Numbered from the stretch's first letter, positions 1 to 64,000 are shown. The stretch: DNA of 64,000 nt from Alphaproteobacteria bacterium UBA6324 (GCA_002439085.1 DJSW01000015.1:25393-89392), one strand, 5' to 3'. Notes: generated by a model not told the origin, from the sequence alone. Numbers and translations: made by a program.

Positions 1-1099
1 TTTTTTTGTTTCTGCACAAATCAATAAAATACTGGCGGCAAATTTCCTCAAAAACAAAAGCGACGTGATTGTCGATGAAGTTTTTGTTCAACTTTTCCAA
101 AACGAAATCAACGTTTCCGAATTCAAGCTCGCCTTTGTACGGAAAAACGAACTTGAACCAAAAACGCATAAAAACGTCACGGATGAAATACAGCCCTTTC
201 CGGCTTTTTTCAGGATATTTTTCCGTGGCGGGGACTTTCTTGTCCAACAAAAACAACCCTTGCAAAGTATCCAGATACGGGCTGAGCCTGTTCGTCGGAA
301 TTTCCAACGCGGCGGCGATTTCCGTCGTTTTATGTTTTTCTTGGGCGACCGCCTGCATAATCGAGAAATACCCGACGGGTTCGCGCACTTCCTTGTTCAG
401 CAGAAAAGCGGGTTCTTCGTACAGGAAACCGTTTTTGTTCAGCACAATGTCGGTGACGTTTCGCATCAACGGCCGACCGTTGTCAAACAGCTCCAAATAT
501 TTCGGAACGCCGCCCGTTACGGCATACAATTCGACGACATCCGAAAAAGACTTGCCCCGATAATATTCCCTGATGTCTTTAAAATCCAGCGGAGCCAAAC
601 GGATTTGCGCCGTTCGACGCCCGTACAGGGGGCTTTTTTCAGACAAAACCTGCTGCGTCATCATATTGATGTACGATCCGCAGATGACAACCATAATATC
701 CCGCTTCGACAGAATTTCATCCCACGCTTTTTGAAACACGGACGTGAATGCGGAATTCGTGTTCACCAAATATTGAAATTCATCTATCACCAGAACTTTT
801 TTTTGCTCCGGCCGCATTTCGGCAAAAAAGGAAAACGCCTTCAGCCAGTCGCCGAAACGCATATCCGCCAAAGCGGAATTGTTCGCAAAAGCCCCCAAAC
901 TTTTGGAAAAACGCGCCAAACTCTGCGCTTCACTTTCTTCGGTCGCCAAAAAATACAACGCGTTTTTATTTTTGATAAATTCTTGAATTAACGCCGTTTT
1001 TCCGATCCGCCGCCGACCGTAAACCACCACAAAGGCGTGATTTGATTCATATTGGCTTTGCAGATCCGCCAATTCCCGATGCCTGCCGATAAAATCCAT
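1..1099 (-). CDS. AAA-type ATP-binding protein (archaeal-ATPase/DUF234-like family); 3' end runs off the left edge of the window
   Basis: Absent from the ORF track because it has no stop in the window. The reverse complement from ATG (1099..1097) reads MDFIGRHRELADLQSQYESNHAFVVVYGRRRIGKTALIQEF..., with Walker A GRRRIGKT and later KKVLVIDEFQ (Walker-B-like). It stays open to position 2. Track ORFs 65..991 and 69..563 (+) are antisense shadows of it. Confidence 0.7.
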   Translation of the reverse strand, partial: MDFIGRHRELADLQSQYESNHAFVVVYGRRRIGKTALIQEFIKNKNALYFLATEESEAQSLARFSKSLGAFANNSALADMRFGDWLKAFSFFAEMRPEQKKVLVIDEFQYLVNTNSAFTSVFQKAWDEILSKRDIMVVICGSYINMMTQQVLSEKSPLYGRRTAQIRLAPLDFKDIREYYRGKSFSDVVELYAVTGGVPKYLELFDNGRPLMRNVTDIVLNKNGFLYEEPAFLLNKEVREPVGYFSIMQAVAQEKHKTTEIAAALEIPTNRLSPYLDTLQGLFLLDKKVPATEKYPEKSRKGLYFIRDVFMRFWFKFVFPYKGELEFGNVDFVLEKLNKNFIDNHVAFVFEEICRQYFIDLCRNKK

Positions 1100-1112
1100 A
1101 AGCCCCTCCGTT

Positions 1113-1147
1113 ATTCTAATTTAGATTAGTCTAATCACGATTAGAAT
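1113..1147. promoter_or_regulatory. nested inverted repeat (candidate operator) just upstream of the ATPase start
   Basis: ATTCTAAT-ttag-ATTAG-t-CTAAT-cacg-ATTAGAAT: outer 8-bp arms and inner 5-bp arms are both perfect inverted repeats. The element lies 14-48 bp upstream of the ATG at 1099. Confidence 0.3.
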
Positions 1148-1183
1148 GTCAACACTCTTGCATTAAACCGACTAATCCGAACA

Positions 1184-1220
1184 CAAAAAGCCCCGCTTGA
1201 AACAGTTTCAAGCGGGGCTT
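1184..1220 (-). terminator. rho-independent terminator downstream of ileS
   Basis: On the minus strand: AGCCCCGCTTGAAAC-t-GTTTCAAGCGGGGCT (15-bp stem) followed by TTTTTGTGT, 18 nt after the ileS stop. Confidence 0.8.
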
Positions 1221-1237
1221 TGCATTTTCATATAATT

Positions 1238-4200
1238 TTACGCTTTGGCGATTTTGAACGTGACCGCCGCGGCGCCGACCTCTTCGGTGTCGCCGGACAA
1301 TCCCGCCGTTTCGTCAAACGCGGTCGCCAAAACCTGTTCGGAAATATAGGCTTTGTTTTCCCGCAGCGCCGCCAAAACGGTTTCGTCGCCGGAAGTGTAA
1401 GCCACCGTGATCCTGTCGGACACGTCGAAACCGCTGTCCTTGCGTTTTTGCTGGATCACGCGGACGAAATCGCGGGCGATGCCTTCGCGTTCCAATTCCG
1501 GACGGATTTCCGTGTCCAGAACGACGACCGCCGTATTGTCGGGCAGCGCCTGCCCCGCCTTGCCGTCTTTCAACACCAGTCGCAGCTCGAATTCGTCGGG
1601 ATTCAGCGTCTGTCCCGCGATCGCCAGCGTGCCGTCGGCGTTTTTATGCCATTCGGTCGTTTTGGACGCGGCGAGGATGTCTTTCATAAACCGTCCCAGA
1701 CGTTTGCCGACCAGCGGCGTGATGATGTACAGCGTCCGGTCGGCCAATTCGGCGACATCCCGCGCCAAAATCAGCTCTTTGACGTTGACTTCGTCCTTGA
1801 CCAGCTCGGCGTAATCCGCCAGACGTTCCGCGTCGTTGCCCGCGACCGTCATCGACGCCAGCGGCAAACGGTTGCGCAGCTTGTGTTCTTCGCGCACCGC
1901 TTTGGCGGTCGAACACACGGCGCGGACGAAATCCATGTCCGCGACCAGCTTTTCGTCCGCCGCGAACGCGTTGTAATCGGGATAGTCCGCCAGATGCACG
2001 CTTTCTTCGCCCGTCAGCGCGCGATAAATGTATTCGCACGTCAGCGGCTGCAACGGGGCGATCGCCTTGACCAGCGTCACCAGAACCGTATAGAGCACGT
2101 CGAAAGCGTCCTGCCCGTTTGAAACGTCCCAGAACCGCGCGCGGGAACGGCGGATGTACCAGTTGTTCATGATTTCAAGGAAATCCGCCACGTCGGCGCA
2201 CGCCCCCACGATGTCGCAGGCATCCAGCTTTTCCGTCAGCCCTTTGACCAGATCGCGGGTTTTCGCCAAAATATAGCGATCCAGCACGTCTTTCGCCGTC
2301 GTCGTGAAGTTGGCTTTCAACCCCTCGGCGTTCGCGTACAGCGTGAAGAAATAGAACGCATTCCACAGCGGAATCAAAGCCTTGCGCGACGATTTCGCGA
2401 TTTCCTTGCCCTCGCGGTCGATGGACAGGTTGCCCCCGCGCAAAATCGGCGAAGACACCAAGAACCACCGCAACGCGTCCGATCCCAGCGTGTCAAACAC
2501 GTCCGACGGGTCGGGATAGTTGCGCAAACGCTTCGACAGCTTTTGCTGGTTTTCGTCCAGCACGACCCCGTGGCACAGGCACGTTTTGAACGGCGCGCGG
2601 TCGAACAAAGCGGTGCTCATCACCATCAGGGTATAGAACCAGCCGCGGGTCTGCGCCAGATATTCGACAATGAAATCCGCGGGCGAATGGTTTTCAAACC
2701 AGTCTTTGTTTTCAAACGGGTAATGCACCTGCGCGAACGGCATCGATCCCGATTCAAACCAGCAGTCCAGCACGTCCTCGACGCGGCGCATCATGGATTT
2801 GCCCGTCGGATCGTCGGGGTTCGGACGCACCAGCGTGTCGATGAACGGACGGTGCAGATCGGTGACTTTGACGCCGAAATCCTTTTCCAATTCGGCGATC
2901 GATCCGTACACATCGACGCGCGGATATTTCGGATCGTCGGATTTCCACACGGGAATCGGCGTTCCCCAGAAACGGTTTCTGGAAATCGACCAGTCGCGCG
3001 CGCCTTCCAGCCACATTCCCATCGCGCCGTTTTTGATGTGTTCGGGAATCCAGTTGATCGTCTGGTTGTTCGCGACCATTTTGTCGCGGAAAGCCGTGAC
3101 TTTGACGAACCAGCTGTTGATCGCCTTGTAGATCAGCGGGGTGTCCGTGCGCCAGCAGTGCGGGTAGTTGTGCTTGTACATTTCCTTGCGCACCAGCTTG
3201 CCCTCGGCTTTCAGGCGTTTGATAATCGGTTCGTTGGTTTCGAAAACCTGCATTCCCTGATAATCGGGCACTTCTTTGGTAAAGCAGCCTTTGCCGTCCA
3301 CGGGGCAGACCACGGGGATGTTGTAGGGCTGGCAGGCGATCATGTCGTCTTCGCCGAATCCGGGGGCGATGTGAACGATGCCCGTGCCGTCTTCGGTCGA
3401 AACGTAGTCCGCCTGAATGATTTGAAAAGCGTTCTTCGTCCCCTCGAAATACGGGAACAAAGGCTGATAGGTGCGTCCGACCAGCTCCGCGCCCTTGACC
3501 GTTTTGACTTTGACCGCGTTGGCAAGCTCGCGCTTGTACCGCCCGACCAGAGCGGAGGCCAGAACGTACTGAACGCCGTCTTCTTCATAGAAATCGTAAT
3601 CGAATTCCTTGTTCACGCACAGCGCCAAGTTCGACGGCAGCGTCCACGGGGTCGTCGTCCACGCCAACGCCTTGACGGGCTTCGTTTCGCCCTCAATCGG
3701 GTTCAGCGTGAACATCACGGTCACAGACGGGTCTTCGCGTTCGCGGTAACAGTTGTCCATGCGCGTTTCAAAGTTCGACACGGGGGTTTCCGCCGCCCAG
3801 CTGTACGGCTGGATGCGGACGCCCTCGTACATCAATCCTTTTTTATACAGTTCCTTGAACGCCCAGATGATGGATTCCATATAGGGCAAATCCATCGTTT
3901 TATAGTCGTTGTCGAACGACACCCAGCGCGCCTGACGCGTAACGGTTTGTTTCCATTCGTTGGTGTACATCAACACGCGTTCGCGGCAGGTTTCGTTAAA
4001 CTTGCCGATGCCGTAGGCGGAAATCGCGGCGCGCCCCGAAATGCCGAGGAACTTTTCCGTATCCATTTCGGCGGGCAGCCCGTGGCAGTCCCACCCGAAA
4101 CGGCGTTCGACGCGGTGACCACGCATCGTTTGATAGCGGGGGATGATGTCCTTGACGTAACCGGTCAGCAAATGTCCGTAGTGCGGCAAACCGTTCGCGA

Positions 4201-4375
4201 ACGGAGGGCCGTCGTAAAAGACGTACTCGTTCGATCCCTTGTCGCCCGCGGCGCGGTTGGCGACGGATTTTCTGAACGTGTCGTCCTTGCGCCAGTATTC
4301 CAGAATATCGCGTTCCAGCGCGGGAAAGTCCGCCTTGGCCGAAACGTCGGGATAATGCTTTGTTTTTTCCGTCAT
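1238..4375 (-). CDS. ileS: isoleucine--tRNA ligase (long, type-2-like form)
   Basis: Track ORF 1238..4471. The likely start is the internal ATG at 4375 (MTEKTKHYPDVSAKADFPALERDILEYWRK...). It has the class I HIGH-type motif (PHYGHLL), a KMSKS-type motif (KLSKRL) and IleRS-like editing and anticodon-binding regions. The upstream 32 codons look like non-coding read-through. Confidence 0.95.
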   Translation of the reverse strand: MTEKTKHYPDVSAKADFPALERDILEYWRKDDTFRKSVANRAAGDKGSNEYVFYDGPPFANGLPHYGHLLTGYVKDIIPRYQTMRGHRVERRFGWDCHGLPAEMDTEKFLGISGRAAISAYGIGKFNETCRERVLMYTNEWKQTVTRQARWVSFDNDYKTMDLPYMESIIWAFKELYKKGLMYEGVRIQPYSWAAETPVSNFETRMDNCYREREDPSVTVMFTLNPIEGETKPVKALAWTTTPWTLPSNLALCVNKEFDYDFYEEDGVQYVLASALVGRYKRELANAVKVKTVKGAELVGRTYQPLFPYFEGTKNAFQIIQADYVSTEDGTGIVHIAPGFGEDDMIACQPYNIPVVCPVDGKGCFTKEVPDYQGMQVFETNEPIIKRLKAEGKLVRKEMYKHNYPHCWRTDTPLIYKAINSWFVKVTAFRDKMVANNQTINWIPEHIKNGAMGMWLEGARDWSISRNRFWGTPIPVWKSDDPKYPRVDVYGSIAELEKDFGVKVTDLHRPFIDTLVRPNPDDPTGKSMMRRVEDVLDCWFESGSMPFAQVHYPFENKDWFENHSPADFIVEYLAQTRGWFYTLMVMSTALFDRAPFKTCLCHGVVLDENQQKLSKRLRNYPDPSDVFDTLGSDALRWFLVSSPILRGGNLSIDREGKEIAKSSRKALIPLWNAFYFFTLYANAEGLKANFTTTAKDVLDRYILAKTRDLVKGLTEKLDACDIVGACADVADFLEIMNNWYIRRSRARFWDVSNGQDAFDVLYTVLVTLVKAIAPLQPLTCEYIYRALTGEESVHLADYPDYNAFAADEKLVADMDFVRAVCSTAKAVREEHKLRNRLPLASMTVAGNDAERLADYAELVKDEVNVKELILARDVAELADRTLYIITPLVGKRLGRFMKDILAASKTTEWHKNADGTLAIAGQTLNPDEFELRLVLKDGKAGQALPDNTAVVVLDTEIRPELEREGIARDFVRVIQQKRKDSGFDVSDRITVAYTSGDETVLAALRENKAYISEQVLATAFDETAGLSGDTEEVGAAAVTFKIAKA

Positions 4376-4526
4376 GGTGTTCCACTTCTGTTGATGTTGA
4401 CGTCGTTTTGATATAAAGCTTTTAAAACAGATAACGGATATTATCAACAGAATCCTTGACGCAAAAGGCATTTTAAGGGATTCTTGGAAAAACGCGATTC
4501 ACTTTAATTCTTTCAAGGACACGGCC

Positions 4527-7500
4527 ATGGCGCAGAATACGGATTCGGACGGCGAAACGGAAATGCTGTTTTCCGAACAAAAAACAGACGGCGGACATTC
4601 CGGACGGTTTGAAAACACCGCCGTTGTCGCGGGGGCGGTTATTTCGCTGATATGGCTGGCCTTTGTCGCGGATTACGCCGTTTCGTCGGGTTGGTGGGCG
4701 TCGCGGCTGGACATGACGCCGGCCGAATTTTCCGGTTTCGCGGCGGGGATATTGTCGCCGTTCGCGTTCATCTGGGTGGCCGTCGCCTACTTTTCGTCCC
4801 AACGCCGCTATGTCAAAGAAGCCGGAAAACTGCGCGCTTACATTTCCGAATTCATGTACCCGAACGCCAAAAACAAAACGTATGTCAAGGCGTTGTTGGA
4901 CGACATCCGTTCCCAGACGGCCGATTTGAACGCCGTTTACGACCGCCTGCGCGATTGCGCCGACAATGCCAAAGACGCTTTGGGCGACCGGATCGGCCGA
5001 TTGACGGATCTGGCGGAAACGTTGGAACGCGGCATTGACGATTCCGCGCGCAAAATCCAAAGCGGCGTCGAAGATTTGAAAGCGGCGTCCCTGCTGGCGG
5101 ATTCCCAATCGGCACGCGGCGCGGAACTGATTGAAAAAGGGTTGAACGGGCTGCAGGAAGCCGCGCGGCAAACGAACGAAGCCTATTCGCGGCTGTCATC
5201 CGCCCTGCGATCCGACACGGACGCGTTGAAAAGCGCGGGCGACGGCCTGACCGACCAAACCGCCCGCCTGTCGGCCGAAGTCAGAGAGCAAAGCACCCTG
5301 CTGCACACCGCGGCCGAAAACGCGCGCGACGTACTGACGCGCCAAACCGCCGCCGCGACGGCCGCGTTGACGGCGCAGACGGACGCGCTGGTCGCCGCGG
5401 GAACGCAAGTGTTCGACACGCTGGACGAACAGGCGGCCGGCATCCGGCAAAACGTGTCCGGCCATGTCGAACAAATCACCCGCGCGGGACAATCGGCGCG
5501 CGACGACATTTCCGCCGTCGCCCTTGATTTGGAACAACAAACGGCGATGCTGCAAACCGCGGCCGAAAACGCGCGCGACAACACGGAAAAAATGCTGGCC
5601 GGATTGGAACGCCGCATCGCGACGCTGGAGGAAATATTCGACCGCCAGAACAACGCCATTTCCGACAAGGACGCCCTGCTGACCGAAACGTCCGAAAAAC
5701 TGCAAACGACGTTCAAGGAACAGAACGCCCTGCTGGATCAGGAGGCGGAAAAAATCGTCGCCCGTTTCCGCACGATCGAAACGACGCTGGACACTTACAT
5801 CAACGAAATCAACGCGGCATCGACCACGGCGGTGGAACAGATTTCGACCGTTTCCGATTCCCTGAACGGCAAAGCCGACCAGATTTCGACCGCCGGCGGA
5901 AAAGCGTGTTCCGAAATGGATTCGGCCGCGAACCGGATTGAACAAAGCACCGCCCGTTTGGACGATGCGGCGCAAAATCTGAAAACGACGGGACAGACCG
6001 TCGCGGACGCCTTGACGCGACAGGCGCAGGATGTGAAATCCGCGTTGGACGGGACGGAAGACAAGCTTTCCGCCATTCAAACCGGCCTTCGCGACGGGTT
6101 GGCGGAAATTGATGCCGGACTGACGGGGGCGGAGGAACGCGCCGAAACCGTCAGCCGCAAAATGGTCAAGCAGGCGGGCGAGCTGTCCGATTTGACGGGC
6201 GCGCTGGTGTCACAGGCGATCGTGACGGAAACGTCGCTGGCGCAACAACAAAAGTACGTTTCCAACGCCGCCGCGAAGCTGGAGGAAAACAAGTCCCTGC
6301 TGAAAGAACAGGCCGACGATTTGACAGGCATCGCCGATTTGTTGGACACGCGGGCGGCCGAAACGGTCGTACGCCTGTCGCGTTTGTTGGAAGACACGAT
6401 CGGTCAGGCCGGCAAGGTCGTTGATCAGATTCAGGAAATCGACACCGTTTTGGCGGACAAGATCACGTCGCTGGATTCGTCGTCGCAGCGCGCCGTCGTC
6501 GCCGGAAACACTTTGCGCGAAGATTTGGAACGCCACAAATCGCTGCTGGACGCGTCGGCGCAGCGCGTCACCGCCTATGCCGAGGAATTGGGCGCGGAAA
6601 TCACCCGCCGCACGACGCAAATGGACATTTCGTCCGAATTGCTGAAATCGCGGTCGGAAAAGGCCGTTTTGCAAATCGACGAACAGTTCCGCAAACTGAC
6701 CGACGACGCGCAGGCCATGATCGACGCGACGCAAACGGCGGCCGCGTCTTTGACGGACAGTTCGGAAAAGGTCGAAACGCTGTTCGGCCGCCAGTCGGCC
6801 ACCCTTTCCGCCGTTTCGGACAAGCTGGCGGAACAAAGCGCGCAGGTCGCCGCGTCCCTGCGCGAACAATCGGAACAGGCGGACAAGGATTTGGAACGTC
6901 TGGTTTCCCGCATCCGCTTGATCGAAGAGGGATTGAACGTCCAAACGAAAGAGCTGACCAACGCGTCGGAAATGACCGTGTCGCAGCTGGAAACGGTCGG
7001 AACCGCGTTGACGCGCCAAACCGACGTGCTGGCCGCGTTGACGGAAACGGCGAAAACGAAAATGACGGAAACCGGCGCCGCCGCGACCGCCGCGGCCGAA
7101 AAGCTGTCCGCCGCCGCGCAGGACGCGTGTTCGCGCCAATCCGAATCCGTCGCCGTTTTGGAAATGAAACAGCGGGATTTCAAACAATCCGCGGACGAAT
7201 TGATGCAACGTCTGACCCTGCTGCAGGACGAAATCGCCGAACAGACGGACGGGTTGCAGAAACAATCCGCCAAATCGACGCAACAGGCCGTCATGGTGCG
7301 CGATTCCATGCAGCGGCACATCATCGATCTGGGGGATGTCGCGAACATCGTCGCCACACAGTCGCGCATGGGCGAAGCCGCTTTGGGCAACCAGATCGAC
7401 TATTTGAAAGAAGCGGCCGAAGACGTGATGACCCACATCCGCAACATCAACGACGCCGTGCGCAAAAACACGAACGATTTGCTGGCGGCGTCTTCGCGCA

Positions 7501-8669
7501 TCGGGTTCGAGCTGGACGCCATGGGCGAAAACCTGCGCCAGCGCAACGACGAAGCGTCTAAAGCCGCCGAGGACAGCCTGAACCGGTCGCAGACGGCCGC
7601 GCAGTTTTTGGAGGAAAAGGCGCGGCTGCTGGCGTCGATGACGGATCAGGTCGTCAGCGGCCTGAACAACGCGGGCAGCGAATTCGCGGCGCAGGCCAAC
7701 CGGATCGAGGCGGCCGGCGAAATCGCCCGCGACCAGATCGAAACGACGGGGGACACGTTCCTTGTCCAATCGCACCAGCTGACCCGCATTTCGGAAGAAG
7801 CGCAAAAGGCCGTCAAAAACCTCAGCACCGTATTGCGCGAACGGGCGGTCGATTTCAACAAAACGGCCGAAAACGCCGGCGCGCAGGTGCGTTCCCTGAA
7901 CGACACGGTGCAGCAAATCGGCAAAGAGTTCGAGGAAATGTCCAACAAAGGCGTCATCCAGATCGATCTGGCCGGTCAGCGTCTGCGTTCCATGATCAGC
8001 GAAGTCGCCGGAAATTCCGAACGCATCGCGGTCGAAGTGCGCAAATCCGGCGAACAGTTTGTCGATCAATCCGATCTGCTGTCCATCGCCGCGGACGACG
8101 CGTTGAAACGCCTGCAGGAACTGTTGTCCGTCATGCGCGACAACGCCAAGGAAATTCAGGATTCCGGCGAAAAGATTTCCGCGCAGTCGATCAAGCTGGG
8201 CGGCGCGTTCAACCGGCAGGTGCAGGCGTTGATTTCCGCGTCCCGTTCGGCCGAGGAATACCTGACCGCTTTGGATCGGAAAAAGGACGACGCCGACACG
8301 GAACGCTTTATGCGCGAAGCCTCTTTCATCATTGAAAAACTGCAGTCGCTGGGCGTTGACATGGCGCGCATTTACACGCCGAACGTCGAAGAAGACCTGT
8401 GGAAACGCTATTATTCCGGCGACCGCGGCGCGTTCATCCGCCACCTGTCCCGCGCCATTGACAAAAACCAAGTACGCAAAATGACCGAATTGTTCACCGA
8501 AAACGCCGAATTCCGCGAATACGTTTCGCGCTACATCGCCGAATTCGACGGCATTTTGGCGCGCGCGCAGGAAAACGAACGCGCCGACGTGCTGACCGGC
8601 GTCCTGCTGGGGTCGGAATCCGGACGCCTGTATATGATTCTGTCCCGCGTGTTCAACAAGGAAGCGTGA
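4527..8669 (+). CDS. membrane-anchored giant coiled-coil protein (1380 aa), function unknown
   Basis: ATG at 4527. There are two N-terminal hydrophobic helices (AVVAGAVISLIWLAFVADYAV; FSGFAAGILSPFAFIWVAVAYF). About 1150 aa of Ala/Gln/Glu/Leu-rich heptad-like sequence follows, with internal duplications (TAAENARD twice), then a non-repetitive C-terminal domain (..WKRYYSGDRGAFIRHLSRAID..). Confidence 0.8.
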   Translation: MAQNTDSDGETEMLFSEQKTDGGHSGRFENTAVVAGAVISLIWLAFVADYAVSSGWWASRLDMTPAEFSGFAAGILSPFAFIWVAVAYFSSQRRYVKEAGKLRAYISEFMYPNAKNKTYVKALLDDIRSQTADLNAVYDRLRDCADNAKDALGDRIGRLTDLAETLERGIDDSARKIQSGVEDLKAASLLADSQSARGAELIEKGLNGLQEAARQTNEAYSRLSSALRSDTDALKSAGDGLTDQTARLSAEVREQSTLLHTAAENARDVLTRQTAAATAALTAQTDALVAAGTQVFDTLDEQAAGIRQNVSGHVEQITRAGQSARDDISAVALDLEQQTAMLQTAAENARDNTEKMLAGLERRIATLEEIFDRQNNAISDKDALLTETSEKLQTTFKEQNALLDQEAEKIVARFRTIETTLDTYINEINAASTTAVEQISTVSDSLNGKADQISTAGGKACSEMDSAANRIEQSTARLDDAAQNLKTTGQTVADALTRQAQDVKSALDGTEDKLSAIQTGLRDGLAEIDAGLTGAEERAETVSRKMVKQAGELSDLTGALVSQAIVTETSLAQQQKYVSNAAAKLEENKSLLKEQADDLTGIADLLDTRAAETVVRLSRLLEDTIGQAGKVVDQIQEIDTVLADKITSLDSSSQRAVVAGNTLREDLERHKSLLDASAQRVTAYAEELGAEITRRTTQMDISSELLKSRSEKAVLQIDEQFRKLTDDAQAMIDATQTAAASLTDSSEKVETLFGRQSATLSAVSDKLAEQSAQVAASLREQSEQADKDLERLVSRIRLIEEGLNVQTKELTNASEMTVSQLETVGTALTRQTDVLAALTETAKTKMTETGAAATAAAEKLSAAAQDACSRQSESVAVLEMKQRDFKQSADELMQRLTLLQDEIAEQTDGLQKQSAKSTQQAVMVRDSMQRHIIDLGDVANIVATQSRMGEAALGNQIDYLKEAAEDVMTHIRNINDAVRKNTNDLLAASSRIGFELDAMGENLRQRNDEASKAAEDSLNRSQTAAQFLEEKARLLASMTDQVVSGLNNAGSEFAAQANRIEAAGEIARDQIETTGDTFLVQSHQLTRISEEAQKAVKNLSTVLRERAVDFNKTAENAGAQVRSLNDTVQQIGKEFEEMSNKGVIQIDLAGQRLRSMISEVAGNSERIAVEVRKSGEQFVDQSDLLSIAADDALKRLQELLSVMRDNAKEIQDSGEKISAQSIKLGGAFNRQVQALISASRSAEEYLTALDRKKDDADTERFMREASFIIEKLQSLGVDMARIYTPNVEEDLWKRYYSGDRGAFIRHLSRAIDKNQVRKMTELFTENAEFREYVSRYIAEFDGILARAQENERADVLTGVLLGSESGRLYMILSRVFNKEA

Positions 8670-8715
8670 TCCGATCCGGCGCGGTTCAACCGCCCGTCCG
8701 CAACACATAAAACGA

Positions 8716-8753
8716 AAGCCCGCCGTTCCCTATGTCGGCGGGCTTGCTTTTTT
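8716..8753 (+). terminator. rho-independent terminator between convergent genes
   Basis: AAGCCCGCCG-ttccctatgt-CGGCGGGCTT followed by gcTTTTTT. An A-run on the other side allows use from both directions. Confidence 0.8.
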
Positions 8754-8779
8754 AAAAATCCTTACGCGTTTAAAAATCC

Positions 8780-9652
8780 TTACGCGGCCAAAGCGACGTT
8801 TTGCGATTGAACGAAGCGGGTCATTTTTTCAACGGCGCGGTTTTCGATTTGACGCACCCGTTCGCGGGAAATCCCCAACCGTTCGCCCAACACGTCCAAC
8901 GTGACCGGTTCTTCGGCCAACCGGCGCGCGCGCACCACTTCGCGTTCGCGGTCGTTCAGCTGACTTAACGCGCGATTCAGCAAATCCTTGCGCAAACCGT
9001 CCTCTTGCCGTTCGGCCAGATCGTTTTCGATGTTGGTTTCGTCGGTCAGGAAATCCTGCCGTTCCGCGTATCCGTCGTCATACACGGGCGTGTTCAACGA
9101 CACGTCGCCGTTCAACCGCATATCCATCGCGGTCACGTCCGATTCGGGAACGTTCAGATTTTGGGATATTTCCTTGACGCTGTCGGCGTCCAACGACGCG
9201 TCGCCGTACAGCCCCAGCCGCGCCTTGATTTTGCGCAGGTTGTAGAACAGGCGTTTTTGCGCCGCGATCGTGCCGATGCGCACCAGCGACCACGATTTCA
9301 AAATGAATTCGTTAACGGCCGCTTTGATCCACCACACGGCATAGGTGGACAGACGGTTTCCCTTTTCCGGTTCAAACCGTTTGACCGCCTGCATCAAACC
9401 GATGTTGGCTTCGGAAATCAAATCCTCCAGCGGCAGGCCGTAGAACCGGTAGGAAAAGGCGACTTTCGCCGCCAAACGCAAATGGGCGGAAATCAGCTTT
9501 TTCGCCGCGGACAAATCGCCGTGGCTGCGGAACCGGTTGGCCAGCATATATTCTTCCTCGGCGGACAGCACGGGGATGCGCCGGATGGATTCCAAATAAG
9601 AGTGGAGGCCGTTTTGAACGGCGGGTAACAAAGCTGTTGTCGTCATCGTCAT
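8780..9652 (-). CDS. rpoH: RNA polymerase sigma-32 (heat-shock) factor
   Basis: 290 aa with sigma70 regions 2-4. It carries an RpoH-box-like segment QKRLFYNLRKIKARL and the region 2 motif LISEANIGLMQAVKRFEPEKGNRLSTYAVWWIKAAV. Confidence 0.9.
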   Translation of the reverse strand: MTMTTTALLPAVQNGLHSYLESIRRIPVLSAEEEYMLANRFRSHGDLSAAKKLISAHLRLAAKVAFSYRFYGLPLEDLISEANIGLMQAVKRFEPEKGNRLSTYAVWWIKAAVNEFILKSWSLVRIGTIAAQKRLFYNLRKIKARLGLYGDASLDADSVKEISQNLNVPESDVTAMDMRLNGDVSLNTPVYDDGYAERQDFLTDETNIENDLAERQEDGLRKDLLNRALSQLNDREREVVRARRLAEEPVTLDVLGERLGISRERVRQIENRAVEKMTRFVQSQNVALAA

Positions 9653-16293: not shown

Positions 16294-17055
16294 ATGATTG
16301 AAAAATTCGATTTTTTCTTTCCCGCCGCGGGGGAAAACAGGAAAATCCACCTGTACCTGCCCGACGATTACAACGAAACGGACGAACGCTATCCCGTCAT
16401 GTATATGTTCGACGGACACAACTTGTTTTACGATTCGGACGCGACCTATGGCAAAAGCTGGGGGATGAAGGATTTTCTCGACCGTTGGGAAAAGAAAATC
16501 ATCGTCGTCGGTCTGGAATGTTCCCACACGGGCAACGACCGGCTGCGCGAATACTGCCCCTATCATTGGGATTCGTTCGTCGGTCCGATCGACGGGACGG
16601 GCGACGACACCATGCGATGGATCGTCAACGATGTCAAACCGTTCATCGACGCCGATTTCCGCACTTGGCCGCACCGCGCGGCGACCGGTATAGGCGGCAG
16701 CTCGATGGGCGGATTGATGGCGCTGTACGCCGCGATCCGCTATAACGCCGTGTTTTCAAAGGCCGCCTGCGTGTCGTCCGCCATCGGGTTTTGCGGCAAA
16801 CAGCTGCGCGCCGCGATTCAGGAATGCCCCATGGACGCGGACACCAAGGTTTTCCTCAGCTGGGGATCGAACGAAAGCGGTTCCCCGCGCGGCAAAGCGA
16901 TCGCCAACGCGTGCAACAAATCCATTAACGATCATTTGTACCGCAAAGGCGTCCAGCCCTATATGTTCCGGCAGATCGGCGGCCGCCATTGCGAAGCCGA
17001 TTGGGAAAAACAAGTGCCGTTGTTTATGAACTGGCTGTGGCTGGACAGAATCTGA
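16294..17055 (+). CDS. alpha/beta hydrolase, putative esterase family
   Basis: 253 aa. A GGAGG SD lies 13 nt after the polA stop, so it is probably co-transcribed. Motifs: YPVMYMFDGHN and the nucleophile elbow GGSSMGG. Confidence 0.7.
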   Translation: MIEKFDFFFPAAGENRKIHLYLPDDYNETDERYPVMYMFDGHNLFYDSDATYGKSWGMKDFLDRWEKKIIVVGLECSHTGNDRLREYCPYHWDSFVGPIDGTGDDTMRWIVNDVKPFIDADFRTWPHRAATGIGGSSMGGLMALYAAIRYNAVFSKAACVSSAIGFCGKQLRAAIQECPMDADTKVFLSWGSNESGSPRGKAIANACNKSINDHLYRKGVQPYMFRQIGGRHCEADWEKQVPLFMNWLWLDRI

Positions 17056-17070
17056 TTTCACCATAAAAAC

Positions 17071-17104
17071 AAAAAAAAGCCCCTGCCGGACGCGCCGACA
17101 GGGG
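17071..17104 (-). terminator. rho-independent terminator downstream of flgE
   Basis: On the minus strand: CCCCTGTCGG-cgcgt-CCGGCAGGGG followed by CTTTTTTTT. Confidence 0.75.
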
Positions 17105-17134
17105 TAAAGGAAGAATGATTTTTTATCAAAGGGA

Positions 17135-20100
17135 CTACCGCTTGATGGTCAGCAGTTCCTCCAACATGGAATCCGCGGTGGTGATGATCTTCGACGCGGC
17201 GGAATAGGCGCGCTGGGTCGTGATCATATCCGTGAATTCCTCGGCGATATCGACGGTGGAATCTTCCAGCGCGTTGGCCGAAATGACGCCCGCGCCGCCT
17301 TCGCCCGCCGTGCGCAGCGTGGCGTTGCCCGACGATGTCGTTTCGATGTACGCGTTGCCGGTCAGGGCTTCCAACGCGTTGGCGTCAACAAACGTCGCCA
17401 GCGGGATCTGCGCGATCGCGCGGGTTTCGCCGTTGTCGAAAATCGCGGTGACGATGCCGTCTTCGGAAATCGAAACGCCGGTGTAGGAACCGTACTTTGC
17501 GCCGTCCTGCGTGACAAAGTTCGTCGTGAACTTGCCCGCCAGCTGGGTCAGGCCGTTCGCCGTCCCCGTGTCGCCGATGTACAGGTTGATCTGCGAGCTT
17601 TCGTAATAGTTGCCGGTCATGTCGCTGGCGCCGTTCGCCCATTCCAGCGCGATCTTGTCGGTGTTGATCGCCTTGGGCGTGCCGTCGGCGTTGAAACTGA
17701 CCGCGGGGATCAGCGATCCGCTCTGCGCGTTTTCGACGTTGTTGAACGAAAACGTGTTCGTCAGCACCAGCATCCCGTCGGTGTCCGGCTGGTTCAGCTG
17801 TTTGCCGTTGTCTTTGCCGACCACGTCCAGCGCCGTGCCGATGCCCTTTTGCGACAGGGATGTCGCGCCGGTTTCCGTCGTCGTCTGCGTGTTGTCAACG
17901 GTGAAATCCGTCGTTTGGATCGGATAGCCGTCGAACGCGCTGACTTCGGCCTTGGCGCCGTTCTGCTTGTCGGCGATGTTCGCTTTTTCGCACAAAGCCG
18001 TCATCATGCCGATCGCCGTGACGTTGTCGGTCATCGTGCCGAACCCTTGGTTGGTCGCGTTGTCGGAATCCACAACGTACCCCGTCAGGGTCAGCGTGTC
18101 CGTGCCGTCGCTGATGCCGCCCAGCGCGTCGGCCAGATTGACCAGCGTCGCCGCCAGATCCGCGCCCAGCTGGATGTCCGTCGGGGCGGTCGGGGTCGCC
18201 GTGACCTTGCGCGTCGTCCCGTCGGCCAGCGTGATCACGGAACCGTCGGTCAGATTGGCGTTGAATTTGAACGTCTGCGTGTTGATATGCTTTCTGATAT
18301 CAATGCTGGTGGACGTTTCGTCGGCCTTGGCGAACGTGTAGGTTTTGCCGCTGATCGTCACGTTTTTGCCGATATAGTCGGTGGCTTTCGTGCCCGTGAA
18401 TTCCAGAACGGATTTTTTCAGTTCGGCCGTCCAGTCGGTTTGGTTCAGATAACCGTTCGACGAAACCATCGTCGCGCCGTTGACCTGAAAATAATTGCTC
18501 AGATCCGTCACGCCCGTCGTGTTCTGGTAATAGGCCTTGACCGTGTTGTACAGTTCGTTCATCACGGCGACGGGTGCGGCTTTCGTGCCGTCCTGTTCGG
18601 CGAACCCGTCGATGTTGACGGCGATCGTGTCGTCATCCAAAACCGTACCGGATGCGATGCCTTTGACGAATTTGAAGTTTTTCGCCGTACCGCCCGCGAT
18701 GTCGCCGATCGTGACGAACTGGTTGGCATAGGCCGCGACGCTGGTCGTTTGGAACGTGATCGACGCGGAATCGCCCGAATTGACCAGAATGTTCGCCCCC
18801 GTCGATGTCGGATTGATTTCCAGCGTCGAACCGGACGCGACGTAACGGGTGTAGTCGGGTTCGTTGTCGTTGATGCTCTGTTTCAACAGGCTGACCAGCT
18901 TGACCGTGTCGATCTTGCCCGTCGCGTTGTTGATCAGGTTGGCGATATTGACCGTGACGACGCCGTCGGTCGTTTCGGCTTCGACATCGCGGAACACATA
19001 GATGTTCTGGCCGATCGTGACGGATTTATCCAGATAGTCCGCCAGATTGTCGCTGGAAAAGTCGATACGGGCGGTGTTTTTAACGTCCCAGTCGATTTCC
19101 GGCAGCTCGAATTCGCCCGTCGAAATGCCCGTCACGGGGTCGGGATTCGTCGCGGATTGCAGACAGGCCGTTGTCGAAACCTTGAATTTTACGGACGAAC
19201 CGCCGGTGGATTGCTGGACTTCGATCGTCGTGCCGTCCGCGCCGACGGTGAAACGTCCCGCGCTGGGCAGGGTTGCCTGAATCACGTCGTTGAATTTTTC
19301 AACGGCGTCCGCGACGGTCACGATGCCGGAACTCAAATCGACCGGAACGACGACTTCGTTCGCTTTGGGCGAATAGCTGGTTGAACCGTCCTTGGTAAAT
19401 TCAAAGACGTAGGTTTTGCCGTTCGTTTCCATCGAAATCGTGGAATGGTTCGTCGGAATGGACGTGAATTCCATCTGCGCGCGGGCGGAATAAACGTCCT
19501 GCGTCGCGTCGTTCGTCGTTTCGGCGGAACTGTAGGTGATCAACGTCGCCGCGCCCGACGGCATTCCGATGTCCAGCGACCACGTGCCGTTTTCCGTTTT
19601 TGTAAAGGTCAGTTTCGCATTGTGCGAATTGCCCAAGGAATCGTAAATCAAAACGGATGAGCTGTAACGGCCGCCGGCTTCGGGATTGGCGGGGTCGAAC
19701 GCGGGGGCGTCGGCGGGCAGGTTCGCGCCAAACGAAATGTTCTGCGTTTCCTGCGCCGTGCCGCCGATCGTGTTCAAATTGATCGGGCGCATATTGGTCG
19801 AATCAATGATGTTGTCGTTGACGTAAACCGTCGAACCCGTCGAATCGGTGTAGGCTTTCATAAACATATTGTCGCCGATTTTGACCAGCGAAGCGTTTTC
19901 TTCGCCGTCAAAGGCCATCAGCGGCCACGCCTGCAGGTAATAACCGTTGTCGTTTTTCAAATATCCGTCCTGATCGACGCTGAAATTGCCGACGCGGGTA
20001 TAGCTCCACAAATCGTCTTTGGACGGCTGGGACGTGCCGGTCGTCACAAAAAAACCGTTGCCGGAAATGCCCATGTCCGTGGAATAGGACGTGGACGACA

Positions 20101-20323
20101 GCAACCCTTGAACGTCAACGCCGGCGCGGGTGCGGCATTGCACGCCGCCGCTGGTGTAGCGCGTGGACGATGTCTGTTTCGTCACCAGCGTTGAAAAGCT
20201 GGCGGAATTGGCCTTGTATCCGACGGTGCTGACGTTGGCGATGTTGTCCGAAATGATGCTCATGGCGGACGACTGCGCGTTCAATCCCGAAACGCCGGAT
20301 TTCAATGCTCCGAATAAACTCAT
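17135..20323 (-). CDS. flgE: flagellar hook protein FlgE, unusually long (1062 aa)
   Basis: N-terminus MSLFGALKSGVSGLNAQSSAMSIISDNIANVSTVGYK. C-terminus TVDIAEEFTDMITTQRAYSAASKIITTADSMLEELLTIKR. A very large Thr/Gly/Asn/Asp-rich central insert lies between them. Confidence 0.9.
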   Translation of the reverse strand: MSLFGALKSGVSGLNAQSSAMSIISDNIANVSTVGYKANSASFSTLVTKQTSSTRYTSGGVQCRTRAGVDVQGLLSSTSYSTDMGISGNGFFVTTGTSQPSKDDLWSYTRVGNFSVDQDGYLKNDNGYYLQAWPLMAFDGEENASLVKIGDNMFMKAYTDSTGSTVYVNDNIIDSTNMRPINLNTIGGTAQETQNISFGANLPADAPAFDPANPEAGGRYSSSVLIYDSLGNSHNAKLTFTKTENGTWSLDIGMPSGAATLITYSSAETTNDATQDVYSARAQMEFTSIPTNHSTISMETNGKTYVFEFTKDGSTSYSPKANEVVVPVDLSSGIVTVADAVEKFNDVIQATLPSAGRFTVGADGTTIEVQQSTGGSSVKFKVSTTACLQSATNPDPVTGISTGEFELPEIDWDVKNTARIDFSSDNLADYLDKSVTIGQNIYVFRDVEAETTDGVVTVNIANLINNATGKIDTVKLVSLLKQSINDNEPDYTRYVASGSTLEINPTSTGANILVNSGDSASITFQTTSVAAYANQFVTIGDIAGGTAKNFKFVKGIASGTVLDDDTIAVNIDGFAEQDGTKAAPVAVMNELYNTVKAYYQNTTGVTDLSNYFQVNGATMVSSNGYLNQTDWTAELKKSVLEFTGTKATDYIGKNVTISGKTYTFAKADETSTSIDIRKHINTQTFKFNANLTDGSVITLADGTTRKVTATPTAPTDIQLGADLAATLVNLADALGGISDGTDTLTLTGYVVDSDNATNQGFGTMTDNVTAIGMMTALCEKANIADKQNGAKAEVSAFDGYPIQTTDFTVDNTQTTTETGATSLSQKGIGTALDVVGKDNGKQLNQPDTDGMLVLTNTFSFNNVENAQSGSLIPAVSFNADGTPKAINTDKIALEWANGASDMTGNYYESSQINLYIGDTGTANGLTQLAGKFTTNFVTQDGAKYGSYTGVSISEDGIVTAIFDNGETRAIAQIPLATFVDANALEALTGNAYIETTSSGNATLRTAGEGGAGVISANALEDSTVDIAEEFTDMITTQRAYSAASKIITTADSMLEELLTIKR

Positions 20324-20410
20324 GTCATTCTCCTTTTAGTTTGGTCTTTCCCGTTTCTGTTCTGAAACGGAAAAGGTGCTTTGCGCCGGATTATTCTTTC
20401 CGACTTTGTT

Positions 20411-21151
20411 TTAAACCGTTTGCGTCGCATCGTCCGACGCGTCGCCGGACGCGTCCGGCTGTTGTTTGTCCGGCGCGTGAATCGCCAGAATGCTGTTCAT
20501 ATCGACGGCGACATCGCCCATACCGATCGCGACCGTGCTGCCGTCATAGGCGACGCCCGTGACTTTTCCGAACACCGTTTTTTGAACCTCGACCGTCGAA
20601 CCGGTCGAATCGATCGCCGTGACGACCAGAACATAAGCGCCGTCTTCCAACTGGTTGCCGTTGTTGTCCTTGCCGTCCCACGTCATTTCATGACGACCGG
20701 AGGAACGTTCCACGCCGGTGAACGTTTTGACGTAATTGCCCGACGCGTCTTTGATCGCGACGACGCAGGACGCCGCGTCCGCGCCAAGGATGTAGGAAAA
20801 TTTCGCGCTTCCGTCCTGCAGCGGCAGGTAATCGCTCAACGCCTGCACGGTCTGATCCATATAGCTGATCGCCTGCGTCGCCATGCTGTTGACGTTCTGC
20901 GCGACGATCGTTTCCAGATATTCGTTGCTTTGGATGCTTTGTTCGACCTGCGCGTATTGAACCAGCTGGTTGGTGTATTCGCTGGTGTCCATGGGGTCGA
21001 GGGGATCCTGATATTTCAACTGCTGCGTCAACAGGTACAGGAACGCTTCCATATCGTCGAACAACTGTGTTTTCGACGACGCCGAATCCTTTCCCGATGT
21101 CTGCGCGTTGGTCAACACGTCCAAACCGCTGATGGATGATGTGTCCGCCAT
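20411..21151 (-). CDS. flgD: flagellar hook assembly/capping protein FlgD
   Basis: 246 aa with the FlgD motif FLYLLTQQLKYQDPLDPMDTSEYTNQLVQYAQVEQ, plus a C-terminal Ig/FlgD-Tudor-like region. Confidence 0.9.
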   Translation of the reverse strand: MADTSSISGLDVLTNAQTSGKDSASSKTQLFDDMEAFLYLLTQQLKYQDPLDPMDTSEYTNQLVQYAQVEQSIQSNEYLETIVAQNVNSMATQAISYMDQTVQALSDYLPLQDGSAKFSYILGADAASCVVAIKDASGNYVKTFTGVERSSGRHEMTWDGKDNNGNQLEDGAYVLVVTAIDSTGSTVEVQKTVFGKVTGVAYDGSTVAIGMGDVAVDMNSILAIHAPDKQQPDASGDASDDATQTV

Positions 21152-21164
21152 GGCTTAATCCTCC

Positions 21165-23144
21165 CTATACTCTGATATTCAAGGCGTAAAGCCCCGAATC
21201 CGCCGCTTCGTCCGCGACATCGCCCGTTGCGGCGTCCGCCCCGTCCGCGGTTTCCCGCCGCCCGTTTTCACCGCGGCGGCCGTCGTCGTCGAACCGTTCG
21301 CCGCGATAGTTGAACGAAAACGATTCGTCGTTCATATTAAATCCGCTGTCCGCCAAAGACTGCTTCAACCCGTCCAGATCGGCGCGCAGCAAATCGACCG
21401 TTTCCGACCGCGCGCCGGACAGGACGGCTTTCATATTGCCATCTTTGTCGATTTCCAAATGCACTTTGATCGTGCCCAGCTCCTTGTGCTTCACAATAAC
21501 GTCGATCTTGTCCAAACCGGCTTTCAACGCCTTTTTGATGCTGACTTTGATCTGGTCGGCCACTTCGCGGGCAGGCGCGTGCTTCACCGCCGGCGCCGCC
21601 TCGGAAACCGCCTTGCCTTTCAATCCCTGATGAACGGCGGCGAAAGGCTGCCCCGCGGGCGCGGACGAAACGGGGGCGGCGGCAGCCGTCTGCGATCCGT
21701 TTTCGGCGGTTGTGTCGGCGGCGGCGAAATTTTGCGCCGTCTGCTCAACGGGCAAAGGAACGACGTTTCCGTTCTCGCCCGCCGCCGGACGTTCGGCCGC
21801 CTGCTGTTGACGCGGCGCCGCTTTGTCGAACGATTTGACCGCCGCCTGTTCGACCGGACGAACCGCCTGTTCCGATTCCACACCGAACAGCGAAACCGTG
21901 TTTTCCTCCGGCGTCGCGACCGTTTTGCGCGGCGCGGCGTCCCGCTGTTTCAACGCATGATGTTCCGGCGCGGCCTGCGCAACGGGTGCGTTTATTTCAA
22001 CGCTGATCGCGATTTTCACATCGGACGGCAAACGGCGCGCCAAATCCTCCGCCTGACGACGCGTCCGCGCGTCCGCCGTTTGATCGAAATCAAAGAACCG
22101 ATCCTGAAAATCAACCGCATCCGCCGTAACGGGGGCGTTGTTTTCCGCCTGAAGAACCGGACGTTTTTCCACTGTTTTTTCCGAATGATCCGGAACAGCG
22201 GCAACAGCTGGCGTTTCCGATTTTATTTCAGCGACCGACGCATCGACAACCTCGGCCGCTTTCGCCAACCGCGGCTTGACCTGTTCGGGAACGGCCGCTT
22301 CATTGTTTTCCACCGGCGCGGCGAAGTCAGCATCCGGACGAACAACAACCGCTTCCGGCGTTTTTACAACAGGCGTGTTTTCCGCAGTTTTTATGACGCT
22401 TTGTTCCGGAACGGCGATCGGCAAATTTTGCATAACGGGCGCATCGTCGCCGTCCGTTTCCGCCCGATCCGCGATTTGCCCGACCGACGCGGCCGTTTCG
22501 GCCACCCGCGATGCGGCAACCGTTTCTGGCGCGGGAGCGTTATTCACCGCCCCCTGCAGAGCCGCGTGAATCAAAATATCCGCCGCCGTCAATTCGTCCG
22601 CGGGAACCGAACGCGCTTCGCCGCTGTCCCGATCGACCGGCGCGGCGACCGTTTCAAACACGGGAAAAGCGGATTGATCAACCGTTCCCGCCCCGTCCGT
22701 TTGCGGCACGACGATCACTTGCGCCGCCGACGCTTCGACATTCTTTTCCGGCACGGGAATCTTTTGCCCATTCGCAGCCACATCCGCCGCGGCGGTTTGA
22801 ACCGGACGGTCTTCGTTCGTTTTTTCACAGGCGCGGGTGCGTTTCAAATGAATCTTCACGACCCTGACGTTTTCCGACGCGCCGCTTTTCGTCCTGAAAT
22901 CCTTCATGGCGGACGAATTGTCGGCGCGCGCGCTCATATTGCTGAAAAAAGTTTCGGCGCTTTTTTCCGTTTTGCCGGAACGCACCTGATCCAACACTTT
23001 CAGGAACGCCTCGCCCGTTTTCATGGCGTCGCCCGATTTTGACGCCTGCGCGGCCGCGTTCGATTCGGCGGCGGAAAACGGCGTTTCCAACCCCGCCGCG
23101 TTCGGCGTCGTACTCATCAAAAAATTAAAAGCGGACAAATCCAT
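21165..23144 (-). CDS. fliK: flagellar hook-length control protein FliK
   Basis: Track ORF 21165..23288. The likely start is the ATG at 23144 (MDLSAFNFLMS...). It has a long Ala/Pro/Val/Glu-rich disordered middle. The C-terminal FliK domain reads VADQIKVSIKKALKAGLDKIDVIVKHKELGTIKVHLEIDKDGNMKAVLSGARSETVDLLRADLDGLKQSLADSGF. Confidence 0.8.
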   Translation of the reverse strand: MDLSAFNFLMSTTPNAAGLETPFSAAESNAAAQASKSGDAMKTGEAFLKVLDQVRSGKTEKSAETFFSNMSARADNSSAMKDFRTKSGASENVRVVKIHLKRTRACEKTNEDRPVQTAAADVAANGQKIPVPEKNVEASAAQVIVVPQTDGAGTVDQSAFPVFETVAAPVDRDSGEARSVPADELTAADILIHAALQGAVNNAPAPETVAASRVAETAASVGQIADRAETDGDDAPVMQNLPIAVPEQSVIKTAENTPVVKTPEAVVVRPDADFAAPVENNEAAVPEQVKPRLAKAAEVVDASVAEIKSETPAVAAVPDHSEKTVEKRPVLQAENNAPVTADAVDFQDRFFDFDQTADARTRRQAEDLARRLPSDVKIAISVEINAPVAQAAPEHHALKQRDAAPRKTVATPEENTVSLFGVESEQAVRPVEQAAVKSFDKAAPRQQQAAERPAAGENGNVVPLPVEQTAQNFAAADTTAENGSQTAAAAPVSSAPAGQPFAAVHQGLKGKAVSEAAPAVKHAPAREVADQIKVSIKKALKAGLDKIDVIVKHKELGTIKVHLEIDKDGNMKAVLSGARSETVDLLRADLDGLKQSLADSGFNMNDESFSFNYRGERFDDDGRRGENGRRETADGADAATGDVADEAADSGLYALNIRV

Positions 23145-23186
23145 TCGAGTGTTCCCTTGCGTAAAACAAAAGCCCGAACACTCAGA

Positions 23187-23202
23187 TGCAACACCCGTGC
23201 CA
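23187..23202 (-). promoter_or_regulatory. sigma54 (-24/-12) promoter for fliK-flgD-flgE
   Basis: The minus strand reads TGGCAC-GGGTG-TTGCA, matching the TGGCAC-N5-TTGCW consensus. The -12 element is ~45 nt upstream of the fliK ATG. Confidence 0.7.
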
Positions 23203-23258
23203 AATTTTAAAACCGGAAAAACCTCTCGCCGCTTTTTTCCGAATCGGATGATTTCCGG

Positions 23259-23285
23259 AACGCGAAGTGGTATCATATTCGCGTT
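23259..23285. promoter_or_regulatory. 8-bp perfect inverted repeat (candidate enhancer/operator site)
   Basis: AACGCGAA-N11-TTCGCGTT. It lies ~60-85 bp upstream of the sigma54 promoter and 29-55 bp upstream of the divergent fucO ATG. Confidence 0.3.
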
Positions 23286-23313
23286 CAATCATTTCAATGA
23301 AAGGATTCCGAAT

Positions 23314-24471
23314 ATGTCTAAACGCTTTATTTTGAATGAAACCAGCTATCACGGTCACGGCGCCGTCAACGAAATCGTGACGGAAATCAAATCCCGCGGC
23401 TTTAAAAAGGCTTTGATCGTCACCGACGCCGATTTGGTCAAATTCAACGTCGTCAAAAAAGTCACGGACATTCTGGACGCGAACGGATTCGCCTATGACG
23501 TTTTCGACCGCGTCAAGGCCAACCCCAGCGTCGCCGTCGTCAAGGCCGGCGTCGAAGCGTTCAAAAAATCCGGCGCGGATTACATGATCGCAATCGGCGG
23601 CGGATCGCCGCAGGATACGGCGAAAGGCATCGGCATCATCATCAACAACCCCGAATTCGCCGATGTCACTTCGCTGGAAGGCGTCGCCCCGACCAAACAC
23701 AAAAGCGTCCCCGTCATCGCCGTTGCGACGACCGCGGGCACGGCCGCCGAAACGACGATCAACTACGTCATCACGGACGAGGAAAAACGCCGCAAGTTCG
23801 TTTGCGTCGATCCGCACGACATCCCCGTCGTCGCCATTGTCGATCCCGACATGATGTCGTCGATGCCGCGCGGGCTGACCGCCGCCACGGGCATGGACGC
23901 CCTGACCCACGCGATCGAAGGGTACACGACGCTGGGCGCGTGGGAATTGGCGGACGCGCTGAACCTCAAAGCGATTCAGCTGATTTCCAAATCCTTGCGC
24001 AAAGCCGTCGAAAACGACCCCGACGGACGCGAAGGAATGGCGTTGGGGCAATACGTCACGGGCATGGCGTTTTCAAACGTCGGATTGGGCGTCGTGCACG
24101 GCATGGCGCACCCGCTCAGCGCGTTTTACAACACGCCGCACGGTGTCGCGAACGCCGTTTTATTGCCCTATGTGATGGAATTCAACGCGGAATACACGGG
24201 TGAAAAGTTCCGTGAAATCGCCCGCATGATGGGCGTTGAAAACGTCGATTCGATGACGCAACCCGAATACCGCAAAGCCGCGATCGACGCCGTGCGCCGC
24301 CTGTCTTTGGATGTCGGCATCCCGCAAACGCTGAAAGAAATCGGCGTCAAGGAAGACGACCTGCCCGCTTTGGCGGACGCGGCGATGGCGGACGTCTGCA
24401 CGGGCGGCAACCCGCGCCCCTGCACCAAAGAGTTGGTGCTGGGCGTGTATAAAAAAGCGTTCAACGGCTAA
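23314..24471 (+). CDS. fucO: lactaldehyde reductase / L-1,2-propanediol oxidoreductase (iron-type alcohol dehydrogenase)
   Basis: The ATG at 23314 lies inside track ORF 23023..24471. The sequence is near-collinear with E. coli FucO as I recall it: ILNET.., ADY(M/L)IAIGGGSPQDT, TINYVITDEEKRRKFVCVDPHDIP, VHGMAHPL.AFYNTPHGVANA, DVCTGGNPR. Confidence 0.9.
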   Translation: MSKRFILNETSYHGHGAVNEIVTEIKSRGFKKALIVTDADLVKFNVVKKVTDILDANGFAYDVFDRVKANPSVAVVKAGVEAFKKSGADYMIAIGGGSPQDTAKGIGIIINNPEFADVTSLEGVAPTKHKSVPVIAVATTAGTAAETTINYVITDEEKRRKFVCVDPHDIPVVAIVDPDMMSSMPRGLTAATGMDALTHAIEGYTTLGAWELADALNLKAIQLISKSLRKAVENDPDGREGMALGQYVTGMAFSNVGLGVVHGMAHPLSAFYNTPHGVANAVLLPYVMEFNAEYTGEKFREIARMMGVENVDSMTQPEYRKAAIDAVRRLSLDVGIPQTLKEIGVKEDDLPALADAAMADVCTGGNPRPCTKELVLGVYKKAFNG

Positions 24472-24708
24472 TTCCACCTAACGCGCGAAGCCTCTTGAAA
24501 AAAGAGGCTTCGCCCCGAGAGCCGGACATCCCGCCTTAAAAAGCGCGCTTCACTTCGATCGTCATGGTGTGGTCGGTGTAATGCGTGCGGAAATATTATT
24601 TTTTTAATCCATACAAGTTAAAAACGAAATAAAAAAACGCTTGACTTAAAGCAAGGTTTAAGAAATAGCCTGTCAGCAATGACAACTTTGGAAAAGGAGC
24701 TTTCAGTC

Positions 24709-26475
24709 ATGTCGTATTTGGAAAACATCAATTCCCCCGCCGATTTGAAAAAGCTGGATGTTGCGGAGCTGCCCGCCGTCGCGGACGAACTGCGCGCCGT
24801 TCTGTTGCAAAAAATCAGCACGGCGGGCGGCCACATCGGCCCCAATTTGGGCATGGTCGAAGCGACCGTCGCCCTGCATTACGTTTTTAATTCACCCAGG
24901 GACAAGATCGTTTTCGACGTGTCGCACCAATCCTATGTCCACAAAATGCTGACGGGACGCAAACAGGCGTTCACCGACCCCGCGCATTATCACGACGTAA
25001 CGGGATACACCAATTCCGCCGAAAGCGAACACGATTTTTTCACCGTCGGTCACACCTCGACATCGGTCAGTCTGGCCTGCGGTTTGGCCAAAGCCCGCGA
25101 TTTGAAAGGTGAAAAGGACAACATCGTCGCGGTCATCGGCGACGGATCGCTGAGCGGCGGCGAAGCCTACGAGGGATTGAACAACGCGGTCGAAGCGGGC
25201 ACGAACATGATCGTCGTCGTCAACGACAATGAAATGTCGATCGCCGAAAACCACGGCGGGCTGTACAATAATCTGCGCAAGCTGCGCGAAACGGACGGCA
25301 AGGCGGAAAACAACTTTTTCAAAGCGATCGGGTTCGATTACGTCTATGTCGGCGACGGCAACGACACGGCCGCTTTGGTCGCGGCCTTCCGTTCGGTCAA
25401 GGATTCGCCCCGCCCCGTCGTCGTGCACATTCACACGCTGAAAGGCAAAGGGTTCGCTCCCGCCGAAGCGCACAAGGAAATGTACCATGCGGGCGGTCCG
25501 TTCGACCTGAAAACCGGCGAATGGAAATACCCGACGACCGGCGAGAATTACTGCAAAATCACGGCCGATTTTCTGCGTCCGAAAATGGAAAAGGACGAAA
25601 CGATCGCCGTCATCACGTCGGGCACGCCCGTCATCACGGGCTTCACCCCCGACGAACGCGTCAAGCTGGGCAAGCGGTTCATTGATGTCGGCATTGCCGA
25701 GGAACACGCCGTCGCGATGGCGTCCGGCATGGCGAAAAACGGCGCGAAACCCGTGTATTGCGTGTTCAGTTCTTTCATCCAGCGCACTTACGACCAGTTG
25801 TCGCAGGATCTGTGCCTGAACAACAATCCCGCCCTGATTTTGGTGTTTTCCGCCAGCCTGACGGGGTTCAACGACGCGACGCATCTGGGCGGTTTCGACA
25901 TTCCGATGATGTCGAACATTCCGAATCTGGTCTATCTCGCCCCGAAAAACCGCGACGAATACCTGTCGATGCTGGAATGGGGGTTGGAACAGCGCGAACA
26001 TCCTGTCGCAATCCGCGTCCCCGGCGGTTTCGGCATGGAGGAATTGTGGTCGGACGGTGAAAAGCCCGCCCCCGACTATTCCGCGATCAACACGTTTAAA
26101 ACGGACGTTACGGGCGAAAAGGTCGCTTTGTTGGCCTTGGGCGCGTTTTACCGTCTGGGCAAAGAGGTCGCCGCGGAACTGAAAAAATCAGGCGTTTCCG
26201 CGACGTTGATCAACCCGCGTTTTATCACGGGGTTGGACGAAACGGTACTGAACGGATTGAAAGAAAAACACAAACTGGTCGTCACGCTGGAGGACGGACA
26301 GGTCGAAGGCGGATTCGGCGAAAAAGTCGATCGTTTCTACGCCGGTTCGGATATGAAAGTCATGAACTACGGCGGAAAAAAGGAATTCACCGACCGCTTG
26401 ACACCCGACGAGATCCACGCGCGCTATCACCTGACCCCGCAACAGATCGCGGCTGAAATTCTGCAGGCGTTGTAA
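24709..26475 (+). CDS. 1-deoxy-D-xylulose-5-phosphate synthase-like TPP enzyme (divergent DXS family)
   Basis: Track ORF 24679..26475. The ATG at 24709 is preceded by AAGGAG. Motifs: GGHIGPNLGMVEATVALHYVF, DVSHQSYVHKMLTGR, the TPP motif GDGSLSGGEAYEGLNN, and a transketolase-like pyrimidine-binding and C-terminal domain. Confidence 0.8.
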   Translation: MSYLENINSPADLKKLDVAELPAVADELRAVLLQKISTAGGHIGPNLGMVEATVALHYVFNSPRDKIVFDVSHQSYVHKMLTGRKQAFTDPAHYHDVTGYTNSAESEHDFFTVGHTSTSVSLACGLAKARDLKGEKDNIVAVIGDGSLSGGEAYEGLNNAVEAGTNMIVVVNDNEMSIAENHGGLYNNLRKLRETDGKAENNFFKAIGFDYVYVGDGNDTAALVAAFRSVKDSPRPVVVHIHTLKGKGFAPAEAHKEMYHAGGPFDLKTGEWKYPTTGENYCKITADFLRPKMEKDETIAVITSGTPVITGFTPDERVKLGKRFIDVGIAEEHAVAMASGMAKNGAKPVYCVFSSFIQRTYDQLSQDLCLNNNPALILVFSASLTGFNDATHLGGFDIPMMSNIPNLVYLAPKNRDEYLSMLEWGLEQREHPVAIRVPGGFGMEELWSDGEKPAPDYSAINTFKTDVTGEKVALLALGAFYRLGKEVAAELKKSGVSATLINPRFITGLDETVLNGLKEKHKLVVTLEDGQVEGGFGEKVDRFYAGSDMKVMNYGGKKEFTDRLTPDEIHARYHLTPQQIAAEILQAL

Positions 26476-26494
26476 CGCGGCGAACTTAAACGGA

Positions 26495-26523
26495 AAAGGC
26501 GGGGTATATCCCCGCCTTTTTGT
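26495..26523 (+). terminator. bidirectional rho-independent terminator (DXS-like gene / virB11)
   Basis: AAAGGCGGGG-tatat-CCCCGCCTTT+TTTG. It is flanked by A-rich sequence on the other side. Confidence 0.85.
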
Positions 26524-26541
26524 TGTTTCCGTTCCTGTTTG

Positions 26542-27519
26542 TCAGGTCACTTCCGTCACCGCGCGGATGTTGCCCTGACGGTTGATTTGGACGACGCGCA
26601 GCTTGTCGTGCATTTCGGCAATCGTTTTTTCGCGGTCGATCGTCGGATAGCAGTGCAGGATGCGATCGGTGAACGCTTTATAGGCGGCTTCGGAGTTTTC
26701 GGCGTGGATGGTGGCGAAGCAGTTGTCGTGGCCGGAACCCATCAGCTCCCACAACGCCCCCGCGTTTGCCGTTGAAATTTCACCGCCGATGATCGCGTCG
26801 GGCGTGAAACGGACGACCAAGTCGATCAGTTTCGGATACGTCATCGTGTTCGTTTGTTCGGTACGCGACAACACCAAATGAACGTGATTCGGATGCGGCA
26901 CGATCAGTTCGCGCGTATCTTCAATCGTGATCACGCGTTTGTGCGAATCCAAAATCGTCAGCAGGTTGTTCAGAAACGTCGTTTTACCTGTCGCCGTCGC
27001 GCCGGAAACCAGAATGTGATCGCCGCGCTTGATCGACAAAATCAAACGTTCGTAAGGATCTTCGGGGTTTTCAACCTCTTTCAGCTTGTTCAGCTTTTGC
27101 AGACGCTCGCCGGCTTTCAACCCGTAATCGCCCAGCCCGAATTTAACGTCGTCGGAATGGACGCGGACGCACATCGCGATGCCGCCGGTCAAATCCTCGT
27201 TGTCGTACATGACGTTTTTTCCGGCGATGCCCGTGAAACGGTGATCCCCCGGCAGCGTCGCATAAACGGCGGGCGACCCTTGTTCCGGATCGAACGGCAG
27301 TTCAAACGTGTTGGCGATGATGTGCATGATATCCGTCAAATACGTCCGCGACAGGTTCGCGTCCTGCTGACACGCCCACGGGTGCGCGCGCCGGCCGCGC
27401 AGACGCAGCCAGATTTCATTCGGACGGTTGATCGCGATTTCCTCCACGTTGTCCTGTTCGTACCAATACGACAGGTAGCGCAGGGTTGACCGTAAAACCT
27501 GAAAAGCGTCCGTTCCCAT
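26542..27519 (-). CDS. virB11: type IV secretion ATPase VirB11
   Basis: 325 aa. Walker A SGATATGKTTFLNNLL, Walker B/Asp box RVITIEDTRE, His box GHDNCFATIHA. A GAAGGGGGAAAT SD precedes the ATG. It starts 15 nt after the virB10 stop. Confidence 0.9.
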   Translation of the reverse strand: MGTDAFQVLRSTLRYLSYWYEQDNVEEIAINRPNEIWLRLRGRRAHPWACQQDANLSRTYLTDIMHIIANTFELPFDPEQGSPAVYATLPGDHRFTGIAGKNVMYDNEDLTGGIAMCVRVHSDDVKFGLGDYGLKAGERLQKLNKLKEVENPEDPYERLILSIKRGDHILVSGATATGKTTFLNNLLTILDSHKRVITIEDTRELIVPHPNHVHLVLSRTEQTNTMTYPKLIDLVVRFTPDAIIGGEISTANAGALWELMGSGHDNCFATIHAENSEAAYKAFTDRILHCYPTIDREKTIAEMHDKLRVVQINRQGNIRAVTEVT

Positions 27520-27533
27520 ATTTCCCCCTTCGG

Positions 27534-30500
27534 TTAGAAGTCCAGTTCCGGCACGGGATCGACAGGTTCATCCTTTTTAACCTGCGTTTCCTGCTGCGGC
27601 ACCGGCTGCTGGAATTGCGGCTGTTGCTGCTGCGGTTTGTCGTCGATCAGATTGCTCTGGCGCGGCGGCGGCGGCTGGCCGGTGTAGTTGTTGTAGTATA
27701 TCTGCTGTTGTTGCTGCATATTGTTCGGATCGTTCGGGTTTGTCTGACTGCCCTGCGCGTTCGGATCAACCATGCCGCCGGCATCTTCGTCGTCCTTTTC
27801 GTTTTCATCCGGTTTGTCCGGATCGATCAAAACTTCTTTTTTGTTGATATACTCGTCTTCGTAATCTTCCATTTCACTGCGCAGCCACAAATCCGTTTTC
27901 GCGTAAACGGTGACGCGCGTGCCGGCTGGAACGAACAAACGCGTTTTCAGCTTTTTCGTTTCTTCAAACAAATCGTCAGCAACTTCCTGCATCACTTCGG
28001 AAAATCTGCTTCGCGCGTCTTCGGCGGCTTCCTGCCGGCCGGATTTGGCCACCTGTCCGCTTTCGCCGACGGCCGCGGTGTCATTCGTCGCCATCGCGTA
28101 CAAAATCGCCGACGAAACCGTCGATTGCAAAATCGGCAGCCCGTATTTCTTCAACAGCTGGCGATCCATATACGCGCCGACACCCGCGCGTCCCGACGCG
28201 TCGCCCGACACGCCGGATTCAAACACAAACGCCGCGCCGTCCGGACGAACCAGACGTTTCCACGAAATTTCGACCTTTGACGCCGAACCGACCTCTTCCT
28301 GCGCGGACGTTCCCGTCAATTCGCCGATAATGCGGCTGCCGGCGGGAATGATGATCTTGCGTCCGGATTCGGAATAGATGTTGCGTTCGACAATGGCCGA
28401 CAAGGGGATATCCGACTGTTCGGTGTCGATGGAACGCGCCAGAACCGCGGGAATCGCCTTGTCCGCCAAAATCGCGTTTTCCATGTTGACGCGGTACGAC
28501 GAAACGTTTTTCAAAATCCCCTGTTTGTTCCAGTTCCGGCTGCGCTTTTGTTTTTTCAGCGTATCCTCTTCCGTCGCGGACACGCCGATGCCTTTTCCGG
28601 GGCGGATTTGACGGCGGTAGGCCAGCTGCATCGCGCGCAGCTTTTTAATCCGCGCGGGATCGTAGCGTTCCCCTTTGCCGGTGCCGCCGCCGGAACCCAG
28701 ATTTTTGCCGCGGTAACGGTAGCTGTCCGGATCGAACGTGCCGAAAACGGAAACGCGGCCGTCCTTTTTATCCTCTTGCTTTTGATCGGGGGCGGGCGGA
28801 TTGATCGAACCGATGATGTTGCCGTCAAGGTCGATCACGTTGCCGTTCGCGTCCACGCGGCCAATGATGTTGCCGTTTTCATCCACAACCGTTCCGTCGG
28901 GTCTGATGACGCCGATTCGATTGCCGTTTTTGTCAAAGGCGAAACGCTTTCCTTTCAGCTTGTCGCTGAGCGGCGTCAGCTTGCCGCCTTTCCAAATTCC
29001 CAAAACGGTGCCGTCTTCGTCCACGATTTCGCCGTTGGCGTTGATCCGGCCGATCACGTTGCCGTCCAAATCGACGACACGGCCGTCGGGCATGATGACG
29101 CCGATGATGTTGCCGTTTTCGTCGCGGATGGGTTCGCCTTCGATCACGGAACCGATCACGTTGCCGTTCAGGTCAACGACCGTCCCGTCGGGCAGAACGC
29201 GGCCGATGATGTTGCCGTTCGCATCGCGGACGAAACCGTCTTCGCCGACAATGCCCAAAAACTTGCCGTCGCGCCCCACGGCGATTTTGACGTTTTTGGA
29301 TTGCGACGGCGGACTGGCGCGCCCGATCACGTTGCCGTTCAGATCAACGACCGTCCCGTCGGGCAGCATCCGCCCGATCACGTTGCCGTTCAGGTCAACG
29401 ACCGTTCCGTCGGGCAGGACGCGGCCGATCACATTGCCGTTCGCGTCATAAACCAGACGGTCTTCGCCGGCTTTGGTCAAAAAGTTGCCGTTCGCATCGA
29501 CGATGCCGTCTTCCAGCAAAGCGCGGCCGATCACGTTGCCGTTCATATCGACGACCGTCCCGTCGGGCAGCATCCGCCCGATGATGTTGCCGTTTTCATC
29601 GCGCAGGTATCCGTCTTCGCCGACAATGCCCAAAAACTTGCCGTCTGGGCTGAACACGGCGCCTTTCGGATAGACTTTGCCGATAATGTTGCCGTTCAGG
29701 TCGATGACCGTCCCGTCGGGCAGGACGCGGCCGACGATGTTGCCGTTCGCGTCGCGGATGAACCCGTCCGCGTCGATGACGCCCAAAGGCTTGCCGTCGG
29801 GGCCGTAAACCATTTTGCCGATCATGCTTTTCGGGAACAGCGAACCGTCGTCGTTTGTGCTGATCAGCGTGATCATGCACAAATGCGCCCCCGCGTTGTC
29901 CAACGCCTGACCGCTGGCCATCAAACGCCCCAAAACCTGCTGGCGGTCGTCAACGATCGTGCCGTCGAAATGCACTTTGCCGACGACGTTGTTCTTGCCG
30001 TCCTTACATTCCTCGCCGATCGGAACGACGCGCCCCAAAAACTTCCGTTCGTCCGTCAAAACGCGGGTGGAGGCCGTGACAAAGCCGACATCCTCGCCGC
30101 GGTCGTTCATCACGCGCCCGCGCGGCAGAACCGTGCCGACGATTTTACCGTCAACGGCGATGACCCGCCGTCCGGACGGCACGGAAACGCCCAGCCGCTT
30201 CCCGTCGTTTTTCAACTCTTCGCCGTCCAGCTCGCCGATAAAAGCACCGCCATCGGGATTGACGCCGTAACGTCCGCCCAAAACGCGCGCAATGATTTTG
30301 CCGTTGTCATCCACCGCGTATTTCAGATCCGCCGCAACGCCCAGAACCTTTTTATCCTTGTCCAAAACGGCGCCGTCCACCGTAAAGCATCCCAGCACGT
30401 TGCCCTGATCACCCAAAGCTTCGCCGTTGGCGACGATTTTTCCGATGATGTCGTCGGCGGGACCGCGCACCTGCCCTTTGGACACGACGCGCCCCAAACG

Positions 30501-33500
30501 TTTGCCGTTTTGATCCCTGACCAACCCTTCAAAATCGACGCAACCGAGCTTTTCGCCCTTGGTGTCGATCGCATTGCCCTGCGCCGTCATGCGCCCGATG
30601 ATTTTGCACGGTTCGTTGATGACGGAATCCTGTCCCAACGCCAGACCGATCTGCGCGTTGGACGCGTCCACCAGCGAACGGTCGTAGTTCAGCCGCCCGA
30701 TTTGACGGCCGGTCGTGTCGATCACTTTGCCCAGATCGTCGATCGTCCCCAACGTGCGGCACTGTTTCCCGACGGGAACGGCGTTGACCACGCCCTTGCC
30801 GATCACGACGCTGGCGGAATCCGCGATCGTGTCGTCGGCCTGCAGCGTGCCCAAAACGCGATCCGACCCCGCCGATTTCAGCTGGCCGGAAGAATCAATC
30901 TTGCCGATGACTTCGTTTTTAAAGTTCAGCCCCAGCCCGTCTTTGACCGCGTAGCCGATCACCGTGCCGTCCAGCGACACCACCGTGCCGTCCGGCATCA
31001 CGCGGCCGATCACGTTGCCTTTCAAATCGACGACCGTTCCGTCTGCCAGCACACGGCCGATCAGTTTGCCGTTTTCATCATAGACCAGCCGTTCGGGCGG
31101 CCCCGCGTGTCCGATCACGTTGCCGTTCAAATCAACAACCGTTCCGTCGGGCAACATCCGCCCGATCACGTTGCCGTCCAAATCGACGACCGTTCCGTCG
31201 GGCAAAACGCGACCGATGATGTTGCCGTCCTTGTCATAAACCAGACGTTCCAAAGTGTTGCCGATTTTGCCGATGACCTTGCCGCCGTCCTCGACGACCG
31301 ACCCGCCGGCGCGGTAACGCATCGGTTTGCCGTTGGGCCCCAAAACGGGGTTGCCGTCCTTGTCAACGATCGTGCCGTCAATGCCGACATAGCCGATGAT
31401 CTTGCCGTCGGGACCGATGATCGGCTGACCGACCGGAATAACTTCGCCGATCACGCGGCCGTCCTTGTCAACGACCTTGCCGTTCAGATCGGCCTTGCCG
31501 ATCACGCGGCCGGCGGCGTCAACGACCGTGCCGTCGGGCATGACGACGCCCAAAATCTCGCCATTGGGGCCGACGACCTGCCGCAAACCGACAAAAATCT
31601 TGCCGACGACCTTGCCGTCCTTGTTCACGATTTCGCCGGACGGCATTTTCAACCGCCCCAACGGACGGGAAAGCAGATCGACCGCCGCGCCGGACGGTAG
31701 CAGACGACCGATCGTTTCACTGGTTTTGATGTCGAAAACGTCGGCTTTGCGGGGGATGACGCCGCCGGTGATGCGGTCGTCTTCGCGCACCAAAGCGGCG
31801 ATTGTCACCGCCCCGACGAAATCCGTTCCTTTCAGATTCATCGCCTTGGCTATGGAATCGCCGCGGGCATACAGCTCCGGCTTGTCGTTGACGGCGATGC
31901 CCTCGGCCAGCGCCGCACCCAAAAACTTGTTGTCCGAATCGACAAAGACGGAATCGGGGCGCAAGCAACCGATCTGTTTGCCCGCGGCGTCGTACAGCGT
32001 CCCGTCGATTCCGGTGCGCCCCAGATAGGCGTCCTTGCGCCCGATCGCCCGCGCGCCGTACGCGACGCGCCCGAGGAAATCGCCGTTTTCGTCGGTCAGC
32101 ATATCGTTCATATGAATATAGGCGGCGCGTTTAAAATCCTTATCCACAACGCGGCCGTCAATCAATATGTCGCCCGCGGGCTGGCACGCCCCGCGCAAAG
32201 CGATCCCGCCCGTCGGCGCGACGCGCGCGACCGTTTGGCCGCTGAGATCGACAACCGATCCGTCCGGCATCGTCCGGCCGACCGTCGCGGCTTTGCCGTT
32301 GGATACGGAACCGTCCGGCATCACCCAACCGATCGTGCGGCCGTCGCGATCCAAAACACCGCCGAAAGGCATGATCATCCCCGACGCTTCGTTTTTGGAA
32401 TTCAAAACGACGCCGTAGGGATCCAGACATCCCAGAATCTTGCCCTGTTTATCTTGAACTTTGCCCGCCGCGTCCGTCAATCCGGCGACACGCCCGTCCG
32501 CGTTCAAAGCGACGGCGGTATCGAAAACGCGCCCCAAAACGACTTTCTGGTTGTCCAGAATTTCACCGTTCGCGGCCAAGCAACCGACAAATTCGCCCTT
32601 TGTCGTGATCATCTGCCCGTCCAGATTGGCGTACCCCAACGACATACAGCCGGGGCCGACGCCGATGTTCTGGCGCGCCAATGCGCCCTCCACCTTTCCT
32701 TCGGCGGACAGGAAACGCTTGTCGGGCAGGATGCGGCCTTTGATCTGGCCGTCGCCGACGACACTGCCGTCCGGCATGACGCGGCCGACAACGCCGCATT
32801 GGTCGCCGATAACCGTGCCGCGCGGCAAAACGGCGGCGATGATTTCTTCGGAATCGTCAACCACCGTGCCGTAAGGCGTCAGACAGCCCAAAGGATCGCC
32901 CTTGAAGTTGATCGGGCTGCCGTCCGAATCGACTTTGCCGATCACTTTGCCGTTCCAATCCAGCAAAGCCCCCTCTTGCACATAGCCGCCAACCGGATTG
33001 CCGGCCATATCGACGACCGTCATCGACGCCGTCAGCCGGCCGACCTGTTTGTTCGCGGACATGACGGAACCGTCCGTGCTGATCCGGCCGATCATTTTGC
33101 ATCCCGCGCCGATGGCCAAGCCCTCTTTGATCACGCGGCCGATGATGTTGCCGTCCTTGTCCACGACAAAACCGTTGGGCAAAACGCGGCCGATGATGTT
33201 GCCGTCCTTGTCCACGACCGTGCCGTCGGGCATGACGATGCCCAAAACGTTGCCCTGCGCGTCAACGACCGCGCCTTGCGGCATGACGGAACCGATGATG
33301 TTGCCGTTCGCGTCAACGATCGTGCCGTCGGGGTTGACATAGCCGATGATATTGCCGTTTTCATCGACGACCGTGCCGTCGGGCATGATCCGCCCGATCG
33401 GATTGCCGTTTTTATCGTAAGCGATGCCCGTTCTGACCGCCGCGCCGATCACGTTGCCGTTCAAATCGACGATCGTTCCGTCGGGCAAAGCGTAACCGAT

Positions 33501-34388
33501 CAGCTTGCCGTCCTTGTCAACGACGCGCCCGTCGGGCAGAATCGTCCCCAAAATCTCGCCGTTCGGCCCGATCGCCAGCCGCGTTCCCTCCGCGACGCCG
33601 ATGATGTATCCTTGGTCGTCAACGACCGTGCCGTCGGGGCGCAAAGTCCCGATCCGCTTGCCGTCCAGTCCATATACGACGCCGTTTTCATCGGCGTACC
33701 CGATCGGTTTGCCGTCGGGCCCCAGAATGACGCGCCCCTTTTGGCGCAGCTGATCCAAAATGGAACCGCCGCCCCCCGGCGCTTCGTCGCAGACGCCGCA
33801 CATACTGGTGTCGATGGCCATCGCCGAAACGGGAACGATCACGCGCCGACCGATGCCGCCGAATGTTTCGTCGCTCCACCTGATCGAGATGTTGGATTGT
33901 ATGGTGCGCGCCGTTTTCGGTTCCCAGCGCACGACGACGTTGCACGTCATGTCGCCGCTCAGCACGATGTCTTTGCGGCATTTGTTTTCCAAAACGAATC
34001 CGTCTTCCTGTTTGTTTTCAAATTCGACGGACGTGATGCCGACGCGGCCGGACGACGCCGACAGGGTCAGCGTCCCTTCCGCCGTCGTACCCAAAACGAC
34101 CTGATCGAAACGCAGGCTTTCGGGCGACGCGACCAACCGGACGGTTGTCGGTTGAGGTTCTTCTTCAGCCAGATTGAACGAATCCGCGTTGCCGCCGGTG
34201 ATGCTGCTGGAGCTTTCGGCCGAACCGTCAATCGTGACCTCGGCGTCTTTTTTGCGCTCCTCGTCCCCGCTCAACAGAATGATGACGCCCGTCAGGAACG
34301 CCAGCAAAGCGACGATCCCGACAACCAACAGCATTCTGTTGGACTTTTTTAAATATCTGTCTGACGAGCTGAGTAATTCTTCGTTCAT
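27534..34388 (-). CDS. virB10: giant VirB10/TrbI-family type IV secretion protein (2284 aa from ATG 34388)
   Basis: Track ORF 27534..34409 begins at a TTG. The ATG at 34388 overlaps the virB9 stop (ATGA). Layout from the N-terminus: an N-terminal TM helix (LLVVGIVALLAFLTGVIILL); an Ig-like domain; a ~1640-aa repeat array; a TrbI/VirB10 core (AILADKAIPAVLARSIDTEQSDIPLSAIVERNIYSESGRKIIIPAGSRIIGEL...VEISWKRLVRPDGAAF...GDASGRAGVGAYMD...FVPAGTRVTVYAKTDLWL); and a Q/N/P-rich tail. Confidence 0.85.
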   Translation of the reverse strand: MNEELLSSSDRYLKKSNRMLLVVGIVALLAFLTGVIILLSGDEERKKDAEVTIDGSAESSSSITGGNADSFNLAEEEPQPTTVRLVASPESLRFDQVVLGTTAEGTLTLSASSGRVGITSVEFENKQEDGFVLENKCRKDIVLSGDMTCNVVVRWEPKTARTIQSNISIRWSDETFGGIGRRVIVPVSAMAIDTSMCGVCDEAPGGGGSILDQLRQKGRVILGPDGKPIGYADENGVVYGLDGKRIGTLRPDGTVVDDQGYIIGVAEGTRLAIGPNGEILGTILPDGRVVDKDGKLIGYALPDGTIVDLNGNVIGAAVRTGIAYDKNGNPIGRIMPDGTVVDENGNIIGYVNPDGTIVDANGNIIGSVMPQGAVVDAQGNVLGIVMPDGTVVDKDGNIIGRVLPNGFVVDKDGNIIGRVIKEGLAIGAGCKMIGRISTDGSVMSANKQVGRLTASMTVVDMAGNPVGGYVQEGALLDWNGKVIGKVDSDGSPINFKGDPLGCLTPYGTVVDDSEEIIAAVLPRGTVIGDQCGVVGRVMPDGSVVGDGQIKGRILPDKRFLSAEGKVEGALARQNIGVGPGCMSLGYANLDGQMITTKGEFVGCLAANGEILDNQKVVLGRVFDTAVALNADGRVAGLTDAAGKVQDKQGKILGCLDPYGVVLNSKNEASGMIMPFGGVLDRDGRTIGWVMPDGSVSNGKAATVGRTMPDGSVVDLSGQTVARVAPTGGIALRGACQPAGDILIDGRVVDKDFKRAAYIHMNDMLTDENGDFLGRVAYGARAIGRKDAYLGRTGIDGTLYDAAGKQIGCLRPDSVFVDSDNKFLGAALAEGIAVNDKPELYARGDSIAKAMNLKGTDFVGAVTIAALVREDDRITGGVIPRKADVFDIKTSETIGRLLPSGAAVDLLSRPLGRLKMPSGEIVNKDGKVVGKIFVGLRQVVGPNGEILGVVMPDGTVVDAAGRVIGKADLNGKVVDKDGRVIGEVIPVGQPIIGPDGKIIGYVGIDGTIVDKDGNPVLGPNGKPMRYRAGGSVVEDGGKVIGKIGNTLERLVYDKDGNIIGRVLPDGTVVDLDGNVIGRMLPDGTVVDLNGNVIGHAGPPERLVYDENGKLIGRVLADGTVVDLKGNVIGRVMPDGTVVSLDGTVIGYAVKDGLGLNFKNEVIGKIDSSGQLKSAGSDRVLGTLQADDTIADSASVVIGKGVVNAVPVGKQCRTLGTIDDLGKVIDTTGRQIGRLNYDRSLVDASNAQIGLALGQDSVINEPCKIIGRMTAQGNAIDTKGEKLGCVDFEGLVRDQNGKRLGRVVSKGQVRGPADDIIGKIVANGEALGDQGNVLGCFTVDGAVLDKDKKVLGVAADLKYAVDDNGKIIARVLGGRYGVNPDGGAFIGELDGEELKNDGKRLGVSVPSGRRVIAVDGKIVGTVLPRGRVMNDRGEDVGFVTASTRVLTDERKFLGRVVPIGEECKDGKNNVVGKVHFDGTIVDDRQQVLGRLMASGQALDNAGAHLCMITLISTNDDGSLFPKSMIGKMVYGPDGKPLGVIDADGFIRDANGNIVGRVLPDGTVIDLNGNIIGKVYPKGAVFSPDGKFLGIVGEDGYLRDENGNIIGRMLPDGTVVDMNGNVIGRALLEDGIVDANGNFLTKAGEDRLVYDANGNVIGRVLPDGTVVDLNGNVIGRMLPDGTVVDLNGNVIGRASPPSQSKNVKIAVGRDGKFLGIVGEDGFVRDANGNIIGRVLPDGTVVDLNGNVIGSVIEGEPIRDENGNIIGVIMPDGRVVDLDGNVIGRINANGEIVDEDGTVLGIWKGGKLTPLSDKLKGKRFAFDKNGNRIGVIRPDGTVVDENGNIIGRVDANGNVIDLDGNIIGSINPPAPDQKQEDKKDGRVSVFGTFDPDSYRYRGKNLGSGGGTGKGERYDPARIKKLRAMQLAYRRQIRPGKGIGVSATEEDTLKKQKRSRNWNKQGILKNVSSYRVNMENAILADKAIPAVLARSIDTEQSDIPLSAIVERNIYSESGRKIIIPAGSRIIGELTGTSAQEEVGSASKVEISWKRLVRPDGAAFVFESGVSGDASGRAGVGAYMDRQLLKKYGLPILQSTVSSAILYAMATNDTAAVGESGQVAKSGRQEAAEDARSRFSEVMQEVADDLFEETKKLKTRLFVPAGTRVTVYAKTDLWLRSEMEDYEDEYINKKEVLIDPDKPDENEKDDEDAGGMVDPNAQGSQTNPNDPNNMQQQQQIYYNNYTGQPPPPRQSNLIDDKPQQQQPQFQQPVPQQETQVKKDEPVDPVPELDF
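28809..33737 (-). repeat. intragenic coding repeat array in virB10 (~17-18-aa units, consensus about LPDGTVVDLNGNVIGRV)
   Basis: I count about 30 canonical (D/N)G-x-(V/I)(V/I)D-xx-G-xx-(I/V/L)G units plus many degenerate ones. At DNA level the copies are diverged, roughly 85-90% identity by eye between the best pairs (e.g. ~29320-29440 vs ~31105-31230). Confidence 0.85.
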
Positions 34389-35926
34389 TGCGTCCGCACA
34401 ACTATGCAAGTCACCCCGCGGCGACCCAATTGATTACACAATTTGTCCCCCGCCTCGATACTGCCGACAGGCCCGATGCGCAAACGGAACAAATCCCTTG
34501 ATTCACCCTCCGCGACGGCGTCAACGGAATAATACGGCTCGAAAGCCCCGAGCAAATCCTTGTTTTTACGCGAAATGACGTCCCATTTCTGTTCCAGCGG
34601 AGCGATTTCCGCGCCCGATCCCAATTCAATGGCGATCGTTTCGGCCGGCGTCGAACGGTAACGGAAAGCGCGCGACGCGTCCCGTCCCTGCTGCGCCGAA
34701 AACTGCGCGATCTGCGCCGCGTTCATCATCGGGTTCATCATGTTCGGCATCCCCGCGCCGCCCATGGCCGCCGCGCCGTTCAACGCGGTCATCGTCTTCG
34801 CGCCGCCCGCGGCCGGATTGTACCCCGGCGTCGTGATCATCGGCCCCGGCGCCCATTGCGGCTGGACGGATTTTTCGTATTCTACCCAATCCGTCCCGTA
34901 GGCCGGATCCTTTCTGATCTTCAGACACAGGATGCGTTTGCCGTTGCGCAAAACCAAATCGCCGATGCCTTCGACAACCATCAACCGTCCGTTCGGCCCG
35001 CGCGTCCTGAAACCGATCGGCACTTCGGACCCCTGCGACAACAGGTTGACGATCGGCCGTTCGGTCATGGTCAGCGCTTTCGGTCCGAAGTCGATATAGG
35101 TAAAGATTTCGTCACGCCACACGCGTTCCGGCGCGATTTCCATATCGGCGGGATTCGGAATGAAAACGTCGATGTCGAAACGCAGTTTTTCGGGATCGAC
35201 TTCGATGTCCGCCAGCCAGTCCTCCGTCCCGTTTTTGGTCGTGTTTTTCTTTCCCGACCGCATTCCGCCGAACATCCCGCCCGAACCGGCGGAAACGTTC
35301 ATGACGCCCGCCGCCGCGCCCGTTGCGACCGCGCCCGAAGCAAACGGCGTCGTGCCGGAATCGTCGGGAACGAATTTGGCGTCGTTGATCACGATGTCAA
35401 CGACCGAGTTTGTGATTCTGTCCGTGTTGAACGTTTCGCTGCGCAGGTAAAAGACGTACCTGTTTCCCGAACGTCCGAACACGATCATGTTCGTGTCCAT
35501 GCCGACCAGATCGACGCTGGCGGCGAAAACCATCAAAGCGTTCTGCGCGACCTTTTGCGCCCCGAACGCGCTTTCGTTGCCCAGAAACACGTTTTCGATC
35601 AGTTCCCACGACGGGAAATTGATCAGGGTGTGCATCCCTTCGCGAATGCGCAGGGGCAAAACCAGATCGGGCGTCCAGTAATATCTGGAATATCCGGGTT
35701 TGCTCTGCCCTTCGCCCAAATGTTCCATCGGCTTGTTCCACGCCTTTTGCTGCATCCCCAAAGACCAGAACGGCATATCCATTTCGGAATACTGCCCGTT
35801 CGACTGTTCAATCGCCGCGTCCATTGATTCGCGCGCGGCGGTCTGTTGCGCCGAAACGTTTTGCGCGAACAGGCAAAACGTCAGCGAAACGACTGCGAAA
35901 AGGCGGATTTTCAAATTAGCTTTCAC
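34385..35926 (-). CDS. virB9: VirB9/TrbG/CagX-family T4SS outer-membrane core protein with a C-terminal SPOR-like domain
   Basis: GTG start preceded by AAGAAGG. Signal peptide MKANLKIRLFAVVSLTFCLFAQNVSAQQ. VirB9 N-domain (LPLRIREGMHTLINFPSWELIENVFLGNESAF...NALMVFAAS..TNMIVFGRSGNRYVFYL). VirB9 C-domain (VWRDEIFTYIDFGPKAL...LVLRNGKRILCLKI). After a Gly/Ala/Met-rich linker comes LFRLRIGPVGSIEAGDKLCNQLGRRGVTCIVVR. Confidence 0.85.
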   Translation of the reverse strand: MKANLKIRLFAVVSLTFCLFAQNVSAQQTAARESMDAAIEQSNGQYSEMDMPFWSLGMQQKAWNKPMEHLGEGQSKPGYSRYYWTPDLVLPLRIREGMHTLINFPSWELIENVFLGNESAFGAQKVAQNALMVFAASVDLVGMDTNMIVFGRSGNRYVFYLRSETFNTDRITNSVVDIVINDAKFVPDDSGTTPFASGAVATGAAAGVMNVSAGSGGMFGGMRSGKKNTTKNGTEDWLADIEVDPEKLRFDIDVFIPNPADMEIAPERVWRDEIFTYIDFGPKALTMTERPIVNLLSQGSEVPIGFRTRGPNGRLMVVEGIGDLVLRNGKRILCLKIRKDPAYGTDWVEYEKSVQPQWAPGPMITTPGYNPAAGGAKTMTALNGAAAMGGAGMPNMMNPMMNAAQIAQFSAQQGRDASRAFRYRSTPAETIAIELGSGAEIAPLEQKWDVISRKNKDLLGAFEPYYSVDAVAEGESRDLFRLRIGPVGSIEAGDKLCNQLGRRGVTCIVVRTQ

Positions 35927-35937
35927 GGGACACCTTC

Positions 35938-36714
35938 TTATTCGTTAGCACTTTCGATGGAATAGCCGTCAACCGAGAACCCCAGCGGGTTTTTCAGCCG
36001 GTTGATGTATTTGACCTGCCGCTGGTCTTTGGCGAAATATTTGATCGACAGCCGGACGCGCCAGCGGGAAACGGCGGGTTCCTCGGCTTCGGGCAGCATA
36101 TCGCGCGTGACGATGTAAACCAGCCAGATGTTTTGCTGGCGCACGACGGATTCAATGCGGACTTCGCGCGTCAAACCCTCCAGCTTGATGCGCGACAGCC
36201 AATCCTTGACCGTTTTGGAAAACTGGTTATAAACCTGCGCCGACGACATCCAGCGCAAAGGCCCGTCGGGCCCCCAGCGGAACGACATTTCATCAACGTC
36301 GGAAACCATCGTGTTGCGCAGCAGGACGTATTGACGGATCATGGCTTCGGAAATGATGTCTTCGGCCGCCATATCCTTGGACAGCGGACGGATTCTGACG
36401 ACCTGTTCGTCCTTGCTTTGGAACGTCAGCAAAAACGGTTCGACGCGTTTCAACGGCATCAAATGAACGATGGCCAGCAACAAAACCAGATTGACGCACA
36501 AAGCGACGGCGGACACGATCGCAAAAGCGCGCGCCGTCCACAAATACCGCCGTTCGCGCAGCTGATCGACCGACACTTCCTCAACCTGCGGCAAAGCGGG
36601 CGCGGGCTTTTTCTTCGCGTCGGCGACGGGGCGCGCGGCGTCCGCCTTTTTCAAAGGCTGTGTTTCGGCGTCTTTTACCGTCAGCTGTTGTTTCGATCTC
36701 ACCGGTCTGGGCAT
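35938..36714 (-). CDS. virB8: VirB8-family T4SS inner-membrane protein (paralog b)
   Basis: 258 aa with a single TM (AFAIVSAVALCVNLVLLLAIVHL). NTF2-like periplasmic part with IRQYVLLRNT.., WLVYIVTRD.., RLKNPLGFSVDGY. Confidence 0.8.
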   Translation of the reverse strand: MPRPVRSKQQLTVKDAETQPLKKADAARPVADAKKKPAPALPQVEEVSVDQLRERRYLWTARAFAIVSAVALCVNLVLLLAIVHLMPLKRVEPFLLTFQSKDEQVVRIRPLSKDMAAEDIISEAMIRQYVLLRNTMVSDVDEMSFRWGPDGPLRWMSSAQVYNQFSKTVKDWLSRIKLEGLTREVRIESVVRQQNIWLVYIVTRDMLPEAEEPAVSRWRVRLSIKYFAKDQRQVKYINRLKNPLGFSVDGYSIESANE

Positions 36715-36727
36715 CGTTTTCGTCCTG

Positions 36728-36925
36728 TCATCCCGCCGCCGTCATCCAATCGGGCAGATTGGCCGGCAACTTTAAAAGCATACAGGCACACGGGGAACGT
36801 TTCAATTCAGAAATGTCCCGACCGATGCCGACCGGTTCTTTTTCATAAATGGAACCGGCGCAGGCGTTCAACACGACGCACGCCGTTACGATCAAAACCG
36901 CTTTTCCGATTGTTTTCATTTTCAT
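36728..36925 (-). CDS. virB7: small lipoprotein, VirB7-like by size and position (65 aa)
   Basis: This is the C-terminal part of track ORF 36728..37315. ATG at 36925 follows a GGAGAA SD. MKMKTIGKAVLIVTACVVLNAC has a lipobox (LNAC). It sits between the two virB8 paralogs. No sequence-level homology is claimed. Confidence 0.55.
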   Translation of the reverse strand: MKMKTIGKAVLIVTACVVLNACAGSIYEKEPVGIGRDISELKRSPCACMLLKLPANLPDWMTAAG

Positions 36926-36945
36926 GCCGGATTCTCCTGTCTTGG

Positions 36946-37650
36946 TTATTTTTTCTGCCGCGCCAAATGATATTGCGTCACCGTGAACCCCAACGGGTTG
37001 CGCAGGCGGGAAAACATCACGGCATTGCTGGAATAATAGCGGAATTGGATCGTGGCGATCCAATGTTCTATCACGGGGGGGCTTACCGTTTTGTCCATGC
37101 GCCGCGTGTCGAAAAAGATTTGCCAGCTGTTCCATCCCTCTTTGATGATGCGCTTGATGTCCGTTTCCACCGTAACCTGCGGCGCCGTTTCCGGATCGGG
37201 GAAATAGCGGGGCATTTCCTTTGTCGCGAAAGCTTCGTACACTTCGGGCGACGACATATAGCGCACAAGGCCGCCGCCGCCCCACTGGATGCGCATTTCG
37301 CGGGCGTTTTTCCACACGTTGTTGCGGGCGGTCACATATTGGCGCACAAACATTTCCGCCAGAATGTCCATCGCCGGCATATCCGGATGCAGCGGTTCAA
37401 AATAGGACAGGTTTTCCGAATACGTCGGCGCCGTAACCAAAACGGAATCCACCTCCGCCTCTTTGGAAATGTGAATCAGCGACAGGGCGAAAACGACGGT
37501 CGAAACGACCAGCGCGAAACACAGCACGCTGAAAAACCGCGACAGCCAGATAAAAGTGGCAACGCGTCCCCCGTCCGTCGGCGGTTTACCCAACCCCGCG
37601 GATTTCCTGACATTCGGGCGAACAGACGCATTTGGCATACTTTTTTCCAT
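36946..37650 (-). CDS. virB8: VirB8-family T4SS protein (paralog a)
   Basis: 234 aa with a TM (FFSVLCFALVVSTVVFALSLI). Motifs FVRQYVTARNN.., WQIFFDTRR.., RLRNPLGFTVTQY are parallel to paralog b. Confidence 0.8.
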   Translation of the reverse strand: MEKSMPNASVRPNVRKSAGLGKPPTDGGRVATFIWLSRFFSVLCFALVVSTVVFALSLIHISKEAEVDSVLVTAPTYSENLSYFEPLHPDMPAMDILAEMFVRQYVTARNNVWKNAREMRIQWGGGGLVRYMSSPEVYEAFATKEMPRYFPDPETAPQVTVETDIKRIIKEGWNSWQIFFDTRRMDKTVSPPVIEHWIATIQFRYYSSNAVMFSRLRNPLGFTVTQYHLARQKK

Positions 37651-37752
37651 TCTTTAATAGTGGCTCCATTTCGTTAAAAATACCTTTCCGAACGGAAAAA
37701 AGTGAAGAATTTAAACGGAAAAAACGGCATCCGCGCCCTGCGCGCGAACGGG

Positions 37753-38463
37753 TCAGACAAACGCTTTTTCCAACGCCGCCGACAAATGCCCCGCCGCCGT
37801 CATGTCGATGCCGTGCATCAAACCGGAAACGACATACGTTTCGACATCAACGCCCGCCGCCGCCAGATTGCGCCGGTTCAAATCGAACACCGCGGGCGGA
37901 ACGACGTTGTCGGCATCTCCGTGAATCAGGGTCACGGGCGGTCGCGACACGATTTTATCCGGCGTGAACACCGTCCCGTCAAACGTCACGGCGACCGCGG
38001 ACATTCCGACCGCCGCCGCCAACGTTTCATCAAAACGCAAAGCCGTATATACCGCCATCAGCCCGCCCTGCGAAAAACCGCACAAGGCGGCCTTTGACGC
38101 CGGAACGCCCGCGTTTTCCAACACGGCGCGCAAATAGGCGTCCGTCGTCGCGCGCGCCCGCTCCGCCAGCGGCATCAGGGTTTTCAAATACCGCTCGCCC
38201 GCCTGCGGATCGGCCAGTTCCGCCGGATTGAACCCGTCAAGGTCGAACCACTGATATCCGTCGAAGAATCCCAGTTCCTCCGGCGCGTCGGGAAAATAGA
38301 ACGCGGCATCGGGCAAACGTTGCCGCAGCAAACCGGAAATGCCGGACAGATCCTGCCCGTCCGCGCCGTACCCGTGAAAAAACACGGCGGCGTGCGACGG
38401 CTTTCCGCCGTCCGGCAAAGACGCGTAAGTCCGCAAAGGCAGATCCGTCAACACCCGCATCAT
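37753..38463 (-). CDS. phospholipase/carboxylesterase-family alpha/beta hydrolase
   Basis: 236 aa. Motifs VFFHGYGADGQDL, the nucleophile elbow GFSQGG, and IHGDADNVVP. The start overlaps the helicase stop (ATGA). Confidence 0.75.
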   Translation of the reverse strand: MMRVLTDLPLRTYASLPDGGKPSHAAVFFHGYGADGQDLSGISGLLRQRLPDAAFYFPDAPEELGFFDGYQWFDLDGFNPAELADPQAGERYLKTLMPLAERARATTDAYLRAVLENAGVPASKAALCGFSQGGLMAVYTALRFDETLAAAVGMSAVAVTFDGTVFTPDKIVSRPPVTLIHGDADNVVPPAVFDLNRRNLAAAGVDVETYVVSGLMHGIDMTAAGHLSAALEKAFV

Positions 38464-39902
38464 GACAATTTGATCTCGTTCATCATAAACGCCGGCATCG
38501 CGTTGCCGAAAGCCTTCGTTTCAACGGGCTTGCGTTCATTTTGCCGTTTCGGCGGGCGGTTGTTCTGAACAGGCTTTGCTTTTTTGTTGCCGTTTGCCGC
38601 CTTTACCGCCGGAGCGGCCGCCTTTTCCTTTTCGGGCGCGGGCTGTTTTTCCTTGACCGCAGGGGCGCGTTCGCGCTTTTCATCCTTTTTCACGGCGTCG
38701 TTTTTCGGCGCGACTTCAGCCTGTTTCGCGGGTTTGCCGCGGCGTCTTCCCTTGGCTTTCGGTTCCGGTTCCGGATCCATTTCCACGGAAAAGCGGGACA
38801 TTTCCTCGATCTTTTTGCCGATCATCTTTTCAATCGCGGCCAAAGCCTTGAAATCGCGCGAAGTCACCAGCATGAACGCGCGTCCCGTGCGCCCCGCGCG
38901 CCCCGTGCGGCCGATGCGGTGGATGTAGTCTTCGGAATTAACGGGAACGTCAAAGTTGAAAACGTGCGACACGTCGGGCAGATCCAGCCCGCGCGCGGCG
39001 ACATCCGAACACACCAGCAGCTGCACGTTGCCGTCGCGGAAAGCGTTCAGCGTATCCGTGCGCGCCCCCTGCGCCATATCGCCGTGCAAAGCGGCGACGG
39101 AGAATTTGTGTTTCGTAAAGGATTTGAACAGGATGTCCACATCCTTTTTGCGGTTGCAGAAAATCATCGCGTTTTTCACGTCTTCGGCGCGGATCAGATT
39201 GCGCAACACCTCGCGTTTGCCGCGTTCGTTCGTTTTCACGATGAATTGTTCGACCGTGTCCGCCGTGGACATCGGGGGATCGACGCGGATTTCGACGGGG
39301 AATTTCATAAACTTCTGCGCCAAAGCCTTGATTTCAGGCAGCATCGTCGCGGAAAACAGCAGCGTCTGGCGCATTGACGGCAGCTTGAACGCGATTTTTT
39401 CCACATCGGGAATGAATCCCATATCCAACATCCGGTCGGCTTCGTCCAACACGAACACGCGCACGTCGCGCAACAAAATGCGGCCGCGTTCGCACAAATC
39501 AATCATGCGGCCGGGGGTGGCGATCAACACGTCAACGCCGCGCGACAAAATCTTTTGCTGTTCCACCATGGATTCGCCGCCGATCAGCAAAGCCATCGTC
39601 AGCTTTTGATACTTGCCGTATTTCTGAAAACATTCGGCGATCTGCGTGGCCAATTCGCGCGTCGGCGACAGGATCAGCGTTCTGGGCATCAAAGCTTTTG
39701 CCCGACCGTTGGCCAGAATGTCGATCATGGGCAGGGTGAACGCCGCGGTTTTGCCCGTCCCCGTCTGCGCGATCCCCATCACGTCGTTGCGTTTCAAAAT
39801 TTCGGGAATGGCCTTTTCCTGAATGGGGGTGGGTTCCGTATAGCCGACTTCGGTGACGGCTTTTAAAGTGTTTTCGTTCAGTCCGAGATCAGAAAATTTC
39901 AT
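38460..39902 (-). CDS. rhlE: DEAD-box ATP-dependent RNA helicase (RhlE-like) with a basic C-terminal tail
   Basis: Q motif (FSDLGL...GYTEPTPIQ), AQTGTGKT, PTRELA, DEAD (VLDEADRM), SAT, HRIGRTGRAG. The C-terminal tail is Lys/Pro/Ala-rich. Confidence 0.9.
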   Translation of the reverse strand: MKFSDLGLNENTLKAVTEVGYTEPTPIQEKAIPEILKRNDVMGIAQTGTGKTAAFTLPMIDILANGRAKALMPRTLILSPTRELATQIAECFQKYGKYQKLTMALLIGGESMVEQQKILSRGVDVLIATPGRMIDLCERGRILLRDVRVFVLDEADRMLDMGFIPDVEKIAFKLPSMRQTLLFSATMLPEIKALAQKFMKFPVEIRVDPPMSTADTVEQFIVKTNERGKREVLRNLIRAEDVKNAMIFCNRKKDVDILFKSFTKHKFSVAALHGDMAQGARTDTLNAFRDGNVQLLVCSDVAARGLDLPDVSHVFNFDVPVNSEDYIHRIGRTGRAGRTGRAFMLVTSRDFKALAAIEKMIGKKIEEMSRFSVEMDPEPEPKAKGRRRGKPAKQAEVAPKNDAVKKDEKRERAPAVKEKQPAPEKEKAAAPAVKAANGNKKAKPVQNNRPPKRQNERKPVETKAFGNAMPAFMMNEIKLS

Positions 39903-39959
39903 TTTTATGTTTTTATTCCGTTAAAAGTGTGGCACGAATAAATAAGCTTATATACCGAA

Positions 39960-40523
39960 ATGAAAGGCAGGACAATGTTAATCAGCAAATCGGATTCATG
40001 TCTTTTGATCATTGATGTTCAGGAACGTCTGGCACCGGCCGCGAACGAACCGCGCCGCGTCATTGACGGATGTTCCCGCCTGTTGAAAGGCGCGGGCGTT
40101 TTGGGCGTTCCCGTCATCATCACCGAACAGTACCCCAAAGGGTTGGGGGCGTCGATTTTCGACATCCGCGACGCCGCGCCCGAAAACGCCTTTTATTTCC
40201 CGAAAACCAGCTTGTCCGCCGTCGGACAGGACGGATTTACGCAGCATTTCGACGCCCTGAATAAAAAACAGGTCGTCATCGCCGGCGTCGAAGAACACAT
40301 CTGCGTCCTGCAAACCGCCGTCGAATTAAAGGAACGCGGATGCGACGTGTTCGTCGTCACGGACGCTTCGGGCAGCCGGACGGTCGAAAACGAACAAGCC
40401 GCGCAGGAACGGTTCAAACAGGAAGGCATCACCCTCGTCACCGTCGAAATGGTTTTGTTTGAATGGTTGCGCAAGGCCGGAACGCCCGAATTCAAAGACA
40501 TTCAAAACCGTTTGATCAAATAG
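39960..40523 (+). CDS. isochorismatase-family cysteine hydrolase
   Basis: 187 aa; an alternative ATG at 39975 is possible. Motifs CLLIIDVQERL and VVIAGVEEHICVLQTAVEL (catalytic Cys context). Confidence 0.8.
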   Translation: MKGRTMLISKSDSCLLIIDVQERLAPAANEPRRVIDGCSRLLKGAGVLGVPVIITEQYPKGLGASIFDIRDAAPENAFYFPKTSLSAVGQDGFTQHFDALNKKQVVIAGVEEHICVLQTAVELKERGCDVFVVTDASGSRTVENEQAAQERFKQEGITLVTVEMVLFEWLRKAGTPEFKDIQNRLIK

Positions 40524-40534
40524 GGAACATCGCC

Positions 40535-41245
40535 ATGAAAACGCCCGTCGTCCTTTTGCCCGCCCTGCTGTGCAACGCGGGGCTGTTCATCCACCAGATC
40601 AAGGCGCTGGAAAGTGAAGCCGACTTTTTCGTCCCCGATTTGGGGTTGGACACGACCGTTTCGGCGACGGCGCGGCGCATTTTGAATCAAATCAAGGGCG
40701 ATTTCGTTCTGGGCGGCATTTCCATGGGCGGCTATGTCGCTTTCGAGATATTGCGCCAAGCCCCCGAACGGGTCAAAGGGCTGATTTTAATGGACACGAA
40801 CGCGCACGCCGATCCCGAACCCGCGCGCCAAAAACGGGCGGAAATGGTCGAAACCGCGCGAACCGGCGGAATCGAATCCGTCATTGAACCGTCGCTGTTC
40901 AACGTCGTCGCCCCGCAACACCGCGGCAACGACCTGATCCGTCACGTTTTGGAACATATGGCGCGCGCGACCGGCGTCGAAAAGTACGCCAACGAACAGC
41001 GCGTCATCTCGACCCGTCCGGATTCCTCTGAATTGCTGGGAAAGATCGCCTGCCCGACGCTGGTTCTGGGCGGTGAAAACGACGTTCTGTCCCCGCCGGA
41101 ATCCATGGACACGATCACCGCGCGCATCCCGACCGCGATCCACGCCGTCATCAAAAACAGCGGCCACCTGCCGCCGTTGGAAAATCCGGCCGCGACGAAC
41201 GCCGCCCTGCGCGTTTTCCTGAACCGCGCGCGCATAAAAAAGTGA
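40535..41245 (+). CDS. alpha/beta-fold hydrolase
   Basis: The ATG at 40535 lies inside track ORF 40463..41245. Motifs VVLLPALLCN, nucleophile elbow GISMGG, and a C-terminal IKNSGHLPPLENP. Confidence 0.75.
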   Translation: MKTPVVLLPALLCNAGLFIHQIKALESEADFFVPDLGLDTTVSATARRILNQIKGDFVLGGISMGGYVAFEILRQAPERVKGLILMDTNAHADPEPARQKRAEMVETARTGGIESVIEPSLFNVVAPQHRGNDLIRHVLEHMARATGVEKYANEQRVISTRPDSSELLGKIACPTLVLGGENDVLSPPESMDTITARIPTAIHAVIKNSGHLPPLENPAATNAALRVFLNRARIKK

Positions 41246-41313
41246 CGCGTTAGCGTTTTGTGAACCTTTGCCCTTTAGAATCAACGGCGTATCGCTTTTG
41301 AAAGAGGCCGTTC

Positions 41314-41748
41314 ATGCGCAAACTTTTGTTTTTCATCGCCTGTCTGGGACTGGCCGCGCCCTCCGGCGCCGCGGCGCAATCCAACGATATCGAGGAAATC
41401 GGCAATCTGGCCGGCGCCGTCATGGCGTGCGGGGCGTACAAACCGCTTTACCAGTTCGAGGAAATCCTCAGCCGGTATTTCAGCAACACGTCGCCGAACC
41501 AAGCGGCGGAGGAAACGTTGATCCGCCGTTACTCCGCGGCCAAAGTATCCACTTTCGCGCTTCAGAGCAAACGCAACAAAGCGGATTGCCCGCAAACGGT
41601 TTCCGATTTCACCCGCATGGAAATTTTTAAATTCGAACTGTATTCCGACGGTTCGCTGAAAACACCCGAAGGCAAATTCCTGTTCCCGCGGGGACAGAAA
41701 AAACTGGCCGCCGACGCCGTCAGACTCTATCCGCGCAAGAAACGCTGA
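41314..41748 (+). CDS. secreted hypothetical protein (144 aa)
   Basis: AAAGAGG SD. Signal peptide MRKLLFFIACLGLAAPSGAAAQ. No recognisable domain. Confidence 0.6.
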   Translation: MRKLLFFIACLGLAAPSGAAAQSNDIEEIGNLAGAVMACGAYKPLYQFEEILSRYFSNTSPNQAAEETLIRRYSAAKVSTFALQSKRNKADCPQTVSDFTRMEIFKFELYSDGSLKTPEGKFLFPRGQKKLAADAVRLYPRKKR

Positions 41749-42762
41749 TCACTCGTTTTTCGGAATATTGACCAGATCCGCGCTTTGCAACAGATCCAGC
41801 GGCGGATACACGCCCGTTTTGCGCGCCGCCGTCATATTCACGACCACCAGCGGCCGCTGCGGCGTTTCGATCGGAATGCCATAGGCCTGCACATGATCGC
41901 GCAATATTTTCAACGCCTTGCGCCCCGCCAAACGGCCGACGTTGTAATATCTGTGAACCAAAGCGAACAGCGCGCCGTCGTGCCGCACCGCGCCTTCGGA
42001 CGCCGAAAAAACGGGGATCGAAAACGTCGCCGCCGCGTCGATCAACGCTTTGCGGTTGGCGTTCATGAACGCATCCGGCCCCAGATAAATCAGATCAACC
42101 TTGGCGTCCGCCATTTCGGCGACCAGCCCGTCGATCGCCGACGCGTCCGGTTTGCCGTCGGCGTCCGCCGGAACGGGACGGTCAACCAGATCGAACCGCA
42201 TCAGCGCGGCGTACCGTTTCAGCTGATCAACCGCGACCTGCGCGTTCGTTTCGGCCGGATTATAAACAACGCCCAGCCGTTTGAACCCCGTCACCCGTCG
42301 GGCGTATTGCAGCTGGTCGGACATCGCGGCCAGATGCGTCACGCCGGTGATGTTGCGCCCCTGCGCCGCTGGCGAAGACACCAACCCGCTTTCGACCGGC
42401 TGGGACACCACCATGAACACCGCGGGAACGGCGCCGTATTTTGCAACGGGACCGTTGTTTTTCGTCCCCAGCATTTCCAAAGTCGCCAGTGTCCCCCACG
42501 TCACCAGCAAATCGGGCGACGTTTCGGCCACTTCGGCGATCAAGGCGGGGATTTTGTCCGTTTTCCGGTTCAAATCGCGCCGGACGATTTCCACATTGGC
42601 GCGCGCGGATTTCAAATAATCCTGAAAACCGCGGCAGGCGTCTTCGCACCCGTCCCACAGCACCATATACACTTTGGCCGGCGCGGCGGCGCAAACGGCC
42701 GGCGACAGAAAAAACATCAGGAAAAGCAGATTAAAAAGCCGTTTCACGCGCGAACCTTTCAT
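41749..42762 (-). CDS. periplasmic substrate-binding protein (ABC_sub_bind-like)
   Basis: 337 aa with a signal peptide (LFNLLFLMFFLSPAVCAAAP). Alternating beta-alpha periplasmic-binding fold pattern (KVYMVLWDG.., RLGVVYNPAE.N, DLIYLGPDAF). Confidence 0.65.
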   Translation of the reverse strand: MKGSRVKRLFNLLFLMFFLSPAVCAAAPAKVYMVLWDGCEDACRGFQDYLKSARANVEIVRRDLNRKTDKIPALIAEVAETSPDLLVTWGTLATLEMLGTKNNGPVAKYGAVPAVFMVVSQPVESGLVSSPAAQGRNITGVTHLAAMSDQLQYARRVTGFKRLGVVYNPAETNAQVAVDQLKRYAALMRFDLVDRPVPADADGKPDASAIDGLVAEMADAKVDLIYLGPDAFMNANRKALIDAAATFSIPVFSASEGAVRHDGALFALVHRYYNVGRLAGRKALKILRDHVQAYGIPIETPQRPLVVVNMTAARKTGVYPPLDLLQSADLVNIPKNE

Positions 42763-43795
42763 TCACCCCGATTTGCACCCATCCGGCCGCCCCGTCCGCG
42801 TCGTTGACGGATTCCGCGGCGTTATAATATCCGTCGCGCAAAGAAATCCTGCCCGTGCGGCGGTCGGCGTCGAACGCTTTGGCGGCTTCGCCCGATTCGT
42901 ACAGGACACGGCCGTTTTTGTCCGTTACCAAAATGAATTCGATTTCCTTGTTTTGTTCGCGCACGGCGTTCAACACGCTTTCCAAACCGTTGACCGATTG
43001 GAACGGCACGCCGTTTTTCACCGCGCATTCGATTTGCGCGCGGACGTTTTTGGCGACAATGCCCGCTTTGGCGGCGATCATCGGCCGCAAATCGTTTTCA
43101 AACGATCCGGACAAGGCGGTCACGCCGATTTTCACGCAAAAGGCTAAAATCAGCACGCCAACGACAACCGCCGACGCCCGCGCCGCCCCGCTGTTCAAGG
43201 CAAACCGGCCTTTCAAATCGCCGGACAGGAAAATCAAAATCCACGCCAACACGCCGGCGACGGCCATCCGGACGGAAAACCGCAGCGTCGTCGAAATCAT
43301 CTTTTCCCGCATTTGCTCGGTCTGCGCCGTTTTGTATTCGGCGGCCAAGCATCCCTCACGTTCGGAAAATGCGTTGATCAAAGGCAGGCCGACCGTTTCC
43401 TTTCCCTCGTCGGGATCGACGAAAGGCAATCGGGAACCGGCGCATTTTTCAACCCACTTTTCCGGCACGGCGGAACCCGTTTGCGCCGCGGCCGTCCCGT
43501 ACAGGATGCGCCCCGTTCGCGCGTCGAACACAAAGGCGGACAAAACGTCCGCGTCCTGTGCCGCGAATTCGATCAGCATCCGTTCAACCTTTTCGATTTC
43601 GGGCAAAGCCGCGCCCTTGTCCATTTCGACCTGTATCCGGTCGCGCAGCCGCGTCATCGCGATTTGCGTTCCGGCGTCGCGCAAGGCGTTTCCCGCGGAT
43701 TCGTATTTTACGAACTGCGATCCGGCGAAAGCGAACACCGCCGCGCACCACAAAAGCGAAGCCAAAAGGGCGTGGGTTAAATGCTGACTGCGCAT
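42731..43795 (-). CDS. membrane protein with sensor-like periplasmic and cytoplasmic modules but no output domain
   Basis: Track ORF 42731..43831 starts at a TTG; the ATG at 43795 gives MRSQHLTHALLASLLWCAAVFAFAG. There is a second TM cluster (MAVAGVLAWILIFL..AVVVGVLILAFCV). The C-terminus (EFILVTDKNGRVLYESG) is PAS/Cache-like by eye only. It overlaps the downstream SBP gene by 32 nt. Confidence 0.5.
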   Translation of the reverse strand: MRSQHLTHALLASLLWCAAVFAFAGSQFVKYESAGNALRDAGTQIAMTRLRDRIQVEMDKGAALPEIEKVERMLIEFAAQDADVLSAFVFDARTGRILYGTAAAQTGSAVPEKWVEKCAGSRLPFVDPDEGKETVGLPLINAFSEREGCLAAEYKTAQTEQMREKMISTTLRFSVRMAVAGVLAWILIFLSGDLKGRFALNSGAARASAVVVGVLILAFCVKIGVTALSGSFENDLRPMIAAKAGIVAKNVRAQIECAVKNGVPFQSVNGLESVLNAVREQNKEIEFILVTDKNGRVLYESGEAAKAFDADRRTGRISLRDGYYNAAESVNDADGAAGWVQIGVNERFARETAF

Positions 43796-43865
43796 GAATC
43801 CGTTTTTCCCGATAAACACATAACGGGTCAACTATACGCGCGCATTGTAAAAAAAGCGTGAACGC

Positions 43866-45689
43866 CTATTGCGGATACAGCGGCGGAACGGGCTGTTTTT
43901 CATTGTTTTTTCCCGTTTTCGCCGCCGATTGTGCCGATTGGAAAACCGTCCAAAGCGCGTTGCCGTCCCATTTTGCGGCAACGCCGCCGTACAGCGCGCC
44001 GTTCAGCTTTTCCACCTGATCCGTCAACGCCGTGTCATTGAAACGGGCGGCCAAAGCGGACAAGGTCAAGGGCGGCTTTTCCGGCCACAGGGATTGACCG
44101 ACGGCCAGCAGGGCGGCTTTCGCCCGTTCGGGATCGCCCGAACGGCAGGCGGATTTCAAATCGCCGACAACCGCCCGCAACGACGCGTTTTGACACGTTT
44201 TTTCCTCCGCTTTTCCGCGGTTTTTGAAAAACAGGTAATGCGCCGCCAACCCTAACGCCGTCACGACAAAGCATCCCGCCAATATTCCGGCCAGAAACAG
44301 CCGCAAAGGCGATTGAGCGGCGATTTTTGCCAAAGCCGCCGACATTTTCGTCGCCGCCGCGGGGGCTGACGCCGCCGGAACGGTAACGGATTCCGCTTTT
44401 TTCTCAATCGGCGACGGCAAAGTTTGCGCCGTGTTTTCCGCCCGAACCGGCGCGGAAACGGCCGATCCCGTCACTGCGCCGGTCACGGTGAGAGTGCGCG
44501 CGGGCAAAACGGCTTTGCGCGTTTGCCCCGACGCGACATCGAACCACGGGATTTCCAAAGCGGGCAGAACGACCTGCCCCGCGCTGGTCGGCATAAAGAC
44601 AATCTGACGCGTTTTCACGCCGACGATGCCGTCGTTGTCAAACACGTTTTTGGAATCCGCCTTTCCGGGATACTGTCTGTACGCGTCCCCGTCGGGAAAA
44701 ACGACATCCGGAATTTGCGTATCCAGCACCCCCGCTGCCGAAACGGTCACGGTGCGGGTCAGCGCGTCGCCCAAAGCGACCGATTTTCCCGCCGGTTCGA
44801 CGGTTTCGGACACGACGACATTCGTCGCGGGCAACCACGCGCCGACAACGTAATCCGGTTTTTCACGCACGTTTAATTCCAAACCGGCGGTCTGCACGGC
44901 GACGACCTTTTGCGCGCCGAAACCCGCCGTGAAAAATCCGCCGAAACCGAACGGATCATCGTCCATGTTCGCGTCACGGGCGTCCGGATCGCTGATCATC
45001 CCCTGAAAACGGAACGGGGGTAGCGCAACGTGGCCGGTTTTGTTTGAAAACAGCAGATATTTGTATTCCAACACATCGTACAGCCGCCCGTTCACCGTTT
45101 CGCGCGACCGTTTCGCATCCCCCCATTGTTCGGCGACGACGCCGTCGGCGCGCGGCGCCGTAACCGCTCCGTCCAACAGCGACGTTTGCACGAACGAATA
45201 CAGCTTGACCGTCAAGGCAACCTGCTGGCCGACATAAGGGGTCTTGTCCGCGATTTCGGAACGGATGAAAACGTTCGATTGCCGCGCCGCGTCCGCTTTT
45301 TCACCCGACGGCGCGGAAACGGCCGTTCCGCCCGCGACGACCGTCAGTTTCAGCGGTTTTGTCTGTTCCCTGCCCGCGCGAATGGACGGCAAAACGACCT
45401 CGCCCGTTTTTTTGGGGATCAAGGTCAGGACGTTTTCGTTGAACGTCTGCGATCTGCCGTTGACATAGCTGGATTTGTAGCTTTTGCGCTGCATGACGAT
45501 CGTGAAGTCGGCGTTCAAAACGGACACGTCGGGATCGTCCCCGCCGCCGTCCTGACGCAGGTAAAGCTGAAAACTTTCGCCCTCCGGAATTGTGGTGGCA
45601 CTGACATTCGCCTGAAAATCCGCCGCAGCCGGACGGATTGAAAACGCGGCCGCCCACAACATCGCCGCCATGATTGTTTTTTTCATCAT
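43866..45689 (-). CDS. batD: BatD-like (oxygen-tolerance family) membrane protein
   Basis: The likely start is the ATGATG at 45689, overlapping the upstream stop (ATGA). Signal peptide MMKKTIMAAMLWAAAFSIRPAAA. Repeated beta-rich modules are followed by a C-terminal TM (LFLAGILAGCFVVTALGLAAHYLF). Confidence 0.7.
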   Translation of the reverse strand: MMKKTIMAAMLWAAAFSIRPAAADFQANVSATTIPEGESFQLYLRQDGGGDDPDVSVLNADFTIVMQRKSYKSSYVNGRSQTFNENVLTLIPKKTGEVVLPSIRAGREQTKPLKLTVVAGGTAVSAPSGEKADAARQSNVFIRSEIADKTPYVGQQVALTVKLYSFVQTSLLDGAVTAPRADGVVAEQWGDAKRSRETVNGRLYDVLEYKYLLFSNKTGHVALPPFRFQGMISDPDARDANMDDDPFGFGGFFTAGFGAQKVVAVQTAGLELNVREKPDYVVGAWLPATNVVVSETVEPAGKSVALGDALTRTVTVSAAGVLDTQIPDVVFPDGDAYRQYPGKADSKNVFDNDGIVGVKTRQIVFMPTSAGQVVLPALEIPWFDVASGQTRKAVLPARTLTVTGAVTGSAVSAPVRAENTAQTLPSPIEKKAESVTVPAASAPAAATKMSAALAKIAAQSPLRLFLAGILAGCFVVTALGLAAHYLFFKNRGKAEEKTCQNASLRAVVGDLKSACRSGDPERAKAALLAVGQSLWPEKPPLTLSALAARFNDTALTDQVEKLNGALYGGVAAKWDGNALWTVFQSAQSAAKTGKNNEKQPVPPLYPQ

Positions 45690-47521
45690 CTTACGCCTCC
45701 GTTCATCAGATTGCGCCGCCTGATCCTTTCGCGCAACAGTCCCGACGGGTCGTCCTGAATGACGCTGAGCCACTGCATTTGTTCGCGTTTTTCGCGGTCA
45801 TCCGCATCGGATTTTTTCCCAGACGGCGCGGATTGCCCGTTTTCGCGTTTCTGTTCGTCCCCGTTTTGCGGCCGGACACCGGCGGATTGCAGTTGATTTT
45901 CCTGTTGCCCCCTATCCTCCGCGGGGTCGGGTTGACGCGCCTTGTTTTCCTGTTGTCCGTCCCGCCCCTGTTGCGCCTGTTTCTGTCCTTGCTCTTTTTG
46001 CCCCCGTTCGGCGGATTGAGGTTCGGACTGCCGCTGATTTTGGTTTTGCGGTTGATTTTGTCCCTGTTGCCCCTGCCCGCCGTTCTGCGGTTGGTTTTGC
46101 GGTTGGTTTTGCCGTTGTTCCTGATTTTGCTGTTGTTGTTGATTCTGTTGATTCTGCTGTTGATTGTTTTTCAGCCTGTCTTCCAAATATTTCTTATTAA
46201 AAGCGGCGTCCGCGTGATTCGGATCTTCCTCCAAAACCTGTTTATAAGCTTCGATCGCCTGTTGATACTGTCCCGCGCGCGCCAACGCGTTGCCCAGATT
46301 GTACCGCGTTTCGGCATCGTCCGGATCGCCCAACACCGCGGCGGCCGACCGGAAATCGCCGGATTTGTACAGCGCGACGCCCCGCCAGCCGCGATCGGAA
46401 AACACGTTCGCGTCAGCCGGTTTTTCACCCGCCGCGATGCGCAAAGCCTCTTTGCGATCACTGCGCGTCCACAAATCGGAAACGTCCGCCCGCGCCTGAA
46501 CCGGCGTCAAAGCCAGCAGCAGGACGCCCAGCCATCCCTTGCGGTATCCCAGCGCGGCGAACGGCAGGATCAGCCAGCACAAAACCGCACCGAAATCGCG
46601 CCACGCGTCCGCCTTCACATCCGTGTTTGAACCGGCGGAAACCCCGCCCGCATCCGCCGCGACACCCGCGATCGCATCCACATCGGCGTCGTCCAATCCG
46701 GCCGCGCGATAAACGCCGCCGCCGGAAACGGCGATTTTTTCCAAATTATCCGCCGTCAACGCCGACAAAACGGGCTTTCCGCCGGATTTCAAAAACGTCC
46801 CGTCCGGCATTTGCAGCGGCGCGCCGTGTCCCATCCCAACCCCCGAAACGGACACGGGAAAGCCGTCGGATTTCAGCTTTTCCGCCGCTTTTCGCGCGGC
46901 CGCCAGATTCCCGCCGGAAACGTGCGCCCCGATCATCACAACACGGCCGCGCGTCGATCCGGCCTGTTTCAACAACGCCCGCGCCTGATCCAGCGCTTTC
47001 GCCGCATCCGGCATCCGGCCGCCCATCATGCCCGCCTGAACGCTGGGCAGCATTTGGTCGATGACTTTGGCGTCCTGCGTCAACGGAACGGCGACGAACG
47101 GTTCGTTGTCGTACAGCACCAGCGCGTTCTGCCCGTCCTTTGTCTTTTGCAAAAAATCGTGCAGTTTGAAACGCGCGCGATCCATGCGCGACGGTTTGAC
47201 ATCCGACGGCGTCATAAAAACGGAAATGTCCAGCAGGTAAACAGTGTCAACGCCCTTTTTCACCGCGGGTTGCGGCAACCGTTCCCACGCGGGCCCCGCC
47301 AGCGAAAGCACCGCCAGAACCCAGCACACGCCCGCCAAAACAACCGGAACGAACGTCTTTGCCCCCGTTCCGGCGACCAGCTGCGGCCGCAACAAAATCC
47401 GGTCGCAAAAATCGCGCCACAACCCGCCGTTCGACCGGCCTTTTCCGGCCAGAAACGGCAGTAAAAGCAACACGGTCAATCCCCACAGCCATTCGGGGCG
47501 CAAAAAATGAAATTCCGTCAT
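45686..47521 (-). CDS. batB: VWA-domain plus TPR protein (BatB/BatC-like fusion) with a Q/N-rich tail
   Basis: N-terminal FHFLRPEWLWGLTVLLLLPFL. VWA MIDAS (LLDISVFMTPSD). TPR (YNLGNALARAGQYQQAIEAYKQVLEEDPNHADAAFN). A long QNQ-repeat tract follows. The start overlaps the batA stop (ATGA). Confidence 0.8.
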   Translation of the reverse strand: MTEFHFLRPEWLWGLTVLLLLPFLAGKGRSNGGLWRDFCDRILLRPQLVAGTGAKTFVPVVLAGVCWVLAVLSLAGPAWERLPQPAVKKGVDTVYLLDISVFMTPSDVKPSRMDRARFKLHDFLQKTKDGQNALVLYDNEPFVAVPLTQDAKVIDQMLPSVQAGMMGGRMPDAAKALDQARALLKQAGSTRGRVVMIGAHVSGGNLAAARKAAEKLKSDGFPVSVSGVGMGHGAPLQMPDGTFLKSGGKPVLSALTADNLEKIAVSGGGVYRAAGLDDADVDAIAGVAADAGGVSAGSNTDVKADAWRDFGAVLCWLILPFAALGYRKGWLGVLLLALTPVQARADVSDLWTRSDRKEALRIAAGEKPADANVFSDRGWRGVALYKSGDFRSAAAVLGDPDDAETRYNLGNALARAGQYQQAIEAYKQVLEEDPNHADAAFNKKYLEDRLKNNQQQNQQNQQQQQNQEQRQNQPQNQPQNGGQGQQGQNQPQNQNQRQSEPQSAERGQKEQGQKQAQQGRDGQQENKARQPDPAEDRGQQENQLQSAGVRPQNGDEQKRENGQSAPSGKKSDADDREKREQMQWLSVIQDDPSGLLRERIRRRNLMNGGVR

Positions 47522-48513
47522 ACCCGCCTCCCGATCAGCAGGGATAAAGCCCCCAGCGCGCTAAGAGCGAACGCGGCCGCCAGCGGATAGTAAAACAACG
47601 CTTTCACGGGGCGGACGAAAACGGCGTCGTTTTCCACGGGTTCCAGCGCGTCGATCGCCCCGTAAATGCGCGCCAACTCCGCCGTGTCTTTGGCGCGGAA
47701 ATACCGGCCGCCCGTTTTTTGCGCGATTTCACGCAAGGCCGCTTCGTCGATTTCGTCGCCGCGCGGAATTTGCATCATGCCGAACAATCCCGACAGCCGC
47801 ATCGAATCCGACCCCGCGCCGACCGTATAGACTTTCACCCCCGCTTTCGCCGCCAATTCCGCGGCTTCGGACGGTTTCATCGCCCCCGCGTTCGCGACGC
47901 CGTCCGACAGCAAAACGACGACCTTGCTTTTGGCCGGAACGTCCGCCATCGTTTTTAACGCCAGCCCCAGCGCGTCGCCGATCGCCGTTTGCGATCCGGC
48001 CATGCCGACGTCCGCTTCGTCCAGCAAAGCGGACACCGTTTTCAAATCATACGTCAGCGGAACATACACATACGCCCGTTCGCCGAACAAAACGACGCCG
48101 ACGCGGTCGCCCGCGCGTTTTTTGACAAAAGCGTCCGCCACCGCGCGCACCGCGTCCCACCGGCGCACGTTTTGATTTTGCAAAACGAAATCCGTTTCCC
48201 GCATCGACCCCGAAATATCCAGAACCAGCATCAGGTTGCGCCCCTGCGACGGGACTTTGGCCGGTTCGCCCGTCCAACGCGGATTCGCCGCCGCCGTCAC
48301 CAGCGCGATCCAAATCAGCGCGCCCAGAAACCGCCGCCATTTCAACCCGCCGGCAAACGGCCGGACGCCCGCGGCGCGCAAATCGCGCACATCGTCGAAA
48401 AAGGGGATTTTCAGCGCATCGCCGCCGTTGTCGTTCACCCGCGGCAAAACGGCGCGCACGATGAACGGCAACACCAGTAGCAAAAACATTTGAGGATACG
48501 CAAAACCGGTCAT
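47518..48513 (-). CDS. batA: VWA-domain protein BatA-like
   Basis: The ATG at 48513 overlaps the upstream stop (ATGA); a longer start at 48531 is possible. N-terminus FAYPQMFLLLVLPFIV. MIDAS LVLDISGSM. C-terminal TM. Confidence 0.8.
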   Translation of the reverse strand: MTGFAYPQMFLLLVLPFIVRAVLPRVNDNGGDALKIPFFDDVRDLRAAGVRPFAGGLKWRRFLGALIWIALVTAAANPRWTGEPAKVPSQGRNLMLVLDISGSMRETDFVLQNQNVRRWDAVRAVADAFVKKRAGDRVGVVLFGERAYVYVPLTYDLKTVSALLDEADVGMAGSQTAIGDALGLALKTMADVPAKSKVVVLLSDGVANAGAMKPSEAAELAAKAGVKVYTVGAGSDSMRLSGLFGMMQIPRGDEIDEAALREIAQKTGGRYFRAKDTAELARIYGAIDALEPVENDAVFVRPVKALFYYPLAAAFALSALGALSLLIGRRV

Positions 48514-48995
48514 AGGTTTTTCTCCAACCATTTACGGGCGGAAACCAGAAAATGCCGCCCGCGCCGCAAATCGTTTTCGAAATCAGCCGGAGCAAACGCT
48601 TGATTTTCCAGCAAAAAAACATCTTCCTCGTTCAAACGCGCCCCCGTGTCCCGTAAAAAATCCGTCCAATCCCGCCCGCTTAAACCGGCCGTCCGCGTCC
48701 GCCCGAAACGGTGCAGAGCCGCCCGCCGCAGCAAAACGGACACTTGCGCGGCCAATCCGGAAACGTCGCCCGTGTCGAAAAAGGCGCGCCGCGCGGATTT
48801 CAAACAGTCGAACGCTTCGCGCCGGCGGCGCATCCGCGGGCTGTTGTAAATCAGAACCGCCGCCGAAATAATGCCGGCGACCGCCCAGAAAACGGCCGTC
48901 CACCCCGCCCCCAACGGGAAAAATCCGTCCGGATACGGCGGACGCACCATCGCGATCAACTCTTCCGTTCCGGCCTGCGGCGGCAAATCAATCAT
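48510..48995 (-). CDS. DUF4381-like small membrane protein (first gene of the Bat-like operon)
   Basis: The ATG at 48995 follows an AAAGGAAC SD. PPYPDGFFPLGAGWTAVFWAVAGIISAAVLIY is followed by RRRREAF...LLRRAAL...AGLSGRDWTDFL. Confidence 0.55.
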   Translation of the reverse strand: MIDLPPQAGTEELIAMVRPPYPDGFFPLGAGWTAVFWAVAGIISAAVLIYNSPRMRRRREAFDCLKSARRAFFDTGDVSGLAAQVSVLLRRAALHRFGRTRTAGLSGRDWTDFLRDTGARLNEEDVFLLENQAFAPADFENDLRRGRHFLVSARKWLEKNL

Positions 48996-49190
48996 TCCGT
49001 TTTGTTCCTTTCTTTGATGAAAGTAGGCGATTTGTTTCCGACATTCAAGTTTACAACGCAAACATATTTTTTAATTCGCCTTTGCGGCAGTTTTTTTATG
49101 CCCTGCGGAAAAACAGCCGCCGTATCTTTGCGGCTGGACAAACCGCGATTTTTAGCGCAAGATAGGGCAACGTTTTTTAAGAGGTGTTTC

Positions 49191-49808
49191 ATGTCAAACC
49201 TACCGGAACCTTCCCGCGTCGCAACTGCCGGCGGCCAACAAAGCCGCCAGCGGGACATCCGCAAAATCGACGACGTTCCCGCGCGTTACCGCAACCATCC
49301 GTCCTTTGACGCGCTGATCGACGACCCCGCCCATCACGGCGACCCGAACGGCAAAGTCCTGCGCGAAGCCATGACCGCGATAGAGGCCGAGTTTTCCGGC
49401 GCGGTCAAAGGCCCCGTTTCGCGATCCGATACCCCTTACATCGACTTTTACGACGGCGAAGGCCACCCGTTCGACATCAAAACCCCGCTGTCGCCCGACA
49501 AAGGGGACAAATGGGAATTCGACCCCGTTTCAAACGCGCAAACGATCTTGCACCAGCTGGACATGGATCACCCGAACAAATATACGAAAAAAGCCGAACC
49601 CGTCGCCGTCATGGTGGACACGACCTATATGACGCCCCGCGACCGCGACGCGCTGTGGCACGAATTGCGTAAAAACACCAAGGACGACCGCGCCGTTTTG
49701 AAACGCGTGTTCGAGGTCAACGTCGATCTGGACGGCCGCAAACCCGTCAGGGCGAAACAGCCCCTGACCGCGGCGCAGCTGGCCGTTTTAAGCGGGCGAG
49801 GCCGGTGA
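49191..49808 (+). CDS. hypothetical protein with a possible PD-(D/E)xK nuclease-fold core
   Basis: The ATG at 49191 follows an AAGAGGTG SD, inside track ORF 48711..49808. The helix LREAMTAIEAEF, then ..TPYIDFYD.. and ..HPFDIKTP.., give an E / D / D-x-K arrangement. No signal peptide. Confidence 0.55.
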   Translation: MSNLPEPSRVATAGGQQSRQRDIRKIDDVPARYRNHPSFDALIDDPAHHGDPNGKVLREAMTAIEAEFSGAVKGPVSRSDTPYIDFYDGEGHPFDIKTPLSPDKGDKWEFDPVSNAQTILHQLDMDHPNKYTKKAEPVAVMVDTTYMTPRDRDALWHELRKNTKDDRAVLKRVFEVNVDLDGRKPVRAKQPLTAAQLAVLSGRGR

Positions 49809-50350
49809 TGTCGTTGAAAACGCGCTTTATCCTCCCCTTGTTGCTGGCGTTGTCCGGCTGTGTTTTCATCCCCGATTTTTATTCGCCGGAAATGGCGGAC
49901 GGCTATTCCGACGCCGAAAAGGGGATCGCCGCGTTCAACCGCGCGGATTATAAACAGGCGTTGCAATTTCTGGCGCCCGCCGCCGAAAAGGGCGACATCG
50001 ACGCGCAATACATGGTCGGCATGATCCACCTGTACGGGCTGGCGGAATACAAAAACAGCTTCGCCGCGCAAAAATGGCTGACGCTGGCGGCGCAGGCCGG
50101 ACAGCGCGCCGCGCAGGAACAGCTGGCGTTTTTATATAACGACGAACTGTCGTCCGTTTACAACCCGATCGACGCGTATCATTGGTTCAGCATCATCATC
50201 GCCGACCGCCCGCAGTATCAGGAAAAGCTGAACAATCTGGAATGGACGCTGCGCAGCCGCGGATTGCTGGCCACGGCCAAAACCATTCCCGATCCGAAAA
50301 AACCGCGGTACAAGGGCGTCGATTACAATTCTTTGTTTCCGTTGCGGTGA
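49808..50350 (+). CDS. Sel1-repeat (TPR-like) lipoprotein
   Basis: The start overlaps the upstream stop (TGATG; an alternative GTG is at 49805). Lipobox LLLALSGC. Sel1-type repeats (AEKGDIDAQYMVGMIHLYG...AAQKWLTLAAQAGQRAAQEQLAFLY). Confidence 0.75.
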   Translation: MSLKTRFILPLLLALSGCVFIPDFYSPEMADGYSDAEKGIAAFNRADYKQALQFLAPAAEKGDIDAQYMVGMIHLYGLAEYKNSFAAQKWLTLAAQAGQRAAQEQLAFLYNDELSSVYNPIDAYHWFSIIIADRPQYQEKLNNLEWTLRSRGLLATAKTIPDPKKPRYKGVDYNSLFPLR

Positions 50351-50359
50351 CCGACAAAA

Positions 50360-51913
50360 ATGACTGATAAAAAATTCCTGTTTTTGACGCGCGAAGACTG
50401 GCTGGCGTTGATCGTCTGTCTGGCGGCCGGCAGCGCGCTGAGTGCGTTTCTGCTTTACGACGTTTTGTGCGATCTGGCAAACTATCACTATTACAACGGA
50501 TTCGCCTTTGTTCACAACCGTTACGACATTGATGTCGCCCCCGCCGGATACCACAGCTTTTTCAATCCGCTGCTGGACGCCGTCAACTGGTTTTTGATCA
50601 AACGTCTGGACACAAACCCGCGGCTTTATTTCGCACTGACCGGATTGCCGTTCGGGTTGCTGCTGTTCGTCTGTTTGAAAATCAACCGGTTGTTTTTCAC
50701 CGATAAAACCGCCATTGCCGCGTCCATGGTTTTGGGCGCGACCGGTTTTGCGACGTGGTTCCAAATCGGTTCGACCAGCAACGAAATCCCCGTCGCCGTT
50801 TTGGTGCTGGCCGCCCTTTATTGGATGTTAAAGGGGGAAAAAGAGCTGTTCGCCGCGTTTTTATTGGGCGCGGCCGCGGGGTTGAAACCGACGGCGGCGA
50901 CCTATTGCCTGTCGTCCGGAATCGTGTTCATCGCGTTCAACCGCAGGGATTTCAAGCGCATCGGACTGTTCGCGCTGTGCGGCGTCCTCGGTTTTCTGGC
51001 GACGAACGGTTTTTGGATGTACAAATTGTACGCGATGTATCAAAACCCGTTCTTTCCGTTTTTGAACGGCGTGTTCCGGTCGCCGTGGTTCGCGGCGTCG
51101 AATTTCACGCCGATGCAGCTGGAATCGCCCGATTTGAACACGTCCCTGCCGAAACTGCTGTTGCTGCCGCTGCTGCTGATTTCGGTGACGGAGGGAAGCG
51201 AACCGACGTTGGATCATATGACGTTTTCGGATTTCCGCTGGCTGTTCGCGGCCGTTTTGCTGGTCGTCTGGGCGGTTCGGGCGCGCCGGATCAAAATGAC
51301 CCGTGCGGAAAAGTTTCTGGCGTTCTGGCTAATCGTTTCCTATGTCGTTTGGATCAAGGCGTTTCTGGTCGTGCGCTATCTGATCCCCGTCGAAATGATG
51401 CTGCCCGTGTTTTTCGTCAAAGCCGCGGCGTCGTGGCGCCCTCTGACGGGTTCGACCGTCAAACAGGCGGTCAAAATCTCCGCCTGCGTCGTTTTGTTCG
51501 CGATGTGCGTCGGCACGGTTTGGAATTCGGGCGTGTGGGGCAAGCTGAGCGTCGGCGAGAACGCCCGTTTGCGGCCGGATTTCCCCGACAAGCTGATCGT
51601 CCCCGATGATACGGTGTTTTTAACGTCCGGCAACCGCAATTCGATGTTTTTGGCGCAAGTGGCGGAAAAGGCGAAGATCAGGATTGTCAACAGGGATGAA
51701 AACCTGTGGCCGTTCATATCCAAAACGAAATGGGGCGAAAAAATCAAAAACACGGCAAAAGAACCGGCAATCAAAGCGTTGTGGATGACATCCGGCACGT
51801 CCGCCATCACCGTTGACGGCATGACCTGCCGCCCGTTTCAGGCGGACATGATTCACACCGTGTGTTTCCCCGACAAAATCGCAGGCGTCGCGTTTTTAAT
51901 GTTCCAACCCTGA
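50360..51913 (+). CDS. polytopic membrane protein, GT-C-like glycosyltransferase candidate (paralog 1)
   Basis: 517 aa with more than 10 hydrophobic helices. The N-terminal block YHYYNGFAFVHNRYDIDVAPAGYHSFFNPLLDAV is shared with 54993..56573. Confidence 0.65.
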   Translation: MTDKKFLFLTREDWLALIVCLAAGSALSAFLLYDVLCDLANYHYYNGFAFVHNRYDIDVAPAGYHSFFNPLLDAVNWFLIKRLDTNPRLYFALTGLPFGLLLFVCLKINRLFFTDKTAIAASMVLGATGFATWFQIGSTSNEIPVAVLVLAALYWMLKGEKELFAAFLLGAAAGLKPTAATYCLSSGIVFIAFNRRDFKRIGLFALCGVLGFLATNGFWMYKLYAMYQNPFFPFLNGVFRSPWFAASNFTPMQLESPDLNTSLPKLLLLPLLLISVTEGSEPTLDHMTFSDFRWLFAAVLLVVWAVRARRIKMTRAEKFLAFWLIVSYVVWIKAFLVVRYLIPVEMMLPVFFVKAAASWRPLTGSTVKQAVKISACVVLFAMCVGTVWNSGVWGKLSVGENARLRPDFPDKLIVPDDTVFLTSGNRNSMFLAQVAEKAKIRIVNRDENLWPFISKTKWGEKIKNTAKEPAIKALWMTSGTSAITVDGMTCRPFQADMIHTVCFPDKIAGVAFLMFQP

Positions 51914-51927
51914 TATTGCTCCTCGGC

Positions 51928-51973
51928 CGCCTTGCCTTTCTGTTTAGCTGGCAAGGCGATCGTGTTTTTTTTT
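51928..51973 (+). terminator. probable rho-independent terminator
   Basis: CGCCTTGCC-13 nt loop-GGCAAGGCG, then atcgtg and a T9 run. Confidence 0.55.
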
Positions 51974-51999
51974 ATTTTATCTCGGATGCGGGGGAACGC

Positions 52000-52557
52000 T
52001 CAGACTTTCAATCCGCACAAACCGAACAGGCGTTTCAACCGCCGTTTCACCAGTATGCGCGCCAAAGGGGAAATGATGTTTTCCAATTTCAAAAAACACC
52101 AGCCTTTGTAGCGGCAAAAGCTTTTCATATCAATGTATTTCAACTGTTTTTTACCGTTTTTGATCTGAACGACAAAATTGTTCAAATTGAAATCATAAAA
52201 AAACAAATCGTGCGCCAACAGATTATACGCGAAAAAATTCAGCTGTTCCGCCAGTTCGGGACAAATTTTTCCATTTGTTATATAATATCCCAACGGTTTC
52301 GACGGCGATCCGTCGTCGTCAAAAAAGGCTTCGCATTCCAACCCTTTCCCCAAATTCGTATCGACCAAACACGGGGCGGTTTGGGCGACAAAATCGTTTA
52401 AAACCGATTTGGCGGTGTAAAAAGTATGGATTTCGCGATCGAAAAAATCCGCTTCTTTGAAGCGAGACGGTATTTTAACGCATTTGCCCGTCTTTGTCGG
52501 ATGCTTAAAGCAAAGTCTGGTCGAACCCTTTCCCAGAAAGTCCGTTAAAATCAACAT
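52000..52557 (-). CDS. YrbL-family (PhoP-regulatory-network) kinase-fold protein
   Basis: 185 aa. LGKGSTRLCFKHPTKTGKCVKI resembles E. coli YrbL LGTGRHRKCYAHPEDAQRCIKI (from memory), and DFNLNNFVV resembles its catalytic-loop-like segment. The region is AT-richer than its surroundings. Confidence 0.7.
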   Translation of the reverse strand: MLILTDFLGKGSTRLCFKHPTKTGKCVKIPSRFKEADFFDREIHTFYTAKSVLNDFVAQTAPCLVDTNLGKGLECEAFFDDDGSPSKPLGYYITNGKICPELAEQLNFFAYNLLAHDLFFYDFNLNNFVVQIKNGKKQLKYIDMKSFCRYKGWCFLKLENIISPLARILVKRRLKRLFGLCGLKV

Positions 52558-52639
52558 CTTAATTCCAAAATCATTTGTGTCCGGTTGATGTAATTATAAT
52601 TGCATTTAAACAAACGTGTCAAGCGATAATCATTGAAGA

Positions 52640-52882
52640 ATGAAGCGAGAAGATGCTGAAAAATTATCGCAAAAAGTGGTCGAAATTCTGGAACGCGAAA
52701 GAATCGAACGACGCATCACAAAATTGCGCATTTCCAAAGAAACGGGGTTGAGCAGAACCGCCGTAACATTGATTGTCAACCGGCAAAACAGCCCGACTTT
52801 ACGGACGTTGCTGATGCTGGCGGATTGTATCGGCGTTGATTTGAAAAAAGCGTTGGACGAAGCGGAAAAAACATTAAAGTGA
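52640..52882 (+). CDS. XRE-family helix-turn-helix transcriptional regulator
   Basis: 80 aa with the HTH ISKETGLSRTAVTLIVNRQNSPTLRTLLMLADCIG. It is divergent from the yrbL-like gene. Confidence 0.75.
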   Translation: MKREDAEKLSQKVVEILERERIERRITKLRISKETGLSRTAVTLIVNRQNSPTLRTLLMLADCIGVDLKKALDEAEKTLK

Positions 52883-54925
<2,043 letters not shown>

Positions 54926-54992
54926 CGCTTTACCTTTCCTTTTCAGACCGTTAAAATGACCGCCGTAACAATATAAGGACGCGAACCGCCGG

Positions 54993-56573
54993 ATGCAATC
55001 CATTAACACAAAAAACCGTTCCACGCTCTTTCACGCTTGCGCCGCCCTGATTTTTCTGGCGGCGGGCGGGTTGGTTTCCGCCGCGTTGAAATTCGAGCTG
55101 ACCTACGATTACCTGCTGTATCACCATTACAACGGATTTGCGTTTTTAAACGGGCGGCTGGGAACGGACATCGCCCCCGCGTCCGTCGCGACCTATTACA
55201 ATCCGCTGTTGGACGCGCTGCTGTACAAGCTGAACGCGTTTTTCCGAAACGACCGCGGCGGATATTATTTCGCGACCGGCTTGCCGTTCGGCGCGATGCT
55301 GTTCGTTTTGTTTGAAATCTCTCTGCTGTTTTTCGATTTCAAAACGTTAAAAGGCAAGCTGTGCTGCTCCGCCGTTTCAATCATCGGCGCGACGGGCGTC
55401 GCCGCGTGGTTTCAAATCGGAACGGCGACGCATGAAATTCCGGCCGCCGCCCTTATTTTATCCGCGCTGTACCTGATCCTGCGCTTTCCAGATCATAAAA
55501 AGACCTACGCCGCCGCCGGTTTCCTGCTGGGCGCGGCCGCGGGGTTGAAGCTGACCGCCGCCGTTTATTGCGTTTCAACGGGAATCGCGTTGCTTTTGTC
55601 ATACAGGACGCTGGCGAAGCCTAAAACGTTCATCGCTTGGCTGGCCGCGGGCGGGCTGGCCGGATTTCTGGCGACGGACGGATTTTGGGCGGTCATGCTG
55701 TGGAACGATTTTCAAAACCCGTTTTTCCCGTTTTGGAACAAAGTGTTCAAATCGCCGTTTTATTTGAACGAAAACTACGTCGATCGCCTACATTTGGACG
55801 GCGTCACGGGTTTTCAGCTGGCTTTCCTGCCGTTTTACCTGATCAACCACCCCTATACATCCAACGTCGGCGCGCTGCAGGAACTGACCGATTTCAGATT
55901 TGCCGCGCTGTTCGTCACCGCCGCGTGCGCTTTGGCGTTCCGATGCCGCCTGTCGCCCGTGATGAAAAAAGCGGCGCTGTGGCTGGGCGTTTCGTATGTT
56001 GTCTGGCTGACAACGGCCGCCAACCTACGCTTTGCCGTTCCGATCGAAGCTTTAACCGCCGTCGTTTTGGTCGCGGCGTTTTCCAAATGGAAAAAGCCCG
56101 CGTCCCTGATCGGCGAAGCGTTGTACCTGTCCGCCGCCGTGATCGGAACGGCCGTTTTCGCCTCGACGGCCGTTTTGTCCGCCCCTTGGGGGTTCGGAAC
56201 GCGGGCGGACATTTTAAACGAACGGGTCGTCCTGCCCGAAAACGCCGTGCTGGAACTTTACCGTTTTCCGCTGGCGGGCGTCGCGGCCGAAATCGCCGAA
56301 ACGAACCCGACGGCGAAAATCGTCCTGTACGCCCCGTCCGACAACCAATGGCACGGGTGGGACATCGCCCGCATGGGGAAAACGGACGGCCTGCGAACGG
56401 ATCTGATCGCCAACGCCGCCGTCCGCGCCGCTTTGTTCCAAGACGCGTTCGGGCTGGTTTACGACGAAAATCCGGAATTGCTGAACTGGAACTGCCGAAC
56501 GCTGGACGTGGCGGCGAATTTCAAAACCGTCCTGTTTTCGGATGTCAAGCTGTGTATCGAACCGAAAAAATAA
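54993..56573 (+). CDS. polytopic membrane protein, GT-C-like glycosyltransferase candidate (paralog 2)
   Basis: 526 aa. [34 protein letters not shown] and later blocks (GAAAGLK(P/L)TAA.YC.S.GI; [13 protein letters not shown]) align with 50360..51913. Confidence 0.65.
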
Positions 56574-56605
56574 CGAAAAACCTCTTTACGGGCGATAGCG
56601 ACTAA

Positions 56606-57850
<1,245 letters not shown>

Positions 57851-57857
57851 AGAAAAG

Positions 57858-57888
57858 CCCTTCCGCCCAAAAAAACGGAAGGGTTTTT
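57858..57888 (+). terminator. bidirectional rho-independent terminator
   Basis: CCCTTCCG-cccaaaaaaa-CGGAAGGG+TTTTT between convergent genes. Confidence 0.8.
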
Positions 57889-57892
57889 CATT

Positions 57893-59656
57893 TTATGAAA
57901 ACGACAGGTACGCCCGTTCGCCGTTGATTTTGAACATCAGCGCCACACCGGATTCGCGCAGTTTTTCCTCGTCAATCAGGGACGGATCGGCCAGCCGGAC
58001 GCAAACGCCGCCGTCGGCCTCGCTTTCAACCGATACGATGTTGGCGTCCCCGCCTAACGCGGCGCGCACATCGACTGACAGAACGGGGGCGGAGATGACG
58101 GGAACGTCCGCGCCGGAACGCAAAAACTCCTCCATCTCCGTTTTCAAATTTTCCGATATCGTGCCAAAAACGGCTTGGACGCCGTGGCCGACGCGCATCA
58201 CGCCCGTCGCGCCCAACGCTTTCAATTCCGCATCACTCGCCTTGGCCGGATCTTTTAAAATCAGCCGCAGCCGCGTGATGCAGGCGTCAAGGTTTTGAAT
58301 GTTGTCCCGCCCGCCGAACGCGGCCACCAACCGCGCCGCCGTTTGCGTTTTCGCCCCGTGCTCATCATCGCCGGTTTGCGCGGCGGCCACGCCCGCGTCA
58401 TCGTCGCGGCCGGGGGTTTTCATATCAAACGCCGTGATGAAAAACCGGAACACGGCATAGTAGATAACCGCGTAAACGGGCCCCAGAACGAACACCAGCC
58501 ACGGTTTCGTATCCAGCGCGTAAAACAGGCCGAAATCTATCGCGCCCTGCGAAAACGTGTAACCGATATGTGCGCCGGCCAGATTGACGACGGCAAAGGC
58601 CGTGCCGACCAGCACGGCGTGAACGAAATACAGCGCGGGCGCGACGAACAGGAACGTGAATTCCAGCGGTTCGGTGATCCCTGTCAAAAACGCGGTCAAC
58701 GCGCCGGACGCCATGATCCCGCCGATTTTCAGCCTGTTTTCGGGCTTTGCGGTTTGCCAGATCGCCAACGCCGCGGCGGGCAGGCCGAACATTTTGATCA
58801 AAAACCCGCCGCCCAGTATGCCGGCCGTCGGATCGCCCGCGAAAAACCGCGGAATGTCGCCGGTGACGACTTCGCCCGCCTTGTTCACATACGCCCCGAT
58901 TTCAAAGAAAAACGGCACGTTCCAGATATGGTGCAACCCGAACGGCAGCAGCAACCGTTCGACAAACCCGTAAGTCGCTCCGGCCACCGCGGGCGCGCTG
59001 TACGCCGCCCACATGGAAAACGTGTTGATCAATTCCTGCACGGGCGGCCAGAACAGGCTGAGCGCGACACCCAAAACGATCGCGATCAGGGACGTTAAAA
59101 TCGGCACGGAACGCTTGCCCGCGAAAAACCCAAGATACGGCGGCAGACTGACGCGGTAGAACCGTTTATATACCCACGCCGCGACGACGCCGGCGAACAA
59201 CCCGCCGAACACGCCTGTTTGAATGGTCTTGATCCCCGCGTTCGTCGAAACGATCCGGCGCGCGAAATCGACGTCGTAGCCCAGCGCGTCGGCCAAAATC
59301 CCCAACGTTTCCCGTTCGGACGACACATGAAACCACAAAACGTCCGCCATGACGCCCATCGTCGCCTGCAGCACCAGAAACCCCGTCACCGCCGCCAAAG
59401 CCGCGACACCGTCGTTGTCGGTCAGCCCCAGCGTCGTGCCGATCGCGAAAATCAGCGGCATATTGTCGAAAATGACGTTGCCGCATTGGGTCATAACCTG
59501 CGGAATAACAGTCGGAATCCACGTCACTTCCGCATTCAGCAACCCCGACCCGATCCCCAGCAGCAACCCCGCGACGGGCAGGACGGCGACCGGCAGCATC
59601 AGGGATTTTCCGATTTGCTGCAAAAACATAAAGGCTTTCTTTCCCATGGCGGACAC
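57893..59656 (-). CDS. PTS glucose/N-acetylglucosamine-family EIICB component with an extra degenerate EIIB-like module
   Basis: 587 aa. EIIC N-terminus ([25 protein letters not shown]). EIIB active-site context [12 protein letters not shown] further ~67 aa resemble EIIB but lack the Cys. Confidence 0.85.
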
Positions 59657-59658
59657 TC

Positions 59659-62193
59659 CTATTTTTTCAAAAATTCCCCGATTTTCGACCGGACGGCGGC
59701 GGCCGTTTCCAATTCCAGCACCTCTTGCGCCAACAGGCGGCAGCGGTCGATCGACAAAGCCCTGACCGCCGCTTTGACGGCCGGAACGGCGGACGGCGCG
59801 ACGCTTAATTCATCCGCCCCCAAACCGATCAGGACGGGAACGGCCGCCGATTCGCCCGCCGCCGCGCCGCAAACGCCGACCCGCAGGCCGTGTTGTTTCG
59901 CGGCGTCCGCCGTTTGTTTGATCAACCGCAAAACGGCCGGATGCAACGCGTCGGTGAAATCCGCCAATCGGGCGTTGCCGCGATCCGCCGCCATGGTGTA
60001 TTGCGTCAAATCGTTCGTCCCGATCGAAAAGAAATCGACGTAACGCGCGAAAACGTCGGCCATGACCGCCGCGGCGGGGACTTCCACCATCATGCCGACG
60101 CCGACGGGCGCGGCCACGTTCAGCCGTTCGCGTTCCTCCGCGACGATTTGTTTCGCGCTGATCAGTTCGCCGACATCCGCAATCATCGGGAACATCAGCC
60201 GCAGCCCCGTTTTTCCGGCCGCGCGCAAAACGGCGCGGATCTGCGCGCGAAAAACGTCCGGCTCAGCCAGCGACAAACGGATGCCGCGCACCCCCAGAAA
60301 GGGATTATCCTCCCGCGGCATTTGCAAATAGGGTAAAGGCTTGTCCCCGCCGGCGTCCAACGTGCGCACGATCAGTGTCCTTTCCGCTCCCAGCGTTTCC
60401 GCGACGGCCGAATAGGCGGCGGCCTGCTCGTCTTCGTCCGGCGCACGCCCGCGTCCCGAAAACAGAAATTCGGAACGCAGCAAACCGACGCCGTCACCGC
60501 CGTTTTCAACGACCTGCGCCGCCTCTTTGACGGAAGAGATGTTGGCGCAGACCTCGATCCGCGTTCCGTCGGCCGTTACGGCGGGAACATCCTTTTCCTT
60601 AAACAAAGCCGTGCGGATTTCGCGATCCGCCTGTTCCCGCAAAGCGGCCTTTTTGCACAACAGGGCATCGGGGTTCGTGCGTAATTCTCCCTTTGTCCCG
60701 TCCAACAAAACGGGCGTCCCGTTTAAAATGTCCAGCACCGTTTCCGGCAATCCGGCGACGGCCGGCAACATCAGCGACCGCGCCAATATCGCCGCGTGCG
60801 ACGCCGCCCCGCCCCCGACGGTCGCGAAACCGGCGATTTTTTCGCGATCCAGCGACGCCGCGTCCGACGGGGACAGTTCCCGCGCGATCAAAACGGCATT
60901 GTCCGGCAGACAAAGCTTTTGTTCGACTTCGCCCGTTATCAACCGCAGCACGCGCCGCCCGACATCGCGCAGATCCTGCGCCCGTCCGGCCAACAACCCG
61001 CTTTTCATTTCGGACAGGATTCCCGCCTGACGCTCTGTCACCGTCCGCCATGCGAACGCCGCACTGCGTCCTTTGGCGATCAGATCGCCCGCCCCCGCCG
61101 CCAATTCCGGATCGTTCAGCAATTCACGGTGCGCTTTGAAAATGCCGGCTTTGTCTTCGCCGGCACGGCGGCGCGTTTGATCAAACAGATCGGAGAGCTG
61201 TTCATCCGCCTCCGCCAGCGCGCGGGTCAGTTTCTCCCGTTCCTGCGCAGGGGTCGCGCCGAACTCTTCGATTTCAATCGCGGCGTCCTGCAACCGCACG
61301 GCCACGCCGACTGCCACACCGGCCGAAACCGGAATCCCCGAATAAACACCGCCGACATCATCACGCCGCGCCGCGGGGGATGCGGGATCAACCGCGGCAA
61401 ATTCTTCGGCGGATCGGGTCAAATCCTCGCCCAATCCGGATTCGATCAAAGGAATCAGGGATTTGACGGCGTCCCGCGCGTCCGCCCCTTCGGCCGTCAA
61501 GCGGACGACATCGCTTTTTTGAACGTCCAATCCCATAACGGAAACCAGACTTTTGGCGTTGGCGGAACGATCCCCTTTCCATAACAGGATCGACGCCGAA
61601 AACCGCTTCGCCGCGTTTGTCAAAACCGCGATCGGCCGCGCGTGCAGCCCCGCCGGATTTTTGATTGCCATCCCCCACGATTCGACACGGTCGCCCGCCG
61701 CGTTTCCGGCCGCCTCCTCCTTAACCGCGGCGACGCGCAACACGACATCCGCGCCGGCGGCGACATCCCGTCCGGGCAGCAACAGTTCGACCCCCGCCGT
61801 CCGGCCGACGACGACCATTTCCGTCAGCAGGCTTTTCCCGCCGCTTTCAATCGTTTCGGGATCGAACGCGATCAGCGGATCGCCCCGATTCACGTTTTGC
61901 CCGACGGCCGTCCGGACATCGAACCCCGCGCCTTTGAGCATGACGGTATCCAATCCGATGTGCAACAAAACCTCCACCCCCGCCGCCGTTTTCAACGTCA
62001 AAGCGTGATGCGCGGAATGAATGTTCGTCACAACGCCGCCGCACGGCGCGCGCAATATGAACGATGTCGGCGCAAACGCCGCCCCGTCCCCGATCGTTTT
62101 TTGCGAAAACACCTGATCCGGCACGGATTCGACCGGCACAACCCTGCCCGATACGGGCGCGTACAATTCCAACACGTCATTATTTGTCATCAT
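59659..62193 (-). CDS. multiphosphoryl transfer protein EIIA(Glc)-HPr-Enzyme I
   Basis: 844 aa. EIIA-Glc ([25 protein letters not shown]), HPr ([13 protein letters not shown]), EI ([14 protein letters not shown]; PEP-utilising C-terminal TIM barrel [12 protein letters not shown]). Confidence 0.85.
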
Positions 62194-62278
62194 ATTCCCT
62201 CCGAACCGCGGACTTTCATCCAGTTTACCGCCGAACGGCGCGCGTTCCCATACGGCAACAAGGTTATAGAGGGATATG

Positions 62279-62302
62279 AAAAAGCCCTCCGTCCGGAGGG
62301 CT
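62279..62302 (-). terminator. rho-independent terminator
   Basis: On the minus strand: AGCCCTCC-ggac-GGAGGGCT followed by TTTTT, 6 nt after the stop at 62308. Confidence 0.8.
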
Positions 62303-62307
62303 GTCGT

Positions 62308-63165
62308 TCAAACGTTGTAATCGGCGGCCGGTTTGGCGGCGGACGTTCCGTATTGCGCCGACACTTTGCGCGCGGCCTCGTACGCGTCCAGCTGGCGGGT
62401 CATCACTTCGGGGAACCACGACGCGGCGGGGGAAACGGATTGCGACGACGCCGACGGCAGTTTGTCCCGCTGATATCCGAATCCGTCCGCGGAAACCTGC
62501 GCGCGAATCGCCGCCGTGTCGATCGGGGCGGATCGTTTTTGCGTCAACGTCGTACCGGCTTCGTCGATCGTTTTATTCTTGGCCTGTTGGCGCCTTTCGT
62601 CCATCCTCATCCGCTTGGCGGCGTCGGACGCGGAAACCGTCGGCATTTGAGCGACGCCGAATTGGTGTTGCGCGTTATGAAACCGCGCGGCCTTGTCCAT
62701 GGAAAACACCTTTTCATTCGCCGACGGCATACGCGTTTTTTGAACGGATTGAGCGGTTTCGCGCGCTTTCGCCTTTTCAGGGGACATATTATAAGGGGAT
62801 TCTTTGCCGATCAGCTTTTCCGGTTTTTGCGAAAATCCGGTTCTGGCCAGCTCCGCATTCAAACGGCTGCCCGGTTTGACATCCGCGTCGGCGGCGACCA
62901 AAGGCGTCAGCTCTTCGCCGACGGACGCAACGGCAACAGTGCGCGGTGCAAAATTTTCCTGCGCGGCCAAAACGACGGGGGCGGTAGCCGCGGCGACGGG
63001 CTGCGCGTCCGATGTTTCCACCTTTGTTTCCGCAACCGGTTCGACGGCGGCGTCAACACTGATCAACCGATCGAAATCCGCCGCGGGCTTTGACGCCAAA
63101 GCGGTTTGAAAAGTCACCCCGTCCTGCCAGACGGCCATGTCAACCCTGAAATCCGTGCTTAACAT
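62308..63165 (-). CDS. hypothetical protein (285 aa, low-complexity/disordered)
   Basis: Long ORF with the expected codon bias, followed by a good terminator. No recognisable domain. Confidence 0.55.
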   Translation of the reverse strand: MLSTDFRVDMAVWQDGVTFQTALASKPAADFDRLISVDAAVEPVAETKVETSDAQPVAAATAPVVLAAQENFAPRTVAVASVGEELTPLVAADADVKPGSRLNAELARTGFSQKPEKLIGKESPYNMSPEKAKARETAQSVQKTRMPSANEKVFSMDKAARFHNAQHQFGVAQMPTVSASDAAKRMRMDERRQQAKNKTIDEAGTTLTQKRSAPIDTAAIRAQVSADGFGYQRDKLPSASSQSVSPAASWFPEVMTRQLDAYEAARKVSAQYGTSAAKPAADYNV

Positions 63166-63283
63166 TGTCAGCCTCCGTTTACTCTTTCCCTTATACCTTG
63201 CAATTTTCGTGCCAAGTATTTTTGTTTAAAAACGGCGAAAGCCCCCGTATGATGAAACCGTCCCTTTGAAACGGAGAATGCCC

Positions 63284-63922
63284 ATGCGCCAGATTTTGAT
63301 TTATTCGCCCGCCGAAAAACCCAGACAAGCCTTGGCCGGCGAGATTCGCGTGCTGGAAATCGCGCAGGAGGTCGTGGAAACGCCGTCGTTCGACGAAGCG
63401 GTTTCCTTTTTGCAAAACGAACGATTTTCGGCGGTGATCGCCGACGATCCGACGCCGGAACAGCATTTGCTGATGTCGTCCGTGCGGTGCGGCGTTCCGG
63501 CGTTTTATCTGGTGTCGCGGCCGTTTCCGGCGGACGACGTTCAAATGTTTCAAAAACCCGTCCGCCTGCCCGTGTTTTTAACGGCTTTGGTCGCCGCCGC
63601 CGCCCAATTCGAACAAAGCGACGACGCCAGCGTTTTTCTGGGAAAATGGAAATTCAATTTCGCCGCCAAAACCCTGACGTTCAAAGACGCCGAGATCCGA
63701 CTGACGGACAAGGAAGCCGCCCTGCTGAACTGTCTGCACCGCCACGACGCGCCGGTCGATCGCGAAACGCTGCTGCGCGAAATATGGGGATATGGCGACG
63801 GCATATCCACGCACACGCTGGAAACGCACATCTACCGCCTGCGCCAGAAATTGGAAACGACGGGCATCACGTTCACGATCGCGAACGGCGAAGGCTATAA
63901 ATTGCTGTGCACTTCCGTTTGA
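63284..63922 (+). CDS. OmpR/PhoB-type response regulator with an atypical receiver domain
   Basis: The ATG at 63284 lies 7 nt after GGAG. The C-terminal winged helix reads LTDKEAALLNCLHRH..VDRETLLREIWGYG...THTLETHIYRLRQKL. The receiver keeps a central Asp (VIADD), Ser and Lys-Pro (QKP), but lacks the N-terminal acidic pair (ILIYSPAEK). Confidence 0.75.
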   Translation: MRQILIYSPAEKPRQALAGEIRVLEIAQEVVETPSFDEAVSFLQNERFSAVIADDPTPEQHLLMSSVRCGVPAFYLVSRPFPADDVQMFQKPVRLPVFLTALVAAAAQFEQSDDASVFLGKWKFNFAAKTLTFKDAEIRLTDKEAALLNCLHRHDAPVDRETLLREIWGYGDGISTHTLETHIYRLRQKLETTGITFTIANGEGYKLLCTSV

Positions 63923-63923
63923 C

Positions 63924-64000: not shown

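Follow-up and report, generated by a model that had tools for sequence, protein, structure and literature searches.

A giant VirB10 with a beta-hairpin repeat array in a type IV secretion locus of uncultured gut Alphaproteobacteria

[quoted passage not shown] To our knowledge, the only well-studied enlarged VirB10 proteins are CagY and DotG, which come from the two structurally most elaborate T4SSs. The DNA analysed here, a stretch of 64,000 nucleotides from Alphaproteobacteria bacterium UBA6324 (GCA_002439085.1 DJSW01000015.1:25393-89392; hereafter the window), encodes a VirB10 of 2284 amino acids (aa) in which a long array of short repeats is inserted. Is this reading frame real, and what does a core-complex subunit do with such an insertion? 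From our sequence comparisons we conclude that the giant VirB10 is real, strongly conserved and length-fixed in a lineage of uncultured gut and rumen Alphaproteobacteria. It is probably the full-length VirB10 of a chromosomal VirB/P-type T4SS, in which the repeat array would act as a rigid periplasmic scaffold that enlarges the core complex.

The virB locus and the full-length gene

The giant gene belongs to a virB-type operon, where it takes the place of a virB10 gene, with virB9 on one side and virB11 on the other. The genes follow each other as virB8, virB7-like lipoprotein gene, virB8, virB9, virB10 and virB11 (Table 1). The VirB7-like gene was also called at 65 aa in an independent assembly (L001). 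VirB9 has an insert rich in Gly and Ala and ends in a SPOR peptidoglycan-binding domain, and this SPOR tail is conserved in both subclades of the lineage. Downstream of virB11 follows dxs on the opposite strand, with no virD4 there, and none of the approximately 30 larger ORFs of the window that were scanned represented a further T4SS gene (virB2-6, virD4, effectors).

A similar layout is found in the rvh system of Rickettsiales, where a small ORF (RvhB7) separates two copies of virB8 and virB9-virB10-virB11 come next (PMC2653234); both loci are chromosomal and scattered. However, the two virB8 genes of Rickettsia lie on opposite strands and virD4 comes after virB11 (PMC2653234), whereas both virB8 genes are co-oriented here and virD4 is not adjacent. 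Further traits of rvh systems are several virB6 paralogues and, elsewhere, duplicates of virB4 and virB9. The host is also not a member of the Rickettsiales, but belongs to a flagellated gut lineage with 57% GC that NCBI places in the Rhodospirillales, and its relatives, MAGs from the gut, carry the labels Alphaproteobacteria, Rhodospirillales or Rhodospirillaceae.

Table 1. Features of the virB locus and of the giant VirB10, in window coordinates
Feature	Coordinates	Strand	Residues (aa)	Basis and remarks
virB11 ATPase	26542..27519	-		Pfam T2SSE; 14 nt downstream of virB10, own RBS
Giant virB10 CDS	27534..34388	-	2284 plus stop	ORF list, translation, Pfam TrbI and Bflower families
Q/P-rich low-complexity C-terminal tail	27537..27872	-	2173-2284	Ends ...PELDF/PELF, conserved
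VirB10/TrbI beta-barrel	27873..28478	-	1971-2172	Pfam, phmmer, Foldseek, AF2
Antenna-projection helices	27954-28160	-	~2077-2100 and 2117-2145	Two long helices predicted by AF2
Linker	28479..28808	-	1861-1970	Mostly disordered; conserved helix at YDPARIKKLRAMQLAYRR (aa ~1911-1928)
Beta-hairpin repeat array	28809..33737	-	~218-1860	Unit parse, Pfam, AF2
Repeat block 3	28809..29828	-	1521-1860	Contains indel hot-spot 2 (aa ~1642-1700, nt 29289-29465)
Degenerate Cys-containing block B	29829..30953	-	1146-1520	6 Cys; orthologue identity, Cys positions
Repeat block 2	30954..31601	-	930-1145	Contains indel hot-spot 1 (aa ~1032-1100, nt 31089-31295)
Degenerate Cys-containing block A	31602..33107	-	428-929	8 Cys; orthologue identity, Cys, AF2
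Repeat block 1, well conserved	33108..33737	-	218-427	84-100% identity to orthologues, no indels; dN/dS 0.04-0.05
Invariant CxxC motif, Ig-to-array loop	33789..33800	-	C197, C200	Alignment A2 columns C137/C140, query numbering +60
Ig-like beta-sandwich (ASH/PapD-like/MSP-type)	33813..34136	-	~85-192	AF2, Foldseek
N-terminal cytoplasmic tail and single TM helix	34266..34388	-	Tail 1-18; TM ~19-40	Tail conserved, SSSDRYLKKSNR
virB9 (CagX domain)	34385..35926	-		Pfam CagX 8.6e-14, SPOR 4e-5
virB8 paralogue 2	35938..36714	-		Pfam VirB8 1.5e-21
VirB7-like lipoprotein	36728..36925	-	65	MKMKTIGKAVLIVTACVVLNAC/AGS...; lipobox read from translation
virB8 paralogue 1	36946..37650	-		Pfam VirB8 6e-15

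The open frame covers 27534..34409 on the minus strand and comprises 2291 codons when read from a TTG. Translation probably starts at the ATG at 34388 and gives 2284 aa, since MNEELLSSSD is the N-terminus of all orthologues and this ATG overlaps the virB9 stop codon (ATGA). The roughly five-fold enlargement reported in the preliminary description holds against the VirB10 of R. typhi, which has 481 aa with a Pro-rich tract and without a hairpin array (PMC2653234), and the nearest normal-sized relatives of 510-630 aa.

A gene of this kind might owe its length to repeats multiplied by mis-assembly, or might be decaying and make only the C-terminal ~430 aa. Database annotation seems to speak for this: a 433-aa gene call is 100% identical along a 321-aa query segment and differs from the window by one residue over the whole protein, and a 1489-aa antisense call is annotated at the same locus. 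However, this short call results from two scaffold N-gaps together with shadow ORFs. Assembly L001 is 98.6% identical across 9.1 kb, and its frame is open on either side of two scaffold N-gaps in repeat block 3, which are the only breaks. The orthologue L002 has equal length and an array without indels. An intact ORF was found first in eight and then in more than 40 independent N-free genomes, and single-ORF VirB10s of 2015-2666 aa (about 2000-2670) occur in more than 40 species-level genomes. In total, 888 database proteins matched at E<1e-20, the best 120 of which were mostly 2000-2600 aa long with Bflower and TrbI domains. Among the matches listed, the full-length members of within-species clusters measured 2201-2202 aa and 2265-2266 aa and came from many samples. 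The L001 comparison, the intact orthologues, the constant cluster lengths and the strong purifying selection on the gene rule out an assembly artefact or pseudogene, for which we leave a negligible probability; the assembly artefact named beforehand as fatal to the claim was tested for and not borne out.

Anchor, Ig-like domain and TrbI barrel

The proposed succession of TM anchor, Ig-like domain, hairpin array and C-terminal TrbI barrel was borne out by Pfam, phmmer against the PDB, AF2 and Foldseek. Pfam TrbI (PF03743) matched aa 1973-2169 over profile positions 2-188 of 188 (E 1.9e-28, 100.1 bits versus a cutoff of 35), which falls exactly on the segment previously assigned to the barrel. 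The phmmer search with the barrel yielded ComB10 (6.8e-15), and also TrwE, CagY, Xanthomonas VirB10 and TraF, while Foldseek of the predicted barrel yielded TrwE (1.9e-12), VirB10 (6gyb), CagY, TraF, TraB and DotG with TMt values of 0.58-0.66. A barrel with a two-helix antenna, comparable to TrwE (8rt6/7o3j), 6gyb, 6x6k and 3jqo (E 1e-9 to 2e-12), is predicted in AF2 model 2, which is of moderate confidence (pLDDT 64, pTM 0.29). The NCBIfam equivalog cutoffs were missed, both for T4SS_VirB10 (NF038091, 90 versus 220 bits) and for ComB10 (NF038092, 100 versus 300 bits); judged by these profile scores, the giant VirB10 is a divergent member and not an equivalog of the curated subfamilies.

In the same model the linker has a pLDDT <50 apart from its helix (model residues 412-429), and its ERYDP..R motif is conserved (alignment A1). 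The sequence of the C-terminal tail varies, with 44-57% identity in orthologues apart from L002, but a terminal ELF, QLF or ALF is kept in distant homologues.

At the other end, the sole Kyte-Doolittle window >1.6 of the whole protein is N-terminal (aa ~15-43), and the short cytoplasmic N-terminus with a single TM helix is that of a bitopic inner-membrane (IM) VirB10. This anchor region is kept in all orthologues of subclade A and in the N-terminal ORF of a sister subclade with split genes. The Ig-like domain was modelled at pLDDT ~75-87 and matched the ASH domains of HYDIN and CEP192 in Foldseek (TMt 0.6-0.7), and its Cys pair C137 and C149 is invariant (alignment A2). The loop with the CxxC motif was modelled with low confidence (pLDDT <50, model residues 136-148). 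The whole protein contains 18 Cys, of which at least eight are invariant.

Canonical VirB10 proteins have a proline-rich periplasmic linker of ~100-150 aa. No such linker is present here between the TM helix and the barrel, where the Ig-like domain, the array and a ~110-aa linker are found instead. The nearest normal-sized VirB10s, such as that of Microvirga tunisiensis (WP_152714064.1, 603 aa), are 33-40% identical in the C-terminal domain and share the TM helix, the Ig-like domain and TrbI, but have a proline-rich linker, no hairpins and no Bflower match. In this lineage the usual linker is replaced, with ~96 hairpins of the beta-flower/YD type coming after an ancestral Ig-like domain.

The hairpin array: families, conservation and location

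The ~1640 aa of the array correspond to ~96 units of 17 aa with the consensus R-V-L-P-D-G-T-V-V-D-L-N-G-N-V-I-G, in which position 10 is D in 61% and position 13 is G in 100% of the units. A scan for the motif G..[IVL]G gave a spacing of exactly 17 aa in 36 of 73 cases, and 17 was the top autocorrelation lag. The array matched Pfam Bflower_2 (PF21785) with E 3.8e-121 (397.5 bits versus a cutoff of 38, 17 matched stretches), Bflower (PF21784) with 1e-42 (145.4 bits versus a cutoff of 25) and DUF3659 (PF12396) with 3e-46. The repeats had been described as novel, but their units match these three families as well as YD/Rhs repeat models, and they are not novel in sequence because they fall within existing Pfam families. 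Beta-flowers (PF21784/PF21785/PF21786, clan CL0395) are built from hairpin 'petals' with a semiconserved [DNEQ]xxG tip and form small stand-alone barrels of ~96 residues with 8-12 strands; lipoproteins are among them (Durairaj et al. 2023, PMC10584680). The petal tip recurs here as D-x-[ND]-G at unit positions 10-13 and the profile matches are very strong, yet ~96 hairpins follow each other in a continuous run inside a T4SS subunit.

AF2 model 1 (aa 61-760, pLDDT 85) shows an unbroken E5-turn-E3-turn pattern in the array at pLDDT ~90, and its pTM of 0.73 suggests one rigid body. In a Foldseek search of this model, the PDB offered matches for the Ig-like domain alone and none for the array, in line with the absence of a reported PDB analogue for the beta-flower family (PMC10584680). 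Foldseek against a viral predicted-structure library gave only partial Ig-like and tail-fibre-type matches. Autocorrelation revealed the 17-aa period and a weak one of 51 aa, with no super-period of 68, 85 or 102 aa. An 85-aa signal of discrete five-hairpin domains was thus not seen, and the predicted hairpins may be arranged as closed five-fold flowers, as a continuous sheet or otherwise.

The hairpins might alternatively form a hollow cocoon around a cargo or channel part, as in Rhs, Tc and teneurin proteins. Units of the type 'YD..GN.IG' are present, RHS_repeat (E 2.6e-18, 66 bits) and the YD repeat model TIGR01643 (E 1.9e-24, 85 bits) match the array, and AF2 model 2 gave local Foldseek matches to the Rhs proteins 8uy4, 8qja and 8cp6. 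However, these structural matches have TM values of 0.05-0.08 and an rmsd of ~27 Å, and no Rhs protein was among the top 50 matches of the higher-confidence model 1. No stretch of the RHS_repeat match was individually significant, and there was no sign of an Rhs core, plug or toxin domain. The 17-aa unit is also shorter than YD repeats, which have a length of ~20-21 aa. We therefore regard a shell of this type as very improbable.

The array is conserved position by position. Degenerate block A is 70-78% identical to the more distant orthologues and 98% to L002, with zero indels across eight species; it contains invariant Cys and its hairpins are still modelled at pLDDT ~90. Block B behaves similarly (69-78% and 97%, respectively, no indels). 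There are invariant Gly and Cys positions, and dN/dS along the array is 0.03-0.12, about the level of the TrbI domain or lower, with strong purifying selection on every block. Among species with 66-92% identical C-terminal domains, indels are confined to the two hot-spots, with sizes of 51, 52 and 156 aa at the first and 54 and 116 aa at the second. Tandem repeats of 51 nt lie at 30982-31228, and the DNA repeats of highest identity (51-nt unit, 90%) at 29320-29442 in block 3. The Cys spacing C-51-C-22-C-51-C recurs, which might point to an ancient module duplication. In a BLAST comparison blocks A and B aligned with E 1e-32 and ~25% identity in several registers, so that their similarity is not separable from generic repeat similarity.

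These data bear on the earlier proposal of a surface-exposed, possibly adhesive or variable structure. In a reading of this type the repeats would, as in CagY, recombine and change length and thereby tune or disguise the system, or serve as an exposed adhesin. Helicobacter pylori CagY (Cag7, 1927 aa; PDB 6odi, 6x6s) is likewise an enlarged VirB10 with long repeats N-terminal to the conserved barrel, and in both cases the T4SS is classed as chromosomal and effector-type, with an expanded core complex. The repeats of CagY are reported to be recombining, length-variable modules. Here too, tandem DNA repeats of 51, 102 and 153 nt are up to 90% identical, the indels at the two between-species hot-spots have sizes near unit multiples, and a short-read assembly was interrupted in the most repetitive block. 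However, no profile detected CagY repeats in this protein, and its 17-aa hairpins are positionally orthologous and under purifying selection. Units are more similar to their positional orthologue (identity 0.79-0.84) than to their best paralogue (0.57-0.58), and no CagY-like concerted evolution was found. Strain-to-strain length variation of the CagY type was not seen in the two within-species clusters, whose many samples show a constant length. A variable surface array is accordingly disfavoured, and its location argues in the same direction.

In a sister subclade virB10 occurs in nature as two genes, one for an IM-anchored repeat protein (ORF-N) and one for a protein with repeats and TrbI (ORF-C). 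In ten gap-free split loci ORF-N has a TM anchor, and in eight of the ten an AxA-type (Sec) signal peptide is found at the start of ORF-C, e.g. MKKMFKAVKYFLLTVFFANIVTVADA/QEITAINF. ORF-N aligns to aa 1 to ~1150-1270 of the window protein; the exact split point is not mappable, as mature ORF-C begins with a generic hairpin that can be placed at many positions. The single TM helix of the giant VirB10, together with the anchored ORF-N and the exported ORF-C, places the array in the periplasm. Of the two locations initially considered, the periplasm or beyond the OM cap, the former is supported in this way and the latter is not: the array precedes the OM-spanning antenna in the sequence, and its N-terminal half is in the sister clade a separate IM-anchored protein with no means to cross the OM. 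A surface role consequently appears highly improbable, and we infer that the whole array is periplasmic and disulfide-stabilised.

A predicted periplasmic scaffold and its relation to known systems

The hairpins might also chiefly be multivalent binders of peptidoglycan or membrane lipids, a function compatible with a scaffold. This is supported by the Pfam clan that beta-flower families share with the lipid-binding Tubby C-terminal domain, and by the SPOR peptidoglycan-binding domain that the partner VirB9 gained in the same clade. The family lacks known ligand-binding residues, however, and the net charge of the array (-34) does not favour binding to anionic lipids. Moreover, the conserved sequence differs from unit to unit, a pattern that fits specific packing better than generic multivalent binding. 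We consider envelope binding as the main function unlikely.

In the scaffold reading that we prefer, the array would be rigid, probably disulfide-stabilised and wholly within the periplasm. The solved core complexes 3jqo and 6gyb contain 14 chains. With a similar ~14-fold stoichiometry, which like the scaffold role itself is inferred by analogy, the array would contribute ~2.4 MDa of rigid beta structure. This mass would build up an enlarged ring, cage or sheath in the periplasm, reaching from the inner-membrane complex to the outer-membrane cap, which the SPOR domain fused to VirB9 would probably join. The naturally split variants suggest that the IM-to-OM connection can be made through association between hairpins and does not need a continuous polypeptide. 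Tentatively, and with less confidence than in the scaffold as such, we envisage a multi-megadalton periplasmic superstructure of ~14 x 96 hairpins in which a hairpin-hairpin interface replaces the covalent bridge between the membranes. The very different core-complex geometry put forward in the preliminary description is plausible as a putative arrangement. Since the enlargement is real, strongly conserved and length-fixed across the lineage, the giant VirB10 is probably the hallmark of a secretion-machine architecture not described so far, rather than of a variable surface structure.

Legionella DotG/IcmE (Dot/Icm; PDB 7muq, 9ngw) is the other relevant comparison. It is likewise enlarged by a repeat insertion between TM anchor and barrel, and its C-terminal domain, which forms the OM dome, matched the barrel here with a Foldseek TMt of 0.59. 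The insert of DotG consists of pentapeptide repeats, whereas the array here is ~3 times longer and of a different repeat class; the Pentapeptide family was absent from the Pfam matches of the giant VirB10.

The giant VirB10 represents a third, independent and larger expansion of this subunit, by a repeat class without a solved structure or known function. The family comprises hundreds of database proteins from uncultured Alphaproteobacteria of the human, ruminant, horse, mouse and chicken gut. The natural division into an IM half and an OM half bears on whether energy coupling requires covalent continuity across the envelope. If the proposed superstructure exists, the T4SS core complexes of a widespread gut lineage would represent a new class of architecture, and the orphan beta-flower/DUF3659 repeat would have its first biological role. 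Our search of the literature on beta-flower/DUF3659 repeats in VirB10 and on T4SSs in this clade, which lay outside most subscription journals, yielded no description of this architecture. In current annotations it is hidden, because gene callers mis-annotate these loci with antisense shadow ORFs and truncated calls of 430-560 aa.

An intact giant virB10 gene and its relatives

The minus-strand ORF 27534..34409 is uninterrupted and counts 2291 codons when read from a TTG, or 2284 aa when read from the ATG at nt 34388. Translation probably starts at the latter, since MNEELLSSSD opens every orthologue and the upstream stop codon overlaps this ATG as ATGA. The only hydrophobic segment of the protein lies at aa ~19-40, and repeat units with a dominant period of 17 residues occupy aa ~218-1860. 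They are followed by a complete TrbI/VirB10 domain (aa 1973-2169; 100 bits against a Pfam cutoff of 35). The intact ORF, the repeat array and the TrbI domain, the latter at precisely the positions 27873..28478 that the preliminary description had assigned to it, are thereby confirmed.

An assembly artefact, raised there as a possible objection, we consider practically negligible. L001, a contig of the independent assembly GCA_002437805.1 from a relative, is 98.6% identical to the window along an alignment of 9.1 kb that reaches from a point upstream of virB8 to nt 29571. The alignment is broken only by two scaffold N-runs, both within the most repetitive block, and the reading frame is open on either side of both. 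A comparison of virB10 lengths over related genomes, also envisaged earlier, gave single ORFs that share the N-terminal anchor and measure 2015-2666 aa in more than 40 of the best 80 of 283 related loci (profile scan), and eight full-length, gap-free orthologues of 2142-2348 aa in a scan of one genome per species, all of which argues against an artefact.

The database protein P0001 (433 aa) is 100% identical across a 321-aa C-terminal query and differs from the window by one residue over its full length. That such a short virB10 is the only real gene is ruled out by the N-gaps of L001, around which the frame stays open. In L001, a 1489-aa antisense ORF is called as a gene in place of virB10; this call and the 433-aa call are gene-caller errors. 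Antisense 'shadow' ORFs also run across the array in the window (see table), and the protein database commonly shows virB10 calls cut to 430-560 aa.

Searching with the full-length protein gave 888 matches at E<1e-20. The top 120 are mostly 2000-2600 aa long with Bflower and TrbI domains, and carry no annotation beyond 'hypothetical', 'DUF3659 domain-containing' or 'TrbI/VirB10 family protein'. The hosts are all uncultured Alphaproteobacteria of gut or rumen (MAG sets RUG, RGIG, UMGS, HGM, MGBC, horse and chicken), among them 'Acetobacter sp. CAG:977', 'Proteobacteria bacterium CAG:495' and Candidatus Scatocola, placed by NCBI in Rhodospirillales incertae sedis. In GTDB this lineage probably bears the name RF32.

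Repeat family and predicted structure

Although the repeats had been described as novel, their unit sequences are already present in Pfam models, namely Bflower_2 (PF21785; E 3.8e-121, 17 stretches), DUF3659 (PF12396; 3e-46), Bflower (PF21784; 1e-42) and RHS_repeat (2.6e-18), and in the NCBIfam YD repeat model (1.9e-24). The beta-flower families were defined in 2023 out of AlphaFold models as small, shallow barrels whose beta-hairpin 'petals' bear a [DNEQ]xxG tip, without PDB homologue or known function (Durairaj et al., PMC10584680). The array units share this tip: their consensus, R-V-L-P-D-G-T-V-V-D-L-N-G-N-V-I-G, has D at position 10, and the G at position 13 is invariant. A simple scan for the motif gave a spacing of exactly 17 in 36 of 73 cases, and the autocorrelation is highest at lag 17.

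An AlphaFold2 model of aa 61-760, built from an alignment of 41 sequences (pLDDT 85, pTM 0.73), comprises a beta-sandwich (aa ~85-192), a low-confidence loop with an invariant CxxC, a short helix and then hairpins. These form an unbroken series of strand 5/turn 4/strand 3/turn 5 (pLDDT ~90) that runs on through the 'degenerate' block. In Foldseek searches against the PDB the sandwich resembled ASH/PapD-like/MSP Ig domains (HYDIN, CEP192; TMt 0.6-0.7), while the array had no match, in agreement with the published lack of PDB homologues for beta-flowers (PMC10584680). In a second model (aa 1500-2200; pLDDT 64) the hairpins lead through a mostly disordered linker of ~110 aa, with one conserved helix, to a barrel bearing two long helices. 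Foldseek matched this barrel to TrwE, Xanthomonas VirB10, CagY, TraF, ComB10, F TraB and DotG (E down to 1.9e-12, TMt 0.58-0.66). An Rhs-like shell, to which the RHS_repeat and YD matches would point, is improbable, as structural matches of the array to such shells were local only and globally incongruent (Foldseek TM 0.05-0.08). Because pTM is high and the autocorrelation has no 85-aa super-period, we lean, on these models, toward a continuous rigid body rather than hairpins closing into discrete flowers.

Of the 18 Cys residues, the Ig domain and the CxxC have two each, block A (aa 428-929) eight and block B (aa 1146-1520) six, and at least 8 of the 12 within aa 61-760 are invariant among 41 homologues. 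This pattern would fit a disulfide-bonded periplasmic protein.

Two observations concern the region around the barrel. The C-terminal tail is Q/P-rich, of low complexity and poorly conserved save for its extreme end (...PELDF, PELF, PQLF, PALF or IELF), which is kept even where the homologous domains are 43-46% identical and may be a docking or sorting motif. Relative to L002, the closest relative, whose VirB10 has the same length, 20 of 24 amino acid differences in the TrbI domain sit in the two antenna-projection helices, against an identity of 97-100% in the remainder of the protein; dN/dS is 0.37 in this domain and ~0.05 elsewhere, and synonymous divergence is not raised. Diversifying selection acting locally at the outer-membrane pore, or a small conversion tract there, is suggested by this pattern.

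Constraint, natural splitting and origin of the array

The array is collinear throughout an alignment of nine orthologues. The 'degenerate', Cys-containing blocks A and B have no indels and are 69-78% identical in more distant species, and aa 218-427 form the best-conserved block (84-100% identical), above the TrbI barrel. Array indels (51, 52, 54, 116 and 156 aa) are limited to two hot-spots, aa ~1032-1100 and ~1642-1700, which overlie the highest-identity DNA tandem repeats and the L001 assembly gaps. Each 17-aa unit is closer to its positional orthologue (79-84% identity) than to its best paralogue (just 57-58%), which shows that the units do not evolve in concert. Against two orthologues, dN/dS was 0.03-0.12 in every array block and 0.11-0.12 in the barrel. 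In two within-species clusters with members from many independent metagenomes, the 15 listed of 141 members measure 2201-2202 aa in one, and all full-length members 2265-2266 aa in the other. On this sequence evidence the array is fixed in structure and specified unit by unit, the opposite of CagY in its fixed length and lack of concerted evolution.

In a sister subclade, which takes in CAG:495 and Ca. Scatocola and whose C-terminal domain is 46-50% identical, two adjacent ORFs replace the single virB10 in ten gap-free loci. ORF-N (1138-1463 aa), collinear with the window protein from aa 1 to ~1150-1270, has a VirB10-type cytoplasmic tail, the TM anchor, the Ig region and 32-58 hairpin units by motif scan; ORF-C (~1500-2330 aa) has 35-92 units and the TrbI barrel, the two together amounting to ~2650-3700 aa. 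A classical Sec signal peptide opens ORF-C in eight of the ten loci, e.g. MKKMFKAVKYFLLTVFFANIVTVADA|QEITAINF; in L062 and L057 the first Met of ORF-C lies within repeat sequence. With the N-terminal half tethered to the inner membrane and the C-terminal half Sec-exported, the array would be periplasmic. The natural split also suggests that an unbroken polypeptide from inner-membrane anchor to outer-membrane barrel is dispensable; inner-to-outer contact in split variants, if kept, must then run via the repeat regions. Exposure of the array at the surface, perhaps as an adhesive or variable structure, was one option raised earlier. The split loci speak against exposure, and the constant cluster lengths, positional orthology of units and low dN/dS against variability, making a CagY-like variable or surface structure very unlikely.

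We consider it reasonably probable that we are dealing with a genuine VirB10, and that its periplasmic segment has turned into a large and rigid scaffold of beta-hairpins, probably stapled by disulfides. Core complexes with a solved structure are 14-fold (14 chains in 3jqo and 6gyb); at that stoichiometry the array would amount to ~2.4 MDa, and could build a ring, cage or sheath that enlarges the periplasmic part from the inner-membrane complex to the outer-membrane cap, with the SPOR-bearing VirB9 joining it in the inner-to-outer link. The data establish the identity of the protein, its topology elements, fold class, constraint and fixed length, and the split; its place in the periplasm, the disulfides, the stoichiometry and the scaffold role are inferred from these. 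That the array binds the envelope is a less likely reading, although compatible with a scaffold.

When 1.84 billion representative proteins were searched exhaustively, every hit down to ~40% identity was a giant or an obvious fragment, with a sharp break below. The next-nearest VirB10s (33-40% identity; 510-630 aa), such as a 603-aa protein of Microvirga tunisiensis, have a TM anchor, Ig-like domain, proline-rich linker and TrbI, and lack hairpins. By this comparison the Ig-like domain is older than the array expansion, and the array either took the place of the Pro-rich linker or lengthened it. P0223 (625 aa; L085 6001-7878), from a virB8-small ORF-virB9-virB10 locus, has a few hairpin units that stay below threshold (Bflower_2, 25 bits); it may represent an intermediate in the evolution of the array or a later reduction of it.

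Enlarged VirB10s are already known (CagY, DotG), and the present one is not a new category; it is larger than either and has another, structurally unsolved repeat class. Our literature search, of incomplete coverage, found no publication on a giant hairpin-repeat VirB10. It occurs throughout its clade in an abundant uncultured gut lineage, and is accompanied by the natural split-gene variant and the VirB9-SPOR fusion.

The T4SS locus and its surroundings

Features of the window and positions of split virB10 loci
Feature	Position (nt)	Strand	Remarks
Ala/Gln/Thr-rich protein	4527-8669	+	1380 aa
Flagellin	9906-11807	-	633 aa
FlgE	17135-20323	-	1062 aa
Fe-ADH gene	23023-24471
virB11	26542-27519	-	co-oriented cluster
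VirB10 tail past barrel	27537-27872	-	aa 2173-2284
Antenna-projection helices	27954-28160	-	aa 2077-2145
Antisense shadow ORF	28548-31700	+	1050 aa
Antisense shadow ORF	32112-34352	+	746 aa
virB9	34385-35926	-	513 aa; stop overlaps virB10 ATG as ATGA
virB8	35938-36714	-	co-oriented cluster
VirB7-like lipoprotein	36728-36925	-	65 aa; lipobox
virB8	36946-37650	-	co-oriented cluster
BatD / VWA-TPR / VWA cluster	43866-48531	-	Bat-like aerotolerance operon
Split virB10 in L047, L049, L034, L036, L035, L083, L040, L064, L062, L057, L079	~2400-11200 of each

The cluster virB8, lipoprotein, virB8, virB9, virB10, virB11 is entirely co-oriented. VirB9 is enlarged and unusual: it has an insert rich in Gly and Ala and, at the C-terminus, a SPOR peptidoglycan-binding domain whose tail (FRLRIGPV...LC..LGRRG..C.VVRTQ) is conserved clade-wide, in unsplit and split subclades alike. 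The rvh locus of Rickettsiales likewise has two virB8 around a small RvhB7 ORF, then virB9-virB10-virB11-virD4 (PMC2653234); in the window, however, the virB8 pair is co-oriented and no virD4 follows virB11, and we treat the relation as resemblance, not membership.

The source organism is flagellated, with 57% GC. Housekeeping genes (dxs, DEAD helicase, flagellar hook genes, polA, ileS, uvrB) flank the cluster, and no mobile-element genes were found among the larger window ORFs scanned. Synteny breaks at ~24631, a position that separates the region upstream of dxs from the Fe-ADH gene. Two independent relatives, L001 (~98% identity) and L002 (~95%), match each other downstream of dxs (truB-rpsO-pnp); the alignments of both to the window end at 24631/24632, from where the window goes on to Fe-ADH and fliK/flgD/flgE. 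Either the order was truly rearranged or the window assembly has a chimeric join.

The Bat-like operon lies downstream of the T4SS island. The 1380-aa protein has N-terminal hydrophobic segments, then >1000 aa that are rich in Ala, Gln and Thr, apparently helical and coiled-coil-like, and no Pfam match at E<1e-5. The flagellar hook protein FlgE commonly has ~400 aa and flagellin ~300-500 aa; like VirB9 and VirB10, both appear to be enlarged envelope-machine proteins in the source genome.
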